Source: an uncultured virus (IMG/VR IMGVR_UViG_3300009376_000006)
Taxonomy: Duplodnaviria > Heunggongvirae > Uroviricota > Caudoviricetes
Length of the DNA: 64,000 bases
IMG/VR virus record: IMGVR_UViG_3300009376_000006
Reading direction: 5' to 3' (one strand)
Shown here: in pieces, positions 1 through 64,000 of the stretch
How the letters are laid out: the number at the start of each line of letters is the position of its first letter
How positions within the stretch are numbered: position 1 is the first letter of the stretch
Notes under the pieces: model-generated
Databases searched by the model: none
What the model was told of the DNA's origin: nothing
What the model saw: only the letters and a program-made list of their open reading frames with translations
Position numbers and translations under genes: made by a program

Positions 1-1068
1 GCGGGCAACGTCGGTATCGGCACGACTAGCCCGCAGGCGCCGTTGTCGTTCGCCAACGCCGTGGGTCAGAAGATCGACCTGTACCACAGCACGGGCGGAT
101 CGGGGGACCGTTACGGCTTCGAGATCCAGTCGTCGGAACTCAGGATTCATTCAGGTGCGGGGGGTGTGTCCACGGGTGGGATCACGTTCGGGAAGAAAAC
201 GACTTCGGCGTTCACTGAGCACATGCGTATCCGCAACGACGGCAACGTCGGTATCGGCACCACTGCCCCTGCCCATCCGTTGCATATTGGAACAGATGGT
301 GGCGTTCTTGCCCTTGGCGCAGACAGCGATCTGAAGATCAGTGCAGGTTCAAACTCGTTTATTGACCACAACGGCAATGGTGACCTATGGATACGCACCC
401 GTGCTTCAGGTGAGAATATGTATTTCGACACGGCTGCATCTGCCAAGATACTTGTACGACGTAATGATGTGGTTCAAATGGAGTTTAGAGATGGTGCTAC
501 GACGCATGGTGGCACTGATGCTGCATATGGTGGTGTCGGGTTTGCTGGTGCAGGCATCTTCGTGGACCGTAACTGGGGCAACTATCCCGGCTTTACGATC
601 CTGAACGAAACCGCTGCGAGCGACACCAACCAAGGTGAGTTCAGGATCCACGGGTCAAATCATTCATGGTCGTCATTCCCGGCGACTGGGGGCTCAGACT
701 TTGGCGTAGTCACCCGGTCTGATGGTGGCTTTGCCACAGGGTCGGATGAACGGCGCAAGGAAAACATTACGACGATCTCCGGGGCGTTGGCGACAGTCAA
801 CAGTCTGCGAGGCGTGGAGTTCAATACGATTATTCGTGACGGTTCGCAAGAGACACTCGCCACGATGGGGGGCAAGATGTATGGATTTCTTGCTCAGGAA
901 GCCAAGGATCTCATTCCCAACGTAGTTACTTATTACCCCGACGAAGATGAGCCGTTGGAGAGTGGTTGGTGTAGCGCTTATTCGATCAACTACGCCCCCG
1001 TTACTGCTGTTCTTGTGGAAGCAATCAAGGAACTAACGACAAGGCTTGAAGCATTGGAGAGCGCATGA
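1..1068 (+). CDS. Tail fibre/receptor-binding protein with C-terminal S74-type intramolecular chaperone (5' truncated)
   Basis: Frame is open from base 1 (AGNVGIGTTSP); GNVGIGT repeats; C-terminal SDERRKENI...GFLAQE...INY...LVEAIKEL motif. Confidence 0.85.
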   Translation, partial: AGNVGIGTTSPQAPLSFANAVGQKIDLYHSTGGSGDRYGFEIQSSELRIHSGAGGVSTGGITFGKKTTSAFTEHMRIRNDGNVGIGTTAPAHPLHIGTDGGVLALGADSDLKISAGSNSFIDHNGNGDLWIRTRASGENMYFDTAASAKILVRRNDVVQMEFRDGATTHGGTDAAYGGVGFAGAGIFVDRNWGNYPGFTILNETAASDTNQGEFRIHGSNHSWSSFPATGGSDFGVVTRSDGGFATGSDERRKENITTISGALATVNSLRGVEFNTIIRDGSQETLATMGGKMYGFLAQEAKDLIPNVVTYYPDEDEPLESGWCSAYSINYAPVTAVLVEAIKELTTRLEALESA

Positions 1069-1466
1069 GCCAGAGAGACGCCCTTATAGCGGCGAAGCAG
1101 TACATCGAAGTAGCCCTAGACGAGGAACCCAGCAAGCCGGTGGCAGCCGCTACCGGGCTGATTGACAAGATCAAGGACAACATCGCCTATGTGCTGGGCT
1201 TGCCTGCCGCGATCACGGGGGCCTTCGGGTTCCTCTGGGAATCCTCGGCAGAAGAGGCCGCTTTGACTGCTCAGGTCGCACAGTTGGAAGAGGCAGTAGC
1301 AGACCTGAAAGCCGAAGGTGACCTTCTGGGTGGTGGAGCAAAGAACTGGTCCCTTGACCCAAGCGCCGCCCCCGGTGGGTCGATAACGCTCATTATCGTT
1401 GCCGCAGTGGTGGTCGCCTTTGTTGGCCTGCTGTTCTGGTACCAGAGTAAGCGGAAACGGCGATGA
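1065..1466 (+). CDS. Membrane protein (two hydrophobic segments flanking a coiled coil)
   Basis: ATGA coupling on both sides; C-terminal TM followed by KRKRR. Confidence 0.75.
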   Translation: MSQRDALIAAKQYIEVALDEEPSKPVAAATGLIDKIKDNIAYVLGLPAAITGAFGFLWESSAEEAALTAQVAQLEEAVADLKAEGDLLGGGAKNWSLDPSAAPGGSITLIIVAAVVVAFVGLLFWYQSKRKRR

Positions 1467-4456
1467 AGCGGGCCTTGGCAACACTGCTTGCCGGGGCTCT
1501 CTTGGCGACATCGTGCGCTGGCGGGGGGCCACCACCAACCACAACTACAACGACGAGTATTCCTCCCAAGTCGTCCGTTCTTCTGGAAGATCACGCTCTC
1601 TCGTTCGTTCCAGAGGAGGACTCGTTCTCGTTTGAGAACTTCGGTGGAGGGGAACCACCCGCTGACCTGACGGTCAACATGGCCCGCCGTCTCTACGGGG
1701 ACGATCAGGTTTGCCAAGAGGTGGTGGACAACCGCTGCACCCCGTACCCGGTGATACTCCAGTTGATCCAGCAGGCCAACCGGTCGATGCGCGGGGGGCT
1801 GTGTGAGGGTTTGGCGGTCCTGAGTCTCCGTTTGGAGGGCGACACGGCGGCGTTGACGACATTCCAGCAGGTCCAGCAGGCCGCACAACTGGTGAAAGAG
1901 GACCCGGCCCTGCTGTCCGAGATCGCCTACTGGTATGTCACCCAGTTCTCTCCCGAGGTGCAGGAGCGGGCCACCGCCTACCGGTCCATGTCCCCTGCGG
2001 ACCTTGCCCGAATACTCATGGACGACTTCGCCGCTGCCGAGGCAGGAAATCCACACACGGGGTACACGGTCGGCATCTACAGCGACATGGGGGGCCACGC
2101 TGTCACGCCTTACAGGGTTGAAGAGACAGCCGACGGGTACCGCATCTACATCTATGACTCCAACTGGCCCACAGCGGAACGCTGGATAGACGTAGACGCA
2201 GACGGCACATGGGTGTACGCCCTCGCCGCCACGAACCCGTCGGAGGAGTCGTCGGCGTGGTCGGGCGGGGTCGGCACGATGGAACTCACCCCGATGGGGT
2301 CTAGGCAGGGGCCTTTCACTTGTTCGTTCTGCCCACAGTCGAACAGTGCCAAGTCGGGCACGATGCTGACCGTGGCGGCGACCGGCGAGAAGCAGATGAC
2401 CATCCAGATCGAAACCGAGTCGGGGGACAGGCTCGGCTACTACGACGGTGGGTTTGTCAACGAGATCGAAGGCGCTACCTACCGGTACCTGATCTCTGGC
2501 CCCAGCACGGCGGACCCGGTCCTCGTGTTCCTGCCTCCCGAAGTTGAGGTGTTCAGCGCCGACGTTGGACAGATTGAGGCACCCGCTCCGGTTGACGAAC
2601 CAACGGTTGATGAACCGGTGGAGGAAGAGAAGGAACAGTTCTCGCTGCTGCTGCTCAACGAGGAGAAGTCGATTCAGGTAGAGGCCGTCGTGGAGGAGGC
2701 GGTTGAGGAACCCGTCCCCGGTGAGCCTGCCGTGGAGGAAGTGTCGGTACTGGAGATCACCGAAACGTCCGTCGATGTGGGTGATTTGGAGGAAGCCACG
2801 GTTTCTGTTGCCGTTGAGGCTGTTGAGATCAAGATTGAGTTGGAGGACGAGCAGACCATTGAGGTTGAGTTCGCTCCCGACGACGTTGCGGAAGAGGCAA
2901 TAGAGATCGGCATCACCGATGTTGAGGGCGAGATCGTCGCTGAGGTCGAAATTGATCTCACGGAGCGGACGGTGGAGGAAACCCCGACGGTCGTGGAGAT
3001 CGACTACGACGAGGAGACCGGAGAGGTCACGCAGGAGGAAGAGGAGATCGAAGCGTGGGTCGCTTCGGACGCCGAGTACTTCCAAGCGGTCGTTGAGGAC
3101 CGTGTGGAGGAGGTGCTGGGCGAGTCATGGGCCGAGGAGGTCACCGAGGACGAGGCATGGGAGGACGAGGAGACCGAGTCCCTGCTGACAGAGGTGCTGG
3201 CCGAGGTGGAGGACGATTATTGGGAGGACGAGTACTGGGAGGAAACAACATACGACGACGACTGGTTTGAGGAGCAGGAAGACGAGGACGGGTGGAGGGA
3301 CGACACCGAGAATCCCTTGGTTGTAGAGGCTCCGGTTCTCATCGGACAGGCTCCGGCCACTAGGTCGTCGGTGGTCAGGTCGTGGACGACGGTGGACTTG
3401 GAGACTCTTTCGGAGACGACGGACCGAACAGAGGTTTATCAGGACGAGGCTGGAACGCTGACAGAAGTCTGGGTGGATACCCACTGGGAGGTTCGGGAGA
3501 CGACTTCGGAGTGGACGGAAACCCTCCACGAGACAGGAACCCTGAACACGTATTCCGACAATGGGGAACTGGTTGAGGAAACCGTATGGGAAACGGCGGT
3601 CTGGGAGGAAGACTCCGAAGAGTCGTCGGTGGTGACGGATTCGTGGGTCACATCGGACCTAGTGGCGACTGACAGGGATTGCCTGTACCGGCAGAATCGG
3701 GAAGATCCATCTCGGATGGTGTTTGTTCGGCTGCCCCTTCAGGGCGACCCGTGGGACAACGACACCGATGAGAAGCCGTCAGGGTGCGCTACACCGGGGG
3801 AGGCGACGACGGTCGCCCGCGAGGATGCGGCGACCAGTACCAGCGAAACCACGACGACGCATGAGCGCAACGCCACTGACGGCTGGTGGTACGAGGAGGA
3901 CACCACAGTCACGACGACAGTGACCACCTACACGGATGTGACGACGGTGATCTGGTCTGACGGCTATACGGCCATCACCGAGGGCGACCCGTACGATGTG
4001 ACGACGACCGTTACCACCTCCAGCGACTGGCTGAACGATTGCGTAGTCGCAGACTCTGTGGGGACCGCATGGACAGGGTTCGGGGACTTCTGCATCGCGG
4101 ACATCGAGTCGGGGACGTTCAACGAAGATGTGGTCACGTTTGACGTGACGGAAACAACGACCATTGAGATCACTGCCTCTACTGACCTGACATGCGACGG
4201 CTGGCCCGGCACAACGGCAAACGGGGAGGACGCATACGGCGACCCGTACATCTACCTCTATGACGCATCGGACGATTCGCTATTAGAGAGCGACGACGAC
4301 GATGGCTGCACCTGCGGCAACAACTGCCCCGATTCTGGAAACTGCTGGGACTCGTTTATCAGCAGGACGCTCTCGCCCGGTACTTATTACGTGGAGGCAA
4401 GGGTGTACAGCGGTTCTACGTCGGGCTGGTATACTTTGACCATCGACACGGCCTGA
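1463..4456 (+). CDS. Large acidic lipoprotein: putative papain-like domain, Glu/Thr-rich stalk, C-terminal PPC-like domain
   Basis: Signal peptide with lipobox LATSC; GGLCEG/GHAV/YDSN motifs; DPYIYLYD...LSPGTYYVEA at C-terminus. Confidence 0.7.
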   Translation: MKRALATLLAGALLATSCAGGGPPPTTTTTTSIPPKSSVLLEDHALSFVPEEDSFSFENFGGGEPPADLTVNMARRLYGDDQVCQEVVDNRCTPYPVILQLIQQANRSMRGGLCEGLAVLSLRLEGDTAALTTFQQVQQAAQLVKEDPALLSEIAYWYVTQFSPEVQERATAYRSMSPADLARILMDDFAAAEAGNPHTGYTVGIYSDMGGHAVTPYRVEETADGYRIYIYDSNWPTAERWIDVDADGTWVYALAATNPSEESSAWSGGVGTMELTPMGSRQGPFTCSFCPQSNSAKSGTMLTVAATGEKQMTIQIETESGDRLGYYDGGFVNEIEGATYRYLISGPSTADPVLVFLPPEVEVFSADVGQIEAPAPVDEPTVDEPVEEEKEQFSLLLLNEEKSIQVEAVVEEAVEEPVPGEPAVEEVSVLEITETSVDVGDLEEATVSVAVEAVEIKIELEDEQTIEVEFAPDDVAEEAIEIGITDVEGEIVAEVEIDLTERTVEETPTVVEIDYDEETGEVTQEEEEIEAWVASDAEYFQAVVEDRVEEVLGESWAEEVTEDEAWEDEETESLLTEVLAEVEDDYWEDEYWEETTYDDDWFEEQEDEDGWRDDTENPLVVEAPVLIGQAPATRSSVVRSWTTVDLETLSETTDRTEVYQDEAGTLTEVWVDTHWEVRETTSEWTETLHETGTLNTYSDNGELVEETVWETAVWEEDSEESSVVTDSWVTSDLVATDRDCLYRQNREDPSRMVFVRLPLQGDPWDNDTDEKPSGCATPGEATTVAREDAATSTSETTTTHERNATDGWWYEEDTTVTTTVTTYTDVTTVIWSDGYTAITEGDPYDVTTTVTTSSDWLNDCVVADSVGTAWTGFGDFCIADIESGTFNEDVVTFDVTETTTIEITASTDLTCDGWPGTTANGEDAYGDPYIYLYDASDDSLLESDDDDGCTCGNNCPDSGNCWDSFISRTLSPGTYYVEARVYSGSTSGWYTLTIDTA

Positions 4457-4589
4457 GGCACGTGTGACCCGGGTTCAGAACCCCAAGCGGGGCCACTGCA
4501 AGAAGTGGCACCGGAGTAAGTGGTCCAAACGGGCCGGATGATATACTAGTAACAGCAAACCATGCGACTCAAGAAAGGGCGCACCATCT

Positions 4590-4757
4590 ATGGACAACAA
4601 CGTCCAGATCAATCCACAGACCATCATCAATGAACTCCAGAACCGGCTCAACGCTCTCCAGAGTGAGAACGTGATCTTGGCCTCCATGGTCTCGGAACTG
4701 AGGGCTGCACTGGAGGAGCCCGAGACCGAGGAGCCTGCGGAGGATGCCGCCGACTGA
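4590..4757 (+). CDS. Small coiled-coil protein, 55 aa (not in ORF track)
   Basis: MDNNVQINPQTIINELQNRLNALQSENVILASMVSELRAALEE...; AAAGGG upstream and TGATATACT -10 at 4539. Confidence 0.75.
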   Translation: MDNNVQINPQTIINELQNRLNALQSENVILASMVSELRAALEEPETEEPAEDAAD

Positions 4758-5154
4758 CGAAGACAACGATCAGGAGTACTGGGCGGCCGAACTAGCGGGC
4801 TCTCCGGTACAGGCCACAGCCCTAGCCCGGGAACGTATCACCCAGATGCTGGTGAACTCTGGGGAGGACCCTCCATTAGGATACTTTCCTCCCCAGACTA
4901 ACGTCGCCAGCACTCGGGTGAAAGCGTTCCGTTATGTCCCTGACGACCCCTCATCTCCTACTACAGGCAGCGGAACACTGTTCGTGGAGTTCATCAAGCG
5001 AGGTGACAGGTACGCCTACGCCAACGTCCCTTTCGGCACCTACGCCAACTTTCAGAAAGAGGGCGTGTCCAAGGGCCGATTCATCAACGCCGAACTGGAC
5101 AACTATCCCTACCGTCGAGCGGTAGGGGCCGACCACGAGTTCTTCAACTGGTAG
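4744..5154 (+). CDS. KTSC domain protein
   Basis: TLFVEF...YAYANVP...Y..F....SKGRFIN pattern. Confidence 0.8.
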   Translation: MPPTDEDNDQEYWAAELAGSPVQATALARERITQMLVNSGEDPPLGYFPPQTNVASTRVKAFRYVPDDPSSPTTGSGTLFVEFIKRGDRYAYANVPFGTYANFQKEGVSKGRFINAELDNYPYRRAVGADHEFFNW

Positions 5155-5157
5155 ACA

Positions 5158-5565
5158 ATGCTACGTAGAGTCTTAGGGTACGCACCCCTACTGGTGCTGC
5201 CCACGTCGTTAGCGACGGTCCCCTTCGTACGGGGCTGGTCCGTGGCAGCGGCCATTGGTGTGGCGACACTGTCTGGGTGGCTGTTGTTTAGGGACACTAT
5301 GGACTTGGTTCAGGGGGTCGGTCGCCTCTACTGGCTCACTCGCCAGACCTCCGCCCGTCGACTGGGCGTGAGGTTCTCGTATATGCGAGAAACCGATTAT
5401 CCGTGGCGTACCGGTAGGGGATTGCAGTTAGTGGTACCGTACCGAACCTTCCAGATAGGTATCTGTAGACCGTCCAAACACTACACGGTGGAGGACGGCC
5501 TGCTACATTCGTTGGCGGCTCGCCGCCTACCGACCGAGCCGGAGGATATACGGGAGTGGCAGTGA
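5158..5565 (+). CDS. Hypothetical membrane protein
   Basis: Hydrophobic N-terminal half; tightly packed in operon. Confidence 0.65.
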   Translation: MLRRVLGYAPLLVLPTSLATVPFVRGWSVAAAIGVATLSGWLLFRDTMDLVQGVGRLYWLTRQTSARRLGVRFSYMRETDYPWRTGRGLQLVVPYRTFQIGICRPSKHYTVEDGLLHSLAARRLPTEPEDIREWQ

Positions 5566-5792
5566 GGTTCTGGAGGAGCGACAAGACGCACCGGGTCGGC
5601 ACCATTGAGCGTCCGGGGCGGGTTACGAGCATGCCCACGGCCCAACTCAAGGAATGGATCGACATCGAGATAATGAACTTGGGGGCCACCTACGATCAGT
5701 GGCGCTTCCACGGGACCGGGGCCGACGAGTTCGAGTCCCGTCTGGAGGCGCTCTCTGTCCTGTGGGACGAGGTACTTGAGCGTGACGAATGA
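5556..5792 (+). CDS. Hypothetical protein
   Basis: Translationally coupled to terminase (ATGA). Confidence 0.65.
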   Translation: MAVRFWRSDKTHRVGTIERPGRVTSMPTAQLKEWIDIEIMNLGATYDQWRFHGTGADEFESRLEALSVLWDEVLERDE

Positions 5793-7363
5793 GCACCGAG
5801 GCGCTGGAGACCGAGGCCCCAGAGGCGTATGATGATGTCCCTGATATTGAGATCGACCTTGACGAGGCGTCCGCAGAGTTCGTGGACGAACTCTGCAAGA
5901 AGTTGGTGTTGTTCACCGAAGAGTTCTGTGACATCACGTTCTTCCCATATCAGGTCCCCATCGCTTATCGCCTGATCGAGTCCATCGTCATCGGGGACGG
6001 CGAAGAACTGACCCTCATCGCCACCCGGCAGAGCGGTAAATCGGAGGTTCTGTCTAACGTCATTGCCTCACTGATGGTTATCCTCCCCAAGTTGTCGAAG
6101 GTCTATCCGTTATGGCTCTCCAAGTTCAACAAGGGCTTCTGGTGCGGGGTCTTCGCCCCGACCGAGGATCAGGCCGACACGGTCTTCAGCCGCATCGTCA
6201 CCAAGTTGACCAGCGATCACGCTCTGGACTTCCTGCTGGACCCGGAGATTGACGACGTGGCCAAGTCCGGCGGTGCGAGGGGCAAGGGCAAGATCGTCAC
6301 GCTCAAGAACTCGGGCTCACTCTGCCGGATGCAGACCTGCAACCCGAAGGCCAAGATCGAATCCAAGACCTATCACTTTGCCATCGTGGACGAGGCTCAG
6401 GAGGCTGACGAGTTCGTGGTCACGAAGTCGATCAAGCCCATGCTCGCCTTCAACAACGGAACAATAGCCCTAACCGGTACGGCCACGCGAACCAAGTCGT
6501 ACTTCTACAAGATGATCCAGTACAACAAGAGACGGGACACCACACCCAAACGTGGCCATCGCACGTCACACTTCGAGTACGACTGGAGAACCGCTGCCAA
6601 GTACAACAGCAACTACGGCAAGTTCATCAGCAAGGAGAAGGTGCGTATAGGTGAGGACTCAGATGAGTTTCTGATGTCCTACTGCAACCAGTGGATTCTG
6701 GAGAAGGGCATGTTCGTCACCGAGGACCGGCTGGACCGCCTCTATGACCAGTCCATGCCCTTGGTTCCCGAATGGTGGCGTACCCCGGTTGTCATGGGCA
6801 TCGACGTTGCGCGGACCGTGGATTCCACTGTTGCGACTGCGGTGTGGGTGGACTGGGACCATCCTGACGGTCTGGGCTTCTTTGAGCACCGGGTACTGAA
6901 CTGGTTGGAACTGCATGACACCGACTGGGAGTCCCAGTATTTCAAGATCGTGGATTTCGTGCGTAACTACGATGTCCTTAGGGTAGGTATTGACGCTCAA
7001 GGCGTCGGAGGTGCCGTTGCTGAGCGTCTGGCTCTACTCCTCCCAGACATAGAGGTTCTCCCCATGTCCTCGGACGCCAAGGCTCAGAACGAGAGATGGG
7101 TCCACTTGACTGAACTGATCCAGCGTAACCAGTTGGTGGTCCCGGGCCACTCCAAGGCCCGTAGGACGAGGCGCTGGAAGCGGTTCAACCAGCAGATGCT
7201 GGACCTAGAGAGGATTAATCGTGGCCCGTACCTGCTGGCAGAGGCTCCTGACGAGAAGGGAGCCTTCGATGACTACCCCGACAGTCTGGCCCTCGCTTGT
7301 TCCCTCACGGTCCACGACATCATGCCCACGGTGACCGTAGCGGAGAACCCCTTCTTCAATTAG
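5789..7363 (+). CDS. terL: Terminase large subunit
   Basis: Walker A ATRQSGKS, Walker B AIVDEAQ, TGT coupling motif, nuclease GIDVA...D and DDYPDSLALA. Confidence 0.93.
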   Translation: MSTEALETEAPEAYDDVPDIEIDLDEASAEFVDELCKKLVLFTEEFCDITFFPYQVPIAYRLIESIVIGDGEELTLIATRQSGKSEVLSNVIASLMVILPKLSKVYPLWLSKFNKGFWCGVFAPTEDQADTVFSRIVTKLTSDHALDFLLDPEIDDVAKSGGARGKGKIVTLKNSGSLCRMQTCNPKAKIESKTYHFAIVDEAQEADEFVVTKSIKPMLAFNNGTIALTGTATRTKSYFYKMIQYNKRRDTTPKRGHRTSHFEYDWRTAAKYNSNYGKFISKEKVRIGEDSDEFLMSYCNQWILEKGMFVTEDRLDRLYDQSMPLVPEWWRTPVVMGIDVARTVDSTVATAVWVDWDHPDGLGFFEHRVLNWLELHDTDWESQYFKIVDFVRNYDVLRVGIDAQGVGGAVAERLALLLPDIEVLPMSSDAKAQNERWVHLTELIQRNQLVVPGHSKARRTRRWKRFNQQMLDLERINRGPYLLAEAPDEKGAFDDYPDSLALACSLTVHDIMPTVTVAENPFFN

Positions 7364-7409
7364 TGGTACTATATACACAGACACCTATTCGTCAGCCCCG
7401 GAGGATTTC

Positions 7410-7829
7410 ATGGCTAACGTAGTTAACCCGACCGTTGCACCTGCCCCTAGGTTCCCCGAGGTTGCGGGCAACGTCTTTGAGAGGACCCTCGGGCCGGACA
7501 TCCCCGGTGAGCGCGGCCCTCTGCGGTTTGAGGAGGGGGTCGCTACGGATACCGATGTTCCGAACGACTTCGTCATCGGCTCGTACGTGGACACCACGTC
7601 TGCTCCCGGTCGGATGAACCACAACAACCCGGCAGCCTTCTACAAGCCCGCAGAGGTCACCATGCGTGAGCGTGCTCACGTTGGCTCGGCCTCGTGGATT
7701 GAGGCTCCGTCGGTTCTCGGTGAGTTCGTGCAGGGTGTGGTTGCCGGTGACGGCATGCCCACCTTTGAGCGCTCGTTCAACTCGGGCGCACACATGAACC
7801 GGCCGAACGCCACTCGCGTTACTGACTAA
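7410..7829 (+). CDS. Hypothetical protein, possibly virion structural
   Basis: GGAGGA RBS; TGGTACTAT -10 at 7364; followed by a hairpin. Confidence 0.7.
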   Translation: MANVVNPTVAPAPRFPEVAGNVFERTLGPDIPGERGPLRFEEGVATDTDVPNDFVIGSYVDTTSAPGRMNHNNPAAFYKPAEVTMRERAHVGSASWIEAPSVLGEFVQGVVAGDGMPTFERSFNSGAHMNRPNATRVTD

Positions 7830-7830
7830 C

Positions 7831-7849
7831 CCCCCGTTGCTCACGGGGG
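7831..7849 (+). terminator. GC-rich hairpin without U-tract (possible terminator)
   Basis: CCCCCGT-tgctc-ACGGGGG immediately after the stop codon. Confidence 0.5.
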
Positions 7850-7866
7850 ACTGGTAGGGCTGGGTC

Positions 7867-9384
7867 GTGGCGTTCAAGTTCTCACGGCGGGTGTCCTCTG
7901 ATGTGCCAGTACCAGAGGCGCACAAGGCTGAACCGGGGTACCCCCTTCCAGACCCAGCGCCCCAGTTGCGTCAGGACGTGGGTAACCGGGAGTCCCGTAG
8001 GGCTGTAATTGACGCAGTTGGGTCTGCGGGTGAGAAGGTGTACGGTCACCCTATCACCATGCGTGACGCTACCTATTCCCGAGTGGCGCATTTACAGGCG
8101 GCCGTGGACGAATCACCTACTGGGGTTCCAGAAGGGCTGGGCTGGTATGGCGATCACCGGAGTGGGTATTCCGTCATAGCCAGCAACGCTCGTTCCAGTG
8201 TTGGCCGTGCTATCGACATCGGGGCAATCCTGAGTCCCCGTAACACGCCTACCAGCGAGAAGGCGGCAACTGGGTCAGCCCTGCATATAGCGGGTCACCC
8301 GGATACTGAGGTGGTGGTTACCGAGGAGATGTCACCCATGGTGGGGGACTTTCGCCGTGTCAAAGGGCACGAAGTGTCCTCTGAGATCAAGCGTGGCTCG
8401 CTCATAGTTCCACCCGGGGAGTCAGTTCCTTCAGGTGCCCACCGTCTAGGCTCTCTGAGCCCTAAGGCCATTGCCTCATTGGGGTTCGCTGCCCACGCGA
8501 CTGGCGATCACGTTCCGTCTAGCGTTAGCGACGTTCAGCAGCACTCTGCGAGCAGGGATTTCGCAGCGAAAGCCGTAACGGTGGCCCGAGACAGTCTGTC
8601 GTTTTCGGACGTGTCCGACGCCCCGAAGACGGCCTCTTACGCCACCAACATCCACTTGGGGGGCGACCCGGACGCACTAACCGGTAGCCCAACAGCCTAC
8701 AACACCGCTGTTCTCCGACGCCGTCATCAGCAGGTCCACGGGGAAGAGTGGTATCGTGAGGACGCTGACGGAAACGTCACGCACTACCACGTGTCCCCGG
8801 ATCAGGGCTCCCTGTTCTCTGCGAGCGAACTCTCCCACTACACGCCGAACGTCCGTTCGTCTGAGACGGCTGAAGATGTATACATGAACGCTGTTACCGC
8901 AGAGCGTGCTGCTGCTAGGGGTGGTGGCGTCAATAAGCCGATGGCCGCCATGGATCTCGTATCTGACGCAATCACCAAGGGTCGCGGTAGTCAGGGCCTC
9001 CTGACCACGCCCAAGGGGGCCCCCAACATCTCCAAGGAGCAGGTCTTACACGCCTTCAACAACGAGGCCACTATTCGGGCGACCGAGTTGCTCAGCGTAT
9101 CGTATAACGTACGCGGCGAGGAGGTGACCGAGGCGCTGACTGCGGGGGGCGCTCAGGCCGTGATCTGGACCCACGCTAGACGGGAGATGGGAGAAGACCC
9201 AGAGTGGAACGCCCGGCAGCGTAACGCAGAGAAGTCTCGACGGGCTGAAGAGAAGAAAGAGGCCAAGCACACCAAGGAGCGGGAACGGCGTCAGGGTACG
9301 CTGGAGATCGGCCGAGGTAACCGGTTGCGGCCCAAGTTCGACCAGAGGTCCAGCGTGGACCCCCTGCCGGAGGACCCACAATGA
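7867..9384 (+). CDS. Hypothetical protein (505 aa)
   Basis: Long ORF coupled to the next gene; no recognisable domain. Confidence 0.7.
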   Translation: MAFKFSRRVSSDVPVPEAHKAEPGYPLPDPAPQLRQDVGNRESRRAVIDAVGSAGEKVYGHPITMRDATYSRVAHLQAAVDESPTGVPEGLGWYGDHRSGYSVIASNARSSVGRAIDIGAILSPRNTPTSEKAATGSALHIAGHPDTEVVVTEEMSPMVGDFRRVKGHEVSSEIKRGSLIVPPGESVPSGAHRLGSLSPKAIASLGFAAHATGDHVPSSVSDVQQHSASRDFAAKAVTVARDSLSFSDVSDAPKTASYATNIHLGGDPDALTGSPTAYNTAVLRRRHQQVHGEEWYREDADGNVTHYHVSPDQGSLFSASELSHYTPNVRSSETAEDVYMNAVTAERAAARGGGVNKPMAAMDLVSDAITKGRGSQGLLTTPKGAPNISKEQVLHAFNNEATIRATELLSVSYNVRGEEVTEALTAGGAQAVIWTHARREMGEDPEWNARQRNAEKSRRAEEKKEAKHTKERERRQGTLEIGRGNRLRPKFDQRSSVDPLPEDPQ

Positions 9385-9650
9385 CAGAGGCGTGGGGACT
9401 GATCATTGCCGCCCTCATCACAGGGGCGTCCACGACTCTCGGACTGGTCTTCCGGCGGCTACGGGGAGAGAACCAGAGGGACCACGCCATGGTCTCTGGT
9501 AAGGTGACAGCCATTCAGGAGACCCTGCGAGACGTGAAGAAGCGAGTGGACGACACGGGCGAGCGGCTCACCGACCACCTAGAGTGGCACGTGGAGGCTG
9601 TCCCCAAGCAGCGTCCCCATAGAAAGGCCCCGCCCAAGAAGAAGTCCTGA
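9381..9650 (+). CDS. Small membrane protein (N-terminal TM plus coiled coil), possible lysis accessory
   Basis: WGLIIAALITG TM, coiled coil ending LTDHLEWH, basic tail. Confidence 0.6.
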   Translation: MTEAWGLIIAALITGASTTLGLVFRRLRGENQRDHAMVSGKVTAIQETLRDVKKRVDDTGERLTDHLEWHVEAVPKQRPHRKAPPKKKS

Positions 9651-9709
9651 GGGTGTTGCGACGCCGTTTATGTCGTGTATGATGAGTCACAAGAGAAGGA
9701 GCACATGCT

Positions 9710-10015
9710 GTGGATAACGATCCGACGAAGGTCACTCTGGTTGAAGCGCTGGATACGCCCCTGCGTAGCCCCATCCCGAGACAGTGCCTGCTTGCGAGGG
9801 TGCGGGAGGGCTTGTCTGACGAGGAGCGGGACGCCCTTGACCGGGCTTTGGAGAGGGTCAGGCATGACCCCAACAACGGACAGCGCAAGGTCTACTCCAC
9901 TTCTTGGTTGGCGAGCGTCTTGACAAGTCAGGGCCACGCCCTGTCGTCCGCTACCATTCAGCGCCACCTCCGACAGTCCTGTAGTTGCCGGAACGGGAGT
10001 GATAACCATGAGTAG
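9710..10015 (+). CDS. Hypothetical protein, possible HTH with C-terminal CxC
   Basis: AAGGAG RBS; LSSATIQRHLRQSCSC. Confidence 0.65.
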   Translation: MDNDPTKVTLVEALDTPLRSPIPRQCLLARVREGLSDEERDALDRALERVRHDPNNGQRKVYSTSWLASVLTSQGHALSSATIQRHLRQSCSCRNGSDNHE

Positions 10016-11156
10016 GTCTCTGGAAGACACGTTGGACGCTGGGCCCCCCAAGCACGCCATCGGTAAGTTGGCGGACCTGCTGAAGAGGCACGACATTGAC
10101 ATTGAGGACATCGGGGACATCAAGAAGGTGTCCCTCTACCAGTCCCTGACGAAGGACGCAGACGGTGAAGCACAGATTCACGACTTGGTTGGCATCCAGA
10201 TTTCTCCGGCGTGGGAGGAGGGACCGGCGTGGCCCGTCATCCAGCCCGGTCCCGTCCTCAAACTTCCCAAGAGTCCTCCCGCCAAGAAGAAGGCGGGCCT
10301 GAAGACCTGTGTCGTGCTCCCCGACATGCAGATCGGGTACTTCAGGGACAAGTCCGGGGAACTGTCCCCCACCCACGATGAGTTGGCGATAGCCCTAGCC
10401 ACGGAGATCGTCAAAGACACCAACCCCGATCTGGTGGTTCTGGTTGGCGACAATCTTGACCTGCCCGAACTCGGCAAGTACCGGGTCACCCCGGCGTTCC
10501 AGCAGACCACGCAGGCGGCGGTGGACCGGGCGACTGAGATTTGTGCGCTCCTTCGTGCTGCTGCGCCCAACGCCGAGATCAAGTGGCTGGCCGGTAACCA
10601 CGAAGAGCGCCTGACCACCTTCATGCTGGACAACGCTGCTGCGGCTTTCGGCATCCGTCCCGGCAAGGCCCCGGACAGTTGGCCCGTTCTGAGTGTGCCC
10701 AATCTCTGCCGTCTGGACGACTACGACATTGAGTACCTCGCCGGGTACCCCGCCTCGTGCGTGTGGATCAACGAGCACATCAAGGTCATCCACGGTGATC
10801 TGGTGCGTTCGGGCAGCAGCACGGCCCACGCCTACCTCAAGCGAGAAAAGGTTTCCGTGCTCTACGGACATATCCATCGTCGGGAATGGGCCGAGCAGAC
10901 GAGGGAGGACTACGATGGGCCTCGCACGGTGCTGGCGGCTTCTCCCGGGTGCCTCGCACGTATCGACGGGGCCGTGCCCTCCACCAAGGGCGGGACCGAT
11001 CTGGATGGTCGGCCTCTGACCCGTTACGAGAACTGGCAGCAGGGCCTGTGTGTGGTCCAGTACGAGGAGGGGGACGGCAAGTTCAACGTGGAGATGGTCA
11101 CGATCCGAGACGGATGGTCGTATTACCGTGGCAAGGAGTACACGTCCAAGGGGTAA
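10008..11156 (+). CDS. Calcineurin-like metallophosphoesterase
   Basis: PDMQ, GDNLD, GNHE, HGD and GHIH metal-binding motifs. Confidence 0.85.
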   Translation: MSRSLEDTLDAGPPKHAIGKLADLLKRHDIDIEDIGDIKKVSLYQSLTKDADGEAQIHDLVGIQISPAWEEGPAWPVIQPGPVLKLPKSPPAKKKAGLKTCVVLPDMQIGYFRDKSGELSPTHDELAIALATEIVKDTNPDLVVLVGDNLDLPELGKYRVTPAFQQTTQAAVDRATEICALLRAAAPNAEIKWLAGNHEERLTTFMLDNAAAAFGIRPGKAPDSWPVLSVPNLCRLDDYDIEYLAGYPASCVWINEHIKVIHGDLVRSGSSTAHAYLKREKVSVLYGHIHRREWAEQTREDYDGPRTVLAASPGCLARIDGAVPSTKGGTDLDGRPLTRYENWQQGLCVVQYEEGDGKFNVEMVTIRDGWSYYRGKEYTSKG

Positions 11157-11218
11157 TGGGGGTATACTAGTAGTACCCCGCTGGGGGTGTCCTTACTTTC
11201 CATCTAGGAGATACTAGT

Positions 11219-11425
11219 ATGTTTAACCGAGACCTCGTTGAACGGGTTGTCGCTACGTTCGTTCAGGCCGCCGCTGGTGCCATCGGTACCAACGGCGTCC
11301 TTGATCTGGGCGTGGACAACTGGAAGTTGGTTCTCAGTTCTGGAGTTGCAGCGGCCCTGTCCGTTGTGAAGGGCGCCGTCGCTGCCCGCCTAGGTACTAA
11401 GGGTACCGCTTCTCTGGTTGACTAG
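11219..11425 (+). CDS. Holin (r1t-like)
   Basis: 68 aa; ERVVATFVQA...AAALSVVK pattern, two TMs; AGGAG RBS. Confidence 0.75.
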   Translation: MFNRDLVERVVATFVQAAAGAIGTNGVLDLGVDNWKLVLSSGVAAALSVVKGAVAARLGTKGTASLVD

Positions 11426-11577
11426 CCGCCACGGTAGTGTGCGGGATGCCCACATGAGTGACACTTTACGGTTGTTAGTAGACGAGGTTAGGGGGGCGGT
11501 TCCTGCCGCACTGATTTATGCGATTGATGGTGTATACTTGAATCAGGTAGCCGCCCCCCTGAGGATTCCACACTCTT

Positions 11578-13245
11578 ATGGCCGTTGACTTCTGGTCGCC
11601 ATCTTATAGAGCCTCGGCCAGTGATCTCACGGTCGCTATCTCCCCGCTCGGCCTTGTTGAACTGGCCGATGAAGAGTTCGAGGTCCACGGCCCACGGCTG
11701 AACCGGTATTCGGCAGCGTGGGCGTGGTACCTTGGGCATCACTGGGCGTACCGCCGTGAGTTCGGTGAATCACAGTTCTACCTGAACTACGTCCGCACAA
11801 TGTCGGACTACATCACGAACTTTTGCTTTGGTAAGGGCGTGTACTTCCGTACCCCGGAACAGAACAACGCCATTATCCCTCACCTCCTAAACACCGTGTG
11901 GGACCACCACAACAACAAGGAGCACGTCCTCTGGGAGATGGGCCAGTTGGCCTCGGTGACCGGGGACTGCTTCGTCAAGGTGGCCTACGAGGAGCCGTAC
12001 GTCGATCCCATCGGAATCCCAATGCCGGGCAGGGTCCGCATTCTGCCCCTGAACCCGGCCCACTGCTTTCCCGAGTACCACCCCCACGACCGGACCCGAC
12101 TGTTGCGCTTCAAGTTGAAGTATCGCTTCTGGGGTACCGCTCCTGAGGGCACTCGGCAGGTGTACACCTTCACTGAGATTCTTACCGACGACACGGTAGA
12201 GCAGTACATCAACGATGAGTTGGTGGACACCTACCCGAACGCCATCGGCCATATTCCTGTCGTACACATCCCTAACACCACGATCTCCTCGTCTCCGTGG
12301 GGCCAGAGTGACATCTGGGACATCATCCCGCTCAACCGAGAGTTGAATGAGAAGATGTCCGAGGTGTCGGACATCATCAACTATCACGCTGCTCCCGTGA
12401 CGATCATCACCGGGGCCAAGGCGAGTCAGTTGGAGAGGGGCCCGAAGAAGGTTTGGGCCGGTCTCCCGAAGGACAGCAACGTATTCAATCTGGAGTCCCG
12501 TGGCGAGATGGCGGGGGCGCTTGAATACATTCAGCACATCAAGCGGACCATGCACGAGATCACGGGCGTTCCCGAAACGGCCCTAGGCCAGACCCAGCCC
12601 ATCTCCAACACCAGCGGCGTGGCACTGGCCATCCAGTACCAGCCGATGATGAACCGCTACAGCATGAAGAAGTCGCACTTCACCAAGGGGCTTGAGAAGG
12701 TCAACGAACTGGTCATTCGTACGGCCGCTGTCTTCGAGCCCCAGATGCTGTTGTACGACGCTTCTGTGGCTGAGTATCCTGAGAAGGACAACGCCATCCA
12801 GTTGGACCCCACGGACCCGCTGACCTACAAGACCACCATCCACTGGCCCGACCCGCTGCCGGTGGACGTACTCATCACGCTCAACGAGATTCAGGCCAAA
12901 CTGACCCTCGGCCTTGAGTCGAAGCGGGGCGCCCTCAAGATTCTCGGTGAGGAGTTCCCGAACGAGAAGATGGCCGAGGTCTTTGAGGAGCAGATGGAAG
13001 ACGCTCTCGATGCTGGGACCCTTGAGATGTTCAACGCTCAGGTCCAGCAGGCAATCTTCGCCGCTACCGGAATGCTGCCCCCCGAGGGGGCGGAGCCGGT
13101 CGGCGGTGAGGGAGGGGGAGAGGAACAGACGTTCCCAGCCCCGATGGTATCCGGCGCTGATGCCGGATTGTTAGATAAACTGATTCAGCGGGCCTACGGC
13201 GCCCGGTTCGCCCAGCGCCGTATCCCGACAAGTGACAGCGAATAA
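11578..13245 (+). CDS. Portal protein
   Basis: 555 aa; TGDCFVKV, IPVVHIPN..WGQSDI, SGVAL motifs (SPP1 gp6-like); upstream of scaffold and capsid. Confidence 0.9.
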   Translation: MAVDFWSPSYRASASDLTVAISPLGLVELADEEFEVHGPRLNRYSAAWAWYLGHHWAYRREFGESQFYLNYVRTMSDYITNFCFGKGVYFRTPEQNNAIIPHLLNTVWDHHNNKEHVLWEMGQLASVTGDCFVKVAYEEPYVDPIGIPMPGRVRILPLNPAHCFPEYHPHDRTRLLRFKLKYRFWGTAPEGTRQVYTFTEILTDDTVEQYINDELVDTYPNAIGHIPVVHIPNTTISSSPWGQSDIWDIIPLNRELNEKMSEVSDIINYHAAPVTIITGAKASQLERGPKKVWAGLPKDSNVFNLESRGEMAGALEYIQHIKRTMHEITGVPETALGQTQPISNTSGVALAIQYQPMMNRYSMKKSHFTKGLEKVNELVIRTAAVFEPQMLLYDASVAEYPEKDNAIQLDPTDPLTYKTTIHWPDPLPVDVLITLNEIQAKLTLGLESKRGALKILGEEFPNEKMAEVFEEQMEDALDAGTLEMFNAQVQQAIFAATGMLPPEGAEPVGGEGGGEEQTFPAPMVSGADAGLLDKLIQRAYGARFAQRRIPTSDSE

Positions 13246-13292
13246 GTTCTACTAAACCAGACAGTATCCGCCAAACCAGTTAAGGAGCAGTT

Positions 13293-14102
13293 ATGGCAGG
13301 AGCAAAGAAGGACGCTGCGGCGCCCGATGAAGTGACCGTGCCGCCCGCCGAGTCGGAGACCGCTGAGGTCGGCTTTGACGTGGGCGTGGCCGAGTCGGCC
13401 GAGGGACGAATGTTCACCGAGTCCGACGTGGAGCGTATTCGTCAGCAGGAGAAGGACAAGTTGTACAAGAGGCTTGAAGAGTCCGACGGGCGTGTCAAGT
13501 CTCTTGAGGACCAGTTGACGACGCTCTCGGATGAGCACAAGTCCTCCAAGGACGCTGCGGAGAAGTTGGCCGCTTACGAGGCCGAAGTCGCCAAGCAGCG
13601 TGAGGAAGAGGAACTCAGCGCCAAGGAGTTGATCGCTCGTCGGGAGACCGAGTTCAACGAGAAGATCAACTCCGTGGAAGCGGAGTGGCAAGAGCGGCTT
13701 GCCAAGATCGAAGAAGAGCGTGAAGCGCAGGATGCGATGCTCGACAAGGAGCGCCGCTTCCGCGAACTAGAGGAGTATCGCCTCAGGGCGATGCAGCAGG
13801 AAGAGGAATACATCATTCCCGAACTGCGTGATCTCGTCTCGGGAACCACCGAGGAAGAGATCGACAACTCTATTGCGATCCTAAAGGACCGTAGTAGTGC
13901 TATACTGGAAGCAATCCAGCAGTCCGCCCCCAGCGGGCTGAGGGGGTCGCCGGTAACGGCGCCTCCCGTTGGGCCAATGGAAACTCAGACGGAGCAGCAG
14001 CAGACGCTAAGTGCGGAGGACATCCGCAACATGCCGATGGACCAGTACATGCAAATGCGAGACAGGCTCCTCAAGGCGCGGCCGTCACAAAGCCGCTTCT
14101 AG
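13293..14102 (+). CDS. Capsid scaffolding protein
   Basis: Acidic coiled coil (RQQEKDKLY) between portal and capsid genes. Confidence 0.8.
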   Translation: MAGAKKDAAAPDEVTVPPAESETAEVGFDVGVAESAEGRMFTESDVERIRQQEKDKLYKRLEESDGRVKSLEDQLTTLSDEHKSSKDAAEKLAAYEAEVAKQREEEELSAKELIARRETEFNEKINSVEAEWQERLAKIEEEREAQDAMLDKERRFRELEEYRLRAMQQEEEYIIPELRDLVSGTTEEEIDNSIAILKDRSSAILEAIQQSAPSGLRGSPVTAPPVGPMETQTEQQQTLSAEDIRNMPMDQYMQMRDRLLKARPSQSRF

Positions 14103-14142
14103 ACAACATATACACACCGTCCCCTAACGGAGGAACCCAACC

Positions 14143-15252
14143 ATGGCCCTGCCAGCCCCATCGGGTGGCTCGATCACGACGGCTGCTGACCAGTCGTCTC
14201 TGACCGGCTACTCGTCCGATACGGCGCTGACTCCGGCGATTCAGACTATCTGGAGCAAGGAAATCTTGTTTCAGGCTATGCCTGTTCTTCGCTTTGAGCA
14301 GTTTGCCGTTAAAAAGACGGAACTCGGTGTTATGCCGGGTCTCACCGTCAACTTCATGCGCTACACCAACCTCGGTGTTGACCAGAACACTGGTGCGACT
14401 CTGACGGAAGGTACCCGTATGGAGCCCACAGCCCTCTCGGCTAGCCAGATTCAGATCACGGTCTCGGAGCGTGGTCAGGCGATCTCGGTCACCGAGTTGC
14501 TGCTCAACGCCTCGTTCGATGACGTTATGGCGTCGTCGTCCCGTCTCCTTGGCCGTCACATGGCCCAGTCGATGGATATTGAGGCCCGCAATACCCTGTA
14601 CAAGACCGGCATCCCGTTCGGTGGAGGCTCGGCGGTTGCTCCGTCGATCACCTTCGGCCGGACCAAGCAGTCGGGCGCTCGTACCACGGTCTCGCCGTAC
14701 GACGGCGGCACAGTCGGTACGGCGGCCTCGCCGGGCTACCTCTCGCCCACTACCATCAAGGACGCCGTGGAGACGCTGGCTGGGGAGAACATCCCTCGCA
14801 TTGGTGACACCTACGTGTGCTTCGTGCATCCGTCGCAGAGCCGTTCGCTCCGCGACTGGCCGGAGTTCATTGAGGTCACCAAGTACGCCGCTCCCGGCAA
14901 CTTCATGCTGGGCGAGATCGGGCGCCTCTACGACGTGGTCTTCATCGAGACCACTCAGGTGACCAAGGGTCTGGACGGCACCGCTGCCGGTTCGGCACTT
15001 GCGGCCCTCACGGGTCTGGACACCGATTCGGGCACCTCTGGCCTTCAGGAGAACGCCAACGCTTACAACGCCGTGATGATCGGTGACAACGCCTTCGGTC
15101 AGGCCATTGCCTTGCCGGTGGAGTTGCGCGACGGCGGCGTGATCGACTTCGGTCGTGAGCATGGCCTCGCTTGGTACGCCATCTGGGGCTTCGGTGTCAT
15201 CACCCACGAGTCCCGGGTCATCATCAACACCCTCGGTGGCGCAATCGCCTAG
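14143..15252 (+). CDS. Major capsid protein (N4-gp56-like)
   Basis: 369 aa; LTEG, GEIGRLYDVVFIET, DFGREHGLAWY motifs; GGAGG RBS. Confidence 0.9.
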   Translation: MALPAPSGGSITTAADQSSLTGYSSDTALTPAIQTIWSKEILFQAMPVLRFEQFAVKKTELGVMPGLTVNFMRYTNLGVDQNTGATLTEGTRMEPTALSASQIQITVSERGQAISVTELLLNASFDDVMASSSRLLGRHMAQSMDIEARNTLYKTGIPFGGGSAVAPSITFGRTKQSGARTTVSPYDGGTVGTAASPGYLSPTTIKDAVETLAGENIPRIGDTYVCFVHPSQSRSLRDWPEFIEVTKYAAPGNFMLGEIGRLYDVVFIETTQVTKGLDGTAAGSALAALTGLDTDSGTSGLQENANAYNAVMIGDNAFGQAIALPVELRDGGVIDFGREHGLAWYAIWGFGVITHESRVIINTLGGAIA

Positions 15253-15272
15253 TTGCGATTTGCTATAGTTGT

Positions 15273-15302
15273 GGGGGGCCGGGGCCTACGTGCCCCGCCC
15301 CC
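15273..15302 (+). terminator. GC-rich hairpin after the capsid gene
   Basis: GGGGGCCGGGGC...GCCCCGCCCCC stem; no U-tract. Confidence 0.55.
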
Positions 15303-15345
15303 TCACCGCTATATCCATCGACAATCCTTAAAGGAGTAGCAGAAC

Positions 15346-15630
15346 ATGGCAGACGACGAAATCATCGTCACGGAGACAACCAGCGAGCCAGCCCCCAAGA
15401 AGGCGGCCCCCAAGAAGAAGGCCCCCGCCCCCGCTCCCGTGGAGGAGGTGGAGGTTGCCGAGGAGCCCATCACGGTCTCGCCGGACACCATCCGGGCCCG
15501 GGTCAAGGGCACGTGGCGCATGTCGTTCAACGGCCAGCCGTGGGACTTCGTGGACGGGCAGCACTACGATCTACCACCCGACCTGTACCGGTACCTCAGA
15601 GGGCACGAGAACATCTACGACACCCTCTAG
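15346..15630 (+). CDS. Hypothetical head-associated protein
   Basis: AAGGAG RBS; PKKAAPKKKAP linker. Confidence 0.7.
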   Translation: MADDEIIVTETTSEPAPKKAAPKKKAPAPAPVEEVEVAEEPITVSPDTIRARVKGTWRMSFNGQPWDFVDGQHYDLPPDLYRYLRGHENIYDTL

Positions 15631-15639
15631 TGAGGTAGC

Positions 15640-17073
15640 ATGGCCTACACGGTACTCAACCGGCCGGACACCACTTCGGCCGATCTGGCAGAGCCCGACA
15701 AGGGCGACTTTCAGGCCCTAGGTAACCGCAAGGCCGGTGTTCTGAGTGGCGGGGCGGTAACCCGCTCAGCCTCGAACACCCTGTCGGCAGCGGCTGTCTC
15801 GGGGTACCTGAACGGGGAATACTTTAGTATTTCCACTGACACTTCTCTTGACATCATCCCGCCCAACTCCGGGGCGTCCAAGTTCATCTTGGTGGTCGTG
15901 CAGAAGTCGGGGAGTACCTTCAGCGTGTCCACCCGGTCCACGGGCGGTGAGAGCGCAACCAACGCTGTCTACCCCGCCCTAGATGACTCGTCTGAACTGT
16001 TGTTGGCGGTCGCCTACTACCCCAGTGGTGCCACGGACATCACGTCCAGCGGGATCGTGGACAAGCGATCCTTCATCCTCCCTCAGGCCAATCCCACGGC
16101 CGTCTCCTCGTCCCCCGGATCGTCCGAGGGGAACATCGGTGAGATTAGGATTGATTCTAGCCTCACCCCTGCCGACGGCCAGTCCATCGTATGGATCAAG
16201 ACCAGCGCCACGGCATGGACCAACCTCGGGGCCTACTCGTCCACCGCATCGGCGCCCGGCGCTACCGGTGCCACGGGAGCCACCGGCCCCGCTGGTCCTA
16301 CCGGACCTCAGGGCCCACAGGGTACAACCGGCCCGCAGGGTGAGAAGGGCGAGACCGGCGCTGCCGGAGCGGCCGGTGCAGCGGGAGCGGCCGGTGGCGC
16401 TGGCGCAGAAGGGCCTAGAGGACCCGAGGGACCGCAGGGCCCGCAGGGTGCGAAGGGCGAGAAGGGCGACAAAGGGGACAAGGGAGACACTGGTGCTGCG
16501 GGGGGTTCCTACTCATTCAGGGTCTCCGAGGCGCTGTTCAGCAATCAGCATACCATCAACAATGGTGATCTAATGGTGCTCTACGGAGGCACTGGTATCT
16601 CTGTTACCCGTAGTGGAGCGGCGTTCACCATCGCCAGCACCGGTTCCTACCTGCCTTTGACGGGGGGCATGAATTATCCTATGTCGGGCGACTTTGTCAC
16701 GCAGACCATGTGGCCCCACACTGATGGCCAGTTTACCCTTGGTACGTACTCCCGCCGTTATTATACGGTACATCTCACGAACGCTCCAGTCGTAGCATCC
16801 GATCTTCGGTTGAAAGGTGAGGTCACGGAGTCACCGGGTCTAAGTCTTGTAAACAGTTTAAAGCCTCTGTCCTACCGCCTGAAGGCTGATCCTGACAAGA
16901 AACACTGGGGCTTTGGGGCTCAGGATGTCGCCAAGGTGTGTGCCCCGGACGCTGCTGTCGTGGACTATTCTGATGAGGGTCCTCACGGCATCGCCTACAC
17001 CGAACTACTCGCCCCCATGGTCAAGGCTATTCAGGAGATCACCGAGCGTCTGGAGGCGCTGGAGAATGGCTGA
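15640..17073 (+). CDS. Collagen-repeat fibre protein with S74-type chaperone
   Basis: Continuous Gly-X-Y tract at about 16258-16503; C-terminal SDLRLK...GFGAQDV...MVKAIQE. Confidence 0.85.
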   Translation: MAYTVLNRPDTTSADLAEPDKGDFQALGNRKAGVLSGGAVTRSASNTLSAAAVSGYLNGEYFSISTDTSLDIIPPNSGASKFILVVVQKSGSTFSVSTRSTGGESATNAVYPALDDSSELLLAVAYYPSGATDITSSGIVDKRSFILPQANPTAVSSSPGSSEGNIGEIRIDSSLTPADGQSIVWIKTSATAWTNLGAYSSTASAPGATGATGATGPAGPTGPQGPQGTTGPQGEKGETGAAGAAGAAGAAGGAGAEGPRGPEGPQGPQGAKGEKGDKGDKGDTGAAGGSYSFRVSEALFSNQHTINNGDLMVLYGGTGISVTRSGAAFTIASTGSYLPLTGGMNYPMSGDFVTQTMWPHTDGQFTLGTYSRRYYTVHLTNAPVVASDLRLKGEVTESPGLSLVNSLKPLSYRLKADPDKKHWGFGAQDVAKVCAPDAAVVDYSDEGPHGIAYTELLAPMVKAIQEITERLEALENG

Positions 17074-17215
17074 CCTGCCCAAGCCAGACAACACGTATTC
17101 TCCTACCCACATTGTCCTCGTGAGACACACCATGGCGGCCCGGCTACGTGACACCTACCCGGCCATCAACCAGCCCGGGCAGGACTCGGTCCCCGGAGCG
17201 GACTCCGCTCAATAG
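17066..17215 (+). CDS. Small hypothetical protein (49 aa)
   Basis: GGAG RBS, ATG overlapping the upstream gene: MADLPKPDNTYSPTHIVLVRH... Confidence 0.6.
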   Translation: MADLPKPDNTYSPTHIVLVRHTMAARLRDTYPAINQPGQDSVPGADSAQ

Positions 17216-17230
17216 TAGTAAACTGGCCTT

Positions 17231-18028
17231 ATGACGGCGCTGACAGACATCGAGACGGTTGCCCGGAACTACCTCAGGGACTTCCCGAGGTTCTTCCAGT
17301 TGGACTTCGACGCCGTCGGCCGGACCTTCGATCTCGGCCATCTCAATGTGGATTCAACTAAACTCTGGGTAGCAACCTATGCTAGCGGTACGACGACACC
17401 CCTGTCTAGTAGCCAGTACTCTCTTGATGATCGTAACGGGCTTCTACGTCTGGCTTCGTCTCAGGCGTCAGGAACCAAGGTTCTGGTAGAGGGGTACTAC
17501 TTTGAGTGGCTACTCCCTGCCGACCTGACCTTCTACGCCAAACTGGCCCTGAACCAGCACCTGCACAACTTGGACATGGACGCCGAGCAGTTGTCGGCTG
17601 TGGTCAAGGACGTTGTCGGTATTGACGCTATGATTGAGTCCCTCTGGGGACTTATGACGGAGTACAGTCGGGACATCGACATTACGACCTCTGAGGCGGT
17701 CCACATCCCGGCCAGCCAGAGGTTCCGCATGGTACAGCAGTTGCTGACCTACTGGACCACCGAGTACGAGAAGAAGGCTCGGGCCCTCAACATTGGTCTG
17801 GATCGTATCGAAGTCTTCAACCTGCGCCGGACCTCCCGCACCACCAACCGGCTGGTCCCGGTCCAGAAGTCTCGTGAACTGGGCGATTACGGCCCGATTG
17901 AGCGCATCTGGTCCCCGATTGACGACGGCCAGATCGCCATCGCTGAGGAGCAGGACGAACTGCGGACCGACGTGTTCATCGACGGCGATCCTCCCGAGGG
18001 TTACGTTCAGGCGTTTAGGTATCCGTAA
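17231..18028 (+). CDS. Putative head-tail adaptor/neck protein
   Basis: Position between head and tail genes; DITTSEAVHIPASQRFR. Confidence 0.6.
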   Translation: MTALTDIETVARNYLRDFPRFFQLDFDAVGRTFDLGHLNVDSTKLWVATYASGTTTPLSSSQYSLDDRNGLLRLASSQASGTKVLVEGYYFEWLLPADLTFYAKLALNQHLHNLDMDAEQLSAVVKDVVGIDAMIESLWGLMTEYSRDIDITTSEAVHIPASQRFRMVQQLLTYWTTEYEKKARALNIGLDRIEVFNLRRTSRTTNRLVPVQKSRELGDYGPIERIWSPIDDGQIAIAEEQDELRTDVFIDGDPPEGYVQAFRYP

Positions 18029-18564
18029 TGGTTGACGTGCGTAGAGAGGTCGAGCACGTCTGGGACAACTACCGCCGGTACCACAAGGACACTGGCGAGA
18101 TCGTCGTCTGGTACGAGTTGCAACCCTTCGGTACGACCGCTGGAACCGACAGCCTCTACGACGATGTTTACGACGAGGGTCTGTCGTCTACCGGCGGTCT
18201 TCAGTACCAGACCGGCGTTGTCGTTCCGGTCATTCAGGTTCAGGAGAACGAGGACACCAAGCGGGCCATGCCCGATGGCCGTCACCCGCTCCAGACCGTC
18301 AACGGGGTCGTTTCCGTCAAGGACATGCGTGACGCTGGTATCAGTGACGCCACGGAGTACCGTAAGCACCTGAACGACATGTTTTTCTATGATGGCCGGT
18401 ACTACTCGGTCACCATGTACCGTATCCGTGGCCGTGGCAGGGACGACGTGATCATCGCCTTCGAGGGCATCGAGAAGTACGTGGATCAAGAGTTCGCCTT
18501 TGATCCCGGGCCCACCACACTGGCTACGACCGACTACGCTTGGCCAGCGACGTTCCCGGCATGA
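18028..18564 (+). CDS. Putative head closure/stopper protein
   Basis: Position, size and TAATG coupling. Confidence 0.55.
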   Translation: MVDVRREVEHVWDNYRRYHKDTGEIVVWYELQPFGTTAGTDSLYDDVYDEGLSSTGGLQYQTGVVVPVIQVQENEDTKRAMPDGRHPLQTVNGVVSVKDMRDAGISDATEYRKHLNDMFFYDGRYYSVTMYRIRGRGRDDVIIAFEGIEKYVDQEFAFDPGPTTLATTDYAWPATFPA

Positions 18565-19871
18565 CGCAGCGCCCAGTGCATTACGGGACGGGCCTCCCGG
18601 GGTTCTCCCTCGGTGTCAGCCACATTGAGGACCTACAGCGCTTAGGCGTAGACCCGGACGTGCTTCGGCCAGATTATGTGCCCATGGCAAACGAGGTGAT
18701 GAGCGAGGAAATAGGTATAACCTTCCACCCCACGTCAGACTGGGAGGAGACCCCCCCGGCTAGCCTAGAAGGCGTTAGCAGGAGATACTCCTCTGATCAG
18801 TTCGGGGACTGGGAGGTGCCCCGTACGGAGCACATGATCTTGAGGCCCTCCCGCTTCCTAGGGACCCCTTCAGCCAACGACTGGCAACCGGGCGAGCACC
18901 CCGAGTCAGAGGGGCGGGGCGGCCTGCTCTCTGAGGCACGAGGCGTTCTGAGAGTGGTCACCAGTCCTTGGTCAGACCGCCCGGGATGGGAGGATATATA
19001 CGCTAGAGACCAGCGTGTCAGGCCGTCTGATGTTTATGACTTGCGTATGAAAGACGAAGACTCGGCAAGTAAAGCAGGCCCTATAAACATCCCGGTCTTA
19101 GGCCAGCGCTTGATAAGACCAGCATTTCACAGGCCACCTCGACGTGCTGGGGACCCGGTGAACAAATGGGGAGGTACGTGGAAGGAGGATGAGACTGACG
19201 AAAAGTACTTGGCTGACGTGGGTCGTGACTCTTTCCATTACAAGTTTCTTGCCTCACCGGATATGGACATAGGCAGGCCCGTGGAGGGAGAGGAAACCTC
19301 AGCATTGTTCACTCCCGGGTACCGGTTGGCTAGACCATCGTTCCTTGTTGAACTTGAGCACGACAGCCCCCCTGAGGACCATTCTCGTCCCCCCCTACGT
19401 AGAAACATATCGACTCCCGGCGAGGCAATAGACGCAACCACCGGTAACGCCCATGTCTTCGTAAAGTCATATATACCAGAGGAGGCGTTCACGGACGCTG
19501 GAGAATGGCCCGGCGGGGGTCACGTCAGCGAGCAGGGTCAGGTCACACACAATGCTCCCGGAGGCGTGATGGCTACGCACGGCCAGTACGCACAGTTGGC
19601 TGGAGGCGGGTACCTAAGTATGCACCAGTTTGACAACCCGCCTGAGCGCTTAGACCCAAACGCTTGGACGGGACGGCACTCGGAGTTGGTTTCGGAGCCA
19701 CGAGAGGATCGCCTCGGGCTCTGGGCCTCGGATGAGGATACGAATAAAAGGAACATTGAGTTCGCACCGGATATGGTACGCATCGCCCACAGTGCATGGC
19801 AAAGACAGATGCAAGATTGGGCAAGCATCCTCAGAGGCGATCACCCCGACCCCGACCCAGACTTCTCCTGA
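18561..19871 (+). CDS. Hypothetical protein inserted in the neck module
   Basis: ATGA coupling; atypical codon usage (ATA, AGA, TTA). Confidence 0.65.
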   Translation: MTQRPVHYGTGLPGFSLGVSHIEDLQRLGVDPDVLRPDYVPMANEVMSEEIGITFHPTSDWEETPPASLEGVSRRYSSDQFGDWEVPRTEHMILRPSRFLGTPSANDWQPGEHPESEGRGGLLSEARGVLRVVTSPWSDRPGWEDIYARDQRVRPSDVYDLRMKDEDSASKAGPINIPVLGQRLIRPAFHRPPRRAGDPVNKWGGTWKEDETDEKYLADVGRDSFHYKFLASPDMDIGRPVEGEETSALFTPGYRLARPSFLVELEHDSPPEDHSRPPLRRNISTPGEAIDATTGNAHVFVKSYIPEEAFTDAGEWPGGGHVSEQGQVTHNAPGGVMATHGQYAQLAGGGYLSMHQFDNPPERLDPNAWTGRHSELVSEPREDRLGLWASDEDTNKRNIEFAPDMVRIAHSAWQRQMQDWASILRGDHPDPDPDFS

Positions 19872-19945
19872 ATGGTGTATCATTAGTCTAGGTTCCGGTG
19901 AGCGCCGGTCCCTCTCAACTGCCCAGAGGAACGCTAGGAGAGCGT

Positions 19946-20383
19946 ATGGCTGAAACGCCTACATTCGATGATGTCCCTGTTTCCTCTGGTGCCATGATCT
20001 CTGGCATTCCTGCGGCCGTGGAGTACGCCAGTTACCTCCTGACCCGGCTCCCTTCCATTCTGGAGTACTCCATGAATGATGTTCTAGAGGAGCACGTCCA
20101 TGATGCCCGAGAGCGTCTGGACCGGGACGGCGACTACCGCCAACTCGCCCGCTACTACGATGTGGTGGAGAACGAGGACGAGGAGGGCGAACTGGTGTTC
20201 GGTCTCTTCGACGTGCCGGAGCGCCTGAAGGACCGTGCCCAGCGTCTGGAGTACGGGGACGACAAGACCCCGCCCCGGGCCTTCGTTCGTAGGACCCTGT
20301 TCAAGGAGGGCGAGGAGATCGCCAAGAAGGTGGGCAAGGGCGCTCGTCGTGCCATGGGGGAGGTGGTCGTCGGTGCCGACTAA
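19946..20383 (+). CDS. Putative neck/tail completion protein
   Basis: AGGAG RBS; LEYG...PPRAFVR resembles the HK97 gp10-like motif. Confidence 0.6.
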   Translation: MAETPTFDDVPVSSGAMISGIPAAVEYASYLLTRLPSILEYSMNDVLEEHVHDARERLDRDGDYRQLARYYDVVENEDEEGELVFGLFDVPERLKDRAQRLEYGDDKTPPRAFVRRTLFKEGEEIAKKVGKGARRAMGEVVVGAD

Positions 20384-21089
20384 CCGTAGCGGGTTCCTTC
20401 TGGCCGAGGATCAGGCCATCAAGACCAAGTTCAGTGGCATCCAACTCGTGGACGACCGGGACACCACCCGTGACGTTCAGGTGTTCTTTCGCTATCCCGA
20501 GGGCGAGACTGAGAGAAAGTACCCGTTCATCACCATTGAACTGCTGGACATCAATCACGCCACCAACCGCCAGCACTCCGACAACATCATCTACGCCTTC
20601 GTGGGGACGGCCCCCTCTGGTCAGCCTGCCAACCACTACACCGAGTCTGCCAGTGGGACCTTCACCTACTGGCCCAACGAGACCACCGACGTGACGACCC
20701 TCACGCACGGCGGGTCATCGTCTTCGCCCTTTGTCAGCGCCATGGAGCACACGCCCGTGGACCTGTTGTATCAGGTCACCACGTTCACCCGCTCTGCGCT
20801 GCACGACCGTGCTCTCCAGTCCCACATCCTGACCAAGGTGGCCCCCTTCCGTAGGGGCTATCTCGCTGTGGGCATCGACAAGACCCACAGGCACATGGAC
20901 CTGCTGGACTGGAGAAGCGCAGACATGCTCGATGAAGAAGCCGGATTCAAGAAGAGAATCTTCAGGAAGGTCTACAGCCTTTCTGTAACGTCGGAGATTC
21001 CGTCCTCCAACCTCATGGGCCTCGGTCAGGTCACGTCTGACGCTGAGGTCATCTTCAAGGACAAGATCACTACGGATGTCCTGTCGTGA
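20373..21089 (+). CDS. Putative tail terminator/completion protein
   Basis: GGAGG plus GTG start; directly upstream of sheath; YPFITI motif. Confidence 0.6.
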   Translation: MPTNRSGFLLAEDQAIKTKFSGIQLVDDRDTTRDVQVFFRYPEGETERKYPFITIELLDINHATNRQHSDNIIYAFVGTAPSGQPANHYTESASGTFTYWPNETTDVTTLTHGGSSSSPFVSAMEHTPVDLLYQVTTFTRSALHDRALQSHILTKVAPFRRGYLAVGIDKTHRHMDLLDWRSADMLDEEAGFKKRIFRKVYSLSVTSEIPSSNLMGLGQVTSDAEVIFKDKITTDVLS

Positions 21090-21121
21090 AACCCGTAACC
21101 TACCGTTAAGGAGAAGTTGTA

Positions 21122-23035
21122 ATGCCAGCCTACGCACGACCCGGTGTGTACGTGAACGAGAGCCCTCTGAAGGCCGTCGTCACGAACCGTTCCGGGCGAA
21201 CCACCGCCTCGTTTGTGGGGCAGTCCACCCGTGGACCGGTCGGGAAGCCGGTCCTCGTCACCTCGTGGAACTCCTTCGTGAGTATCTTCGGTGACATCAA
21301 TTCCTCGTACGAACTCGGGTACAGCGTGTACCAGTACTTCTCGAACGGGGGCGTTGAGTGCTACGTGGTCCGCACGATCACCGCCAGCACCGCTGCCAAC
21401 ACCGATTCGTCGCTTGCCCTGACGCACGGGAGCAATTCGCTGTTCACGGCCACGTCCAAGTTGGCTGGTGCAGACGGGGACAACGTGTCAGTTCATTGCA
21501 CCAAGAACTCCAATAACCCCGACTCTAGCACTAACGGGGGTTCAGGTCTCCTTGACGTTGTTGTCAAGTACAAGGGTGTCACCAAGGAAATCTTCAATAG
21601 AGGAGGTCTCGGACTCACCTTCTCCAACAACACCGGGGAAACTTCAGCCACGATGGTTATCAATGATGCTGTCACGGGGTCGAAGTACATTACGGTGTCG
21701 GCACAGCCCACGGACTCCAACGTCACTGGTGCCAAGTTCAATTCCTCCTTCTCCTCTGAGGTTGACTACACCCTTGCGGGCGGCGCCACCTCGGGCAAGG
21801 CCGAGAAGGCGACCGGGTACGTTCGTGGTACTGATGAGAGTACCACTATCAATTACTTCCTCCTCACGGCCGACAACGCTGGAGCGTGGAGCAGCGACCT
21901 GTCTGTGGAGGTCACGGCCGGGTCGGAAGCGGCCTCCGCTTCCACCTACGGCACCTTCACCATGGTCGTCAAGTTGGACGGGGCAGAGAAGGAGCGCTGG
22001 ACCGAGGTCAGTATCGACCCGAACAACAGCCGCTACGTCGCCACCCTCCTCAACAACTATTCGGACTACCTGACCGTGTCCAGCGTCGCCACGCCCACGA
22101 AGGCCACCAGCACGGCCATCACGGCAGGCACGTACGACTTGGTCGGTGGCTCCGATGGTACCGCTGTGGTTGCAGCGGACTACAGCACGGCCTTGGCCTA
22201 TCTGGATCAGGTGACGGGTGACCTCGTCATCAACCTCCCGGGCCGCTCGGCCGCTGCTGAGGTCAACTACGCCCTCTCCTACGCTGCCAACCGTGGGACG
22301 GGCTTCGTGATCATCGACCCCGACACCTCGGTCACCACCGCCGCATCGGCCGTGACGACCGTCGGTGGCTACACCAACAGTGGCTACGGAGCGGTCTACT
22401 ACCCCGCAGCGACCACCATTGATCCCACCAAGACGGGCCCGGCCGCTCTGCGGACCGCTCCCCTCGGTGGGGCCATCATGGCGGTCTACGGCAAGGCTGA
22501 GAGGTTGCATTCGGTGGCCAAGGCTCCGGCCGGTCTGAGTCTGGACCTCGCCAACGTCTTCGCACTGGCGGCCAACTTCACGGAGACCGACGAGGGGACG
22601 CTGTACAACGCCCACATCAACCCGGTCCGCCTCGTTCCGGGCACGGGGGCCATCGTCAACGGCACGAGGACCCTTGCTAGGGTCTCGCCCGACAAGTACA
22701 TCCCGGTCCGCCGTACTCTGAACTTCGTGAAGGCACGCATGAAGGCCATCACGGCCTTCGCTGCGTTCGAGCCCAACGATGTCAACCTCAGGCAGCGGGT
22801 CGTGGCGGTTGTGGAGCAGGAACTGCGGGGCCTGTGGGGACGGAGGGGCCTCAAGGGCAGCACCGCCGCCCAAGCCTTCTACGTCACCTGCGACACCACC
22901 AACAACACGGCGTCTACCGTGGCCAACGGTGAGTTGCACGTGGAGGTCGGTCTGGCGCTCCAGTACCCGGCCGAGTTCGTGATCATCAACGTCAGTCAGT
23001 GGACTGGCGGTTCCAACGCTGTCGATGCCCTGTAA
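21122..23035 (+). CDS. Tail sheath protein
   Basis: RPGVYVNE, YFSNGG..CYVVR, KAPAG, INPVR, YIPVRR, FEPND, PAEFV. Confidence 0.95.
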   Translation: MPAYARPGVYVNESPLKAVVTNRSGRTTASFVGQSTRGPVGKPVLVTSWNSFVSIFGDINSSYELGYSVYQYFSNGGVECYVVRTITASTAANTDSSLALTHGSNSLFTATSKLAGADGDNVSVHCTKNSNNPDSSTNGGSGLLDVVVKYKGVTKEIFNRGGLGLTFSNNTGETSATMVINDAVTGSKYITVSAQPTDSNVTGAKFNSSFSSEVDYTLAGGATSGKAEKATGYVRGTDESTTINYFLLTADNAGAWSSDLSVEVTAGSEAASASTYGTFTMVVKLDGAEKERWTEVSIDPNNSRYVATLLNNYSDYLTVSSVATPTKATSTAITAGTYDLVGGSDGTAVVAADYSTALAYLDQVTGDLVINLPGRSAAAEVNYALSYAANRGTGFVIIDPDTSVTTAASAVTTVGGYTNSGYGAVYYPAATTIDPTKTGPAALRTAPLGGAIMAVYGKAERLHSVAKAPAGLSLDLANVFALAANFTETDEGTLYNAHINPVRLVPGTGAIVNGTRTLARVSPDKYIPVRRTLNFVKARMKAITAFAAFEPNDVNLRQRVVAVVEQELRGLWGRRGLKGSTAAQAFYVTCDTTNNTASTVANGELHVEVGLALQYPAEFVIINVSQWTGGSNAVDAL

Positions 23036-23047
23036 GGAGGACCATAG

Positions 23048-23725
23048 ATGACAGTAGTCAACCAAACACTCCGAACCGATCCTCTGCGGAACTTCAAGTT
23101 CCGTGTGCAGATCACTCCCAACGATCAGGAACTGGCCGATTTGGCTTCGGCATCCTCGGGCGGTGGGCTGGACAAGTTGGGCTTTGCCCAGATGTCGGGT
23201 ATCGCCGTCACCAACGAGGTCATCCCGTACCGTGAGGGCGGGATGAACACGCACCCGCACAAGATGGTCGGACAGTCGGATTTCGCTCCCGTGTCTCTGG
23301 CACGGGGCGTGTTCGCCAACCAGTCCCAGTTGTACCGCTGGCAGCAGTTCATCCATGCGTGGCAGGGTGGGCTCATCACCAACGGCTCAAAGGGGAACGG
23401 TACCGCCGCAGCCTCTGAGAGCGGTTCAGATTACCGATGCAGTGTGGAGATCAGTGTGTTCGACCACCCCACTACGAGCAGCGGCTTTCAGTACGATACG
23501 GACCCCAGCGCTTCGGCCAGCCCCACGCTCCCCAAGCGGCTCAAGATCATGCTGTACAATGCGTGGCCCGGCTCCTACTCGGTGAGTGACCTCAACGCTG
23601 GTGACAACGGACTGCTGATCCAGCAGTTGCAGTTGCACCATGAGGGTTTCCAAATCTTCTGGGACGGAGACGAAGGCTTCGGTGAAGCAGCGCCCACGAC
23701 CACTGGTGGCCCCCCCGGCACCTAG
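23048..23725 (+). CDS. Tail tube protein (T4 gp19-like)
   Basis: DPLRNFKFRV, YREGG, LARG, NAWP...DLNA motifs. Confidence 0.92.
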   Translation: MTVVNQTLRTDPLRNFKFRVQITPNDQELADLASASSGGGLDKLGFAQMSGIAVTNEVIPYREGGMNTHPHKMVGQSDFAPVSLARGVFANQSQLYRWQQFIHAWQGGLITNGSKGNGTAAASESGSDYRCSVEISVFDHPTTSSGFQYDTDPSASASPTLPKRLKIMLYNAWPGSYSVSDLNAGDNGLLIQQLQLHHEGFQIFWDGDEGFGEAAPTTTGGPPGT

Positions 23726-23778
23726 ACTTAAGGTAGTATGACTGACCGCTTGACACGATAACCCATAAGGAGCCATAC

Positions 23779-24582
23779 ATGAGCCTTGAATTGGCCGCAC
23801 AGGCCGAGGCCCTAGAAGAAGTACTACAGGACCCACCCCCCGAGGTCGGGAAGGCCGCACCCACGACGGTGGAACTCATCCGTGGAGTGGTCGATGCCGA
23901 GAGCGGAGAGTGGCAGACCACGGCCACCGTCAGGGAGATGACCGGGGAGGACGAGGAGGAACTCGCCCGACTCAGCACCAAGGACGACCTGTCCTACGCT
24001 GAGTACACCTCGGTCCTGCTCACCAGAGCGGTGGAGCGGATCGGGACCTTGAGGATCAAAGACGATCCTCTGATCCTTGACAACCTCATCGTCGGGGACC
24101 GGGACCTCCTGTTCCTCGGGGTGGTGAAGGCCACCTACGGCAACGTGCGAACCTTCGTCGTCACCTGCCCGTCATGCTCGGGCAAGAGTGATGTCATGGT
24201 CAACCTTGACAAGGACTTTCCCGTGACGAAGCCCCAGTCCGACCCTAGGAAGACCCGCACGGTCACTCTCAGGGACGGGCACGAGGTTCAGGTCCGCTAC
24301 CCGACCGGCAAGGACGCCCAGATCATCGCTGGAGCGGGAGACACCATGCCCGCTCAGAACACCGCCATCATCAGCCAGTGCGTGGTCTGGGACGACGACC
24401 GTTCCGATATTGTCAAGCAGCAGTGGGCCCGGGCCCTTTCGCTGGCCGACCGGCGCTTGATCGTAAGTGCCATTGTGGACAATCAGCCCGGCCCGACGCT
24501 TGAGGAGGTGGATGCCCCGTGCGCGCACTGTGGTGAGACTGTCACCATGGTCTTGGATTGGGCCTACCTTTTATTCGGTTAA
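23779..24582 (+). CDS. Tail/baseplate assembly chaperone with Zn-binding CxxC pairs
   Basis: Between tube and tape measure; REMTGEDEE, GDRD, CPSC and CAHC. Confidence 0.75.
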   Translation: MSLELAAQAEALEEVLQDPPPEVGKAAPTTVELIRGVVDAESGEWQTTATVREMTGEDEEELARLSTKDDLSYAEYTSVLLTRAVERIGTLRIKDDPLILDNLIVGDRDLLFLGVVKATYGNVRTFVVTCPSCSGKSDVMVNLDKDFPVTKPQSDPRKTRTVTLRDGHEVQVRYPTGKDAQIIAGAGDTMPAQNTAIISQCVVWDDDRSDIVKQQWARALSLADRRLIVSAIVDNQPGPTLEEVDAPCAHCGETVTMVLDWAYLLFG

Positions 24583-24715
24583 CCTGACAACAGTGTACTG
24601 GGACTACGATCTGATCGCCAGCGTATATACAGGGTTCACACTAGAGGATATACGTTCAATGTCTGTCCGCCACCGCTCCTTCTGGGGGGCGATGGCCAGA
24701 TGGAGAAATCAATAG
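24569..24715 (+). CDS. Short +1-frame extension of the tail chaperone (candidate frameshift product)
   Basis: YSVNLTTVYWDYDLIASVYTGFTLEDIRSMSVRHRSFW...; no clear RBS or ATG; ends 3 nt before the tape measure start. Confidence 0.6.
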   Translation, partial: FYSVNLTTVYWDYDLIASVYTGFTLEDIRSMSVRHRSFWGAMARWRNQ

Positions 24716-24718
24716 CCC

Positions 24719-26926
24719 ATGCCAGAGATCATCAACCCAGATAACCCCGACGACGAACTCACCGCTGGGGGCATCGAAAAGAACAAGGAAGCGTTCCTTT
24801 CTGCCAAGGCGCGCTTCTCTGTCGATGCCAACGGTCTCGTTGAACTCAACCGGGCGTTCGGTTCCCTGAACCGTAACGTCAGTGTCTTCAAGAAGGAGAT
24901 CACGTCCGCACTGGCGGTCACCCGTCAGTTCCAGACGGCCGTCGGTGGCCTCTCCAGCGCACTGGGCAAGGCTGGCGGTGGGATGAGCACCTTCACGGCG
25001 TCGGGCGGGAGCACTGCTGCTGGTGGCATCCAGTCCATGCCGGACATGCTGGGTTCCGGTTCCAAGCCCGGCGGGTACCTCCCCCCGGGCCCCACGCCCG
25101 CTGGCACGCCCCCCGCTGGGACCCCAGCCTCTGGTGACGGTACTGGTGACAGCACTGGTGGAGGACGTGTAAAGAAGTTCATTAACTACCTAGGGGGTGG
25201 GGCGGCCACCATCTCTGCGGGCGCTGACATTCTCACTGGGCTACTCCAAACTAGTGCCAAGAACATTCAGGGTAGGGCCCCCTACACCCTTACTGCTGAC
25301 CGCACCGGTCTCCTGTTCCGTCAGATGTTCGGTGGCACCCAACTCCAGTACCAGAGTCGGTGGCGTCAGCCCCTGACGGGCCGCATGATCGGGCCTGAGG
25401 GCATCGAAGACATGCTGAAACTCCAGACCACCATGGGGATAGACCCCGCCTCCATGCTGTCTGGGGTTGAGGGCATCCGTGTTGCTTCAGGCTTCGGCTA
25501 TTCCACGGCCGACGCCACGAGGATGATTGAGGCGCTGGGGTCCCCCGGCTCCTCCAACATGATGACCCTCATGCTGGGCACCGGCCTGTGGGGCCCGGGC
25601 GGTCAGGCCCGCGACCCGATGGACGTTATCCGCACCGTGGTTCAGCGAATGGGACTCACGAACGAGTCCATGGTCCGTGGGGCCTTCCAGCCCGGGTCCA
25701 TGACCAGATCCAACCTCGCACGAACCGGCCTGCCCATGGACATGCAGGACATGGTCCTCCAGTACGCCATGCAGAACATCGAGTACCGTGAGCGCGGAGG
25801 GAAGGGTATGTACGACCCTTCCAACGAGGCCCACCGTAACCGCATGGGTTTGGACAACGAGTACGCCATTGAGCGAGAGAAGACCGGCGTGCTGGAGGCG
25901 GAGAGGGCAGAGCGGTTCTATCGCAGGCAGGTGGACAACTTTGCTCAGTTGGAGCGGAACACGCAGGCTCTGATCAAGACCTTTGGCCTGCTGGAAGACA
26001 GACTTAGTGGTATTGTGGGTGGACAGATCAACGTCACTGGTCACCCTGTTACTAGGTTACTTGGTGGCACTGCTGGTGTTGCGGGCATGCTGATGGGTTT
26101 GACTGGTGCGACACCGGCTGGGGCGGTCATTGCCGGTGTTGGCTCCCTGCTGGGCGCCATTGGCGACCCGGCCCCTGACATCACCGAGCCCGGCATGGAT
26201 GCGTCCTTCCAGAGCAGCCTCAGGAGTATGGCCGCCGCTGCTGCTGATGAGGGACACAACCTGACCCTCACGAGCGGTGTTCGGGATGTGCAGAGACAGC
26301 GTGAACTGTTCCTTGAGAGGCACGACGAGGACCCCAACGGCGAGCGAGAGTTTGAGGGCAAGCGCTACACCCTCAACGCTGTGGGCGAGGCGAAGGGTTA
26401 CGCCGCTCCTCCCGGCTCGTCACTGCACGAGGTGGGCATGGCGGCTGATCTGGGTCCTGAGTCTGCGTGGCCGTGGATCAAGGCCAACGCAGCGAGGTTT
26501 GGTCTCCGCACTGCTCCCGACGAGGACTGGCACGTTGCGCCTGCTGGAATGACCCGGGCGAAGTACAACGCCACACACGGTAAGCCTTCACAGACCTCTT
26601 CCCGCACCACCGCCGCTCGTCCCACGAGCCAGTCCACTGGTGGGTCTGCTCTTTCCAGTGCCCCCCAGCGGTCGGCCAGCAACGTACACATGACCCGAGA
26701 CATGCACATCCCTGAGGCCATCCGCACGTACGAGATGGCCAACGCCGCTCGTGTACGTTCGGGTGTGGGGGACGAGAGCCCCGGGACCGGTGCCAGCGTG
26801 ACCATCGCACCGGTCATCCACCTGAACGGTACGGGCAATGACGCAGCCGACGCACAGAGGTTGGCCCAGAAGGTTATTCAAATGATCGAAACGTCCGAGG
26901 CCGTGCGGTCTCTTAGGAGGTCGTGA
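24719..26926 (+). CDS. Tape measure protein with M15 (VanY-like) peptidase domain
   Basis: Position; Gly/Ala-rich helical sequence; SGVR...AAPPGSSLHEVGMAAD...EDWH zinc-peptidase motif. Confidence 0.85.
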   Translation: MPEIINPDNPDDELTAGGIEKNKEAFLSAKARFSVDANGLVELNRAFGSLNRNVSVFKKEITSALAVTRQFQTAVGGLSSALGKAGGGMSTFTASGGSTAAGGIQSMPDMLGSGSKPGGYLPPGPTPAGTPPAGTPASGDGTGDSTGGGRVKKFINYLGGGAATISAGADILTGLLQTSAKNIQGRAPYTLTADRTGLLFRQMFGGTQLQYQSRWRQPLTGRMIGPEGIEDMLKLQTTMGIDPASMLSGVEGIRVASGFGYSTADATRMIEALGSPGSSNMMTLMLGTGLWGPGGQARDPMDVIRTVVQRMGLTNESMVRGAFQPGSMTRSNLARTGLPMDMQDMVLQYAMQNIEYRERGGKGMYDPSNEAHRNRMGLDNEYAIEREKTGVLEAERAERFYRRQVDNFAQLERNTQALIKTFGLLEDRLSGIVGGQINVTGHPVTRLLGGTAGVAGMLMGLTGATPAGAVIAGVGSLLGAIGDPAPDITEPGMDASFQSSLRSMAAAAADEGHNLTLTSGVRDVQRQRELFLERHDEDPNGEREFEGKRYTLNAVGEAKGYAAPPGSSLHEVGMAADLGPESAWPWIKANAARFGLRTAPDEDWHVAPAGMTRAKYNATHGKPSQTSSRTTAARPTSQSTGGSALSSAPQRSASNVHMTRDMHIPEAIRTYEMANAARVRSGVGDESPGTGASVTIAPVIHLNGTGNDAADAQRLAQKVIQMIETSEAVRSLRRS

Positions 26927-29082
26927 TGCCCCAAGGTGAAATGGCCATCACTGGCGGCACCGGAGAGGCTACTCGCTCACGTGGTTCTGTGAACCCACCC
27001 TTTGACCACTTCCCCAAGGTTCAGTCTCACGACAACCTGATTCAGCGGGGGTACCTCCGGCTGCTGACCGAGGTGTTTGACTATAACAACCCTAACGCAT
27101 CTCACCGCACTCCATACGAGTCGGTACACCGGCACTCCATTGGAGCCCAACTGAACTTCCAGTTCAACCCTAACCAGTTGACCCGCTCTGTTGCCGCTCG
27201 TACCGACACCCAGTTGTGGATCAATCAGTCGCCCACGCAGTTGCTCCAGCCCGGCATTGGCGACATGTCGTTCGGGTGGACCATGCTGTTCAATCGTGAG
27301 GCGGAGGTGCGGAAGCGCCACTCTGACATTCCCACGGCACAGCGGTCACCCAATGCACTGGAAAGTAACGATACGCCGTTAGACGCTCTGTCTCAGGACG
27401 CCAAGGCCGAGCGCTTGGGCGTGATCGCAGACATCATGGTTCTGGACCAGATCACTGGGCAGCGCATCACACAGCAGGCCGTGGAGTACTCACGTGATCG
27501 CTACGAGCGTTTGAAGAAGGCTGGAGTGGTCACAGCGGAAGAGGCCAATGTGGGGACAGAGACTCTGGCTGAGTTGGAGGATTCTCTGGAGAGGATTGGG
27601 TTGGATCACAGTGATCTCACTAGCCTCAACGCCAACAACTCGGCCTTCCTCGTGCCGAATCCCATCCGGGCCGTGTTCTCCGAGAACTTCATGGTGGACG
27701 GCTACGTCAACAGCGTGACGGTCTCTTACCAGAAGTTCTCGCCCGAGATGATCCCCACGGTAGCCATCGTGGACATCTCCATGCACGCCATCTATCAGGG
27801 GTTTGCTCGTAAGAACACCACCTTCACCACTCTCTTGGAACTTGCAGCGAATGAGGACTACAGCAAGGAAGAACGTCCAGACCAACTCGTCCCAGAGGAG
27901 GACGGGATCGTCAAAGACCTGTTTGACCTTGGAGAAACCCTGCCACGGCCACGCTTTGGTATCGACCACGATGACAGTACTAAACTGAACAAAATCAAGA
28001 CCGACTCTTCTACAGTACGCACCACTGGTTCTATTATCGCAGCCCCAGAGGGCGGCATTCGGCTACACCCGTTCTTTAAACTGTCTGATAGCGCCTTCGG
28101 AGACAGGCTGTTGGAACTGTATGATTCAGACCAGTGGTCGTCCCTTAGGGACGGGCTGAGCGCTGAGATGTACGTGGGCATGGCTCTGAGGGCCCGTCTC
28201 AAGACCACGTCTTCAGAGGACTTCGATCTGCTGAGCGGGGACCTGTCGGCGTACGACACGGACGACCACTTCTTTGGTGATTGGTCAACAACCGCTCGTA
28301 CGAACCTGTTCATTGTGGGGGTGGACCCGCCTGTGCGTGGTAGACGTGTCGTCTATGACGGTGAGGACACGATGAGTCAGAGCGGCACGTTCTACACGAA
28401 GTCCTTCCCGGTTATGGAACGGGATTCGGATGAGGGACAGTACGGGGACAACCCTTACGCCAAGGAGTTCTTCTTCGGCTCGGGAGACATCGAACTGTGG
28501 CCCCCTGTTAGCGGCAGCCGCACATACGGTTGGCTCACCTTCAAGGGGGGTTCGGAAGGCGTGAAGTGGGGGTCAGATTCGGGGGTGATCAGGACTGACG
28601 AAACGAAGTTCTGGTTGGCACAGGGCTTCTATGACCCCATCACCTACGATGCGTGTCCTACCACGCTGACACTTAGCCACAAAGTATCCAGCGCACAGGA
28701 CGTTACGTACGAAGTTCAGTATCAGTGGATGCTCACGGTACGGGCTAGGCTGATGCATTCCGGGTCTGAGGTCTTCGACACCGGCCTTCGTTACGTCTAC
28801 CCTAGATCGTCCAGTACAGAGAACATCGTTCGAGAAACCATTGTTTCCCTTGCAGATGCAGACATAATCGTACTACCGGGGTTTAGCGGTAGTGAGGCCG
28901 GGCAGGGGGTTGGGCGAGCGGCGCAATACCCGTGGCTGACCAGTGTGTCAACCGCGCTGCACTTCGATAGTAACGGGGAGTCAACCACCGACTGGTCGTA
29001 CTACACGCTACGTGCCTCCGGTGGTGATATACACAGCATTGGCTCTGACGGAGACATCATAACAACGTATGGTCCGTGGTAG
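26923..29082 (+). CDS. Tube-initiator/baseplate protein with long C-terminal extension
   Basis: FQFNP...L...LFNR motif typical of CIS tube-like proteins; follows tape measure. Confidence 0.6.
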   Translation: MMPQGEMAITGGTGEATRSRGSVNPPFDHFPKVQSHDNLIQRGYLRLLTEVFDYNNPNASHRTPYESVHRHSIGAQLNFQFNPNQLTRSVAARTDTQLWINQSPTQLLQPGIGDMSFGWTMLFNREAEVRKRHSDIPTAQRSPNALESNDTPLDALSQDAKAERLGVIADIMVLDQITGQRITQQAVEYSRDRYERLKKAGVVTAEEANVGTETLAELEDSLERIGLDHSDLTSLNANNSAFLVPNPIRAVFSENFMVDGYVNSVTVSYQKFSPEMIPTVAIVDISMHAIYQGFARKNTTFTTLLELAANEDYSKEERPDQLVPEEDGIVKDLFDLGETLPRPRFGIDHDDSTKLNKIKTDSSTVRTTGSIIAAPEGGIRLHPFFKLSDSAFGDRLLELYDSDQWSSLRDGLSAEMYVGMALRARLKTTSSEDFDLLSGDLSAYDTDDHFFGDWSTTARTNLFIVGVDPPVRGRRVVYDGEDTMSQSGTFYTKSFPVMERDSDEGQYGDNPYAKEFFFGSGDIELWPPVSGSRTYGWLTFKGGSEGVKWGSDSGVIRTDETKFWLAQGFYDPITYDACPTTLTLSHKVSSAQDVTYEVQYQWMLTVRARLMHSGSEVFDTGLRYVYPRSSSTENIVRETIVSLADADIIVLPGFSGSEAGQGVGRAAQYPWLTSVSTALHFDSNGESTTDWSYYTLRASGGDIHSIGSDGDIITTYGPW

Positions 29083-29087
29083 GTATC

Positions 29088-29339
29088 ATGGCACTCTCAC
29101 CCTCTTCTAGATACACCCAGTCCACTGACGACAACGGTAGGGCGGTCACCAAGCGCAAGTCCCGCCCTTCCAGCCGGTACTACACGGTCATCGCTATGGA
29201 CGGGCAGACCATGCAGGAGATCGCTGCCCAGCATCTGGGGGACCCGTCCCTCTACTGGCGTCTGGCCGATGTCAACCCTCAGGTCGCCTACCCCGATGAG
29301 GTCCCTGCGGGCACCCGCCTCCGGCTCCCTGAGGCGTAG
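29088..29339 (+). CDS. LysM/tail-X-like baseplate protein
   Basis: GQTMQEIAAQHLGDPSLYWRLADVNP...GTRLRLP. Confidence 0.85.
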   Translation: MALSPSSRYTQSTDDNGRAVTKRKSRPSSRYYTVIAMDGQTMQEIAAQHLGDPSLYWRLADVNPQVAYPDEVPAGTRLRLPEA

Positions 29340-29341
29340 GC

Positions 29342-30529
29342 ATGCCGGTAGTCAACAGGCCGCAGAAGGAGTCTTCTCCCCACACGGTTGACGTGTCCAT
29401 CGACGGTGTTGGTGTGGACTACACCACCATCGAACGGGTGGACATCGACCTGCGGGAGAACGAGCACGACCTCGCCACGCTGGTTCTGGCGGGCATCTCG
29501 CCCCTGTCCATTACGGAGTACATCGACCGTCCGGTCAGTATCGTGGTCGGGGTCCCGTACGGTGACGGTTTCACGTTCTGCGGGTACGTCAACCACGTCA
29601 AGCCGTCCCACAAGGTCACCAGCGGTCAGGCCAATGGGAGCCTCTTTCAGGAGGCCCACCTGTACTGTCTGGGGGCCAGTTCGGTCATGCGGGGCAAGCG
29701 GAACCGTGTCTGGAACGAGTTCCGGGTGGCCCAGATGGTGGACGACCTGTCGATTGCCCACAACTTCTCGTACTCTTGTCCTGACAACACTCCCACCCTT
29801 CCCCGCTTGGTCCAGCGGGGCACCTCGGACTGGGAGGCGCTGGTCCGTGCGTGCAAGCAGTCCGGTCTGGCCGTCAACGTACACGGCACGGAGATTCACG
29901 TACACAACCCCCTACAGGCACTGCGCTACGGGGCCCCCTCGGCCCGCCTCTCCACGGTCAAGGACGCTGTGGGGGTCAACGCCTCCCCGGGCCGTATCAT
30001 GGAGTTCGAGGGGGCCATGGGCACGTCACACGCCTACGGGGAGTCCAACGCCGAGCAGTTGAGCCTGCTGGACGAGGACGGAAACCTGCTGACCGCCACC
30101 ACCAGCGACCTGCTGGGCGGCTCGTCACGGTACGGCACGACCGTGTCGTCCGGCTTGACGGACGTGCTCCCTATTGAGGCCACGTCCCTGAAGGACGCCC
30201 GCCGCAAGTTGTCCGCCACCAGAGCCTACTCCGATGCCTACGTGGCCAAGGCCACCACTACCGGAGTGGCAGGCCCCATCCCCGGCAGTGCTGTGCGGGT
30301 GGACGGGTTCGGCTCCGAGTTCGACGGGGTCTGGCTGGTCCGTGAGGTCAACATGCAGTTCAACCGGGGCCACTTCGTCACGGAGTTCGGGCTCGGACGG
30401 AGCACGGTGGGGGACGAGTACTTCGGGCAGGACCAGATGTACTCCTACGACCCTCCCCCTGATGGTAGGGTCAGGTCGGGAAAGTGGCGAGCCTCGGTGA
30501 GGAGGGCACATGTCTATTCCTCAAACTGA
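29342..30529 (+). CDS. Baseplate hub protein (gpD/gp27-like)
   Basis: QRGTSDWEAL; PGSAVRVDGFGSEFDGVWLVREV. Confidence 0.75.
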   Translation: MPVVNRPQKESSPHTVDVSIDGVGVDYTTIERVDIDLRENEHDLATLVLAGISPLSITEYIDRPVSIVVGVPYGDGFTFCGYVNHVKPSHKVTSGQANGSLFQEAHLYCLGASSVMRGKRNRVWNEFRVAQMVDDLSIAHNFSYSCPDNTPTLPRLVQRGTSDWEALVRACKQSGLAVNVHGTEIHVHNPLQALRYGAPSARLSTVKDAVGVNASPGRIMEFEGAMGTSHAYGESNAEQLSLLDEDGNLLTATTSDLLGGSSRYGTTVSSGLTDVLPIEATSLKDARRKLSATRAYSDAYVAKATTTGVAGPIPGSAVRVDGFGSEFDGVWLVREVNMQFNRGHFVTEFGLGRSTVGDEYFGQDQMYSYDPPPDGRVRSGKWRASVRRAHVYSSN

Positions 30530-33347
30530 TTCGATACACGGCTCCACGTCCCAGATTCACCGGGCCATCGTCCAGTACTCCAGCACCACCACGGGCGAGA
30601 TTCAGGTCATCATCCCGTCGGTGACGGGTCTGGACACGACGGTCCCGGTCTCCTACTTCGGTCGTGAGGCGCACCCCTTTGAGAACGACTGGGTGGTCCC
30701 CAACGTCGGGTCCTCCATCGTGGTCTGCCGGGAAGACGAGGACTACACCAGTGTCTACTGGCTGAACACCACCTACAACCCGGTGCGTGCTGACGTGGGC
30801 GAGGTGAACCCATCCAACTACAACTTCGGTCCCAGCGGATCGGAGTCACTCTTCGACCTGTCTGACTGGGCAGGGCACCCAACATCTGCGGGCCTGTACT
30901 TGGGCTCCACCTACATGGGGTACCACACAGGCTCCAACGGGTCCGACGGGTGGCGTACCTACATGGACTACACCGGTAAGTTCTATCTTGGTGGTACCAG
31001 CGGCTCCCTTCAGTGGGACGGTTCTACGCTAACCATTCTCGGCACTGCTGTTATCGGGGGCACCGCAGCCTCCACGGTGGTAAGTGGTGCCGCCTCCGGT
31101 GGTACGGCTGCACAACCTGACCATGATTGGGTAGATGGGACTGTCGGGGGCTGGGTGATCACCACGGGCCTGTTGACCGGTGGTACAAGTTCCCACAAGA
31201 TAGAACTGGATCAGGGCAACAAGCGCATCTCCGCTGGTGGTGGCCGTGCGGTCATGCTCGCAGAGTCCAGTGGTCGTGTGGCTATAGGGATCGACGCTGA
31301 TGCCGATAACGCCCCGGCGTACAACAGTTCAGGCGGCGATGTTGTCATGGAGCGCACGTCTGGAGGAGCCTCACGGTTCTCCTGTGGTAACAAACTCACG
31401 TGGGACGGTTCGAATCTCGCTATCACCGGGACGATCACGGGTGGTTTGTTCCAGACTGCCGCCTCTGGTGACAGGGTCACCTTGGATGGCGCTGGCGGTC
31501 GGATTGAGTTCGATGTCAGCAGCGAACCTTCCGGGTATGCGTCTGGCTATATGAATGCCACTCTGAGTGGTACCAGTTCCTACATGGTGCTTAGGTCACC
31601 AAAGATGCACACCGGAACGTGGGCACCGGGCATCGTGATATATGGTCACGCAGACGCTACTAGTTCCATCGACTTTCAGTTGGCTGACCATCCGAATGGG
31701 GCAGGTCTGACCATTAATGATGCTGGTGTCAATGTCTCAAATGCAAACTTTGGTGTCGGTAACTCCAACCCGTCGTACAAGTTGGACGTACAAGGAACGG
31801 GCCGCTTCACGGGAGTACTGACGCTGGGGAGCAGCATTGACGGGCCGCAGGACTTCATTGTTGGTAACGGTGAAGGTGAACAGATGCTGTTCCAAGGGTC
31901 CAGCAACATCACGTACTTCATGTCTAACGGGGTGTACCGTGCTTACTTCAACGCTAGCGGTGACTTTCTTCCGTATCAAGGTTCCACATACAACCTTGGT
32001 TCCTCCAGTTTACACTGGGAGTATGCGTACATCGACATAGTGAGCGTCTCCAATGAGGTACGGCTAGGCAACGGCACTGCTGGCGATCCGTCGTTGACGT
32101 TCAGCAGCGACGACGACACGGGCGTATACCGTAAGAACGAAGACCAGATAGGTGTTAGCACCGGGGGTTCTGAGCGCGGGTACTTCAGTAGCGCTGGCTG
32201 GGTCGGCAGCGTAGTCGGCAATGCTTCTTCCGCAACCAACGCCACCAACGCCACGTACATAGGCGTAGCGGCAAATAGTGCCAATGCCACTAGATACCCA
32301 ATATTTGCGACTGGGACAAGTGGAAATCTACAACCTTTAGCAGACGCTGGACTTACATATAACCCAAGCGCCAACAGTTTAGGCATCGGCACCACTGCTA
32401 GTAGTTCTTATTCGCTGTCTGTCTCCGATGGTTCCAGCGACGGTATCTTCCTGTTCAAGCCTTCTGTTCTGGCAATGGGTAGCAACCACAATGGTTACAG
32501 TATGAGTGTGGTGGGCGGCATTCCAGATGGTGTCGGAATGGGTGGGGAGATCAGGCTGGGTGGTGGCAGCAGGGGCGATGGAGACGTGAATGTTGTCCAG
32601 TTCAAACAGGGCGGTATTGAACGGATGCGTATCAACAACGGCGGCAACATCGGCATGGGCTCCATATTCAGTGTGAGTAATGCTCCGGCTGCCAACCTGC
32701 ATGTCTCTTCAGGCACTTCAGGCGACTGCGAAGTTATCATTGAGGCAGACACTGACAACAATAATGAAAACGACAACCCTCGTCTGATCTTTGAGCAGGA
32801 CGGAGGCATTCAAGAGTCAGCGATTTGCCAGCAGAACAATTACCTAGAACTTATGAACTCGGTATCCCTTAGTGGGGGTATTCGATTCTCCACCGGAAGT
32901 ACAAACGGGTATACTAACGCTGCGGCACGGCTTATCATTGACTCGTCCGGTTACATTTATCCACAGTCACTGACTGCTGCTGCCGGTACTGGCCTGAACG
33001 TCAACGCATCCTTCGGCATGATGCAAAAGGACACCTCGTCGCTGCGGTACAAGACCCTCGCTAGCGAAACGGTTGCTAGTCAGATGTCACTTGACACGAT
33101 TGATTCTCTTGAACCGAAGGTATTTGCCTATAAAGCGGCACCTGAGTTCCCGCACGTCGGTCTTATCGCAGAGGACGCACACGCAGTCAGTCCGTATTTG
33201 GTGCTGTGTGACAACAACGATGGTGACCCACTGCCCGATTCAGTGTACTGGCCTGCTGTGACGAGTCTGCTGATCAACACCGTAAAGGATTTACGTACTA
33301 GACTGTTAGTAGCCGAATCAAGGATAGCCACATTGGAGGCATCGTGA
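30510..33347 (+). CDS. Baseplate spike (gpV-like N-terminus) fused to a long fibre and S74-type chaperone
   Basis: N-terminal IHRAIV..GEIQVIIPSV..VPNVGSSIVV OB-like fold; C-terminal SSLRYK...GLIAED...LINTVKDL. Confidence 0.7.
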   Translation: MSIPQTDSIHGSTSQIHRAIVQYSSTTTGEIQVIIPSVTGLDTTVPVSYFGREAHPFENDWVVPNVGSSIVVCREDEDYTSVYWLNTTYNPVRADVGEVNPSNYNFGPSGSESLFDLSDWAGHPTSAGLYLGSTYMGYHTGSNGSDGWRTYMDYTGKFYLGGTSGSLQWDGSTLTILGTAVIGGTAASTVVSGAASGGTAAQPDHDWVDGTVGGWVITTGLLTGGTSSHKIELDQGNKRISAGGGRAVMLAESSGRVAIGIDADADNAPAYNSSGGDVVMERTSGGASRFSCGNKLTWDGSNLAITGTITGGLFQTAASGDRVTLDGAGGRIEFDVSSEPSGYASGYMNATLSGTSSYMVLRSPKMHTGTWAPGIVIYGHADATSSIDFQLADHPNGAGLTINDAGVNVSNANFGVGNSNPSYKLDVQGTGRFTGVLTLGSSIDGPQDFIVGNGEGEQMLFQGSSNITYFMSNGVYRAYFNASGDFLPYQGSTYNLGSSSLHWEYAYIDIVSVSNEVRLGNGTAGDPSLTFSSDDDTGVYRKNEDQIGVSTGGSERGYFSSAGWVGSVVGNASSATNATNATYIGVAANSANATRYPIFATGTSGNLQPLADAGLTYNPSANSLGIGTTASSSYSLSVSDGSSDGIFLFKPSVLAMGSNHNGYSMSVVGGIPDGVGMGGEIRLGGGSRGDGDVNVVQFKQGGIERMRINNGGNIGMGSIFSVSNAPAANLHVSSGTSGDCEVIIEADTDNNNENDNPRLIFEQDGGIQESAICQQNNYLELMNSVSLSGGIRFSTGSTNGYTNAAARLIIDSSGYIYPQSLTAAAGTGLNVNASFGMMQKDTSSLRYKTLASETVASQMSLDTIDSLEPKVFAYKAAPEFPHVGLIAEDAHAVSPYLVLCDNNDGDPLPDSVYWPAVTSLLINTVKDLRTRLLVAESRIATLEAS

Positions 33348-34078
33348 GTATTCCAACAACCAGTAGCAGGGTTGACCTGTCCCTACTTCATCCGCGCTTT
33401 AAGAAGCGTCTGGAAGCGTTCTTTGAGGACCCGAGGATCAAGGGCCGTGTGTCCGTGTCCTCTGGGTGCCGCTCCTACGCACAACAGATGTACTTCTACA
33501 AGAAGTACCGTGCTGGTAAGGGCAACCTCGCTGCCAACCCGGATCGGCGCTTCGGGCCGAAGGGCCTTGACGGTCGCGGCATCTGGCGGGGGAGTTGGCA
33601 CATGCAGCAGGAGGACGGCTGGTGCTACGCCGTGGATTTCCATCGTCTCAAGGGGGACATCAAGAAGTGGGAAATAAACAACATCGCCAAGGAGTACGGC
33701 CTCCATCCGACTGTTGACGGAGAGTGGTGGCACCACCAGCCCCGCCGCTCCTCTGAGTGGTTCGACGCCCCGGCGATGTTGTCCCAGCCCGAGCCCGAGG
33801 ACACTGTTGAGCCCACGGTGGACTGGGCAGCCATCGCAAAGTTCGTCAAGGATCTGGAGACCTACGTTAGTGCCAACCCCCTCCGCAGGGGCAGCAGGCA
33901 CGAGGCGGTTCGTGTCCTACAGCGCAAGTTGGGTGACCTTGGCTTCGATGCTGGAACGCCGGACGGCATCTTTGGTAGAATGACTACTAGGGCAGTCAAG
34001 CGGTACCAGCGGGCGAACAAACTCGTGGTAGACGGAATTGTTGGTCCCAACACTTGGGCCAAGATTATGAAGGGCTGA
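33344..34078 (+). CDS. Endolysin: M15-type peptidase plus peptidoglycan-binding domain
   Basis: SGCRS...SWH...AVD...EWWH; LRRGS...VLQRKL...DGIFG..T..AVKRYQ..DGIVGPNTW. Confidence 0.88.
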   Translation: MSIPTTSSRVDLSLLHPRFKKRLEAFFEDPRIKGRVSVSSGCRSYAQQMYFYKKYRAGKGNLAANPDRRFGPKGLDGRGIWRGSWHMQQEDGWCYAVDFHRLKGDIKKWEINNIAKEYGLHPTVDGEWWHHQPRRSSEWFDAPAMLSQPEPEDTVEPTVDWAAIAKFVKDLETYVSANPLRRGSRHEAVRVLQRKLGDLGFDAGTPDGIFGRMTTRAVKRYQRANKLVVDGIVGPNTWAKIMKG

Positions 34079-34080
34079 AG

Positions 34081-34503
34081 TTGCTCACCATCTCTGTACC
34101 GTTCACGTTCACCGACGCTGGCGTTGCGACCACCGATGACCCTGACGAGATCGCTCGTCAGGAGATCATCAACATCCTGATGACCGAGAAGTACGAGCGT
34201 GTCATGGACCCGTCCTACGGGGCCGGGACCGCCCGCCTACTGTTCCAGACGCTGGACTCCTTGGTGGTGGCCGACTACAAGGAAGAAACTCTGGCCCACC
34301 TGAACAGGCACCTGTCCAACTGCGTGGTCACGGCGCTGAACATCACTGACAAGCCGCCCGACGGGTCGTGGTCCGGCCCCGGCGACCCGGAGGCCACCCT
34401 CTACGTGAACGCCCAGTACCGATTGAACAGTTCTCTCACCTCGTCAACCCTGTCCATGTCGTTGGTGAACCCCAACACCGTCAACGTGTTCACCCCACTC
34501 TAA
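34081..34503 (+). CDS. Baseplate wedge protein (gp25/GPW-like)
   Basis: ISVPF...ILMTEKYERVMDPSYG. Confidence 0.85.
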   Translation: MLTISVPFTFTDAGVATTDDPDEIARQEIINILMTEKYERVMDPSYGAGTARLLFQTLDSLVVADYKEETLAHLNRHLSNCVVTALNITDKPPDGSWSGPGDPEATLYVNAQYRLNSSLTSSTLSMSLVNPNTVNVFTPL

Positions 34504-34512
34504 GGATTCGCC

Positions 34513-36030
34513 ATGCCCACCAACTACACCAGCCGGGACTTCTCTTCGGTCAAGTCCGATCTCGTGGCCCGGGCCAAGGCCAGCATCCCAGAATGGTCAC
34601 GGGCCCAGTCGTCAGACTTCGCCATGACCCTCATCGACCTGTGGGCGTACGTTGCTGACATTCAGAACTACTACCTTGACCGAGCGCACAACGAGGCGTT
34701 CATGGCCACCGCCACCCAGCGTGCGTCGGTCCACGCTCTGGCGCAGGCTATGGGCTACACCCCCAATCCCCGGACCTCGGCCACGGCCACGGTAACCGTA
34801 GCCAACGGGTCGGCCAGCGGAACCGCCGACATTACCCTCCCCAAGGGGACCATGTTCAACGTCCCGGCCACGTCCTCTACCGGGGTCATCTACTTCACGT
34901 CCACTGCGGCAGCGACCATCTCTGCCGGATCGTCGGCCACGATCAGTCTCTTGGAGGGGAGGCAGGTCACGGAGACGCTGACCACGAACTTCTCGGGGCG
35001 GGCCGCATCGTCCTTCGTGCTCTCTGAGCAGAAGGTGGTGCCCGCCTCGTTGTCCTTGAAGGTTGGCACGGCCACCTACAACTATCACCCCCGCCTTCCT
35101 GACGCCTCAGCGTCCGCTCCGGTGTTCACTACCGTGACCGACAGTTCGGACAATACTGTGGTCGTGCTGGGCAATGGAGTGAACGGACTGGTCCCGCCGA
35201 CCGGGGTCACCATCACCGCCTCCTACCGTGTCGGTCAGGGGCCCCTCGGCAACGTGTCAGCGAACGCCATCACGCTCATGGACTCGCCGGTCACCGGCAT
35301 ATCCATCTCCAGTTCCACGTCCGGCGCTGGCGGGGGCGACCCTGAGTCGCTGGCGTCGATCAAACTCAATGCTCCCACCCTACGCCGTACCCAGAACCGG
35401 GCCGTCACACTGAACGACTACATCTCTGTCATCCGGGGCTACTCGGGTGTGTCAAAGGCCCATGCGCTGAGCACCACCTCTTCGGGGGCCGTGACCATCA
35501 ACTACACCGCCCTGCCGTCCTTTGACGACTACGACCTGCGTGGCCTTCCGACCGCAGAGGGTGGCTCCAATCTGGGAACTGCCCTGTCGCTGACCAGCGA
35601 CTTCGGATCGGCCGGTACGGACATCAACTCCAACCTCAGCGACTACCTGTCGGACCGGTCCATGGTCGGGGTTCAGGTGAACCAGATCAGCACCACGGTC
35701 AACGTGGTGGACGTGTACGTCGGGTTCAGCAGGGTCGAGATCAGGGACGGCTACCAGCAGACCGAGGTCCAGCAGGGCGTCAAGGACGCCGTCCGGGCCC
35801 TGTTCACTTGGGACAATATCAAGTTCGACCAGACAGTGCGGCTCGCTGACATCACGTCGGCGGCCTTGGCCGTGCCCGGGGTCCTCTCGGTCACCGTGAG
35901 CAACATCAGTGGCTCCTCCAGCGGCACGTCCGCTGCGGACTTTGCCATCACCGCCACCACCTCGTCGGCGGTGTACCTGCCCACGCTACGTGGGGTCGCC
36001 GTCAGCGGTATGACCGGGGGCGTCTCCTAG
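34513..36030 (+). CDS. Baseplate J-like wedge protein
   Basis: YTSRDF, YYLDRAHNEAFMATA, GGGDPESL, RAVTLNDY. Confidence 0.9.
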   Translation: MPTNYTSRDFSSVKSDLVARAKASIPEWSRAQSSDFAMTLIDLWAYVADIQNYYLDRAHNEAFMATATQRASVHALAQAMGYTPNPRTSATATVTVANGSASGTADITLPKGTMFNVPATSSTGVIYFTSTAAATISAGSSATISLLEGRQVTETLTTNFSGRAASSFVLSEQKVVPASLSLKVGTATYNYHPRLPDASASAPVFTTVTDSSDNTVVVLGNGVNGLVPPTGVTITASYRVGQGPLGNVSANAITLMDSPVTGISISSSTSGAGGGDPESLASIKLNAPTLRRTQNRAVTLNDYISVIRGYSGVSKAHALSTTSSGAVTINYTALPSFDDYDLRGLPTAEGGSNLGTALSLTSDFGSAGTDINSNLSDYLSDRSMVGVQVNQISTTVNVVDVYVGFSRVEIRDGYQQTEVQQGVKDAVRALFTWDNIKFDQTVRLADITSAALAVPGVLSVTVSNISGSSSGTSAADFAITATTSSAVYLPTLRGVAVSGMTGGVS

Positions 36031-38165
36031 TGGCCGAGTCCTTTCGTCTCAGGGACACCACCAGCGCTGGCCTACGGGACACCTCCGGTACCGGTGCCCT
36101 CCGGCAGGACGGGTTCGTCCAGTCGGTTCCCGTCCCACGGCAGGCTTTCGTCACCGCCTCGGTCGTTGACTACGACACGGAGCGCAAACTGTGGTCCGTG
36201 GAGGTGGGCTGGCTGGTGGACGCTGACCCAGACACCTCCACCCCCTCTAGCGGCACCAACATCAAAGAGGTGCAGATCAGGTACGCATGGGACGGCTACC
36301 CGGAGTTCTGGAGCGACGGCGAACTGCTGGACTACCGTACGCCCACCAAGGACATGCCCCTCCCGATTACCCATCAGGTCTCGTCTACCGAGTCCCTGAG
36401 TAACTGGCTCTACTACGCCATCTTCTACCAGTACGTGGATTCCTCGGGCAACGTCTACACCCGCCGTGTCGCCACCGCCTCTGTGATGATCCCCACGTAC
36501 CACGCCTTGGGTGACAGTATGTGGAAGCGCATTCCACGTTACTATCGGAGTCTGGACACTGCGGGCCATCTGGAGAAGTACGTCAGGGTCTTCGGGTGGG
36601 AGGCCGACCAGATGCGCTCCCTGTGCGAGGAGATCATGGCACAGAAGGACCCGTACCGTGTTCACTACGACGCTCTGAACCAACTCTGCCACGTGTCCGG
36701 CCTGCCGTTCACGGCTCAGGAACTGCGGCCCAGCCAGATTCGTGAACTGCTCTACGACGCTGCACGTTACTACTCCCAGCGTGGACGGGCTGACGCCCTC
36801 ATCGACATGCTCTCCGTCATCACGGACTCGGAGGTCAGCGTCAGGGAGTTCAACACGACCGGCTCCAGCACCACGTCCCCCTATCGGCGGGCCCACTTCA
36901 CCGTCTCGGCCAGCCGTACCAACCTCATTGCCGATCCCCGGTTCGTCGGCACGCCCTCGTCCACCGGCTCATGGAACTACCTCACCAATGCCTCGTCTGG
37001 GAGCATCACGGTGGACCACAGCGCCTCTACCGGGGTCACCTTCAGCACCAACTCCACGGGTGCTGGCACGGTCTACGTCTTCCCCCGCACCCCGGTCCAG
37101 ATCAAGCGGAGCGTCCCCTACTACTCCTCGGTCGGGGCCACGATGACCAACACCACTGGGCAGGTCAGGCTCTACCGGGAAGAGCCTACCAACGTCTCGT
37201 CCCTTCCGACCGAGTCCAAGTACTTCACGAGCGACGACTCCACCTCGGCGGCTTACTACAAGACCCTGACACAGGCGACCGATGGTGGACGGTACGCCAC
37301 CACCGCCTTCCAGCAGCGGCCCGGCTTCGCTGTCCTCCCGGGCTACACGGAGACTGCGGCTGTCTATCTCACGGGCAGCGAACACGGGACCCTGTTCCGT
37401 GCCCGACTCTATGGTGGAGACGGACAGCACTTCCACGGGTTCAGCCTCAAGTTGACGAGGGTGGACGCCAACCCTTCCAGTGGTAGTAGGTTCGACCGAT
37501 TTGACTTGGCAGTACACAACGGAACGTCCAATGTATTGACAGCCGATGATCTTACGATCAACACGTCTGGCGAGGTTATAGATGAGGCCAACAGCAACGC
37601 TGTAGTTACCAAGTTGACGCAGACCACCGGGGGCGTTGCCTACACCCTGTTGATCGACAAGGTGGCAACCATTTCCTACGCCTCTACCACACAACTTCCG
37701 TCCGATGATACGGCTACGTTCACGTTTCGGCAGACCGGCGTGGAACAGTTGTTCCCGACGCTGGTGCTGACTTTGGGGAATAGTGCTTCGGTGACGTTGG
37801 ACGAATGGATGTTTCAGCCGTTCAGTGACGGGCCGTATTTCGATGGAACTTCACTGGAGGGAAACTCCTATGTTTCAGGAAGTTCTGTGGTCAGCGACTA
37901 CTACTGGACTGGGACAGCGAACAACAGCGTGTCCGTGTACACGCCCATGAGGCACAGGAACCGTGCGGCCATCCGCAAGGCCCTGCTCCACTACCTGCCC
38001 GTCACTATGGCAACGGAGTTGACCGGTACGAACTACTTCACGTCCACCAGCCACGGGCACTACCTGACCTTCGACGCCCTCCCCGGGGACGAACTAGCCT
38101 TCGATCCGCACAGTTGGGTGTCGGACGTGTATAGTGAGGGGACCATCCGCACCAACAGCGATTGA
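36030..38165 (+). CDS. Baseplate wedge/tail protein (P2 gpI-like core)
   Basis: IPRYYR...LEKYVRVFGWE...YYSQRG; follows baseplate J. Confidence 0.65.
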   Translation: MAESFRLRDTTSAGLRDTSGTGALRQDGFVQSVPVPRQAFVTASVVDYDTERKLWSVEVGWLVDADPDTSTPSSGTNIKEVQIRYAWDGYPEFWSDGELLDYRTPTKDMPLPITHQVSSTESLSNWLYYAIFYQYVDSSGNVYTRRVATASVMIPTYHALGDSMWKRIPRYYRSLDTAGHLEKYVRVFGWEADQMRSLCEEIMAQKDPYRVHYDALNQLCHVSGLPFTAQELRPSQIRELLYDAARYYSQRGRADALIDMLSVITDSEVSVREFNTTGSSTTSPYRRAHFTVSASRTNLIADPRFVGTPSSTGSWNYLTNASSGSITVDHSASTGVTFSTNSTGAGTVYVFPRTPVQIKRSVPYYSSVGATMTNTTGQVRLYREEPTNVSSLPTESKYFTSDDSTSAAYYKTLTQATDGGRYATTAFQQRPGFAVLPGYTETAAVYLTGSEHGTLFRARLYGGDGQHFHGFSLKLTRVDANPSSGSRFDRFDLAVHNGTSNVLTADDLTINTSGEVIDEANSNAVVTKLTQTTGGVAYTLLIDKVATISYASTTQLPSDDTATFTFRQTGVEQLFPTLVLTLGNSASVTLDEWMFQPFSDGPYFDGTSLEGNSYVSGSSVVSDYYWTGTANNSVSVYTPMRHRNRAAIRKALLHYLPVTMATELTGTNYFTSTSHGHYLTFDALPGDELAFDPHSWVSDVYSEGTIRTNSD

Positions 38166-38176
38166 CCGGGGACCAC

Positions 38177-38431
38177 ATGGAGTACATGATCGGAGCACTG
38201 GCTGTCTACAAGGCGGTCCACCTGCTGGAACTGGTGCTGCCCCGACCCGTGATGCCGTGGGTCAAGGTTGCGGCGGCCGTCGCATTGGGGTATGGTGCAG
38301 CCATCCTCGCTCCCGCCCACCCTCTGCCCCTTGCTGGCCTTGCCATCGCCGCACTTGCGGCGTTGTGTCACGCTACGCTACGGTGCCTGACGCTGGCGGG
38401 GGACCTGTTCCTCCGACGGACCCTACGATAG
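38177..38431 (+). CDS. Small membrane protein
   Basis: Hydrophobic throughout. Confidence 0.65.
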   Translation: MEYMIGALAVYKAVHLLELVLPRPVMPWVKVAAAVALGYGAAILAPAHPLPLAGLAIAALAALCHATLRCLTLAGDLFLRRTLR

Positions 38432-38443
38432 GAGACACACAAC

Positions 38444-39199
38444 ATGTCCAACTACGCCATTGCCGGTCGGGGAGATGCCCCGGCGGACGTGATCACCGCC
38501 GGTCTCACCGACCTCGGCCCGGACAGCCATTTCTATGTCCCGTGGGTCGGGGGGTCGGGCACTCGTCCCACCCCGGGGATGATGAAGGTCTACGACTTCC
38601 TCGTGGACAACGGGGCCACCTTCACCCTGATCGCCAAGGACCGCAAGGCCGTCCACCCCGCTGTCAGCGCCGCCTCGGCCGACATCAGGGAGAGCGGTAC
38701 CGACTCCCCCGAACTGCACTTCAGCCCCATCCCCCCGGACGCCACTGCCCTGATCCTCTGGGACGATGAGTCCCCGGAGTACAACGAGCACTTGGTGTGC
38801 GAGTACTTCGACCGTGGGCACGCCCTGCTGGACCTGTCCAACGGGCTGGTCCCCATCGAGGTGGAGTCTCCGGCCACTGACGGTACCCGGCCCGTCCCCG
38901 TGGAGCCCCTAGACGGGGACAATATCGAGCCTCTCACGGACGAGGATATGGACAGTTTGTCCCCGGCCATTCGCAAGCAGTTGGACCGTTCGATGGGCGA
39001 GGTGACGGAGGATATTGACGAAATGGATGATGACGAGGTCGTGGACAATGTCCTCCAGTTTGTTCGCCGGGAGAAGGAGACGGACGAGACCCTCACCGCC
39101 ACGCTGGTCGTCGTCCTTCCTACCGGGAAGGCGTTCACTTCCGCCGTTCCCATTCTGGAGGTTTGGGACCTCCTCAAGGCCACTGTCTGGTCCGACTGA
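38444..39199 (+). CDS. Hypothetical protein
   Basis: AGGAG RBS; acidic C-terminal half. Confidence 0.7.
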   Translation: MSNYAIAGRGDAPADVITAGLTDLGPDSHFYVPWVGGSGTRPTPGMMKVYDFLVDNGATFTLIAKDRKAVHPAVSAASADIRESGTDSPELHFSPIPPDATALILWDDESPEYNEHLVCEYFDRGHALLDLSNGLVPIEVESPATDGTRPVPVEPLDGDNIEPLTDEDMDSLSPAIRKQLDRSMGEVTEDIDEMDDDEVVDNVLQFVRREKETDETLTATLVVVLPTGKAFTSAVPILEVWDLLKATVWSD

Positions 39200-39223
39200 G
39201 TACCTGTATTAGAGGTACTCGTA

Positions 39224-39880
39224 ATGTCGTTCTTTGGGCGCTATCCCAAGTGGGTGGGGCCGCACCTTTCGGGCAAGTTCTCTGCCATTACCGCTCTGGT
39301 GGAGATGGTCTGTCTCATGGGGGCCAAGGACAACACGCTGCGTGTCAGTCACCAGAGGCTGGCACAACGCATGGGCTGCTCCGTCAGCACCGCAGCAAGG
39401 GCGGTTGAAACTCTGGTGGAGGTCGGGGTAGTATCCCGGGAGCAGACGCTCCACTCCGCCAACAGGTACACCGTCAACATGGAAGGGCCGGACATGACCG
39501 ACTGGGACGAATGGGAAACGCTGGGAGAGGACGGGGACAAGCCGGAGGGGGAACCCTTCGAGAAGGGCCGCATCCCCCGGTTGGTCCAATACTTCACGAC
39601 TGAGGTGGAGCGGCACACGCCCATGTCCATCCAGTCCCACGTCAACGCCAAGGCGCTGGGGCGACACTTCAAGGAGATGCTGGACCAGCACGGGGTCAGG
39701 GACTGGGAGATCAAGAAGATGATCACTCTCTTCGCTTGTGACCTTGAGCGGGACGCACGCAACCTGAGGGACGTTCCGGCGTGGCGGGCGTTCTTGGCAG
39801 ACCGACAGAAGTTGTTGACGAGGGCACGTCAGGCTACGGAGGACGTGGTCTACATCTCGGACATCGTTAACGATGACTGA
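39224..39880 (+). CDS. HTH replication initiator-like protein
   Basis: SHQRLAQRMGCSVSTAARAVETL...NRY; directly upstream of loader ATPase. Confidence 0.75.
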   Translation: MSFFGRYPKWVGPHLSGKFSAITALVEMVCLMGAKDNTLRVSHQRLAQRMGCSVSTAARAVETLVEVGVVSREQTLHSANRYTVNMEGPDMTDWDEWETLGEDGDKPEGEPFEKGRIPRLVQYFTTEVERHTPMSIQSHVNAKALGRHFKEMLDQHGVRDWEIKKMITLFACDLERDARNLRDVPAWRAFLADRQKLLTRARQATEDVVYISDIVNDD

Positions 39881-40508
39881 GTGGCACGGGACCAACTATT
39901 GGAGGCACCGCCCCAAGGACGAGCGGACCCGGCGTGCGTGCATTCCGACGGCGCTGGAGCACGCCCGTATGAGCAACTACGATACTACTGTCGGTGACTC
40001 CCACGCCCATGCCAAGGTCCAGCAGTGGCTGGAGGAGTTCCCGACCCACCGCGAGCGCCTGACCGGGCTCTATCTGGTTGGGAAGAGCGGTTCTGGCAAG
40101 TCCCACCTCGCTGTCTCGGCCCTGAGGGCGGCCATCAGGACGTACCGCCAGTGCGGCTACTACATCACGGCCTCCGACTACCTGAGGGCTCTGGACGATC
40201 ATCGTGACTTCAACGGTGTGATGCCCGACTCGTATGCTGAGGGTCACCTCCTGTCCTACCTGCAACAGGTGTACGACGTGGTAGTGCTGGACGGGGTGGA
40301 CCAGACCCGGAACACGGACTACGCACGACAGTCCCTCACCGAACTGGCTGCCAGTCGATACGACCGTGGGCTGGTCACCATCTATACGTCGAACACCGGG
40401 CGTCTGGACGATGTTCTCACCAGTCGATTTAACGCTCTGGTATCGCAGACGAACATCGGGGTGGACATCAGGTCATCCAACTACCGGAAGCACAAGCGTG
40501 GAATCTAA
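39873..40508 (+). CDS. DnaC/IstB-like helicase loader ATPase
   Basis: GLYLVGKSGSGKSHLA; VVVLD; RYD..LVTIYTSN. Confidence 0.85.
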   Translation: MTEWHGTNYWRHRPKDERTRRACIPTALEHARMSNYDTTVGDSHAHAKVQQWLEEFPTHRERLTGLYLVGKSGSGKSHLAVSALRAAIRTYRQCGYYITASDYLRALDDHRDFNGVMPDSYAEGHLLSYLQQVYDVVVLDGVDQTRNTDYARQSLTELAASRYDRGLVTIYTSNTGRLDDVLTSRFNALVSQTNIGVDIRSSNYRKHKRGI

Positions 40509-40941
40509 CGACATCAGTACGTTCGCTCCCATCCAGCAGGGGTGCATCTTTGAGGGCGTCCTCGCCTCCCCGCCCACGGGCACTGTTGCCAAGTACCGTG
40601 CCTCCAAGGCTTCCCGCCAGCACGAGTGGCACCGTTACATCGGGCTCTGGGTGCCCCACGAGATGCCCATCAAGTCTCTGGTCGATCTGGTCAACCGCAG
40701 GAGGATCGGGGTGGAGGTGTACACCCTGCTCCCGCCCGGGGCGGCGGACGCCATTGAGGGCTGGCTCTTTCGCAAGGGGGTGTCCGTGGCCGTGCTCCCC
40801 TACGATTCCTTGAGCGTCCTTGCCGACGATCTGAGGTATCACCACCCGTCTATGGTCGTACACGTGGCGAACGAGGATCAGGCCCGTATGATCGGAGTCA
40901 AGGCCCGCGTGGTGCGGCCGGACGGGACGTGGGTACTGTAG
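40498..40941 (+). CDS. Hypothetical protein
   Basis: GTG start overlapping the loader gene; abuts the helicase. Confidence 0.65.
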   Translation: MESNDISTFAPIQQGCIFEGVLASPPTGTVAKYRASKASRQHEWHRYIGLWVPHEMPIKSLVDLVNRRRIGVEVYTLLPPGAADAIEGWLFRKGVSVAVLPYDSLSVLADDLRYHHPSMVVHVANEDQARMIGVKARVVRPDGTWVL

Positions 40942-42213
40942 ATGGCAAGCGCTGAGCAACTCCTCATCAGCAAGGTTCTCAGGGACCGGTCCCTGTCGGA
41001 CGCTGTCTCGCTGGGGGTCCAGCCACGACACTTCTCTGAGGCCAACAAGGCCATCTGGGAGTGGGTCCTAGGGTTCTGGCACAGCCACAATGAGGTGCCC
41101 ACGGAGCGTGCCCTCGCCACGGAGTACCCATCGGTCACGCTGGGTGATGCGTCGGCCGAGTCCCTGTCCCGGCTCGTGGAGGAGGTCATTGAGGGCTTCC
41201 GGCGCACGTCCATGCTGGAACTCCTGACCGGCACGATGTCCCAGATGAACGCCGGTCTGACCATGGACGCCATCAACAGCCTCGCCTCTGGGTTGCAGGA
41301 GACCATCGGCAGCACGAACCAGTCCCGGGACATCAATCTGGTAGACGACTGGGAGGACCGGTTGACCCGCTACGCCGAGATGCGGGAGCGGCCCGATGAA
41401 CTGGTAGGCATCTCCACCGGGTTCCCGGGGCTGGATCGGCTGACGGCTGGCATCCGGCCCCAGCAGTTGATCACCTTCGTGGGCGAGGCCAAGCGGGGCA
41501 AGTCCATGCTCGCCTTGGTCATGGCCATCACTGCCAACGCTGCCGGAGTCAAGCCCCTTATGGTCTCCTTCGAGATGAGCGTGGAAGAGCAGGCCGCACG
41601 CTACGATGCGTTCGTGTCCAAGGTCTCCCACACGAACCTGCTGCGTGGCCTCTCCACGCCCGACGAGGTGAAGCGTTTGGACCGTTCTCTGCGGATGCGG
41701 AAGAACAGCAAGGATTTCATCATCGTGGAGGACATCTCGTCCACCACCACGGTCTCCAGCCTCGCTGCCAAGATCAAGCAGCACGAGCCCGGCATCGTCT
41801 TCGTGGACGGCGTCTACATGATGGACGATGAGCACGGTGAGCCCAAGGGTAGCCCGCAGGCCCTGACCAACATCACCCGCTCCCTCAAGCGCTTGGCTCA
41901 GCAGTTCAAGACCCCCATTGTGGTCACGACGCAGGTGCTGGCGTCCAAGTTGAGCAGCCGCACCAGTCGCCGGGTTACGGCTGACGCCATCGGATACTCC
42001 TCCTCCTTCGTGCAGGATTCTGACATCGTGATGTCCGTGGAGAAGGACCCCGACTACGATGATCGTTCCATCGTCCGTGTGATCCTGTCCCGCACCTCGC
42101 CCCACGGTGAGGTTATGATCAAGTGGGACTGGGAGAACATGGACTTCTCCGAGGTTGGTCCTGACGACGACGACGACGACGACGAGGTGCCTGATGACTT
42201 CCATGATTGGTGA
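40942..42213 (+). CDS. dnaB: DnaB-like replicative helicase
   Basis: TGFPGLD, GEAKRGKS, SFEMS, FVDG, QDSD motifs. Confidence 0.9.
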   Translation: MASAEQLLISKVLRDRSLSDAVSLGVQPRHFSEANKAIWEWVLGFWHSHNEVPTERALATEYPSVTLGDASAESLSRLVEEVIEGFRRTSMLELLTGTMSQMNAGLTMDAINSLASGLQETIGSTNQSRDINLVDDWEDRLTRYAEMRERPDELVGISTGFPGLDRLTAGIRPQQLITFVGEAKRGKSMLALVMAITANAAGVKPLMVSFEMSVEEQAARYDAFVSKVSHTNLLRGLSTPDEVKRLDRSLRMRKNSKDFIIVEDISSTTTVSSLAAKIKQHEPGIVFVDGVYMMDDEHGEPKGSPQALTNITRSLKRLAQQFKTPIVVTTQVLASKLSSRTSRRVTADAIGYSSSFVQDSDIVMSVEKDPDYDDRSIVRVILSRTSPHGEVMIKWDWENMDFSEVGPDDDDDDDEVPDDFHDW

Positions 42214-43120
42214 TGATCTGGTCGGTGTCCTGAGCCACTTGGGCGTGGACGTGACGACCGTCAGTGAGACGGAGGCCGGGGGGAGGTGCCCGGTCCATCA
42301 TCTGGTGACTGGACGTGAAGACCGCAGCCCGTCGTGGTCCATGAGCCTCGATACGGGTCTGTGGATTTGCTACTCGTGCGGGGCCCGTGGGAACCTGCCC
42401 CAGTTGGTGTCCCAGATGACCGACGACCCAGACGCCATCAACGCTGTCCAGACGTTTCTCGTGGAGAGCGGGCTGGACCGGCTCCAGCAGTCCATCACGC
42501 CAGATGAAGATGTCACGACCCGGCCCACCCCGGACATGGACACGTTTCGTCGGTTCACCGAGGTTCCCGAACAGTTGCTGCGCCATCGTGGCCTTGACCC
42601 GGACACAACGTTCCGGTACGGCGTGAGGTGGGACGCCGAAGAGCGGCGCTGGATCATCCCCATCGTCGCCCCCAACGGGGACCTCTGGGGCTGGCAGGCC
42701 AAGGCCAAGGGGTACTTCCGCAACGTCCCGACCGGGGTCACCAAGTCCCACACCCTCTTCGGACTGGGGCAGTGCCGCACGCCCACGGTCCTGCTGGTTG
42801 AGTCCCCGCTGGACGTGATTCGTATTGCCTCCATGAGGCTCGGGTATCAGATGTGTGCGGTGGCCTCGTACGGGTCCCACGTCAGTGCGGAGCAACTCAA
42901 GTTGTTGGTCGAAAAGGCTGATAAACTGGTTATTGCGCTTGACAACGACGAGTCAGGAATCTGTGGCGCTGAGCGGGTCTCTCGGAACTGCCCGAGGCCC
43001 CGCAACGGCATCGAGTTCCTGCGATACGAACATACGACAGCGAAGGACATTGGCGACATGACGTACGACGAGATCGTGGAGGCCGTGACCGGTGCCTCCC
43101 TCATTCCGTGGTGGCTGTGA
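42194..43120 (+). CDS. DNA primase (CHC2 zinc finger plus TOPRIM)
   Basis: CPVH...PSWS...CYSCG; VESPLD; LDNDESG; KDIG. Confidence 0.88.
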   Translation: MTSMIGDDLVGVLSHLGVDVTTVSETEAGGRCPVHHLVTGREDRSPSWSMSLDTGLWICYSCGARGNLPQLVSQMTDDPDAINAVQTFLVESGLDRLQQSITPDEDVTTRPTPDMDTFRRFTEVPEQLLRHRGLDPDTTFRYGVRWDAEERRWIIPIVAPNGDLWGWQAKAKGYFRNVPTGVTKSHTLFGLGQCRTPTVLLVESPLDVIRIASMRLGYQMCAVASYGSHVSAEQLKLLVEKADKLVIALDNDESGICGAERVSRNCPRPRNGIEFLRYEHTTAKDIGDMTYDEIVEAVTGASLIPWWL

Positions 43121-44661
43121 TGGGCTTCACGGGAACCCTCTATCCGTTTCAGGAAGAGGCACACGAGGCTATGGCCGAGCGTGGGACCATGATGCTCTGC
43201 ATGGTCATGGGCGCTGGCAAGACCCCCACCACCATCGCCACCCTTGAGACCCTGTTCGAACAGGACGACATCGGCAGGGTCCTCGTTGTGGTCCCCTCCT
43301 CACTCAAGTACCAGTGGCTCTCGGAGATCAACAAGTTCTCCAAGTCTCGTGCCATCGTCATCGACGGCCCCCCCAAGGCCCGTGAGGTTCTGTGGCGGGC
43401 TGCCGTGTCCTGCCGGTACGTCATCACCAACGTGGAGATGCTCCAGAAGGACAGGCACCTCCTTGAGCGCCTCCGCATGGACGCCGTGGTCGTTGATGAA
43501 GCCACGATGATCAAGTCCCGTGTTGCCAAGCGCTCCAAGTTCTTGAAGCGCCTTGGCAAGAGTGTGCCCTATCGTTTCGCCTTGACCGGACAGCCCATCG
43601 AGAACCGCCCTGAGGAACTGTTCTCCATCATGGAGTTCGTGGACCCCGACGTGCTGGGCCGCTTCGACAGGTTCGACCGGACGTTCATCGTCCGTGACCG
43701 TTGGGGCAAGCCTGTGCGCTACCGCAACCTCAACACGCTCCATGACAGCCTGTCCGAGGTGATGATCCGTAAGACCCGGGAGGACATTCAGGACCAGTTG
43801 CCTGATCTGATAACCAAGGTCGTGCCGGTCCCCTTCGACGTGTCCGGGGCCAAGGTGTACCGACAGATCGCTGACGACCTGCTCAAGAAGATCAATGCTG
43901 CCATCGGTAAGATGGGCCGGGGCTTCGACCTGTGGAGGCACTACAACGCCGCTGGCGGTGATGACGTGCAGGGCGAGATCATGTCCCGCATGACGGTCCT
44001 CCGCATGCTGTGCGACAACCCGGAACTGGTGCGTGCCTCGGCCACCCTCTACGAGGACTCCACCTCCAGCGGGAGCGCTTACGCCAAGAGGATCGTGGAT
44101 GCGGGATGGCTTGACACCACCACGCGGCGGCCCAAGTTGGAGGCGGTGGGGGAGTACGTGACGGACATCCTCAACGAGGACCCGTCAAACAAGGTCGTCA
44201 TCTTCTCGTTCTTCAAGCAGAACCTGCGCCTCCTACAGGAAGCGTTTACGGGTAAGGTGGACAGTGTTCTCTTCACTGGAGACATGTCGGCCCAGCAGAA
44301 GGACAACGCCAAGAGGAGTTTCGCCAACGACTCTGGGGTGAGGTTGTTCCTGTCCTCCGACGCCGGAGGTTACGGAGTGGACCTACCCATGGCCAACCAC
44401 CTGATCTCCTACGACCTGCCGTGGTCGGCCGGGAAGTTGGACCAGCGGGAATCTCGCATCATCCGCTTGTCATCCGAGTTCCCGCATGTTACGGTGACCT
44501 CGTTCGTGATGAAGGGCAGCATTGAGGAGCGCCAGTACGACATGCTTCAGGAGAAGAGGCACATCAACCGGGCGTTCATTGACAAGGGCTACGATGCCCA
44601 CGGGCAGTACGAGATCACGCTAGGCTCCCTCTCGGACTTCCTGTCTATCTCGGAGGTGTAG
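43120..44661 (+). CDS. SNF2-family helicase
   Basis: MGAGKT, DEAT, LTGQPIEN, GVDL, QRESRIIR. Confidence 0.88.
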   Translation: MGFTGTLYPFQEEAHEAMAERGTMMLCMVMGAGKTPTTIATLETLFEQDDIGRVLVVVPSSLKYQWLSEINKFSKSRAIVIDGPPKAREVLWRAAVSCRYVITNVEMLQKDRHLLERLRMDAVVVDEATMIKSRVAKRSKFLKRLGKSVPYRFALTGQPIENRPEELFSIMEFVDPDVLGRFDRFDRTFIVRDRWGKPVRYRNLNTLHDSLSEVMIRKTREDIQDQLPDLITKVVPVPFDVSGAKVYRQIADDLLKKINAAIGKMGRGFDLWRHYNAAGGDDVQGEIMSRMTVLRMLCDNPELVRASATLYEDSTSSGSAYAKRIVDAGWLDTTTRRPKLEAVGEYVTDILNEDPSNKVVIFSFFKQNLRLLQEAFTGKVDSVLFTGDMSAQQKDNAKRSFANDSGVRLFLSSDAGGYGVDLPMANHLISYDLPWSAGKLDQRESRIIRLSSEFPHVTVTSFVMKGSIEERQYDMLQEKRHINRAFIDKGYDAHGQYEITLGSLSDFLSISEV

Positions 44662-44663
44662 AC

Positions 44664-45047
44664 GTGGACGAGGTGTACGTGCAGCGGCTGGTACAGGAGT
44701 ACCGGGGCGCCAAGGACATGGCAGACGCCGCTCGTGAGCGGTCCGACAAGTTGAAGAAGGAACTGGCCGGGCTCGTGGACGAGCACGGGTACACCGATCA
44801 CAACGGCCACAGGTGGCTGGAGGTCGGGGACGAGAGGCTCAAGCGAGAGCGCCGTCTGTCCAAGACCTTCTCCCGTGAGCGTGCCGAGGAGTGGGCCCGG
44901 GCCGCTGGTCGTTGGGAAGAAGTGATGGATGTCGTGGAGGTCTTGAGCGAGGACAAGGTGCTCGCTCTGGCGTGGGACGACCCCGACGTGCGTGACGTGG
45001 TGGACGGCTTCTACGTGGAGCGTGAGGTCTGGGCGTTCAAGGCATGA
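44664..45047 (+). CDS. Hypothetical protein
   Basis: GGAGGT RBS; operon packing. Confidence 0.7.
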   Translation: MDEVYVQRLVQEYRGAKDMADAARERSDKLKKELAGLVDEHGYTDHNGHRWLEVGDERLKRERRLSKTFSRERAEEWARAAGRWEEVMDVVEVLSEDKVLALAWDDPDVRDVVDGFYVEREVWAFKA

Positions 45048-45526
45048 ACCATCGTAACTACTTCCAGCACCTCCTCAGCCGGGACCACGCTGACCTGCTT
45101 GAGGACGACGAGACTGAGGAGAAGGACTATCCGGGGGGGACCCCCCCTAGGAACCGGGAAGATAGCCCTATTCCGACCACCCCACTGGACGAGGTGATCG
45201 CTGCCGCCAAGGTTCGACGGTACCGTGTCAATGGGGAACTGCGTGAGTTCTACACCATCGGAGAGTTGGCGAGGCTCCTGAACAGGAAGCCCGTGACGAT
45301 CCGCATGTGGGAGCGCCGGGGATGGATTCCCCACGCCAACTACCGGACGCCGCCGCCCAAAGGGGATTCTCAGATTCCCGGGGTTGCGCCGAAGGGGAAT
45401 CGCCTGTACAGTCCCATGCAGGTCCGGTTCCTGATCATGGCCGTTGAGGAGTACAGCCTCAACGACCAAGGGAAGGCCGACTGGGTCGGCTTTAAGCAAC
45501 ACACTGCGGCTAACTGGCCGCTGTGA
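45044..45526 (+). CDS. MerR-like HTH DNA-binding protein
   Basis: YTIGELARLLNRKPVTIRMWERRGWIP...RLYS. Confidence 0.82.
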   Translation: MNHRNYFQHLLSRDHADLLEDDETEEKDYPGGTPPRNREDSPIPTTPLDEVIAAAKVRRYRVNGELREFYTIGELARLLNRKPVTIRMWERRGWIPHANYRTPPPKGDSQIPGVAPKGNRLYSPMQVRFLIMAVEEYSLNDQGKADWVGFKQHTAANWPL

Positions 45527-45546
45527 CGAGAGAAGAGAGCAGGCAT

Positions 45547-46200
45547 ATGCCCATCGACTACAACGAGCCCGCTGAGGGCACGACCATGACCGACGACCCC
45601 CCTGCGGCCCGCAAGGTCATCCGTTCCGGCTGGGGTGCCGTGGACAGCATCAAGCAGGAGGACTCCAACTATGCGGTCCGCCTCAAGACCGGCCCCGACC
45701 CGGTCATCATCAAGTTCCTTGACGACGCCCCCTACGCCTCGTGGCGGCAGCATTGGGTCACTCGGCCCGGGCAGAAGTCCTTCGTGTGCCGTGACGGCAT
45801 GGACTCCAACGGCTGCCCCCTTTGCGATTCGGGGAACCGCCCCCGTCCCCTGTTCGCCTTCAACGTGGTCCTGCTGGAGCGGGGCGAGGAGCCTGCTCTC
45901 CGCTCGTACGAGGCCGGGACCCGGGTCATCGCCACCCTGAGGAACTTCAACGAGGACGAGCGTCAGGGCCCCCTGTCGAAGCACTACTGGGCCGTCAGCC
46001 GCTCCGGCACCGGCCCGCAGACCCAGTACAACCACCTCCTCATCAAGGAGCGGGACCTCAAGGAGGAGTGGAGCGTTGCGCCCCTCAGCCCCGAGGCCCT
46101 TGATGCGAGCCTCTCCAAGCGGTACGACTCCGACATCATCCGCATCAACACCTACGAGGAACTGGCTGCCATTGTCACGGAGGACACCAGCGCCATCTGA
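45547..46200 (+). CDS. Putative ssDNA-binding protein (gp32-like, Zn-binding)
   Basis: IKFLD...QHW...C...CPLC...FNV; adjacent to the polymerase. Confidence 0.65.
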   Translation: MPIDYNEPAEGTTMTDDPPAARKVIRSGWGAVDSIKQEDSNYAVRLKTGPDPVIIKFLDDAPYASWRQHWVTRPGQKSFVCRDGMDSNGCPLCDSGNRPRPLFAFNVVLLERGEEPALRSYEAGTRVIATLRNFNEDERQGPLSKHYWAVSRSGTGPQTQYNHLLIKERDLKEEWSVAPLSPEALDASLSKRYDSDIIRINTYEELAAIVTEDTSAI

Positions 46201-46233
46201 TCGGACGAGCGAGGGCCGGAAGGGGTCTCCACA

Positions 46234-48297
46234 TTGAATACCGGCCCTCGCTTCGTCTCCTCCGTGGAGGAACTGTCCGACATCGTGTCGGACATCCAGT
46301 CCGTGGGAGCCTTCGCCTTCGACGTGGAGACCATGGGCGTCCTCAGCCACCACCCTGACCTTGAGGAGATGGTGGACCGCCAGACGGAGTCGCACGTGGC
46401 GACCTTGAAGAGCACCTCCGACGCCATCACGGACAGGGCCCGGGACACCCGGGCTCAGGCTATGCAGAAGAGTATCGCTCTCGATCCTCACCGCAACGAG
46501 GTGATCTGGCTGGGACTAGCCACCCGTGGGCGGTCGTGGGCCATCCCTCTGGGGCACCCCAACGGGGAGGTCATCACGCCGGAGGAGCGGGGCGACGGGT
46601 CCACTGTGCCCCCTCCGGGCTACCGGAAGATGCTCAAGAACGGGCAGGAGTCCATGGCCAAGGCCCGGTACTACATACCGGCCGTGTACTCCGACCCTCC
46701 CCCACAGTTGTCCCGGGCTGACGTGTTCGCTGCGCTCAAGCCTTTGTTCTACGACACGGAACTCGTCAAGGTGGGCCACAACGTCAAGTTCGACGCCCGC
46801 ACCATCGCTAAGTACTACGGGGAACTCCCGTCCGGCCCGTTCCATGACACTATGCTCCTTCAGCACGTGCTGGACGAGAACATCTCGTCGTTCCGTCTCA
46901 CGTCGCTCCTCTCCAGTACGTTCGATGAGCACGACCCGTACGCTCGCCACGGCAAGTTGGGCGCCATCATCACCGAGGTCCCCTTCTCTCTTGCGTGCCA
47001 GTACGTCCATCTGGACGCCCGCTGGACGTGGCTTCTCTACCAGCGCCTGCTCTCCTCTGTCTCGTCCAACGACTCGCTTATGAATGTGTTCGTACAGGAC
47101 ACCGAGGTGCTGAGCGTGCTCATGGACATGGAGCAGGCTGGCATGCGGGTGGACCACGCAGGCATGGAGGTTCTGGGCAAGGAATTGGACGAACGCATGG
47201 TGGACATTCGTGCGGACATCGCTGGTCTGACCCACCCCGGCTTCAACCCGGACTCGGTCAAGGACAAGCGACAGTTCCTGTTCGGCCCCAAGTCCAGCGG
47301 AGGTCTGGGTCTGGAGCCCAAGAAGCAGACCGAGAAGGGTCAGGCGTCGGTGGACCACGACGCTCTGAAGAGCATCGCCTCTAAGCACCCCGTCATCCCC
47401 CTGTTCTTGGACTGGGCGGAGTGCAAGAAGTTGAAGTCTACGTACGTTGAGGGCCTGCTGGAGAAGATGAACCGGGGCAGGCTGCACCCTAGTTTCCATC
47501 TCCATCGTACGTCCACCGGGCGCCTATCCTCGTCTGAGCCGAACCTCCAGAACATTCCCCGGGACTCCAGCGTACGTGGTCTGTTCTGTGCCGACGAGGG
47601 CTGCACGCTCCTCGTCGCTGACTACGACCAGATCGAACTGCGGGTCATGGCCATGTTCTCACGGGACCCTAACATGATGGACATCTTCACGACCGGGCGT
47701 GACATTCATGCCGGGGCTGCGGCGCTGATCTTCGACAAGGCCGTGGCGGAGGTGTCCAGCGAAGAGCGCCAGATCGGCAAGGCAGCCAACTTCCTGACCG
47801 CCTACGGGGGTGGCGCTGGCAAACTGGCAGCCACGTCCGGTATCGCATTGACGCACGCCAAGTTCGTTATCAACCAGTACTACGAACAGTTCGCTGGGTT
47901 GTCCAAGTGGAAGCGCCGCATCGTGGAGAAGGCGAGGCAGGACGAGTACGTCACCACCATCTCCGGTCGCCGTCGTCGCCTCCCCTACATCAACTCCCCT
48001 CGTGAAGAACTCCGTGCCCGTGCTGAGAGACAGGCCGTCAATGCGGTGGTTCAGGGAAGCGCCTCCGACATCTGCAAGAAGGCTATGATAAAGGCTTACC
48101 CTGAGATTAGGAAGATCAGTGGTAGGATTCTCGTACAAGTCCACGACGAACTGGTGGTGAGCGTGCCCGACAACGATGAAGTAGACTGTTATGCAGACAT
48201 CCTTAAAGGTGCCATGGGACACGGCAGGGTTCTCAAAGACGTGCCACTCATTGTCTCGGCACACACCGGTAGAACGTGGTCGGAGGCGAAAGGATGA
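46234..48297 (+). CDS. polA: Family A DNA polymerase with 3'-5' exonuclease
   Basis: DVET, HNVKFD, TGRLSS.EPNLQN, DYDQIELR, KAANF..AYG, VHDE. Confidence 0.95.
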   Translation: MNTGPRFVSSVEELSDIVSDIQSVGAFAFDVETMGVLSHHPDLEEMVDRQTESHVATLKSTSDAITDRARDTRAQAMQKSIALDPHRNEVIWLGLATRGRSWAIPLGHPNGEVITPEERGDGSTVPPPGYRKMLKNGQESMAKARYYIPAVYSDPPPQLSRADVFAALKPLFYDTELVKVGHNVKFDARTIAKYYGELPSGPFHDTMLLQHVLDENISSFRLTSLLSSTFDEHDPYARHGKLGAIITEVPFSLACQYVHLDARWTWLLYQRLLSSVSSNDSLMNVFVQDTEVLSVLMDMEQAGMRVDHAGMEVLGKELDERMVDIRADIAGLTHPGFNPDSVKDKRQFLFGPKSSGGLGLEPKKQTEKGQASVDHDALKSIASKHPVIPLFLDWAECKKLKSTYVEGLLEKMNRGRLHPSFHLHRTSTGRLSSSEPNLQNIPRDSSVRGLFCADEGCTLLVADYDQIELRVMAMFSRDPNMMDIFTTGRDIHAGAAALIFDKAVAEVSSEERQIGKAANFLTAYGGGAGKLAATSGIALTHAKFVINQYYEQFAGLSKWKRRIVEKARQDEYVTTISGRRRRLPYINSPREELRARAERQAVNAVVQGSASDICKKAMIKAYPEIRKISGRILVQVHDELVVSVPDNDEVDCYADILKGAMGHGRVLKDVPLIVSAHTGRTWSEAKG

Positions 48298-48776
48298 CCC
48301 TAGTGTCGGCTACTCAAACGTCTAAGAGAAACTTCTATCTGATGCTATCCCCGCCGGACGGTCAGGAGATCGCCGTGGCTACGGGCTTCCATGCCTCGTC
48401 CGACGAGGTGTATGAGGAGGAGCAGAAGGACGTTCTTCGCAGTTGGGCCATCCTGACCCAGACCGGGATCGTGGACTCCCTCTCCGAGGCGGCCGACTGG
48501 ATGTCGGACCTCATGGTGAGCGACAGTTCTCTGCCCGACCCCAAGGACTTGGACGAGAACCAGATGGTCCAGATGTCCTTCGACTTCTCGGACGAGGATT
48601 CGGACAACTACTTTCAGGTAGAGCCGGTCTCGTACGAGGCCCTCGTGAGGATGCACCAGCAGATCAAGGACTCCACCTACAACACCGTGCTGGGGTGTAT
48701 CGTGTCGTCCGTGTCCAAGTTACTGGACGAGGAACTGATCAACCTGACCGGTCTGGAGATTCCGCCCAATGAGTAA
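48294..48776 (+). CDS. Hypothetical protein
   Basis: ATGA coupling to polymerase. Confidence 0.7.
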   Translation: MTLVSATQTSKRNFYLMLSPPDGQEIAVATGFHASSDEVYEEEQKDVLRSWAILTQTGIVDSLSEAADWMSDLMVSDSSLPDPKDLDENQMVQMSFDFSDEDSDNYFQVEPVSYEALVRMHQQIKDSTYNTVLGCIVSSVSKLLDEELINLTGLEIPPNE

Positions 48777-49191
48777 CTGGTGGTCCGACAGGCTCTCTGG
48801 TAAGGAGATCACTCCCAAGGAGGAGCCCAGCGTCCGTGTGGGTAGTACTCCTCCTATCCGGTTCACGCCCACGCAGGCTCCCCCTGAGACGCCCGCTGTT
48901 CCTCCCACCCCTCAGGAGCAGTACATGGCTACCCAGACCATGACGGACCCCGAGGCTAACCCCAGCGGGCAGATGTCCATGGGAGAGGCCATCCGCATGT
49001 GGAAGGGTGGCGAGGCCCATCGCAAGGAAGGGAACCTCGTCTGCCCGGAGTGCGGGAGCAAGAACATGTTCACCCGGGTCGCTCGCGGTACGGGAACGAG
49101 CATCAACGGAGCCAACCCAGCGCCCCGGTGCTTCGAGTGCGGGTGGAACGGCTTGTTCGATCAGGGGATCGAGGCCAACTGGATCGCCTGA
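48769..49191 (+). CDS. Zinc-ribbon protein
   Basis: CPECGS...RCFECG; GGAG RBS. Confidence 0.7.
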   Translation: MSNWWSDRLSGKEITPKEEPSVRVGSTPPIRFTPTQAPPETPAVPPTPQEQYMATQTMTDPEANPSGQMSMGEAIRMWKGGEAHRKEGNLVCPECGSKNMFTRVARGTGTSINGANPAPRCFECGWNGLFDQGIEANWIA

Positions 49192-49223
49192 CGCACTACA
49201 CGTCACCACTATAGGGAGAACTA

Positions 49224-50246
49224 ATGAGTAGCACCACTAAGTATGAAACCATTGACGAGATCGTACGGGCCGTCAACAAGAGCCACGGCGACGACATCAT
49301 CGTGCGAGGGAACCGGGTCACTGAGCCGCTCCCCCGCATCACCACTGGAATCCTCGCCTACGACATGATGCTTGGCGGGGGCTGGCCCGTCAACCAGTGG
49401 TCCGAGATCATCGGTGACGAGTCGTCTGGCAAGACCGCCATCGCCTACAAGACCATCGCCGCCAATCAAGCGCTGGACCCCAAGTGGACGGCCCTGTGGG
49501 TGGCCGCCGAAGAGTACGTGCCCGAGTACGCCGAGTCCATCGGGGTCGATCTGGACAGGCTCTGGGTCGTGGAGACCAACATCATGGAGAGCGCCTATGA
49601 CATCATCGTCCGGGCGCAGGACAACCGGTCCGTGGACTGCGTGGTCCTTGACTCCCTCCCGGCACTGGTACCGGGGGACGAGTACGAGAAGGACATGGAG
49701 GCGTTCACGGTAGGTCTAGGGGCCCGCCAGACGGGCAAGTTCTTCCGCAAGTCCACGACTGCACAGCGCCGGTCCTTGATCGAGGCTGACCGGGCCTGTA
49801 CCGGCCTCATCATCAACCAGTGGCGCGACAAGATCGGGGTCATGTGGGGCGACCCCCGTACGACGCCCGGCGGCAAGGCCAAGAACTTCCACTACTTCAC
49901 CCGTGTGGAGGTCAAGAAGGATGAGTGGCTCAAGGACGGCAAGGTGGCCGTGGGCCAGACCATCAAGGGTCGTACTATCAAGAACAAGACGTATCGTCCG
50001 CAGCAGCAGGCTGTGGTGGATTTCTACTTCGCTGATGCTGGCAACTTTCACCTCGGTGACTTTGACACCGTCAAGGACATGGTCAACATCGCCATTGCCA
50101 ATGAGTTGGTGACTAGGGCCGGGGCTTTCTACTCCTATGGGGGGGAGAAGTGGCAGGGAAAGGATAGGGTGTTAGCAGCGGTGCGTTCCGACCTTGACAT
50201 GCAGGACCGACTCCGCAAAGAACTGTTGAGCACACTGGAGGCGTGA
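49224..50246 (+). CDS. recA: RecA/UvsX-like recombinase
   Basis: GDESSGKT, VLDSL, INQWR.KIGVMWGDP.TTPGGKA. Confidence 0.92.
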   Translation: MSSTTKYETIDEIVRAVNKSHGDDIIVRGNRVTEPLPRITTGILAYDMMLGGGWPVNQWSEIIGDESSGKTAIAYKTIAANQALDPKWTALWVAAEEYVPEYAESIGVDLDRLWVVETNIMESAYDIIVRAQDNRSVDCVVLDSLPALVPGDEYEKDMEAFTVGLGARQTGKFFRKSTTAQRRSLIEADRACTGLIINQWRDKIGVMWGDPRTTPGGKAKNFHYFTRVEVKKDEWLKDGKVAVGQTIKGRTIKNKTYRPQQQAVVDFYFADAGNFHLGDFDTVKDMVNIAIANELVTRAGAFYSYGGEKWQGKDRVLAAVRSDLDMQDRLRKELLSTLEA

Positions 50247-50506
50247 TGGATTCGTTGATGGACCGTGAGTGGGTCACCGAGGCGGCGTGCCGTGGTGCTG
50301 ACGTTGCCGTGTTTCACCCCACGAAGGGGCACAGGATGCACGAGACTCAGGCCCTCGCCAAGGAGTACTGCGAGTCCTGCACTGTGCGACAGCCCTGTCT
50401 GGAGTACGCTGTGAGGGGGCTGATTGAGGTGGGCGTATGGGGCGGCCTTTCGGCTAAGCAGCGCCGTCCCTATCGTGTGAGGTACCTGAAGGGGGAGTGG
50501 CCGTGA
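50243..50506 (+). CDS. whiB: WhiB-family transcription factor
   Basis: W...AAC...C..C.VR..CL...GVWGGLS..QR. Confidence 0.92.
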   Translation: MMDSLMDREWVTEAACRGADVAVFHPTKGHRMHETQALAKEYCESCTVRQPCLEYAVRGLIEVGVWGGLSAKQRRPYRVRYLKGEWP

Positions 50507-50640
50507 GGGCCCCCAAGGGTCCCCGCAACATGGGTAGAACTACCCAGTTTGTGAGAAGGCCCCCGGACAGGGGCCTCCCCCCCGGTAAGAAACTTCTCAA
50601 GTTGCTGAAGCGGAACACGGTTAAGCGGAGGTTCCCATGA
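50503..50640 (+). CDS. Small basic protein, 45 aa (not in ORF track)
   Basis: GTGA/ATGA coupling at both ends; MRAPKGPRNMGRTTQFVRRPPDRGLPPGKKLLKLLKRNTVKRRFP. Confidence 0.6.
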   Translation: MRAPKGPRNMGRTTQFVRRPPDRGLPPGKKLLKLLKRNTVKRRFP

Positions 50641-50939
50641 CTGACATCCAGAAGCGCTCCAAGAAGCAGGAGGAGCGCAGCGCCGATACGTACAAGGGCA
50701 GCCGGAACGTCATGTCCGGGGCCGGATGGGTCCGCAAGAATGATGTTCGTGCCACCGACCTCCTGATCGAGAACAAGTTCACGGACAAGAAGTCGTTCTC
50801 CCTCAAGTCCGAGGAACTCGTCAAACTCGCCCGCACGGCCATCTTGGAGGACCGCATCCCCGTCCTCCAGATTGACTTGGGCGGACGGGCCTATGTAGTG
50901 TTGCTGGAAGATGACTTCGTGAGTATGGTGCAGGACTAA
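50637..50939 (+). CDS. PD-(D/E)XK nuclease, resolvase-like
   Basis: SKKQE...SGAGW..KNDV...LIENKFT. Confidence 0.65.
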   Translation: MTDIQKRSKKQEERSADTYKGSRNVMSGAGWVRKNDVRATDLLIENKFTDKKSFSLKSEELVKLARTAILEDRIPVLQIDLGGRAYVVLLEDDFVSMVQD

Positions 50940-51161
50940 ATGAAACACGTCATCCACGTCCACCAACAGAAGATCAAGAAGGGCGAACCAGCGATCATCG
51001 ACCGGACCTACAAGGGATCAAAGCACCTCACCCGGCTTCAGATTCATGGCCCCTGTGAGATCATCCATTCTCTGACACCGGACCGCTGCGGGGCGCGTGT
51101 CTGGATTGAAACGGAGGCCCCCGTGACACACGTGGCAGACAACTGGGAGGTAGAGGCATGA
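50940..51161 (+). CDS. Hypothetical protein
   Basis: IHVHQQ...I.GPC...CGARVWIET. Confidence 0.7.
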   Translation: MKHVIHVHQQKIKKGEPAIIDRTYKGSKHLTRLQIHGPCEIIHSLTPDRCGARVWIETEAPVTHVADNWEVEA

Positions 51162-52033
51162 CCGACGACGCTTGGAAGATCGAAGCCATGAAGGCGTCGA
51201 TGAAGAACCGGTCCACGCTGGTCTCCCTGATACACCCTATGCTCCTGCGAGACTACCGGGAGAACTCTGATCTGCGGGACACTGAGCACTTCCACCCCAG
51301 CGAGGTGTGCAAGCGTGACTGGTGCATCCGACAGACCATGTGCCGGATGTTCGGGGAGAAGGAGACCAACCCCGAGCGGGCCAAGTCCTTTCAGGTGCTC
51401 AACATCTTTGCCGAGGGCCACCGCATCCACCACAAGTGGCAGGAGTGGCTCAGGCAGGCCGGGGTCCTACGCGGCAAGTGGTCCTGCAACGTCTGTTACA
51501 ACACGTGGGACGGGGACGATACCTGCACCTACTGCAAGTCCCGGGACGTGACCTACCGGGAGGTCCCTGTCCATGACCACGAACACCACCTACTGGGCCA
51601 CGCTGACGGGCGCTTGGACCTGCCCGACGGCGAGGCCCTGCTGGAGGTCAAGAGCGTGGGCATCGGGACCTTCCGGTACGAGGACATGGGCCTGTTCAAC
51701 AGGTACGCCCACAAGGAGATCACCGCTGAGGAGATGTGGCGCTCGGTGAACCGGCCGTTCCTCTCCCACCTGAAGCAGGGCAGCCTGTACATGCACGCCA
51801 CCGGCATCCACCGTATGATCTTCGTCTATGAGTGGAAGGCCGGTCAGGAGGTGAAGGAGTTCACGGTCAAGTACCAGCCGGACGTTATCGCTGACGTTCT
51901 CGCTGCCTGCCGGGTCGGGCTCAAGTACCTACAGACGGGGACCCTGCCACCTGCACCTGAGTGGGCCGAGAAGGACAAGGCCCCGTGCCGCTACTGCCCC
52001 TACCGTGATTCCTGCTGGAAGGATCGTTCCTAA
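51158..52033 (+). CDS. Cas4-like PD-(D/E)XK exonuclease
   Basis: HPSE..C, G..IH, GHADG...LEVKS, Q..LY, C..CPY...C. Confidence 0.82.
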   Translation: MTDDAWKIEAMKASMKNRSTLVSLIHPMLLRDYRENSDLRDTEHFHPSEVCKRDWCIRQTMCRMFGEKETNPERAKSFQVLNIFAEGHRIHHKWQEWLRQAGVLRGKWSCNVCYNTWDGDDTCTYCKSRDVTYREVPVHDHEHHLLGHADGRLDLPDGEALLEVKSVGIGTFRYEDMGLFNRYAHKEITAEEMWRSVNRPFLSHLKQGSLYMHATGIHRMIFVYEWKAGQEVKEFTVKYQPDVIADVLAACRVGLKYLQTGTLPPAPEWAEKDKAPCRYCPYRDSCWKDRS

Positions 52034-52509
52034 TGTCTCTCCCTGAAGTCCAAGCCCGGTTCGACCTCAAGTTCACGTCCCCCGAGAGGCCCGGCAACAG
52101 CATGCCGACGCTCCCGGTGGGGCTGGACGACATGCCCGATTCGGACCTCATGTCCCTGTACAGCGAGGTGGTTGCGTGGGTCAACTACGCCAAGTCCGAA
52201 CTGACCAAGGCCGAGATTCTAGAGGAGTCGGCGCTCAGCGCTTTAAGGCAGGTTGAGGCCGAGGTTCTGCTGGACCAGTGGGAGGCCGTGGGCAAGGGCG
52301 ACCGGGTCACCATGGCCAAGGCGAGGCGGGACATTGACGAGCGTGTGGTTGCCCAGCACGAGCGCCACCAGCAGTCCCGTGCCTTTCGCAAGATGGTGAG
52401 TACCGTGTTCGACCGTGGGGAGAGGAATGCCAACGTCATCTCCCGGGAACTCAGCCGACGCATCAGCCTCGCTCCCAACGAGCGTCGCCTCCAGTGGACA
52501 GGCGCTTAG
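52033..52509 (+). CDS. Helical protein, possible UvsY-like recombination mediator
   Basis: Coiled coil ending ISRELSRR; context of RecA and nuclease. Confidence 0.5.
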   Translation: MSLPEVQARFDLKFTSPERPGNSMPTLPVGLDDMPDSDLMSLYSEVVAWVNYAKSELTKAEILEESALSALRQVEAEVLLDQWEAVGKGDRVTMAKARRDIDERVVAQHERHQQSRAFRKMVSTVFDRGERNANVISRELSRRISLAPNERRLQWTGA

Positions 52510-52745
52510 TGGGCACCTTAGATACTGAGGCTATGCGCCAACGGTTCAGCGACAGGGCTGAGGCTGTCAAGTCCCGCACCATGCCCCCGATTGCTGGAGC
52601 GGAGCGTCTAGCCTTTATCGCTCAATCACAAACGGACTACCAAGACTTCGCCATGATCGCTGATTGTGAGTTCAGCCTCAAGGGCGGGGTACTAACCATG
52701 ACGCTTGATCTACGGCCAAAGGAGGCCAGAGATTCCGATGAGTAA
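52509..52745 (+). CDS. Hypothetical protein
   Basis: TAGTG overlap; RFSDRAEAVKSRTMPPIAGAER...LTMTLDLRP. Confidence 0.7.
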   Translation: MGTLDTEAMRQRFSDRAEAVKSRTMPPIAGAERLAFIAQSQTDYQDFAMIADCEFSLKGGVLTMTLDLRPKEARDSDE

Positions 52746-53103
52746 TCCGTCCAAGAGGAAGGGCACGGCCTTTGAGGTACTCGTCAAGGAGTATTTCCAA
52801 AGGGGCCCCTTCAAAGCCGCTCACCGAGTAGCCCTATCTGGAATCAACGACACGGGCGACATCAACGGGATCATCAACCGTGAAACTGGACGGGAGGTGG
52901 CAGTCCAGTGCAAGAACCAGAAGACCTTCAAACTCAGCGAATGGTTGGACGATACTGTTGAGCAAGCAGGTAAACTAGGCAACGCCGTCCCCCTGCTGGT
53001 CGTAAAGCGTCCCGGGAAGGGCGCTCAGAGCCTCGATGAGACCTATGCGGTGATGCGGTTGTGTGATGCGGTCGCACTCTTGGAGGAGGCTGGCTACGCC
53101 TAA
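52738..53103 (+). CDS. Holliday junction resolvase (Hjc-like PD-(D/E)XK)
   Basis: SKRKGTAFE...DTGDI...VQCKN. Confidence 0.78.
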   Translation: MSNPSKRKGTAFEVLVKEYFQRGPFKAAHRVALSGINDTGDINGIINRETGREVAVQCKNQKTFKLSEWLDDTVEQAGKLGNAVPLLVVKRPGKGAQSLDETYAVMRLCDAVALLEEAGYA

Positions 53104-53146
53104 ACTATGGGGCGACACAGCAATCGTTCCATAAGGGAGTAGTCAC

Positions 53147-53443
53147 ATGTCAGAAGAGCCAACGCCCGTAGTTTCCAACGACTCCATCATCAAGGTCTCC
53201 GGCTCCAGCAACCCACAGAGCGTGGGTTCTATTCTTGCTAGGGCCATCAGTGCTGGGCACACACCCAAGATGCGGGCCATCGGCGCCAGCGCTGTGAACC
53301 AGTCAGTGAAGGCGTGCGCCATTGCCCGAGGGTTTGTGGCCCCGAGGGGTCTGGATGTCTCCTACATCATTGGATTTGATGATATTATTGGGGACAACGG
53401 TGATTCCATATCAGCGATGTTCTTCAGGCCGGTAGTTAATTGA
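53147..53443 (+). CDS. spoVS: SpoVS-family (Alba-like) protein
   Basis: KVSGSSNPQSVG...RAIGASAVNQSVKACAIARGFVAPRGLD. Confidence 0.9.
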   Translation: MSEEPTPVVSNDSIIKVSGSSNPQSVGSILARAISAGHTPKMRAIGASAVNQSVKACAIARGFVAPRGLDVSYIIGFDDIIGDNGDSISAMFFRPVVN

Positions 53444-53649
53444 AGATTCCCAACCAGAAGCAGGCCCTAGAGGCCCTCCGTGGGGAGGACGAGAACACCC
53501 GTGTCTGGCCCACCGAGGCGCCTTCCTCGGGCGGAAAGGTCAAGCGACGTGCTGCCCGGTTCAAGCGGCCTATCACTCCTGCTGGCTACGCCGCCAGCGG
53601 CGCACTCACGTCTGTAGGAGCCGTGGGCTCACAAGGAATGGGGGCGTAG
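53440..53649 (+). CDS. Hypothetical protein
   Basis: Operon packing. Confidence 0.5.
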   Translation: MKIPNQKQALEALRGEDENTRVWPTEAPSSGGKVKRRAARFKRPITPAGYAASGALTSVGAVGSQGMGA

Positions 53650-54194
53650 TGCCAATAGGACCAGACTCACACCGTGATGGGGCCCCACGCTGGGACCGCA
53701 GCACTCTGCACGACTTCGGTGCCGAAGAAGAGCACGACGTTGACCCCGTGGACGAGGGCAGGCTGTACGGTGACTCTCCGCCGATGGATGATCTTGGCGA
53801 CCTCGTGGACCCCCAGAACGGGACATACGTGGAGGACGGCACCCACGGTCAGGGGCTTGGCCAGATTGTCGAAGGCGTGGGTAATATCATCGGTGGCTCT
53901 GTAGACATGGCCCTGCACCCCCTTACCATCGGTGCCGCTGCTGGGTACTACGCAGCCAAGAGGGGTCTGGGCTCCCTCCGACGTGGTAAGGGTGGCAACG
54001 ATGGTGGCAACGAGGGCGACAGCGGCGGCGGTGGTGACTTTCCGACGCCCAGCCGCCCTGACAGAGGGGGACCGACGAGGGGATCGCTTCGGCCCCGTGA
54101 TACTACGCCGCCTAGACGTGATCCGCCGCTGAAGGGGCCGCTTCAGCGCCGTAAGCCGCCTGAGCCGCCTAGACGTGATGATCCGCTCTTGTAA
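53649..54194 (+). CDS. Hypothetical protein with Gly/Pro/Arg-rich tail
   Basis: One hydrophobic segment; PPRRD repeats. Confidence 0.6.
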   Translation: MPIGPDSHRDGAPRWDRSTLHDFGAEEEHDVDPVDEGRLYGDSPPMDDLGDLVDPQNGTYVEDGTHGQGLGQIVEGVGNIIGGSVDMALHPLTIGAAAGYYAAKRGLGSLRRGKGGNDGGNEGDSGGGGDFPTPSRPDRGGPTRGSLRPRDTTPPRRDPPLKGPLQRRKPPEPPRRDDPLL

Positions 54195-54203
54195 GGATTA
54201 GTC

Positions 54204-54716
54204 TTGCCACAGGGAACCACACCCAACGCAGCGGTCTTCGCTAACTGGAACAGCCCCTCTGAACCACCGGGGGCTGCGACCACTGCTGCCCTAGGACCAG
54301 CCCCCAACTTCAGGAGTACTAAGGACTACCTCCTGTCCGGGTACCGCACGGGCGTGGAGACGCAGTTCCCCGATGGCTACCTCGGCCCCATGGAGGGGAA
54401 CCGACGGGCCGACAAGATTCTGGGCCACATTGAACGAATGAACCTCCGGCAGTACAGCCGGGGCGTTCACAAGGGCGAGCGTATCAACCCCACCGACTAC
54501 ATCTGGCCTGATGAGTTCAACAAGTTCACCGGATTGCAGATGATGGACGCCGGACTGAAGTACGCCCCGCCCGGGATGGAGCCACAGCGCCTCACCAATG
54601 ATGGTAAGATTAGTGCCAAGGAATCCATGACCAGAGCACAGCCGGGGGCAGAGAAGATACCGGTCAATCCCGAGAGGCAGTCCCGACTAAGGCACCTGAT
54701 GCCATTGTACCGATGA
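54204..54716 (+). CDS. Hypothetical protein
   Basis: AAGGA RBS plus TTG; FPDGYLG...YSRGVHKGERI. Confidence 0.7.
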   Translation: MPQGTTPNAAVFANWNSPSEPPGAATTAALGPAPNFRSTKDYLLSGYRTGVETQFPDGYLGPMEGNRRADKILGHIERMNLRQYSRGVHKGERINPTDYIWPDEFNKFTGLQMMDAGLKYAPPGMEPQRLTNDGKISAKESMTRAQPGAEKIPVNPERQSRLRHLMPLYR

Positions 54717-54967
54717 TTAACCACCGCAACCAGCACAACGACGACCGCACCAAGACGGAAGCCTCCCGTGAGGGACGGGCCACTCTCTGGGATGTCGATC
54801 CGGTCACACAGGCTCGGGTACGGACGTACCTGTACTGGGAGCGCTTGGCGGTTCAGGAGTCCTCCGAGGAGCGTAGTGACATTGAGTTCGCTGCCCTATC
54901 CGGCCCCAATGTTGGTCCCGTTGCACGAGGTTACGAGTCCAGTAGGCACCGGAGTCCCCCCCAGTGA
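54713..54967 (+). CDS. Hypothetical protein
   Basis: ATGA coupling. Confidence 0.5.
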   Translation: MINHRNQHNDDRTKTEASREGRATLWDVDPVTQARVRTYLYWERLAVQESSEERSDIEFAALSGPNVGPVARGYESSRHRSPPQ

Positions 54968-55293
54968 ACAGCGGTGAGGGGAACGGGCATTCGTGTGAGC
55001 ATGACCGTGGTAACTGCATGTCCCATCACAAGGGACAGGCTCAGGAGGTATACGGAGGGCGCACGTCCCACGAGAACCGTCGGTTAAACGGTGACAGCAG
55101 GTTTGTCGGTGGCCGTCCTTTGGACCGTGACGCCCCGGTCCCCACACAGGCTCCGCCCGACCACACCTTCACGGTCAGGGAGTCGGTTGAACAGGAACAG
55201 TGGCGCCTGCTGATGGAGGAGACCCCCGGGGATACTCTGGGAAGTCCTTCGGTGCTGGACCCCCTGTTCTCACCGCGCCTGCCGTTCGGGTAG
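54964..55293 (+). CDS. Hypothetical protein
   Basis: GTGA coupling. Confidence 0.5.
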   Translation: MNSGEGNGHSCEHDRGNCMSHHKGQAQEVYGGRTSHENRRLNGDSRFVGGRPLDRDAPVPTQAPPDHTFTVRESVEQEQWRLLMEETPGDTLGSPSVLDPLFSPRLPFG

Positions 55294-55299
55294 GCCACC

Positions 55300-55668
55300 A
55301 TGGCAGAGAAGACGGAGCGGGGCGGGAGCCCCATCGCCCAGTCCTTCCCTATCCAGCAGTACCGGCAGAACAAGAGGCCGTGGCAGACGAGGCAGGAGTT
55401 CCTCGTGGATCAGGCCCTTGAGGCGGCCATCTCAGATCCCGAGACGATTCGCGCTACTAGGCCCGTGGTTCCTATGGAGTTGATGCCCGACTACCGGGGA
55501 TACGTGAAGCACGAGCACAACATTATGAGCGTTCTGAACACGTCACGAGCAGTACCGTCGTACCGCTCGTGGGTTTCGGGCGCTCCCGTGATGCTTCACA
55601 ACGGTTCACTCGTGGACGACACGTTCTCCGGCTCGGGGCGGTACTCGATGTCGCCACTGTGGGCGTAA
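55300..55668 (+). CDS. Hypothetical protein
   Basis: ORF with phage-like codon usage. Confidence 0.65.
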   Translation: MAEKTERGGSPIAQSFPIQQYRQNKRPWQTRQEFLVDQALEAAISDPETIRATRPVVPMELMPDYRGYVKHEHNIMSVLNTSRAVPSYRSWVSGAPVMLHNGSLVDDTFSGSGRYSMSPLWA

Positions 55669-55711
55669 CCGGTGCCCTGCTGGCTTGGTAGGAGAGTGGT
55701 AGAATAGAGGC

Positions 55712-56623
55712 ATGGCAGCACGTTATGTAAACCCCGAGAACGTGGCCGCACAGGGCCAGTCGTTCTATACCGGCCTGCACCCCGCAGAGTACGGCAGTGG
55801 TGGTGGTGGTGCCCAGAGAAACGTATACGGCGCTGGCTCCGGTGGATCGGCGGGTATCGGAGCAGACCGCACCGGCTCTGACGCTGGGCGGGCATGGGCG
55901 TACAGCCCCATCGGTATCCGCATTGGTCAGGCCAAGAGCGACACCGACCGCATTGTTGAGGCTATCAAAGCACTACCCCATGGAGAGGCAGAGGGCCTCC
56001 GTGACAAATCACGGACGGGTCCGGAGGCGCTGAAGCAACTGCGTAAGGGTAACGGGCAGTCCAACGGTGGCCAGACTCCTCCCGATGGCGGAACCCCCCC
56101 TGATAACGGAACCCCCCCTGATGACGGATTTAGTTTCGGAGGCTTCTTCGGAGGTGGCGTTGACGATGACGATGACATAATCGACGTTGAGTGGTGGGAT
56201 ACTGACCGTGGGGGTAGCCAGTCGTCCACGCGCATCGGGTCTCGCCCCGCCATCGCTCCAATGCGTGCCCTCCCAGCCCCTGCTACGGAGTCCATGGGCG
56301 GTACCGCTACACGGACCGCCAGCAGGCCCACACTGTCGCTTCCCAGATGGACGGCCGATACCCGAGCGAAGATGGACGCTCGCAATGAGCGTGACCGCGC
56401 TAAGCGGTCGGAGACTAGAGAACTAGTTGACTTAGGTAAGGGCGTGAAGAGTGGGGCCTACATGCCCGCTACTGATGCACTTTGGGCCATGAAGGGCGTC
56501 GCGTCTTCGCTCCGCGACGAGTCCGGGGACGACGAGTCCGGGTACTTCGACGCTGCGGTGAAGGGCATGTGGGGAGCCTACGCTCATCAGCCCGCTTCCC
56601 GAGCGCACTCTAGGTTTAGGTAA
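55712..56623 (+). CDS. Gly-rich hypothetical protein
   Basis: Extended -10 six nt before the ATG; PPDxGT tandem repeats. Confidence 0.65.
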   Translation: MAARYVNPENVAAQGQSFYTGLHPAEYGSGGGGAQRNVYGAGSGGSAGIGADRTGSDAGRAWAYSPIGIRIGQAKSDTDRIVEAIKALPHGEAEGLRDKSRTGPEALKQLRKGNGQSNGGQTPPDGGTPPDNGTPPDDGFSFGGFFGGGVDDDDDIIDVEWWDTDRGGSQSSTRIGSRPAIAPMRALPAPATESMGGTATRTASRPTLSLPRWTADTRAKMDARNERDRAKRSETRELVDLGKGVKSGAYMPATDALWAMKGVASSLRDESGDDESGYFDAAVKGMWGAYAHQPASRAHSRFR

Positions 56624-56661
56624 TCCACCACTCACTACTCCGTATCTGATAGGATATAGCC

Positions 56662-56871
56662 ATGGCAGTTAACGAATCCCGCTCAATGAACCAAGACATG
56701 TCGCAGGGTAAGAACGACGGCAAGTACAAGTGGCTGTCCCCTGACCGGGGAGGTGAGGTGGACTTCACCAACATCACCCGCCGGGCGCGGGAACTTCCGT
56801 GGCACTATGGTCTGGACACGGGAGGGTTCCCCGTGAAGGTTCTTTCCGAGCCTGTCGAACCCCCCAAATAG
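56662..56871 (+). CDS. Hypothetical protein
   Basis: Extended -10 six nt before the ATG. Confidence 0.65.
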   Translation: MAVNESRSMNQDMSQGKNDGKYKWLSPDRGGEVDFTNITRRARELPWHYGLDTGGFPVKVLSEPVEPPK

Positions 56872-56907
56872 AAACAACACTCGTCTACAACTTCTGGAGC
56901 ACAACCT

Positions 56908-57438
56908 ATGCCACGCCTTCTGGTGTGTAAGCCCTGCGGCGTACTCTACAACATGCGGGATTACGACGGTCCCCCGGAGTACGACATGGAACTCTTGGAC
57001 GTTATCGACCGGCACCTGTCGCAGTCTGCGGACCACCGTCCCGAGTCCCACACTTCTATGATCTTCCGGTGCGACGAAGAGACCGCCTCCAAGTTGGACA
57101 TGGAGACAGAGGTCAAACAGGAACTCCTGAAGAACGAGATCGAGGTGCGGGAGATTCGCAACGATCTCAAGGAGGACGCTCTCAAGTGCTTCTCCAAGCA
57201 CGGCCGCCCCAAGGCCGACTGTGTCGATTACTGCGACGACTCCAAGACCATCGGGCGCAAGGTTGGCGTGCCGAAGAGCAAGCGCATGTACCTCTGCATG
57301 TTCTGCCCGGTTCAGGAGCACTACCAGTACCACATCCGCAAGGACAAGGGACTGTATTCCACGAAGCACGACACTGTGGACAGGATCAAGCCGACCAGCA
57401 GGACAAACGGCAAGAAACTCTGGACCCCACGGGGCTGA
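56908..57438 (+). CDS. Cys/His-rich (Zn-binding) hypothetical protein
   Basis: C..C; C...H.RP...C.DY; LCMFCP. Confidence 0.7.
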   Translation: MPRLLVCKPCGVLYNMRDYDGPPEYDMELLDVIDRHLSQSADHRPESHTSMIFRCDEETASKLDMETEVKQELLKNEIEVREIRNDLKEDALKCFSKHGRPKADCVDYCDDSKTIGRKVGVPKSKRMYLCMFCPVQEHYQYHIRKDKGLYSTKHDTVDRIKPTSRTNGKKLWTPRG

Positions 57439-57442
57439 TCCC

Positions 57443-57925
57443 ATGATCCTCATCACGATGGACACTCTGGCCCACCCCGGGGATACGGTGGGCGAGAGGC
57501 TCCCGAGCATTGAGGGACGGCGCCTCTGGAACCTCCTGTTCCAACAGTACAATGGAAGTATCATCCTCATTGCGGATGCAAGGGACGACAGGGACCATCT
57601 TGAACACTGGCTTAAAGCGGGCAACTTCAAGCCCAGCATGATCGACTACGCCTCCGACAACAGCCCTCGGTCCAAGGTGCTCCGTGCCACGCAGTTGAGG
57701 AACGCCTTCGGGAGCGTCCACTGGTTCGTGGACGTGGACCCCTACAGCGCACAGTTGGCTCTGGAGGACGGACTCCCTACCCTCATCACGGTCACTCCGG
57801 CCGTGCCACGGTCCGAGTGGAGGGACGACCGGCCAGACAAGAAGAAACCGTGGGACTCCCTCGTGGAGGAGATCGACCGGCAGAAGATCATGCGTGCCGA
57901 GGCGAACTGGGGTGAGCGGGAGTGA
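57443..57925 (+). CDS. Hypothetical protein, possible degenerate HAD-like fold
   Basis: MILITMDTL...WL...FVDVDP pattern. Confidence 0.5.
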   Translation: MILITMDTLAHPGDTVGERLPSIEGRRLWNLLFQQYNGSIILIADARDDRDHLEHWLKAGNFKPSMIDYASDNSPRSKVLRATQLRNAFGSVHWFVDVDPYSAQLALEDGLPTLITVTPAVPRSEWRDDRPDKKKPWDSLVEEIDRQKIMRAEANWGERE

Positions 57926-59349
57926 AGGTCTACTTCGGTGGGGCGGAGAAGGGAACGTACCGTTCTATCCTTCTGTCCGCCGGGGTCACCTCGTTCGCTG
58001 TCAACCTCACACAGTTCCCCATCCCCAAGCGCAAGGCTCTGGACCTCCAAGAGAAGTTCGGCGGGGGTGACGTTCTGGTCTACGCCTCAGAGGCAGACGA
58101 GGACATTGACCGCTTCGATGCCTTCGTGCGCCAGCACCTAGACGACATTGCAGTCGTCATCGGCCCCCCTGACTACGACGGGGCATGGCTGGGCCAGAAG
58201 TATTCTCCTGTCTGGAACGACAAGGAGGACATGGAGAGGCTCGCTTGGCTCTGCGAGAAGTACGGTCGTGTGGCCATCAGTGATCGTGCAATCAACAGCA
58301 AGACACTCCCGCGCATCAACCAACTCAAGCAGCGCTGGGGGTGCCACATGACGGCCCTCACGTCGAAGGTGGACTCCATCGAGGCAGGCCCGTGGGACGC
58401 TGTGGTAGTGGGCTCGTGGACCTCGGTCATCCGCTACGGCGAGACTCAGGTCTGGGACGGCCATGGCCTCCGTCGGTACCCAGCCCAGCAGAAGGAGTCG
58501 GCCCGTAAGAAGCACCGGGCCGACATCGTCCGTCTGGGAGTGGACTACGACGAGGTAATAGACGATTCAGTGTCGTCTCTGGGCCTGCTCGCCATCCGTT
58601 CGTGGTTGGCGTGGGCCGGGGCCTATGACCCCTCGGGGACCTCATCGGGTGAGGATGAGTTTGGGCCTAGTAGCGATCAAATGATTGCTATACCCCCCGA
58701 TGAGCACGACGGGGGTTCAGGGTCTTCCAACCTCCCTGATATTGTTATCGGTACCGTTCTAGAGCGGCACGAAGACGAGAAGGTATTGCTACCGGGTCTG
58801 GGTCTGGAAACGGTCACCTCCATAGGGGAGCAAACCACCTCTGAGCAGGGGGAACACCTAGAACTGGGCCCTACAGAGGTCACCACTGTGGCCAGTACCG
58901 GGGGCCTCCTAAGACAATGCAATAATTGTTATCTGGCCTCCCGATGTCCTGCATTCAAGGAACATTCAGAATGTGGCTTCAAGTTGCCCGTGGAGATAAG
59001 GACCAAGGACCAGTTGAACGCCGTCATGCGGGTCATGCTGGAGATGCAGGCGAGCCGTGTCCTGTTCGGCCGGTTCGCTGAGGAGTTGGAGGGGCAGGGT
59101 CTGGACCCGGCACTCTCGGCCGAGATGGACCGTCTCTTCACGCTCATCGACAAGATGAAGACCGTGAACGAGTCCCGTGAGGTGCTCTCCATCTCCATGG
59201 AGTCCCGGGGCAGCAGCGGGGTCCTGTCCCGTCTCTTCGGGTCCAAGGCTGGAGAGACCGCTCGCCAACTGCCGGGCGGTGGTCTGGACGCCGAGGAGAC
59301 AGACCAGTTGTACGGGGACATCATAGACGGGACGGTGCTTGACAGATGA
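57922..59349 (+). CDS. TGT/DpdA-like TIM-barrel protein with C-terminal Cys cluster
   Basis: KVYFGG, PVW, SW...RYGET.VW motifs; CNNCYLASRCP...EC. Confidence 0.45.
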   Translation: MKVYFGGAEKGTYRSILLSAGVTSFAVNLTQFPIPKRKALDLQEKFGGGDVLVYASEADEDIDRFDAFVRQHLDDIAVVIGPPDYDGAWLGQKYSPVWNDKEDMERLAWLCEKYGRVAISDRAINSKTLPRINQLKQRWGCHMTALTSKVDSIEAGPWDAVVVGSWTSVIRYGETQVWDGHGLRRYPAQQKESARKKHRADIVRLGVDYDEVIDDSVSSLGLLAIRSWLAWAGAYDPSGTSSGEDEFGPSSDQMIAIPPDEHDGGSGSSNLPDIVIGTVLERHEDEKVLLPGLGLETVTSIGEQTTSEQGEHLELGPTEVTTVASTGGLLRQCNNCYLASRCPAFKEHSECGFKLPVEIRTKDQLNAVMRVMLEMQASRVLFGRFAEELEGQGLDPALSAEMDRLFTLIDKMKTVNESREVLSISMESRGSSGVLSRLFGSKAGETARQLPGGGLDAEETDQLYGDIIDGTVLDR

Positions 59350-59504
59350 CCGTTCGGGAGTACTTCGAGAATGACGAGGACGACCCCATCCTCTTCGACG
59401 CCTTTGGCGTGGAGGGAGATTACTGCTACTACTGTGAGGAGTACACTCCCCTCACCGATCTGTCGTGGGACGGCCTGTGCGTTGAATGCGCTGAAGAGCA
59501 GTAG
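59346..59504 (+). CDS. Small acidic zinc-finger protein, 52 aa (not in ORF track)
   Basis: ATGA coupling; CYYC...CVEC. Confidence 0.6.
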   Translation: MTVREYFENDEDDPILFDAFGVEGDYCYYCEEYTPLTDLSWDGLCVECAEEQ

Positions 59505-59506
59505 GT

Positions 59507-59899
59507 ATGCCCGGGACCCCAGAATGGAACGGTAAGGCCCCCTGTCGTGGTCGGGCGCACTTCCTGTGGTACCCGCCGATGGAGTCCAAGGACCCCAACG
59601 CTTGGTACGAGATGGGACGGGTCATGTGCTCCACCTGTCCGGTCTGGGAGGACTGTCTAGAGTACGGGCAGGGCGAACGCTGGGGCATGTGGGGCGGCCT
59701 GACCCCCAAGGAGCGTAAGAAGCCCTCCACGACGCACGGCTCGTGGATTGACTTCAGGCGTGGTTGCAGGTGCCCGGTATGCTTTGCAGCGCACGATGAT
59801 CAGATGGCTGAGGAACCGATTGACCCGGACCTGTTGCCTGACCAGACCGTTCCGGTGTATGGTGATCCGAGCAGGCTCCTGTACGACATCACGTCTTGA
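59507..59899 (+). CDS. whiB: WhiB-family protein with extra C-terminal H...CxCxxC module
   Basis: W..KAPC...CSTCPVWEDCL...GMWGGLTPKER; HG...GCRCPVC. Confidence 0.88.
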   Translation: MPGTPEWNGKAPCRGRAHFLWYPPMESKDPNAWYEMGRVMCSTCPVWEDCLEYGQGERWGMWGGLTPKERKKPSTTHGSWIDFRRGCRCPVCFAAHDDQMAEEPIDPDLLPDQTVPVYGDPSRLLYDITS

Positions 59900-59920
59900 C
59901 CCCGACACCTGCTCTCTCCT

Positions 59921-60547
59921 ATGCGCTCTATTGGTATTGTCCTGTCTAGCCTGCTAGTCTTCGCTTCGTGCGGGGGTGAGTTTGGTATCGACGCTGGTGA
60001 AAGCCGCATGCGGAGCATCAGCGGACCGGGGTTCGATTCCCCGCACCTCCACCAAGGGGCGACCGAGGAACCAAGTGCCTTCTCTGAGAACCTGAACAGG
60101 AACCCGCGCTCTCAGAAGGTCCCCTCGGTCGTCCCTGAGGACCCCCCGGTGCTGACGGTGGTCTTCCACCGGCCTGTGCCTACCACCACGACCTCCACGG
60201 TCCCTCCCACGACCACCACGACGCTCCCTCCCGAGCCGCCTACACTGGCGGAACTGATCGGACAGAACTTCGAGATGGAGGACTGGGCGTGGGCGCTTAA
60301 AGTGGCTTTCTGTGAGTCTTCCGCACAGCCCGAGGACGTGGTATCGAAAGCGGTACACAAGCGGTCGGGAGCGTCGGGCTGGTTCCAGCACCTCCCCAAG
60401 TTCTGGGAGTATCGCACCGAGGCGGCGGGAATCCCCGGGGCCGACATCATGGACCCGGTCGCCAACGTGGAGGTGGCGGCGTATCTCCTTTACCAAACGC
60501 CGCAAGGTAAAGGCCACTGGTACCCGTCCGAACACTGCTGGGGATGA
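59921..60547 (+). CDS. Lipoprotein with Thr-rich linker and lytic transglycosylase (SLT-like) domain
   Basis: Signal peptide with FASC lipobox; PTTTT linker; VAFCESS...ASGWFQ...DPVANVEVAAYL. Confidence 0.75.
   Translation: MRSIGIVLSSLLVFASCGGEFGIDAGESRMRSISGPGFDSPHLHQGATEEPSAFSENLNRNPRSQKVPSVVPEDPPVLTVVFHRPVPTTTTSTVPPTTTTTLPPEPPTLAELIGQNFEMEDWAWALKVAFCESSAQPEDVVSKAVHKRSGASGWFQHLPKFWEYRTEAAGIPGADIMDPVANVEVAAYLLYQTPQGKGHWYPSEHCWG
59952..59960 (+). promoter_or_regulatory. Extended -10 promoter for the mini-tmRNA
   Basis: TGCTAGTCT (TGnTAnnnT) ends 11 nt before G1; TTGGTA lies 18 nt upstream of the hexamer. Confidence 0.5.
59972..60054 (+). ncRNA. Mini-tmRNA: tRNA(Ala)-like domain only
   Basis: GGGGGTG/CACCTCC-ACCA acceptor stem with G3-U70; GGTATCGAC D-loop; CGCTGGTG/CATCAGCG helix; GGAC; CGGGG-TTCGATT-CCCCG T arm. 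Confidence 0.85.
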
Positions 60548-60562
60548 TGGTAAACTAGACGA

Positions 60563-61099
60563 ATGCCAGAACCAGATGGTCCACAGTTTCAGAATCTATG
60601 GCAGTCCGCCATGGACGATGCGTTTGCCAATCTTGATGCGACCTCCGACGAGGAGTTGGAGCGGCACGTGCCGGAGGCGGTAGACGAGCCAGAAGATGAC
60701 CGCCCACCGTCCCCGTTCACCGTGGTTGACGACCCCGTACAGAACGCTGTCTGGGACCGCATAATGAATCCCTACAGGGAGCAGCAAGAGCCCCCGGAGT
60801 TGGGGGAAAGTATGAGTCGGTGCGGGTACTGCGGTGAGGTCATCGACTACTGCCAAGGCCACGGCGAGGCCGAGCGCGCAGAGTTCGGATTCGACATCGA
60901 CAGCGACGAGTACGAGGCCCGGCGTGAGATGTTTGAGGCTGAACTTGACCCTGACGCATACTTCGCCCGTGACGAACCTGTTGTTCCCCCGGAAGACAAC
61001 TGGAGGGATTCTCAAAGTGTCTCCTTTAAGGATGTCTCCGACGAGGACATCGAAAAGCACGAACGGTTCTGGCGGGACCTCGGGAACAGGACCTCCTGA
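60563..61099 (+). CDS. Acidic hypothetical protein with C..C...C.H motif
   Basis: Extended -10 six nt before the ATG. Confidence 0.65.
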   Translation: MPEPDGPQFQNLWQSAMDDAFANLDATSDEELERHVPEAVDEPEDDRPPSPFTVVDDPVQNAVWDRIMNPYREQQEPPELGESMSRCGYCGEVIDYCQGHGEAERAEFGFDIDSDEYEARREMFEAELDPDAYFARDEPVVPPEDNWRDSQSVSFKDVSDEDIEKHERFWRDLGNRTS

Positions 61100-61101
61100 A
61101 C

Positions 61102-61287
61102 ATGCCGTCCCGCTTTGTGCCCCGTTGGTTCTTTCGTCCCTCCGCCCAGCCCGAGTCCGTGCAGCCACGTAAGGCTGAGCGGAGCGCTAGTCGTTCGGTG
61201 AGGGACGACATCCCCGAGGGGTACCACTCGTGGGGCGAGTACTGGGACGAGCGCCATGCTAAGGAGAACGGTCGTGAGGAGAGGTAA
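61102..61287 (+). CDS. Small hypothetical protein
   Basis: Operon packing. Confidence 0.5.
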   Translation: MPSRFVPRWFFRPSAQPESVQPRKAERSASRSVRDDIPEGYHSWGEYWDERHAKENGREER

Positions 61288-61726
61288 GCACCGCCATCTG
61301 GGGAGCGCTCAGTGGTCGGACTTCTCGCCCGAGGAGAGGCCCCTCCCGTTGCTCGCTTCCTTACGAGAGTTCTCCGAAGAGGAGATCATTCCTGCCGCCA
61401 AGGACAACCTGAGGCAGACCTTCCGTGAGGCCCCCGCCAGTGTGAAGGCGGCGAGCGCCGTCACGGCGGCGACCGGCGTGGTCGGGGCCGTGACCGGGGA
61501 CATCTCTCTCGTCAACGCTGTACCGCTCACCACCGTCGTGGCCCCGGGACTCCCGTACGCACGCAAGGGCGTGGAGTGGCTCGCAGAGAACAAGGAGAGC
61601 ACCGGTACGTGGACCGGCGGCCCGCCCAGCGACGTGCCCTTGCGACAGCGCATTCGGCAGGGGGCCCATCCCGTGCGGGGCATCAGGAACCTGTTCCGAG
61701 CGCCCGGAGAAGAAATCAGGGATTAG
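61274..61726 (+). CDS. Hypothetical protein with a hydrophobic segment
   Basis: AAGGAG RBS plus GTG at 61274. Confidence 0.6.
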   Translation: MRRGKHRHLGSAQWSDFSPEERPLPLLASLREFSEEEIIPAAKDNLRQTFREAPASVKAASAVTAATGVVGAVTGDISLVNAVPLTTVVAPGLPYARKGVEWLAENKESTGTWTGGPPSDVPLRQRIRQGAHPVRGIRNLFRAPGEEIRD

Positions 61727-61759
61727 GGGTTGCGCTCTCGCCTCTGGTGGTAGTAGGTT
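61707..61759 (+). promoter_or_regulatory. Repeated promoter, copy 1
   Basis: GAGAAGAAATC-n8-GGGGTTGCGC...GGTGGTA; similar copy at 63946. Confidence 0.65.
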
Positions 61760-61797
61760 TCCCCTCTGAGACCTGACGACCACGACTAGGAGACGAC

Positions 61798-62046
61798 ATG
61801 CCCTCCAACTACCCGCCGGGCGTGACCGGCAACGAGTTCCACATCGCTGGCTACGACAGAGAGTGGGAGGAGGACCGGTACTGCGAGCAGTGCGACGAGG
61901 AGACCACCTTCCTCATGGGACGCTACCGCCGCACCATCGACGGGTCGTGCGGAGAGTGCGGACACGACATCGCCGCTGAGTTGGACGAGTACATCGACCC
62001 CGACGCCGGGCGGGACGACTACGACCGCTGGGGCGAAAGGGTCTAG
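61798..62046 (+). CDS. Small zinc-ribbon protein
   Basis: AGGAG RBS; SNYPPGV; CEQC...CGEC. Confidence 0.75.
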   Translation: MPSNYPPGVTGNEFHIAGYDREWEEDRYCEQCDEETTFLMGRYRRTIDGSCGECGHDIAAELDEYIDPDAGRDDYDRWGERV

Positions 62047-62049
62047 TCC

Positions 62050-62346
62050 GTGGACTATGACACGAGTAAACACTCGTTCTGTGATCGTTGCGAAGAGCGG
62101 GTCGATCTGGACATGGGCCCCTATCAGGTTGTGGACGGACTCAACATCTTCGTGGAGGGCTACTACGGGGGGTTCACGGACACGCTCCCTGACGAGGTTC
62201 CCCTGAGGGTGGTGCTCTGCCACGCCTGCTGCGTCTGGCTGGCAAAGGAGATTGCGCCCGTGGCTGAGTTCGTCAAGGGCGGCCACCCGCACCCCGACGA
62301 CGGCTGGTGCTGTGAGTACGCCTACAGGTGGCCCGGCGATGGATGA
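62050..62346 (+). CDS. Small zinc-binding protein
   Basis: CDRC...GYYGGFTD...LCHAC. Confidence 0.7.
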   Translation: MDYDTSKHSFCDRCEERVDLDMGPYQVVDGLNIFVEGYYGGFTDTLPDEVPLRVVLCHACCVWLAKEIAPVAEFVKGGHPHPDDGWCCEYAYRWPGDG

Positions 62347-62677
62347 GATCAACCCCCCCGAGACGGAGGACCTCTGGATGAAAGATGAGGACCTCTGGAT
62401 GAACCTGATGGACCGGGACATCTTCCTTGACCATGTCCGCAGCCTACCTGACGTTTATACGGTTGACGAGTGGGACCTGAACGACGATGTTGGAAGGCTG
62501 ATGGACTCGGCGCTAGAGTTCACGGTGACACACAAGAACTGGGTCGGGCACGTGGCCCGGTACGGAAGCGAGTGGGTGCTTTATGTCAAAGACCAAGAAC
62601 GGAATGATGGACTCCTTGACATGGTCGAGGCTTATCACTGGATTCAGAGAGACCCTGAGGAGGCTCCAGATGCGTGA
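62339..62677 (+). CDS. Hypothetical protein
   Basis: Overlapping start; EDLWM tandem duplication. Confidence 0.6.
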   Translation: MDEINPPETEDLWMKDEDLWMNLMDRDIFLDHVRSLPDVYTVDEWDLNDDVGRLMDSALEFTVTHKNWVGHVARYGSEWVLYVKDQERNDGLLDMVEAYHWIQRDPEEAPDA

Positions 62678-62939
62678 CGGGCCGAGCGAGCACTTCTGGG
62701 AGGAGTTGGGTATTCTCAACCCCGACGCCGTCCGGTTCGACGGGCTGGACCACTGCGTCCTCGGGCTCGGTGGCCAGTTCTCCATGGACCCGGTCTTGGT
62801 CTACGACTACGACCTGATGATCGAACACTTTCTCTTCAACGACAACCTGACCTACGAGGAGGCCGTAGAGCACGTTGACTTCAACGTGGTCGGCCTCTGG
62901 GCTGGTCCCCATACACCTATCATCATGCGAGGAGCGTGA
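62670..62939 (+). CDS. Hypothetical phage protein
   Basis: GGAGG RBS; DGLD.C.LG...VYDYD...EEAVEH.DFNV.G.W.G..TP. Confidence 0.75.
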   Translation: MRDGPSEHFWEELGILNPDAVRFDGLDHCVLGLGGQFSMDPVLVYDYDLMIEHFLFNDNLTYEEAVEHVDFNVVGLWAGPHTPIIMRGA

Positions 62940-62940
62940 C

Positions 62941-63327
62941 ATGACCCTAAGCGAAGAAGCACGAGAGTTCAACGAGCGACAGAAGAGGTACAAGGAGCAG
63001 GAGCACCTGCACAAGTACACGGCCGGGGCCGACCACCGGGAGACGATGGAGGCTCTCAGCAAGATTGAGGAGGCCCTCCTGAGGATCAACGGTCTGCTGA
63101 ATCGGATCGTTGAGCAGCAGGACGACCGCCAGCGCCAGTTCCGCACGCCCTATCGGACCCAGCGTTCCAGCCACGAGTGGGTGCCCTACTTCGATGACTA
63201 CGGAGGGCACTACCGGACTCCCTACCGTCGTCCCGCCCCGGGCTCGCACCCCCGCCACGAGACCGACACCTTCGATCAGGGACAGACCGAGGGGACCGTC
63301 CCGCCGGAGGACCCCCATGAGTTGTGA
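62941..63327 (+). CDS. Hypothetical protein
   Basis: GAGGAG RBS; coiled coil; RTPYR twice. Confidence 0.6.
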   Translation: MTLSEEAREFNERQKRYKEQEHLHKYTAGADHRETMEALSKIEEALLRINGLLNRIVEQQDDRQRQFRTPYRTQRSSHEWVPYFDDYGGHYRTPYRRPAPGSHPRHETDTFDQGQTEGTVPPEDPHEL

Positions 63328-63571
63328 GCGGGACGACCTCTCCTCGCTGTACTGGGGCGGTGCTGTGGTTACCACCACGATGATGGTCGCCACCAACGAG
63401 GCCGCCGACACCTACCGCACGCCGTTCGGCTACAAAAGCGTCTGGAAGATCGACGGCGAGGACCCTAGGGGAGTCAAGGGCAAGGCGGGCCAGAGTCGCA
63501 CCTTCCCCCGCACGGACACGCCCCCTCCCCGGAAGGTCCAGTCCAAGCGCAAGTACCGCCGGGCCTCCTGA
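63317..63571 (+). CDS. Hypothetical protein
   Basis: GGAGG RBS plus ATG at 63317. Confidence 0.5.
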   Translation: MSCERDDLSSLYWGGAVVTTTMMVATNEAADTYRTPFGYKSVWKIDGEDPRGVKGKAGQSRTFPRTDTPPPRKVQSKRKYRRAS

Positions 63572-63661
63572 ACCCCGTCGGACAGGGACCCCCCGGCCGA
63601 CCCTAAACAGAGAACAAACATCACACGTACATTCAGAGGCGCTTAAAGGAGCACTAGACAC

Positions 63662-63940
63662 ATGCCGAATACCATACACACGCACGCCGACCCGATGACC
63701 CTCACGCTCACGCTGAGCGTGGACCTCGGACGGGAGGAGGAACTGCACCGGGAGTGGGAGGAGCACGAGACCTCGCCCCGGCCCTTCCATGACGAGGCGA
63801 TCCTGCGAGCCATGGAACTGGTGGGCTTCTTCGTGGATCAGGGGTCCATCGACATCGGGGGCTGGGAGATGGCCGTGGACGGGGGCTGGGTCTCCCTGAA
63901 CCGGACGGTCGTGGAGCGTGGCCCGGACGGGCCGTTCTAG
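63662..63940 (+). CDS. Hypothetical protein
   Basis: AAAGGAG RBS. Confidence 0.7.
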   Translation: MPNTIHTHADPMTLTLTLSVDLGREEELHREWEEHETSPRPFHDEAILRAMELVGFFVDQGSIDIGGWEMAVDGGWVSLNRTVVERGPDGPF

Positions 63941-63945
63941 GCCCC

Positions 63946-64000
63946 GAGAAGAAATCTGAAGTTGGGGGTTGCGCCGCCGAACCCACGGTGGTAAAACATT
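63946..64000 (+). promoter_or_regulatory. Repeated promoter, copy 2
   Basis: GAGAAGAAATC-n8-GGGGTTGCGC-17nt-TAAAAC. Confidence 0.65.

Follow-up and report, generated by a model that had tools for sequence, protein, structure and literature searches.

A short tmRNA-like gene beside a WhiB gene in a marine phage genome

The window, by which we mean the whole 64,000-nt stretch of DNA analyzed here, represents a phage genome with genes for terminase, portal, major head protein, tail sheath and baseplate. It also encodes DnaB, primase, a family-A DNA polymerase and a UvsX-like recombinase. The presence of two WhiB genes (50243-50506 and 59507-59899) suggests that the host is actinobacterial, and the sequencing runs that contain window DNA, all of them DNA runs, bear marine or seawater metagenome labels. 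A megablast search of window positions 50000-64000 against phages returned no match.

The subject of this study is an 83-nt gene for a TLD-only (tag-less) mini-tmRNA at 59972-60054 on the + strand, flanked on one side by the second WhiB gene and on the other by a small downstream gene that probably starts at GTG 60149. The product of the latter gave only a weak SLT match (19.6 bits, below the cut-off). Upstream, a Tgt/DpdA-like gene (PHROG 887) occupies 57922-59349. A long ORF (59921-60547) overlies the RNA gene; its sequence is unlikely to be truly coding over the RNA stretch, because the indels of relatives in this region are not multiples of three. A consensus scan of 59300-60700 found no sigma-70-like promoter site, and a terminator scan of the same interval found one terminator-like site, which is at chance level and overlaps the 5' end of the mini-tmRNA gene. 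An inverted repeat at 60055-60130 was considered as a terminator and rejected, as it folds no better than its shuffles (z -0.03). Contigs of three other runs, compared over 59300-60409, showed just three differences, none of them inside the mini-tmRNA gene, a number too small for any conclusion on strain variation. The nearest virus record (G001) carries an identical copy of the 83-nt element.

The initial annotation had singled out an 83-nt element with an intact Ala-tRNA-like domain, and direct reading places the string that it quoted at 59972-60054. When both strands of the 64 kb were scanned with Rfam at gathering threshold, a single family was matched, namely tmRNA (RF00023), at this same position, with a score of 73.9 bits (gathering score 47) and an E-value of 7.5e-27. 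The match spans model positions 1-374, with approximately 300 inner positions reduced to 10 nt. Both ends of a tmRNA are thus matched around an internal deletion, as had been expected from the initial reading.

The 5' strand of the acceptor stem, GGGGGTG (59972-59978), pairs at seven of seven positions, as counted by script, with the 3' strand, CACCTCC (60044-60050). Its third pair is a G3-T70 wobble, made by G3 at 59974 and U70 at 60048; G3-U70 is the AlaRS identity pair. The discriminator A73 (60051) and an encoded CCA end (60052-60054) could be read directly and complete the Ala-tRNA-like features originally described. Downstream of the 5' acceptor strand lies a stemless D-loop analogue, AGTTTGGTATCGA (59979-59991), which the tmRNA model aligns with columns marked as single-stranded (',,,'). 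Helix P2 is formed by CGCTGGTG (59992-59999) and CATCAGCG (60016-60023), with eight pairs of which one is G-T. The GAC junction that follows (60024-60026) makes up, together with the preceding G, the GGAC motif of tmRNA and fits the RF00023 consensus cGGAC, so that the tmRNA-type architecture of D-loop and junction claimed at the outset holds. The T arm, CGGGG-TTCGATT-CCCCG (60027-60043), is perfect, with five of five pairs by script, again in agreement with the first description.

Inside P2 lie 16 nt (60000-60015), which had been read as a plain loop closing an 8-bp helix. The helix stands with its eight pairs, but the loop does not. It consists of an A-rich bulge, AAAG (60000-60003), and a 3-bp mini-hairpin, CCG (60004-60006)/CATG/CGG (60011-60013), followed by AG (60014-60015), and this inner cap covaries across the family described below. 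The 83-nt gene contains no tag frame, resume codon or pseudoknot. A canonical tmRNA was considered for 59972-60054 and rejected, given a total length of 83 nt, an inner segment of 16 nt and the silence of ARAGORN, a program that needs a tag peptide.

The T arm and acceptor stem are as in any tRNA, yet we see next to no chance that the element is an ordinary tRNA, a Y RNA or a chance look-alike. ARAGORN made no tRNA or tmRNA call across the window, and the tRNA model RF00005 had no match at E <= 0.001 in G001, with its identical element, or in records G405 and G406. The Deinococcus_Y_RNA model reached 15.9 bits (E 2.9), short of its cut-off of 80, and a chance resemblance is countered by the tmRNA E-value given above. 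The search for a better tRNA or Y-RNA match therefore yielded none.

By single-sequence folding, the 83-nt gene had a minimum free energy of -36.5 kcal/mol (z -1.85), which was equalled by eight of 200 shuffles. The corresponding structure retained the acceptor stem and missed the T arm. As the fold of the lone sequence is unremarkable, the case rests on comparison with other sequences.

Conservation of the element and covariation across a phage RNA family

Two viral contigs, L276 and L277, encode a Tgt-like protein 72% identical to that of the window, and the record of the second (G405; 100 kb) is 100% complete by CheckV. At the corresponding spot, both contigs have an 83-nt RF00023 match of 54.2 bits. 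The RNA is identical to that of the window at 62 of 83 positions, compared with 30 of 78 and 42 of 111 (38%) in the aligned flanks. The two RNAs do not differ in the acceptor stem, T arm or cap hairpin. In P2, four pairs show double compensatory changes (GC to AT, CG to GC, TA to CG and GC to AT) and two further pairs are changed on one side with pairing retained, whereas the two innermost pairs are lost. On this comparison, the mini-tmRNA is maintained at one spot while the DNA on either side has been scrambled by divergence.

Beyond these relatives, blastn revealed related, unannotated elements in five Streptomyces phages, where they lie within tRNA arrays; the copy in phage GiJojo underlies a 'hypothetical protein' annotation. 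Cultured phages of Streptomyces lividans, among them LuckySocke and Shaeky, carry members of the family. RF00023 scores were 57-61 bits for the Streptomyces phage copies and 43.2 bits for the element of Mycobacterium phage DS6A. By reading, two T-stem pairs are mismatched in the copy of Streptomyces phage Alone3, and some members of the family may thus be decaying. A separate blastn match, in Ruegeria phage RpAliso, covers query positions 125-168 only, which is the T-arm part.

A strict search pattern (TCGAC, 18-44 nt, GGACNNGGGTTCGANTCCC) recovered at least 119 viral-contig loci. Among the 119 listed, 10 are without an acceptor stem and the others, at least 109, represent 87 distinct sequences. 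Among these listed matches, G3 and T70 occur together in 84 of the 87, A73 is present in all 87, and CCA is encoded in 16 of the 87. ARAGORN called none of the minis at the 119 listed viral loci. Standard annotation tools thus miss the TLD-only mini-tmRNA family.

A family model, R1, was built from 12 of the distinct minis, all of them from phages other than that of the window. When 100 sources were searched with it (the window, DS6A, four Streptomyces phage loci and 94 viral loci), 93 matches were obtained, of which four are weak and probably not minis. The window element scored 84.8 bits, the L276 and L277 elements 64.9 bits and DS6A 28478-28560 60.1 bits. Pairs were counted in an alignment of the 93 rows fitted to R1 (A4). 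A MAFFT alignment of 81 of the 87 unique viral minis and six others was dropped for this purpose because its 5' ends were misaligned owing to differing D-loop lengths, and the model-based A4 was used instead. The search pattern itself preset TCGAC, GGAC, the T loop and three T-stem pairs.

In A4, 96.4% of 2070 pair cells pair, compared with 40.5-51.6% in slid controls. Changes on both sides of a pair were found in 565 cells (slid controls, 88-112) and the covariation score was 0.627 (slid controls, 0.05-0.09). Not one of 500 shuffles equalled these figures for pairing, both-side changes or covariation score. Acceptor pair 3 is G-U in 91 of the 93 rows, while its neighbors, pairs 4, 5 and 6, show both-side changes in 30, 36 and 28 rows, respectively. 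Both-side changes affect seven of the eight P2 pairs. In the T arm the two outer pairs covary, the three inner ones being those preset by the pattern. D-loop GG and TCGA are conserved in two further alignments, A1 and A2, with TCGAC again preset by the pattern. Homologues of the element therefore retain both pairing and G3-U70.

The inner cap follows the same trend, with the three modelled cap-helix pairs paired in 96.7% of A4 cells and all of them showing both-side changes. The inner segment measures 16-17 nt in 63 of 93 rows. The motif CCGCAYGCGG occurs in 32 of 93 rows; those of the window, DS6A and the Streptomyces phages are among them, and DS6A and the window have the longer inner motif GAAA-CCGCAYGCGG in common. 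The cap is absent from the full-length actinobacterial tmRNAs examined. For this reason, at least the minis of the CCGCAYGCGG type, which make up a large subset of the phage minis, look related by descent, as opposed to having arisen by repeated fresh deletions of host genes.

Judged from these sequence comparisons, 59972-60054 is a phage gene for a TLD-only tmRNA that is under selection. The initial annotation had proposed a maintained tag-less tmRNA mimic, and this proposal is borne out by the RF00023 match at both ends, the compensatory changes in relatives, the covariation of the family and the retention of G3-U70 and A73. It adds a new member, so far without annotation, to a family of phage RNAs that has been little studied.

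Host-like features and possible functions

We searched 401 Actinomycetota genomes, a tally that includes 12 flagged as unpublished, from which no sequence is used, with the 83 nt. The 3' part of the element was matched in 235 of the 401, and the best matches (97% over 37 nt and 100% over 32 nt) fall at the 3' ends of tmRNAs that are full-length (344-363 nt). Some Actinomycetota ssrA genes have an acceptor stem (GGGGGTG/CACCTCC), T arm and CCA end identical to those of the window mini-tmRNA, and they have the tmRNA-type D-loop and GAC/GGAC junction in common with it. Compared with a canonical tmRNA, approximately 270 nt are missing from the mini-tmRNA, comprising the resume codon, the tag frame, all pseudoknots and most of helix 2. 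Over its first 22 nt, just 10-12 positions are the same as in the matching Actinomycetota tmRNAs. With an acceptor stem and T arm shared with host-type tmRNAs, the phage RNA would look like a host molecule to AlaRS, EF-Tu and RNase P. The same search pattern was run on bacterial genomes, where, among 121 loci listed, two are minis by R1 (L211, 76 bits; L224, 55.5 bits). With scores of no more than 39 bits, the remaining listed bacterial loci represent the 3' portion of ordinary tmRNAs; these figures are not a measure of prevalence.

A stretch of 32-37 nt is the typical length of an attP core. In a few Actinomycetota genomes the last 32-37 nt of the element are 97-100% identical to tmRNA 3' ends, and the element could accordingly be read as an unexpressed relic of integration, either an attP core that matches the 3' end of host ssrA or a piece of ssrA acquired by imprecise excision. 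We give this reading hardly any credence. The 3' part alone would suffice for such a role, yet the element also has a 5' acceptor strand, D-loop and P2, which covary, and the inner cap is missing from the matching host tmRNAs. Furthermore, neither a tyrosine integrase (PF00589) nor a resolvase-type serine recombinase (PF00239) was found in G001, G405 or G406, which makes an attachment-site role unlikely, and neither enzyme was found among the window ORFs scanned.

With regard to protein partners, no SmpB was found in G001, G405 (complete), G406, LuckySocke or DS6A, and no RF-1/ArfB-type domain or Pth in five records. The mini-tmRNA must therefore work with host proteins. As the tRNA model found no match in G001, G405 or G406, the mini-tmRNA is the only tRNA-like gene of this marine actinobacterial phage lineage, within a family that extends to at least 109 viral-contig loci.

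Trans-translation is the main bacterial ribosome-rescue route and a proposed antibiotic target. The initial annotation had suggested that the mimic could titrate SmpB, act at stalled ribosomes without tagging, or serve as a decoy, and each of these may be weighed against the sequence evidence. We think it reasonably likely that the phage gene specifies a functional TLD-only tmRNA that acts as a charged competitor of host tmRNA and uncouples rescue from tagging. According to this model, the mini RNA would be excised from a phage transcript and alanylated by host AlaRS via G3-U70 and A73. Host SmpB and EF-Tu would then bind the alanylated RNA, allowing it to compete with host full-length tmRNA for entry into stalled ribosomes whose A site is empty. 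The nascent chain would be accepted on the alanine of the mini-tmRNA with no message being supplied, and, in the absence of a message, rescue would be uncoupled from ssrA tagging. Host trans-translation would be lowered in two ways, by competition at stalled ribosomes and by occupancy of SmpB. By such means, the mini-tmRNA probably diverts the rescue-and-tagging system of the host. After alanine transfer, the ribosome would still be without a stop codon; as noted, the five records yielded no phage release factor or Pth.

RNA of the DS6A form has been reported to inhibit endogenous tmRNA in E. coli, and this inhibition is reported not to need charging (PMC4131195 and PMC11915505, in their accessible text on Mao et al. 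2009). The published inhibition fits a charged competitor. Given that charging was dispensable in E. coli, however, inhibition would explain the near-universal G3-U70 just in part. The near-universal presence of AlaRS identity elements suggests that charging of the mini-tmRNA, and hence its entry into ribosomes, matters in nature. The near-absolute alanine identity pair thus poses the question of whether these RNAs soak up SmpB or enter ribosomes and add alanine without a tag.

At one extreme, the RNA might be a pure sponge that shuts trans-translation down by tying up host SmpB, perhaps along with RNase R or further partners of tmRNA, with no need to be charged or to enter ribosomes. Conservation of the D-loop and the GAC/GGAC junction, which form the SmpB side of the TLD, would be in keeping with this. 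We nevertheless consider it very unlikely, since a sponge leaves unexplained why G3-U70 (91 of 93), A73 (87 of 87 among the matches listed) and a perfect 7-bp acceptor stem persist while neighboring pairs drift.

These same identity elements argue for selected charging, which a pure sponge would not need, and would favor productive, tag-free rescue. Here, the charged mini-tmRNA and host SmpB would form a cheap rescue RNA that serves to recycle ribosomes in infected cells and not to inhibit the host system, with one or several alanines added on non-stop ribosomes and the chain freed by host factors, through ArfB-type hydrolysis or through drop-off and then Pth. There are precedents in organelles. 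Jacob et al. are said to have described, in 2004, a CDS-less tmRNA in jakobid mitochondria, where it is likewise the sole tmRNA. In Mallomonadaceae plastids, a CDS-less tmRNA of approximately 65 bp is the sole tmRNA, according to the accessible text of PMC11915505. The published test in E. coli, on the other hand, is reported to have shown inhibition of tmRNA instead (PMC4131195, PMC11915505), and no phage-encoded release factor, ArfB-type domain or Pth by which the chain might be freed was found in five records. On balance, tag-free rescue appears fairly unlikely.

A more far-reaching idea, which we regard as distinctly unlikely, is that natural TLD-only tmRNAs are template-free alanine-tailing RNAs that are charged repeatedly and, with host SmpB, append runs of alanine to nascent chains on ribosomes that have an empty A site. 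It would explain why AlaRS identity is near exceptionless despite the reported charging-free inhibition in E. coli. If true, phages would be driving the addition of C-terminal Ala tails on 70S ribosomes, with an outcome resembling RqcH-type Ala tailing, and the choice of proteins for degradation in infected cells could shift as a result.

Finally, phage tRNA arrays are often explained as counter-defence, and the Streptomyces phage copies lie within such arrays. Together with the status of the mini-tmRNA as the only tRNA-like gene in a lineage without tRNAs, this might indicate a decoy or shield that has no part in translation and instead soaks up a toxin, namely a host defence enzyme directed at tmRNA or at the acceptor ends of tRNAs. 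The mini-tmRNA has no anticodon loop, however, so anticodon nucleases cannot be decoyed. No defence-related gene was seen adjoining it, and a decoy would leave the conservation of the tmRNA-specific D-loop and junction unexplained. A decoy role therefore seems highly improbable, and competition by a charged mini-tmRNA remains our preferred reading.

Comparison with known full-length and tag-less tmRNAs

Full-length tmRNAs are known from several phages, including the mycobacteriophage Bxz1 group and Bacillus phage G (PMC4131195, accessible text) and the marine phage Melnitz (PMC9004378, accessible text). These have a tag reading frame and are detected by ARAGORN, neither of which applies to the mini-tmRNA.

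The CDS-less tmRNAs of jakobid mitochondria and Mallomonadaceae plastids, likened here by description, also consist of little beyond a tRNA-like domain and have no tag frame. They differ in being the only tmRNA of the organelle itself, with an organelle-targeted SmpB, whereas the phage mini-tmRNA would be an extra copy that enters a cell already equipped with a full tmRNA.

Closer in construction are the TLD fragments made in the laboratory (Gutmann 2003, Bessho 2007, Shimizu and Ueda 2006 and Neubauer 2012, as described in the accessible text of PMC3929946), which join the same 5' and 3' ends through a short capped helix. TLD and SmpB together mimic a whole tRNA. SmpB binding and ribosome entry with EF-Tu have been described for such fragments, as has their support, with SmpB, of polyalanine synthesis without mRNA (PMC3929946). 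The laboratory fragments are derived from bacterial tmRNA and bear a UUCG cap; in contrast, the window mini-tmRNA is natural and bears an A-rich bulge and a covarying cap.

The closest counterpart is the element of phage DS6A (JN698994.1, 28478-28560; tmRNA Website tmID 11587), listed among tmRNAs as 'Mycobacterium phage DS6A (TLD only)' by Hudson, Lau and Williams in 2014 (PMC4131195, accessible text). In a literature search that extended to few subscription journals, DS6A was the sole phage tag-less tmRNA named and the breadth of the family was undescribed. Like the window element, that of DS6A is phage-borne and 83 nt in length, and both have G3-U70, A73, a stemless D-loop, a P2 stub and a T arm, with no tag frame. 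The two differ in the sequences of acceptor stem, P2 and T stem, and at the 3' end, where CCA is encoded in the window and CTA in DS6A. In addition, the DS6A element falls below the RF00023 cut-off of 47 bits, unlike that of the window, and DS6A is annotated with a tyrosine integrase, whereas the marine, myovirus-like lineage of the window is without integrase and without tRNAs. Taken together, by shared structure and family-model score, the window element belongs to the phage family of the published DS6A 'TLD only' tmRNA, and is thus of a kind already known.

Genes flanking the mini-tmRNA and a possible promoter

The nearest upstream neighbour of the mini-tmRNA gene (window 59972-60054, + strand) is a WhiB-family gene at 59507-59899 (+; Pfam PF02467, E 1e-10), which ends 72 nt before the mini-tmRNA begins. 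Another WhiB-family gene lies further upstream at 50243-50506 (+; PF02467, E 9.7e-19). Approximately 620 nt separate the mini-tmRNA from a Tgt/DpdA-like gene at 57922-59349 (+), the 475-aa product of which matched PHROG 887, 'queuine tRNA-ribosyltransferase' (E 5.7e-33), and had no match to any Pfam family at E <= 0.001. This protein is possibly a DNA-modification enzyme of the DpdA (7-deazaguanine) type. In two related viral contigs, L276 and L277, the Tgt-like gene is also upstream, with a gap of approximately 690 nt to the mini-tmRNA.

The upstream flanks of the window and of these two contigs have diverged, apart from a common TGCTAGT motif. Just 5' of the mini-tmRNA, two hexamers of the form TANNNT were found on the + strand, TAGCCT at 59947-59952 and TAGTCT at 59955-59960, which may represent a -10 element of the actinobacterial type. 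A sigma-70 promoter scan around the mini-tmRNA found no site. Downstream, a small gene at 60149-60547 (+) encodes a product that is rich in Thr and Pro towards its N terminus and matches the SLT lytic transglycosylases only weakly (19.6 bits, below the cut-off of 21.3). In other strains, the 3' half of this gene is much more variable than the mini-tmRNA region.

Metagenome depth over the 3' part of the mini-tmRNA

In sequencing runs X3, X5, X6 and X8, contig depth leaps at window 60005-60051, across the T arm and the 3' strand of the acceptor stem, reaching 1220 in X3, for instance, and the stretch is bordered by loose ends on either side. The 60005-60051 segment is common to the tmRNA/tRNA 3' ends of many other organisms in the same metagenomes. 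One of the loose ends is similar to actinobacterial tmRNAs, those of loci L166 and L242, in their 3' region.

Family members in other phages and in a bacterial MAG

The mini copy of Streptomyces phage Alone3 (L005:387-466) scored 70.5 bits with R1, our covariance model built from 12 viral family members. When its sequence was read by eye, the T stem appeared to have two unpaired positions (GCGGG vs CCCAG) and helix P2 appeared weakened, suggesting that this may be a decaying copy. The mini-tmRNA of Streptomyces phage GiJojo lies directly beneath gene 44 (L004:389-631), a CDS annotated as a 'hypothetical protein' that is probably a mis-annotation. Two viral contigs, L052 and L064, carry minis of 98 nt, with an inner arm of 29 nt vs the usual 16-17 nt; it is in this arm that the mini-tmRNA family varies.

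Both a full-length tmRNA (C55:13184-13522, 151.5 bits) and a mini-tmRNA (C178:1497-1576, 67.7 bits) were present on separate contigs of one bacterial MAG, G004. The contig carrying the mini is 1,622 nt in length and is probably phage or prophage DNA that was binned with its host.

tRNA content of the phage lineage

ARAGORN made no tRNA calls across window 1-64000, and no RF00005 matches were obtained in three related virus records (G001, G405 and G406), one of which is a complete genome of 100 kb. The mini-tmRNA is the sole tRNA-like gene of this phage lineage. Whereas the mini copies of Streptomyces phages lie within large tRNA arrays, that of the window's lineage occurs in genomes without tRNA genes.

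Follow-up and report, generated by a model that had tools for sequence, protein, structure and literature searches.

The closest described system is that of Mycobacterium phage DS6A, for which a TLD-only ('CDS-less') tmRNA is on record (tmRNA Website; Hudson, Lau & Williams 2014, PMC4131195; PMC11915505; Mao et al. 2009, as cited there). The RNA reportedly inhibits tmRNA, perhaps through titration of SmpB (PMC4131195, PMC11915505). The RNA that we describe lies in a 64,000-nucleotide stretch of DNA from an uncultured marine phage (hereafter, the window), which is phage-like in encoding portal, capsid, sheath, tube and baseplate proteins. The two RNAs are alike in being phage-borne and about 80 nt long and in consisting of an acceptor/T-arm part and a short P2, with neither a tag frame nor pseudoknots, and our own model R1 scores the DS6A RNA at 56 bits. 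They differ in setting: whereas the DS6A RNA occupies the gap between gp33 and gp34, the window RNA appears to be translated in frame and has an apparent promoter in signal-peptide codons.

Homologous mini-tmRNAs, 82–87% identical over 55–70 nt, are also present in the Streptomyces phages LuckySocke, GiJojo, Shaeky and pSt2308, in records without RNA annotation; the Rfam tmRNA model gives them 57–61 bits. These copies have tRNA genes for neighbours, and tRNA transcripts are presumably what they are processed from, whereas the window RNA lies in a protein gene; gene 44 of GiJojo ('hypothetical protein') does overlap the RNA, but there is no comparable conserved protein context. Matches in Mycobacterium phages (Shandong1 and others) cover the 3' part of the RNA alone and were rejected as mini-tmRNAs; the Shandong1 match adjoins an integrase, Rfam finds no tmRNA there, and such partial matches are probably attachment-site fragments. 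Although only one phage has supplied the published example, TLD-only tmRNAs prove to be common in marine and soil phages, and a nested, translated one was not found in the published literature. The window locus is laid out as follows, with the basis of each assignment in brackets.

59507..59899, + strand: WhiB-like gene, the conserved upstream neighbour (Pfam, PHROG)
59921..60547, + strand: gene for a predicted secreted (lipoprotein-type) SLT-like muramidase of 208 aa, containing the RNA (ORF list, orthologues)
59921..59971, + strand: putative signal-peptide codons (MRSIGIVLSSLLVFASC) up to the lipobox-like Cys (direct reading; orthologue leaders)
59932..59940, + strand: second TGnTAnnnT match, TGGTATTGT, in signal-peptide codons (motif match)
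59952..59960, + strand: extended -10-like motif, TGCTAGTCT, in codons L-L-V (TGnTAnnnT match; the hexamer ends 11 nt before G1)
59972..60054, + strand: TLD-only ('mini') tmRNA (Rfam, own model R1, MFE fold, covariation)
60055..60241, + strand: Pro/Thr-rich linker codons (low pLDDT; length varies across alignment A1)
60242..60544, + strand: predicted lysozyme-like/SLT catalytic domain, residues ~108–208 (AlphaFold2 pLDDT, Foldseek)

By its size (~80 nt) and architecture, the RNA at 59972–60054 is a TLD-only phage tmRNA of the DS6A type. It matches the Rfam tmRNA family (RF00023) with 73.9 bits (E 7.5e-27), above the gathering score of 47, and scores 85.7 bits with model R1. Its parts are a 7-bp acceptor stem with G3-U70, a discriminator A, an encoded CCA, P2 with a small cap hairpin, and a T-arm; the acceptor stem was taken directly from the sequence and the MFE fold, which has the 7 bp paired and the ACCA end free. 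Such features serve as identity elements for AlaRS, and the third acceptor pair is G-U in 23 of 24 aligned mini-tmRNAs. Covariation is seen in P2 and the T stem, both among these 24 and among the 11 distinct nested ones. The mRNA-like part of tmRNA, some 300 nt, is replaced by only ~10 nt, and in the Rfam alignment there is no resume codon, tag reading frame or pseudoknot, making this an incomplete tmRNA. Seven of the eight nested relatives submitted to Rfam also pass its tmRNA threshold (54–68 bits; L076 was unreported). ARAGORN made no tRNA or tmRNA calls over the whole window, and the RNA would therefore escape standard annotation. A scan of 57 window ORFs found no SmpB gene, and the partner of the mini-tmRNA is therefore presumed to be the SmpB of the host.

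The surrounding gene, whose translation begins MRSIGIVLSSLLVFASC GGEFGIDAGESRMRSISGPGFDSPHLHQ and whose predicted product includes the peptide GGEFGIDAGESR, probably encodes a secreted, lipid-anchored SLT-type cell-wall hydrolase. Pfam SLT (PF01464) matches the window protein with 18.1 bits, under the cut-off of 21.3, and matches nine of the 16 family members at E <= 0.01, the best at 3.9e-5. In Foldseek the best-placed structures belong to lytic transglycosylases (phiKZ gp144, Slt70, P. aeruginosa Slt), with probabilities of 0.96–0.98 and rmsd of 2.6–3.7 Å over ~90 columns, at E of 0.05–0.1 and none at 0.001. Alignment A1 has 25 invariant columns, and C131-E132-S133 is identical in 16/16 sequences; the Glu of the E-S motif (E132) we take to be the catalytic residue of the lysozyme-like fold. 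AlphaFold2 gives the catalytic domain (~108–208) a pLDDT of 82–97 and residues 1–100 one of ~47–64, in line with the earlier proposal that the RNA occupies a disordered linker. The leader starts MR, continues with a hydrophobic stretch and ends in VFASC. As a lipobox, VFASC is close to the lipoprotein consensus without being canonical, having Phe at -3. Most RNA-less orthologues carry canonical lipoboxes (TVSC, TASC, VVAC, VVGC), and several nested relatives have non-canonical ones (QLGC, QLWC, AYGC, QLGW). Upstream, the product of 59507–59899 matches Pfam Whib with 42.5 bits against a cut-off of 23.6, and PHROG WhiB families also match; in L133 and L141, too, the nested gene is preceded by a homologous WhiB ORF. 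When the region was compared with 50,697 phage records by megablast and tblastn, no match was returned.

The preliminary description had the RNA nested in frame, beginning immediately after the Cys codon, and the coordinates agree with it: TGC occupies 59969–59971, and G1, at 59972, is the next base and a first codon position. The 83 nt of RNA plus one base make up 28 stop-free codons, numbers 18–45 of the ORF. A splicing-like excision of the RNA from the mRNA can be dismissed, as the 83 nt are not divisible by three and the rejoined frame would break. Doubt had been raised over the start at 59921, and it is true that no Shine-Dalgarno sequence precedes this ATG; the suggested downstream start is improbable, as the relatives all keep an in-frame leader. 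The leader ATG of L017 likewise has no ribosome-binding site, and a strong GGGGG/GAGG site lies ahead of the leader ATG in 9/9 clade-I RNA-bearing loci examined. A comparison of orthologues with and without the insert had been proposed: a hydrophobic leader with a terminal Cys is present at the matching place in 14 of the 15 aligned RNA-less orthologues, making the start at 59921 credible, and in-frame nesting is found in all 14 RNA-bearing loci with a downstream SLT motif. RNA-less orthologues read C-G-A-H-Q-V-A-V-G, which is matched by the first codon of the RNA, GGG, its last codons, CAC CAA/CAG, and the V-G-V-G that follows in L182; this resemblance to a 'deletion scar' could mean that an ancestral RNA was lost or that the RNA was inserted by microhomology.

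The architecture recurs in relatives. A frame-blind scan of DNA found identical nesting in further marine contigs, and among the matches listed, G1 is in phase 0 and stops are absent in all 14 loci with a downstream SLT motif (the window and 13 others), although five of them (L182 and L186–L189) came from a protein search, which is biased towards in-frame cases. From G1 to the SLT motif the distance varies from 331 to 517 nt across the 14 loci, always in steps of 3. The protein search gave 14 further clusters (136 member sequences) with the RNA-coded peptide; PGFDSPHLH is present in 14/14, and clusters P0013 and P0014 differ within the RNA by exactly one codon. From G1 to the T-arm, all 11 distinct nested RNAs measure 58 nt, compared with 40 to 70 nt in 90 free-standing mini-tmRNAs, whose lengths modulo 3 are split 28/37/25. 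Of the 94 other unique mini-tmRNAs among the matches listed, 46 have an open phase 0, so that one open in-frame insertion would alone be unremarkable; it is the recurrence in relatives that lifts the nesting above chance, with the reservation that nested loci share descent and their counts are not independent events. Two other candidates for nesting, L037 (a 526-aa open frame) and L048 (a 157-aa ORF), were set aside, their true starts lying past the RNA and no protein context extending across it.

Selection appears to act on both readings of the shared DNA. Synonymous-site constraint within the RNA, an earlier suggestion, is evident across eight nested genes: third codon positions are variable in 7 of the 27 RNA codons and in 92 of the 101 codons of the SLT domain. 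Taking codon positions 1, 2 and 3 in turn, the variable sites number 6, 10 and 7 in the RNA (27 codons), 46, 41 and 92 in the SLT domain (101) and 53, 44 and 82 in the linker (93). In P2 of the nested RNAs, four of the five pairs have been altered on both sides and 98% of cells remain paired; the peptide encoded over the P2 arms varies freely in the nested relatives while the pairing is kept. G3-U70 (alignment pair 4-77) is retained in 11/11 distinct nested RNAs. These patterns support selection on the RNA structure inside the gene, and the conserved frame and length support selection on the reading frame across the RNA; from the sequence comparisons, we regard nested dual coding in 59921–60547 as highly probable.

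The leader codons may carry a third layer of information. As had been pointed out, an extended -10 sequence, TGCTAGTCT, ends 11 nt before G1. Eleven of the 14 RNA-bearing loci have a TGnTAnnnT match ahead of G1, against none of 19 RNA-less orthologues (first 90 nt), and it is encoded through three different codon contexts. Across eight beta-type genes, variation in the motif is confined to the n positions, and a Cys-to-Trp change preserves TG; L133 has the same 9-mer in other codons (T-A-I-L), 46 nt upstream. The RNA-bearing L182, L188 and L189 have merely a plain TATTAT or TACTAT. In the window as a whole the motif is unenriched (38 matches against 45 expected), a sigma-70 two-hexamer scan returned no promoter sites, and the lone 'terminator' prediction, at 59960–59980, is simply the leader/acceptor region. 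The association of the motif with the presence of the RNA is supported by the comparison of loci, and an internal promoter in the signal-peptide codons seems a somewhat better than even proposition as the driver of the RNA.

Could the arrangement be something other than a functional gene within a gene? Metagenome read depth does spike over 59970–60083, as might befit a tmRNA-like fragment fused to a phage gene during assembly, but the spike comes from other organisms' tmRNA 3' ends mapping there. Near-identical contigs of the locus were found in three studies and bridge the junctions: X5 record 17 and X6 record 24 cover 59400–60409 with three differing letters, none in 59921–60054, and X3 record 11 covers 59921–61100 with one difference. 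The arrangement is therefore not an assembly artefact and, with the identical architecture in many other contigs, the probability of a chimera is negligible. That the Rfam match reflects ancestry alone, the RNA being a dead remnant or a mere protein motif, is very improbable: the invariant PGFDSPHLH could conceivably be a protein constraint, but in the RNA, unlike in the SLT domain, third positions show no less constraint than the other two, the P2 arms covary in pairs while the peptide there drifts, G3-U70 is kept throughout the distinct nested RNAs, and the peptide is missing altogether from the RNA-less orthologues. The upstream part might alternatively be a relic, with translation starting from ATG 60008 or GTG 60149 and the RNA untranslated. 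In favour of this are the bare 59921 start, a GAGGA 7 nt ahead of GTG 60149, and the automatic gene call (P0001, 100% identical), a 179-aa product from ATG 60008; a search with the N-terminal 60 residues of the window protein returned solely this gene call. The ATG, at 60008..60010 (+) inside the RNA, was nonetheless rejected, its Met being unconserved and mostly Thr in nested relatives, and so was the GTG (60137..60151 with the GAGGA, +) as the main start, its product of 133 aa being leaderless. A leaderless product would not be exportable, yet every relative has the in-frame leader; leader, RNA and SLT domain share one stop-free frame in the window and the 13 other loci, L017 gets by with an equally bare leader ATG, and the WhiB stop lies just 21 nt upstream of 59921, where re-initiation would be possible. 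We hold this reading to be quite improbable.

A more serious contender is that the RNA is a tolerated passenger in a permissive linker, the frame being kept for the enzyme, with no functional link between the two beyond the shared DNA. It differs from our preferred explanation solely by denying coupling, and we give it a fair chance, though appreciably below even. The linker varies greatly and is disordered. RNA-less versions of the gene are common (28 viral loci plus L183–L185), implying that the enzyme is independent of the RNA, and free-standing mini-tmRNAs are the rule (at least ~90 unique examples, many of them within tRNA arrays), implying that the RNA is independent of the gene; the open phase 0 in about half of the other mini-tmRNAs listed fits as well. 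On the other hand, in nested loci the RNA is always in one gene and at the same site, right after the leader, with at least three types of N-terminal module, and the leader codons carry the promoter-like motif. Moreover, the window RNA is closer to free-standing RNAs (88–89% identity) than to other nested ones (79–83%), a hint that this site has captured such an RNA a second time.

Overall, we find it probable that the SLT hydrolase gene doubles as a gene for a TLD-only tmRNA. In the preferred explanation, the mini-tmRNA would be transcribed, probably from the extended -10 promoter within the signal-peptide codons, and may also be excised from read-through transcripts by tRNA-processing enzymes of the host, with RNase P cutting at G1 and the 3' end being trimmed to the encoded CCA. 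It would then most likely compete with host tmRNA for SmpB and alanyl-tRNA synthetase, dampening trans-translation; by analogy with the DS6A-type RNA, such an anti-trans-translation role is as plausible as its absence. The full-length enzyme would come exclusively from transcripts that start upstream and are translated ahead of processing or without undergoing it, and its 28 RNA-coded residues would serve as a disordered tether behind the lipobox Cys. Whether RNA maturation and enzyme output are functionally coupled is more doubtful, and we consider it unlikely that the capture site itself was selected, mini-tmRNAs being captured repeatedly just after the export signal because, at that spot, maturation of the RNA and production of the enzyme rule each other out. 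If it was, the RNase P cut at G1 would remove the signal peptide from the message and leave a stop-less leader mRNA, itself in need of ribosome rescue, and the phage could use this one locus to alternate between blocking ribosome rescue in the host and exporting the wall hydrolase.

In the window phage and its relatives, one stretch of DNA appears to be at once an export signal, a promoter, a small RNA and a protein linker, much as the preliminary description proposed, with each part now backed by comparison. Annotators and gene finders normally treat stable RNA genes and protein genes as non-overlapping; here, selection is visible on both readings, in frame and length for the protein and in base pairs and synonymous sites for the RNA. 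The locus offers a comparatively well-sampled natural case for studying the limits of multiple coding in one stretch of DNA, the competition between the ribosome and a tRNA-processing enzyme on one transcript, and the effects of phage mini-tmRNAs on ribosome rescue in the host.

Among known systems, SgrS/SgrT, RNAIII/hld and the tag ORF of tmRNA all show that one nucleic acid can be both a structured RNA and a coding sequence. All three, however, have a small peptide encoded in a regulatory RNA, whereas here a stable tRNA-like RNA lies within the gene of a larger enzyme, and the window RNA would in maturing cut its own mRNA. Rickettsia palindromic elements are structure-forming, in-frame insertions that are read through in permissive parts of proteins; these elements are selfish and, to our knowledge, have no RNA product, in contrast to the window insert, which belongs to a functional RNA family and appears to be under selection at the RNA level. 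Finally, in mitochondrial tRNA punctuation and MALAT1 mascRNA, RNase P frees tRNA-like structures from the longer transcripts that contain them. The proposed release of the window RNA resembles these, but whereas they lie between coding regions or in non-coding RNA, the window RNA would be released from within a coding sequence.

The reading frame 59921-60547 (208 aa) runs as the preliminary description had it, which the sequence and the ORF list confirm: G1 of the mini-tmRNA (59972) directly follows the Cys codon, in codon position 1, and the RNA plus one base reads through as 28 sense codons without a stop. Rfam matches tmRNA at 59972-60054 (73.9 bits; gathering score 47), only in the tRNA-like domain, with about 10 nt in place of the roughly 300-nt mRNA-like part; ARAGORN, run on the whole window, called no tRNA or tmRNA. 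Direct reading shows an acceptor stem of 7 bp containing G3-U70, a P2 stem with a small hairpin cap, a T-arm and, on its 3' side, a discriminator A and encoded CCA. The nested arrangement is not an artefact, because its junctions are covered by metagenome contigs from three studies: an X3 contig covers 59921-61100 with one difference, and X5 and X6 contigs each cover 59400-60409 with three, none in leader or RNA and one of them being 60108 G>A (Arg63 to His). Contig depth jumps over the WFQHLPKFW-coding stretch (60369-60482), within which assemblies break and contigs end near 60409; X5/X6 variants, nearly identical to the window upstream of ~60394, are only ~80% identical downstream. We read this as a probable mosaic junction within the SLT domain.

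That SLT-like domain occupies the C-terminal roughly 100 residues of the product. Pfam SLT scores the window protein at 18.1 bits, below the cut-off of 21.3, and matches 9/16 family members; Foldseek ranks lytic transglycosylases highest (probability 0.96-0.98, E only 0.05-0.1), and AlphaFold2 pLDDT is 82-97 over the domain and 47-64 over residues 1-100. An ORF search gave 28 viral loci whose C-terminal domain is orthologous, and within 2 kb of these neither Rfam (0/28) nor our own model, R1, found a tmRNA or tRNA. Fifteen were aligned; left out were duplicates or near-copies (L010, L014, L016, L018, L028, L030, L031), close relatives of L009 and L026 (L012 and L027), loci cut by a contig end (L019, L032), and L020 and L021, in which the open frame over the match is just 76 aa long, without the conserved motifs of the domain. 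In 14 of these 15 RNA-less orthologues the N-terminus is a short leader, basic and hydrophobic, with Cys as its last residue, and all 15 show a gap of ~21 columns exactly at the window's RNA position. The caution that 59921 lacks a ribosome-binding site proved right, and the orthologue L017 likewise has none; a strong GGGGG/GAGG site precedes the leader ATG in 9/9 loci examined of clade I, the mostly RNA-bearing SLT genes.

Metagenome loci were found by a DNA pattern blind to reading frame, and in at least eight further loci (L064, L076, L089, L128, L133, L134, L138, L141) an in-frame mini-tmRNA follows the leader by a few codons, in a gene with the same SLT domain at its end and a peptidoglycan-binding-like segment before it; WhiB homologues lie upstream of the nested gene in L133 and L141. 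A protein search from L128 added RNA-bearing L182 and L186-L189 and RNA-less L183-L185. The proposed comparison of SLT genes with and without the insert placed the RNA in frame in 14/14 RNA-bearing loci among the matches listed, window included: with the SLT motif sought downstream in any frame, G1 is in codon phase 0 with no stop between in all 14, at a spacing of 331 to 517 nt, and the same phase is open in 46/94 other unique RNAs among these matches. The distance from G1 to the T-arm is 58 nt in 11/11 distinct nested RNAs among the matches listed, and 40 to 70 nt in the listed free-standing RNAs, those outside the nested gene (mod 3 residues 28/37/25). In a large protein collection, 14 clusters (136 member sequences, 251-281 aa) have the N-terminus of the nested relatives, and ...PGFDSPHLH is present in 14/14. 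Clusters P0013 and P0014 show a difference of exactly one codon within the RNA; in both, the RNA-coded peptide is one residue shorter with a different first half (GG-DRFRPEESRTSEPQG...). Judged from the protein sequences, the RNA of this variant differs in length by 3 nt, with the frame kept.

The check for synonymous-site constraint over the RNA, also called for earlier, was run on eight clade-I genes.

Variable sites at codon positions 1/2/3 in eight clade-I genes
RNA, 27 codons: 6/10/7
Linker, 93 codons: 53/44/82
SLT domain, 101 codons: 46/41/92

Third positions are variable in 7/27 codons of the RNA and in 92/101 of the SLT domain, and from these counts the synonymous constraint is confined to the RNA. 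Among the matches listed, 4/5 P2 pairs change on both sides in the 11 distinct nested RNAs, pairing holding in 98% of P2 cells and throughout the T stem (100%); this alignment was fitted to the model, its acceptor line one column out of register. The P2-coded peptide varies freely without a stop (SKESRTRTLAA, HRETRTRTSVG, LSESHTWNALG, AGESRMRSISG). On such comparative grounds, the RNA reading and the protein reading are evidently both under selection.

The claimed extended -10 in the leader codons is present: TGCTAGTCT (59952-59960, codons L-L-V) matches TGnTAnnnT, its hexamer ending 11 nt before G1. The window has 38 such matches against 45 expected, a two-hexamer scan found no promoter, and taken alone the motif would make a weak case for one. 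Comparison across RNA-bearing and RNA-less loci strengthens the promoter reading. Among the matches listed, 11/14 RNA-bearing loci have the motif within 75 nt before G1, while it occurs in 0/19 RNA-less orthologues over their first 90 nt. Eight beta-type genes have it at -18 over codons Cys/Trp-Tyr-Pro/Ala; the n positions alone vary, and TG survives the Cys-to-Trp change. L128 has it at -24 and L133 the same 9-mer at -46 (codons T-A-I-L); L182, L188 and L189 offer no more than a plain TATTAT or TACTAT, which stops 6 nt short of G1. The motif occurs in the 30 nt upstream of 9/84 listed free-standing RNAs and in a downstream control window of 4, and in the L087 group, the window RNA's nearest relatives among the matches listed, TGCTAAACT ends 5 nt before G1. 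Matches also lie in or at the edge of + strand inter-ORF gaps (4427, 4539, 7364, 53380, 55697, 56647, 60548), one being TGGTAAACT directly after the SLT gene's stop. On visual comparison with the ORF list the motif seems enriched there, which suggests that it marks genuine phage promoters.

An SLT-domain tree of 38 distinct rows puts 11 RNA-bearing and 2 RNA-less rows in clade I, and 24 RNA-less rows and the window in clade II; the RNA label needs four changes, at least two of them forced by well-supported branches. The sampling is biased, since it was via the RNA that most clade-I loci came to light. On either side of its RNA the window resembles RNA-less clade-II genes, and the RNA shares, among the matches listed, 88-89% identity with free-standing RNAs (L087, L105, L154 groups) versus 79-83% with other nested ones, which, over a stretch of only 80 nt, hints at a separate capture or gene conversion. 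Its closest relatives among these matches, L105 1201-1284 and L142 1188-1270, are free-standing with few convincing ORFs around, L105 having a small hydrophobic ORF (MKFSTGLIVLVIIIVILAM...) after the RNA. One N-terminal type is split by RNA presence (L182 with, L184 without). RNA-less orthologues read C-G-A-H-Q-V-A-V-G from the leader end (L012, L009, L006), and the RNA's first codon GGG and last codons CAC CAA/CAG (window 59969-59977, 60047-60058) match their C-G-A-H-Q; in L182 (1501-1600), V-G-V-G follows the RNA's His-Gln, like the residues of RNA-less orthologues. The C-G-A-H-Q match may be what an RNA loss left behind, or else a microhomology at which the RNA was inserted.

The window is a piece of a phage-like genome, with all its long ORFs on the + strand and Pfam matches to portal, capsid, tail sheath, tube, baseplate, family A DNA polymerase, RecA, DnaB and primase; a WhiB-like gene is present (Pfam, PHROG). 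Three further genes are as follows.

57922-59349, + strand: DpdA-like gene, 475 aa (PHROG phrog_887 'queuine tRNA-ribosyltransferase', E 5.7e-33)
24719-26926, + strand: VanY (D-Ala-D-Ala carboxypeptidase) domain inside a 735-aa protein, tail/baseplate region
33344-34078, + strand: PG_binding_1 at the end of a 244-aa protein, tail/baseplate region

The first is the second gene upstream of the nested locus, and we take its product to be probably a DpdA-like enzyme of 7-deazaguanine DNA modification. Given the VanY and PG_binding_1 proteins, the nested SLT enzyme is not the phage's sole wall-active protein.

The RNA class is real and already known. A pattern scan found 29 viral-contig loci and at least 119 metagenome stretches, together at least ~100 unique RNAs; in a 24-RNA alignment, P2 and the T stem show compensatory changes and the third acceptor pair is G-U in 23/24. 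Unannotated homologues of 81-82 nt lie in tRNA arrays of the Streptomyces phages LuckySocke, GiJojo, Shaeky and pSt2308; Rfam calls tmRNA in 4/5 phage loci examined, the fifth, in Mycobacterium phage Shandong1, being a 3' fragment only, adjoining an integrase. In GiJojo (L002), gene 44 (1489-1731), annotated 'hypothetical protein', overlaps the mini-tmRNA (Rfam 1491-1571); this protein call is probably spurious, made across an RNA gene that lacks annotation.

We propose that the RNA would be transcribed from an internal promoter in the leader codons and also released, by RNase P and 3' trimming, from transcripts reading through the locus. Given the anatomy of the locus, a cut at G1 would part leader from enzyme, a step that the phage might use as a switch; the enzyme would be produced from unprocessed upstream transcripts. 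The RNA itself would act on host SmpB and tmRNA in the manner of the DS6A-type RNA. The name 'mini-tmRNA' has no match in the literature searched, and the available excerpts on tmRNA in phages and DS6A, and on tRNA genes within coding sequence and RNase P, describe no tmRNA-like gene inside a coding frame. What they do describe is a 'TLD only' tmRNA in mycobacteriophage DS6A, a DS6A-like molecule being said to inhibit tmRNA strongly, perhaps via SmpB titration (PMC4131195, PMC11915505). The DS6A RNA, however, lies between gp33 and gp34, whereas the one studied here lies within a reading frame.
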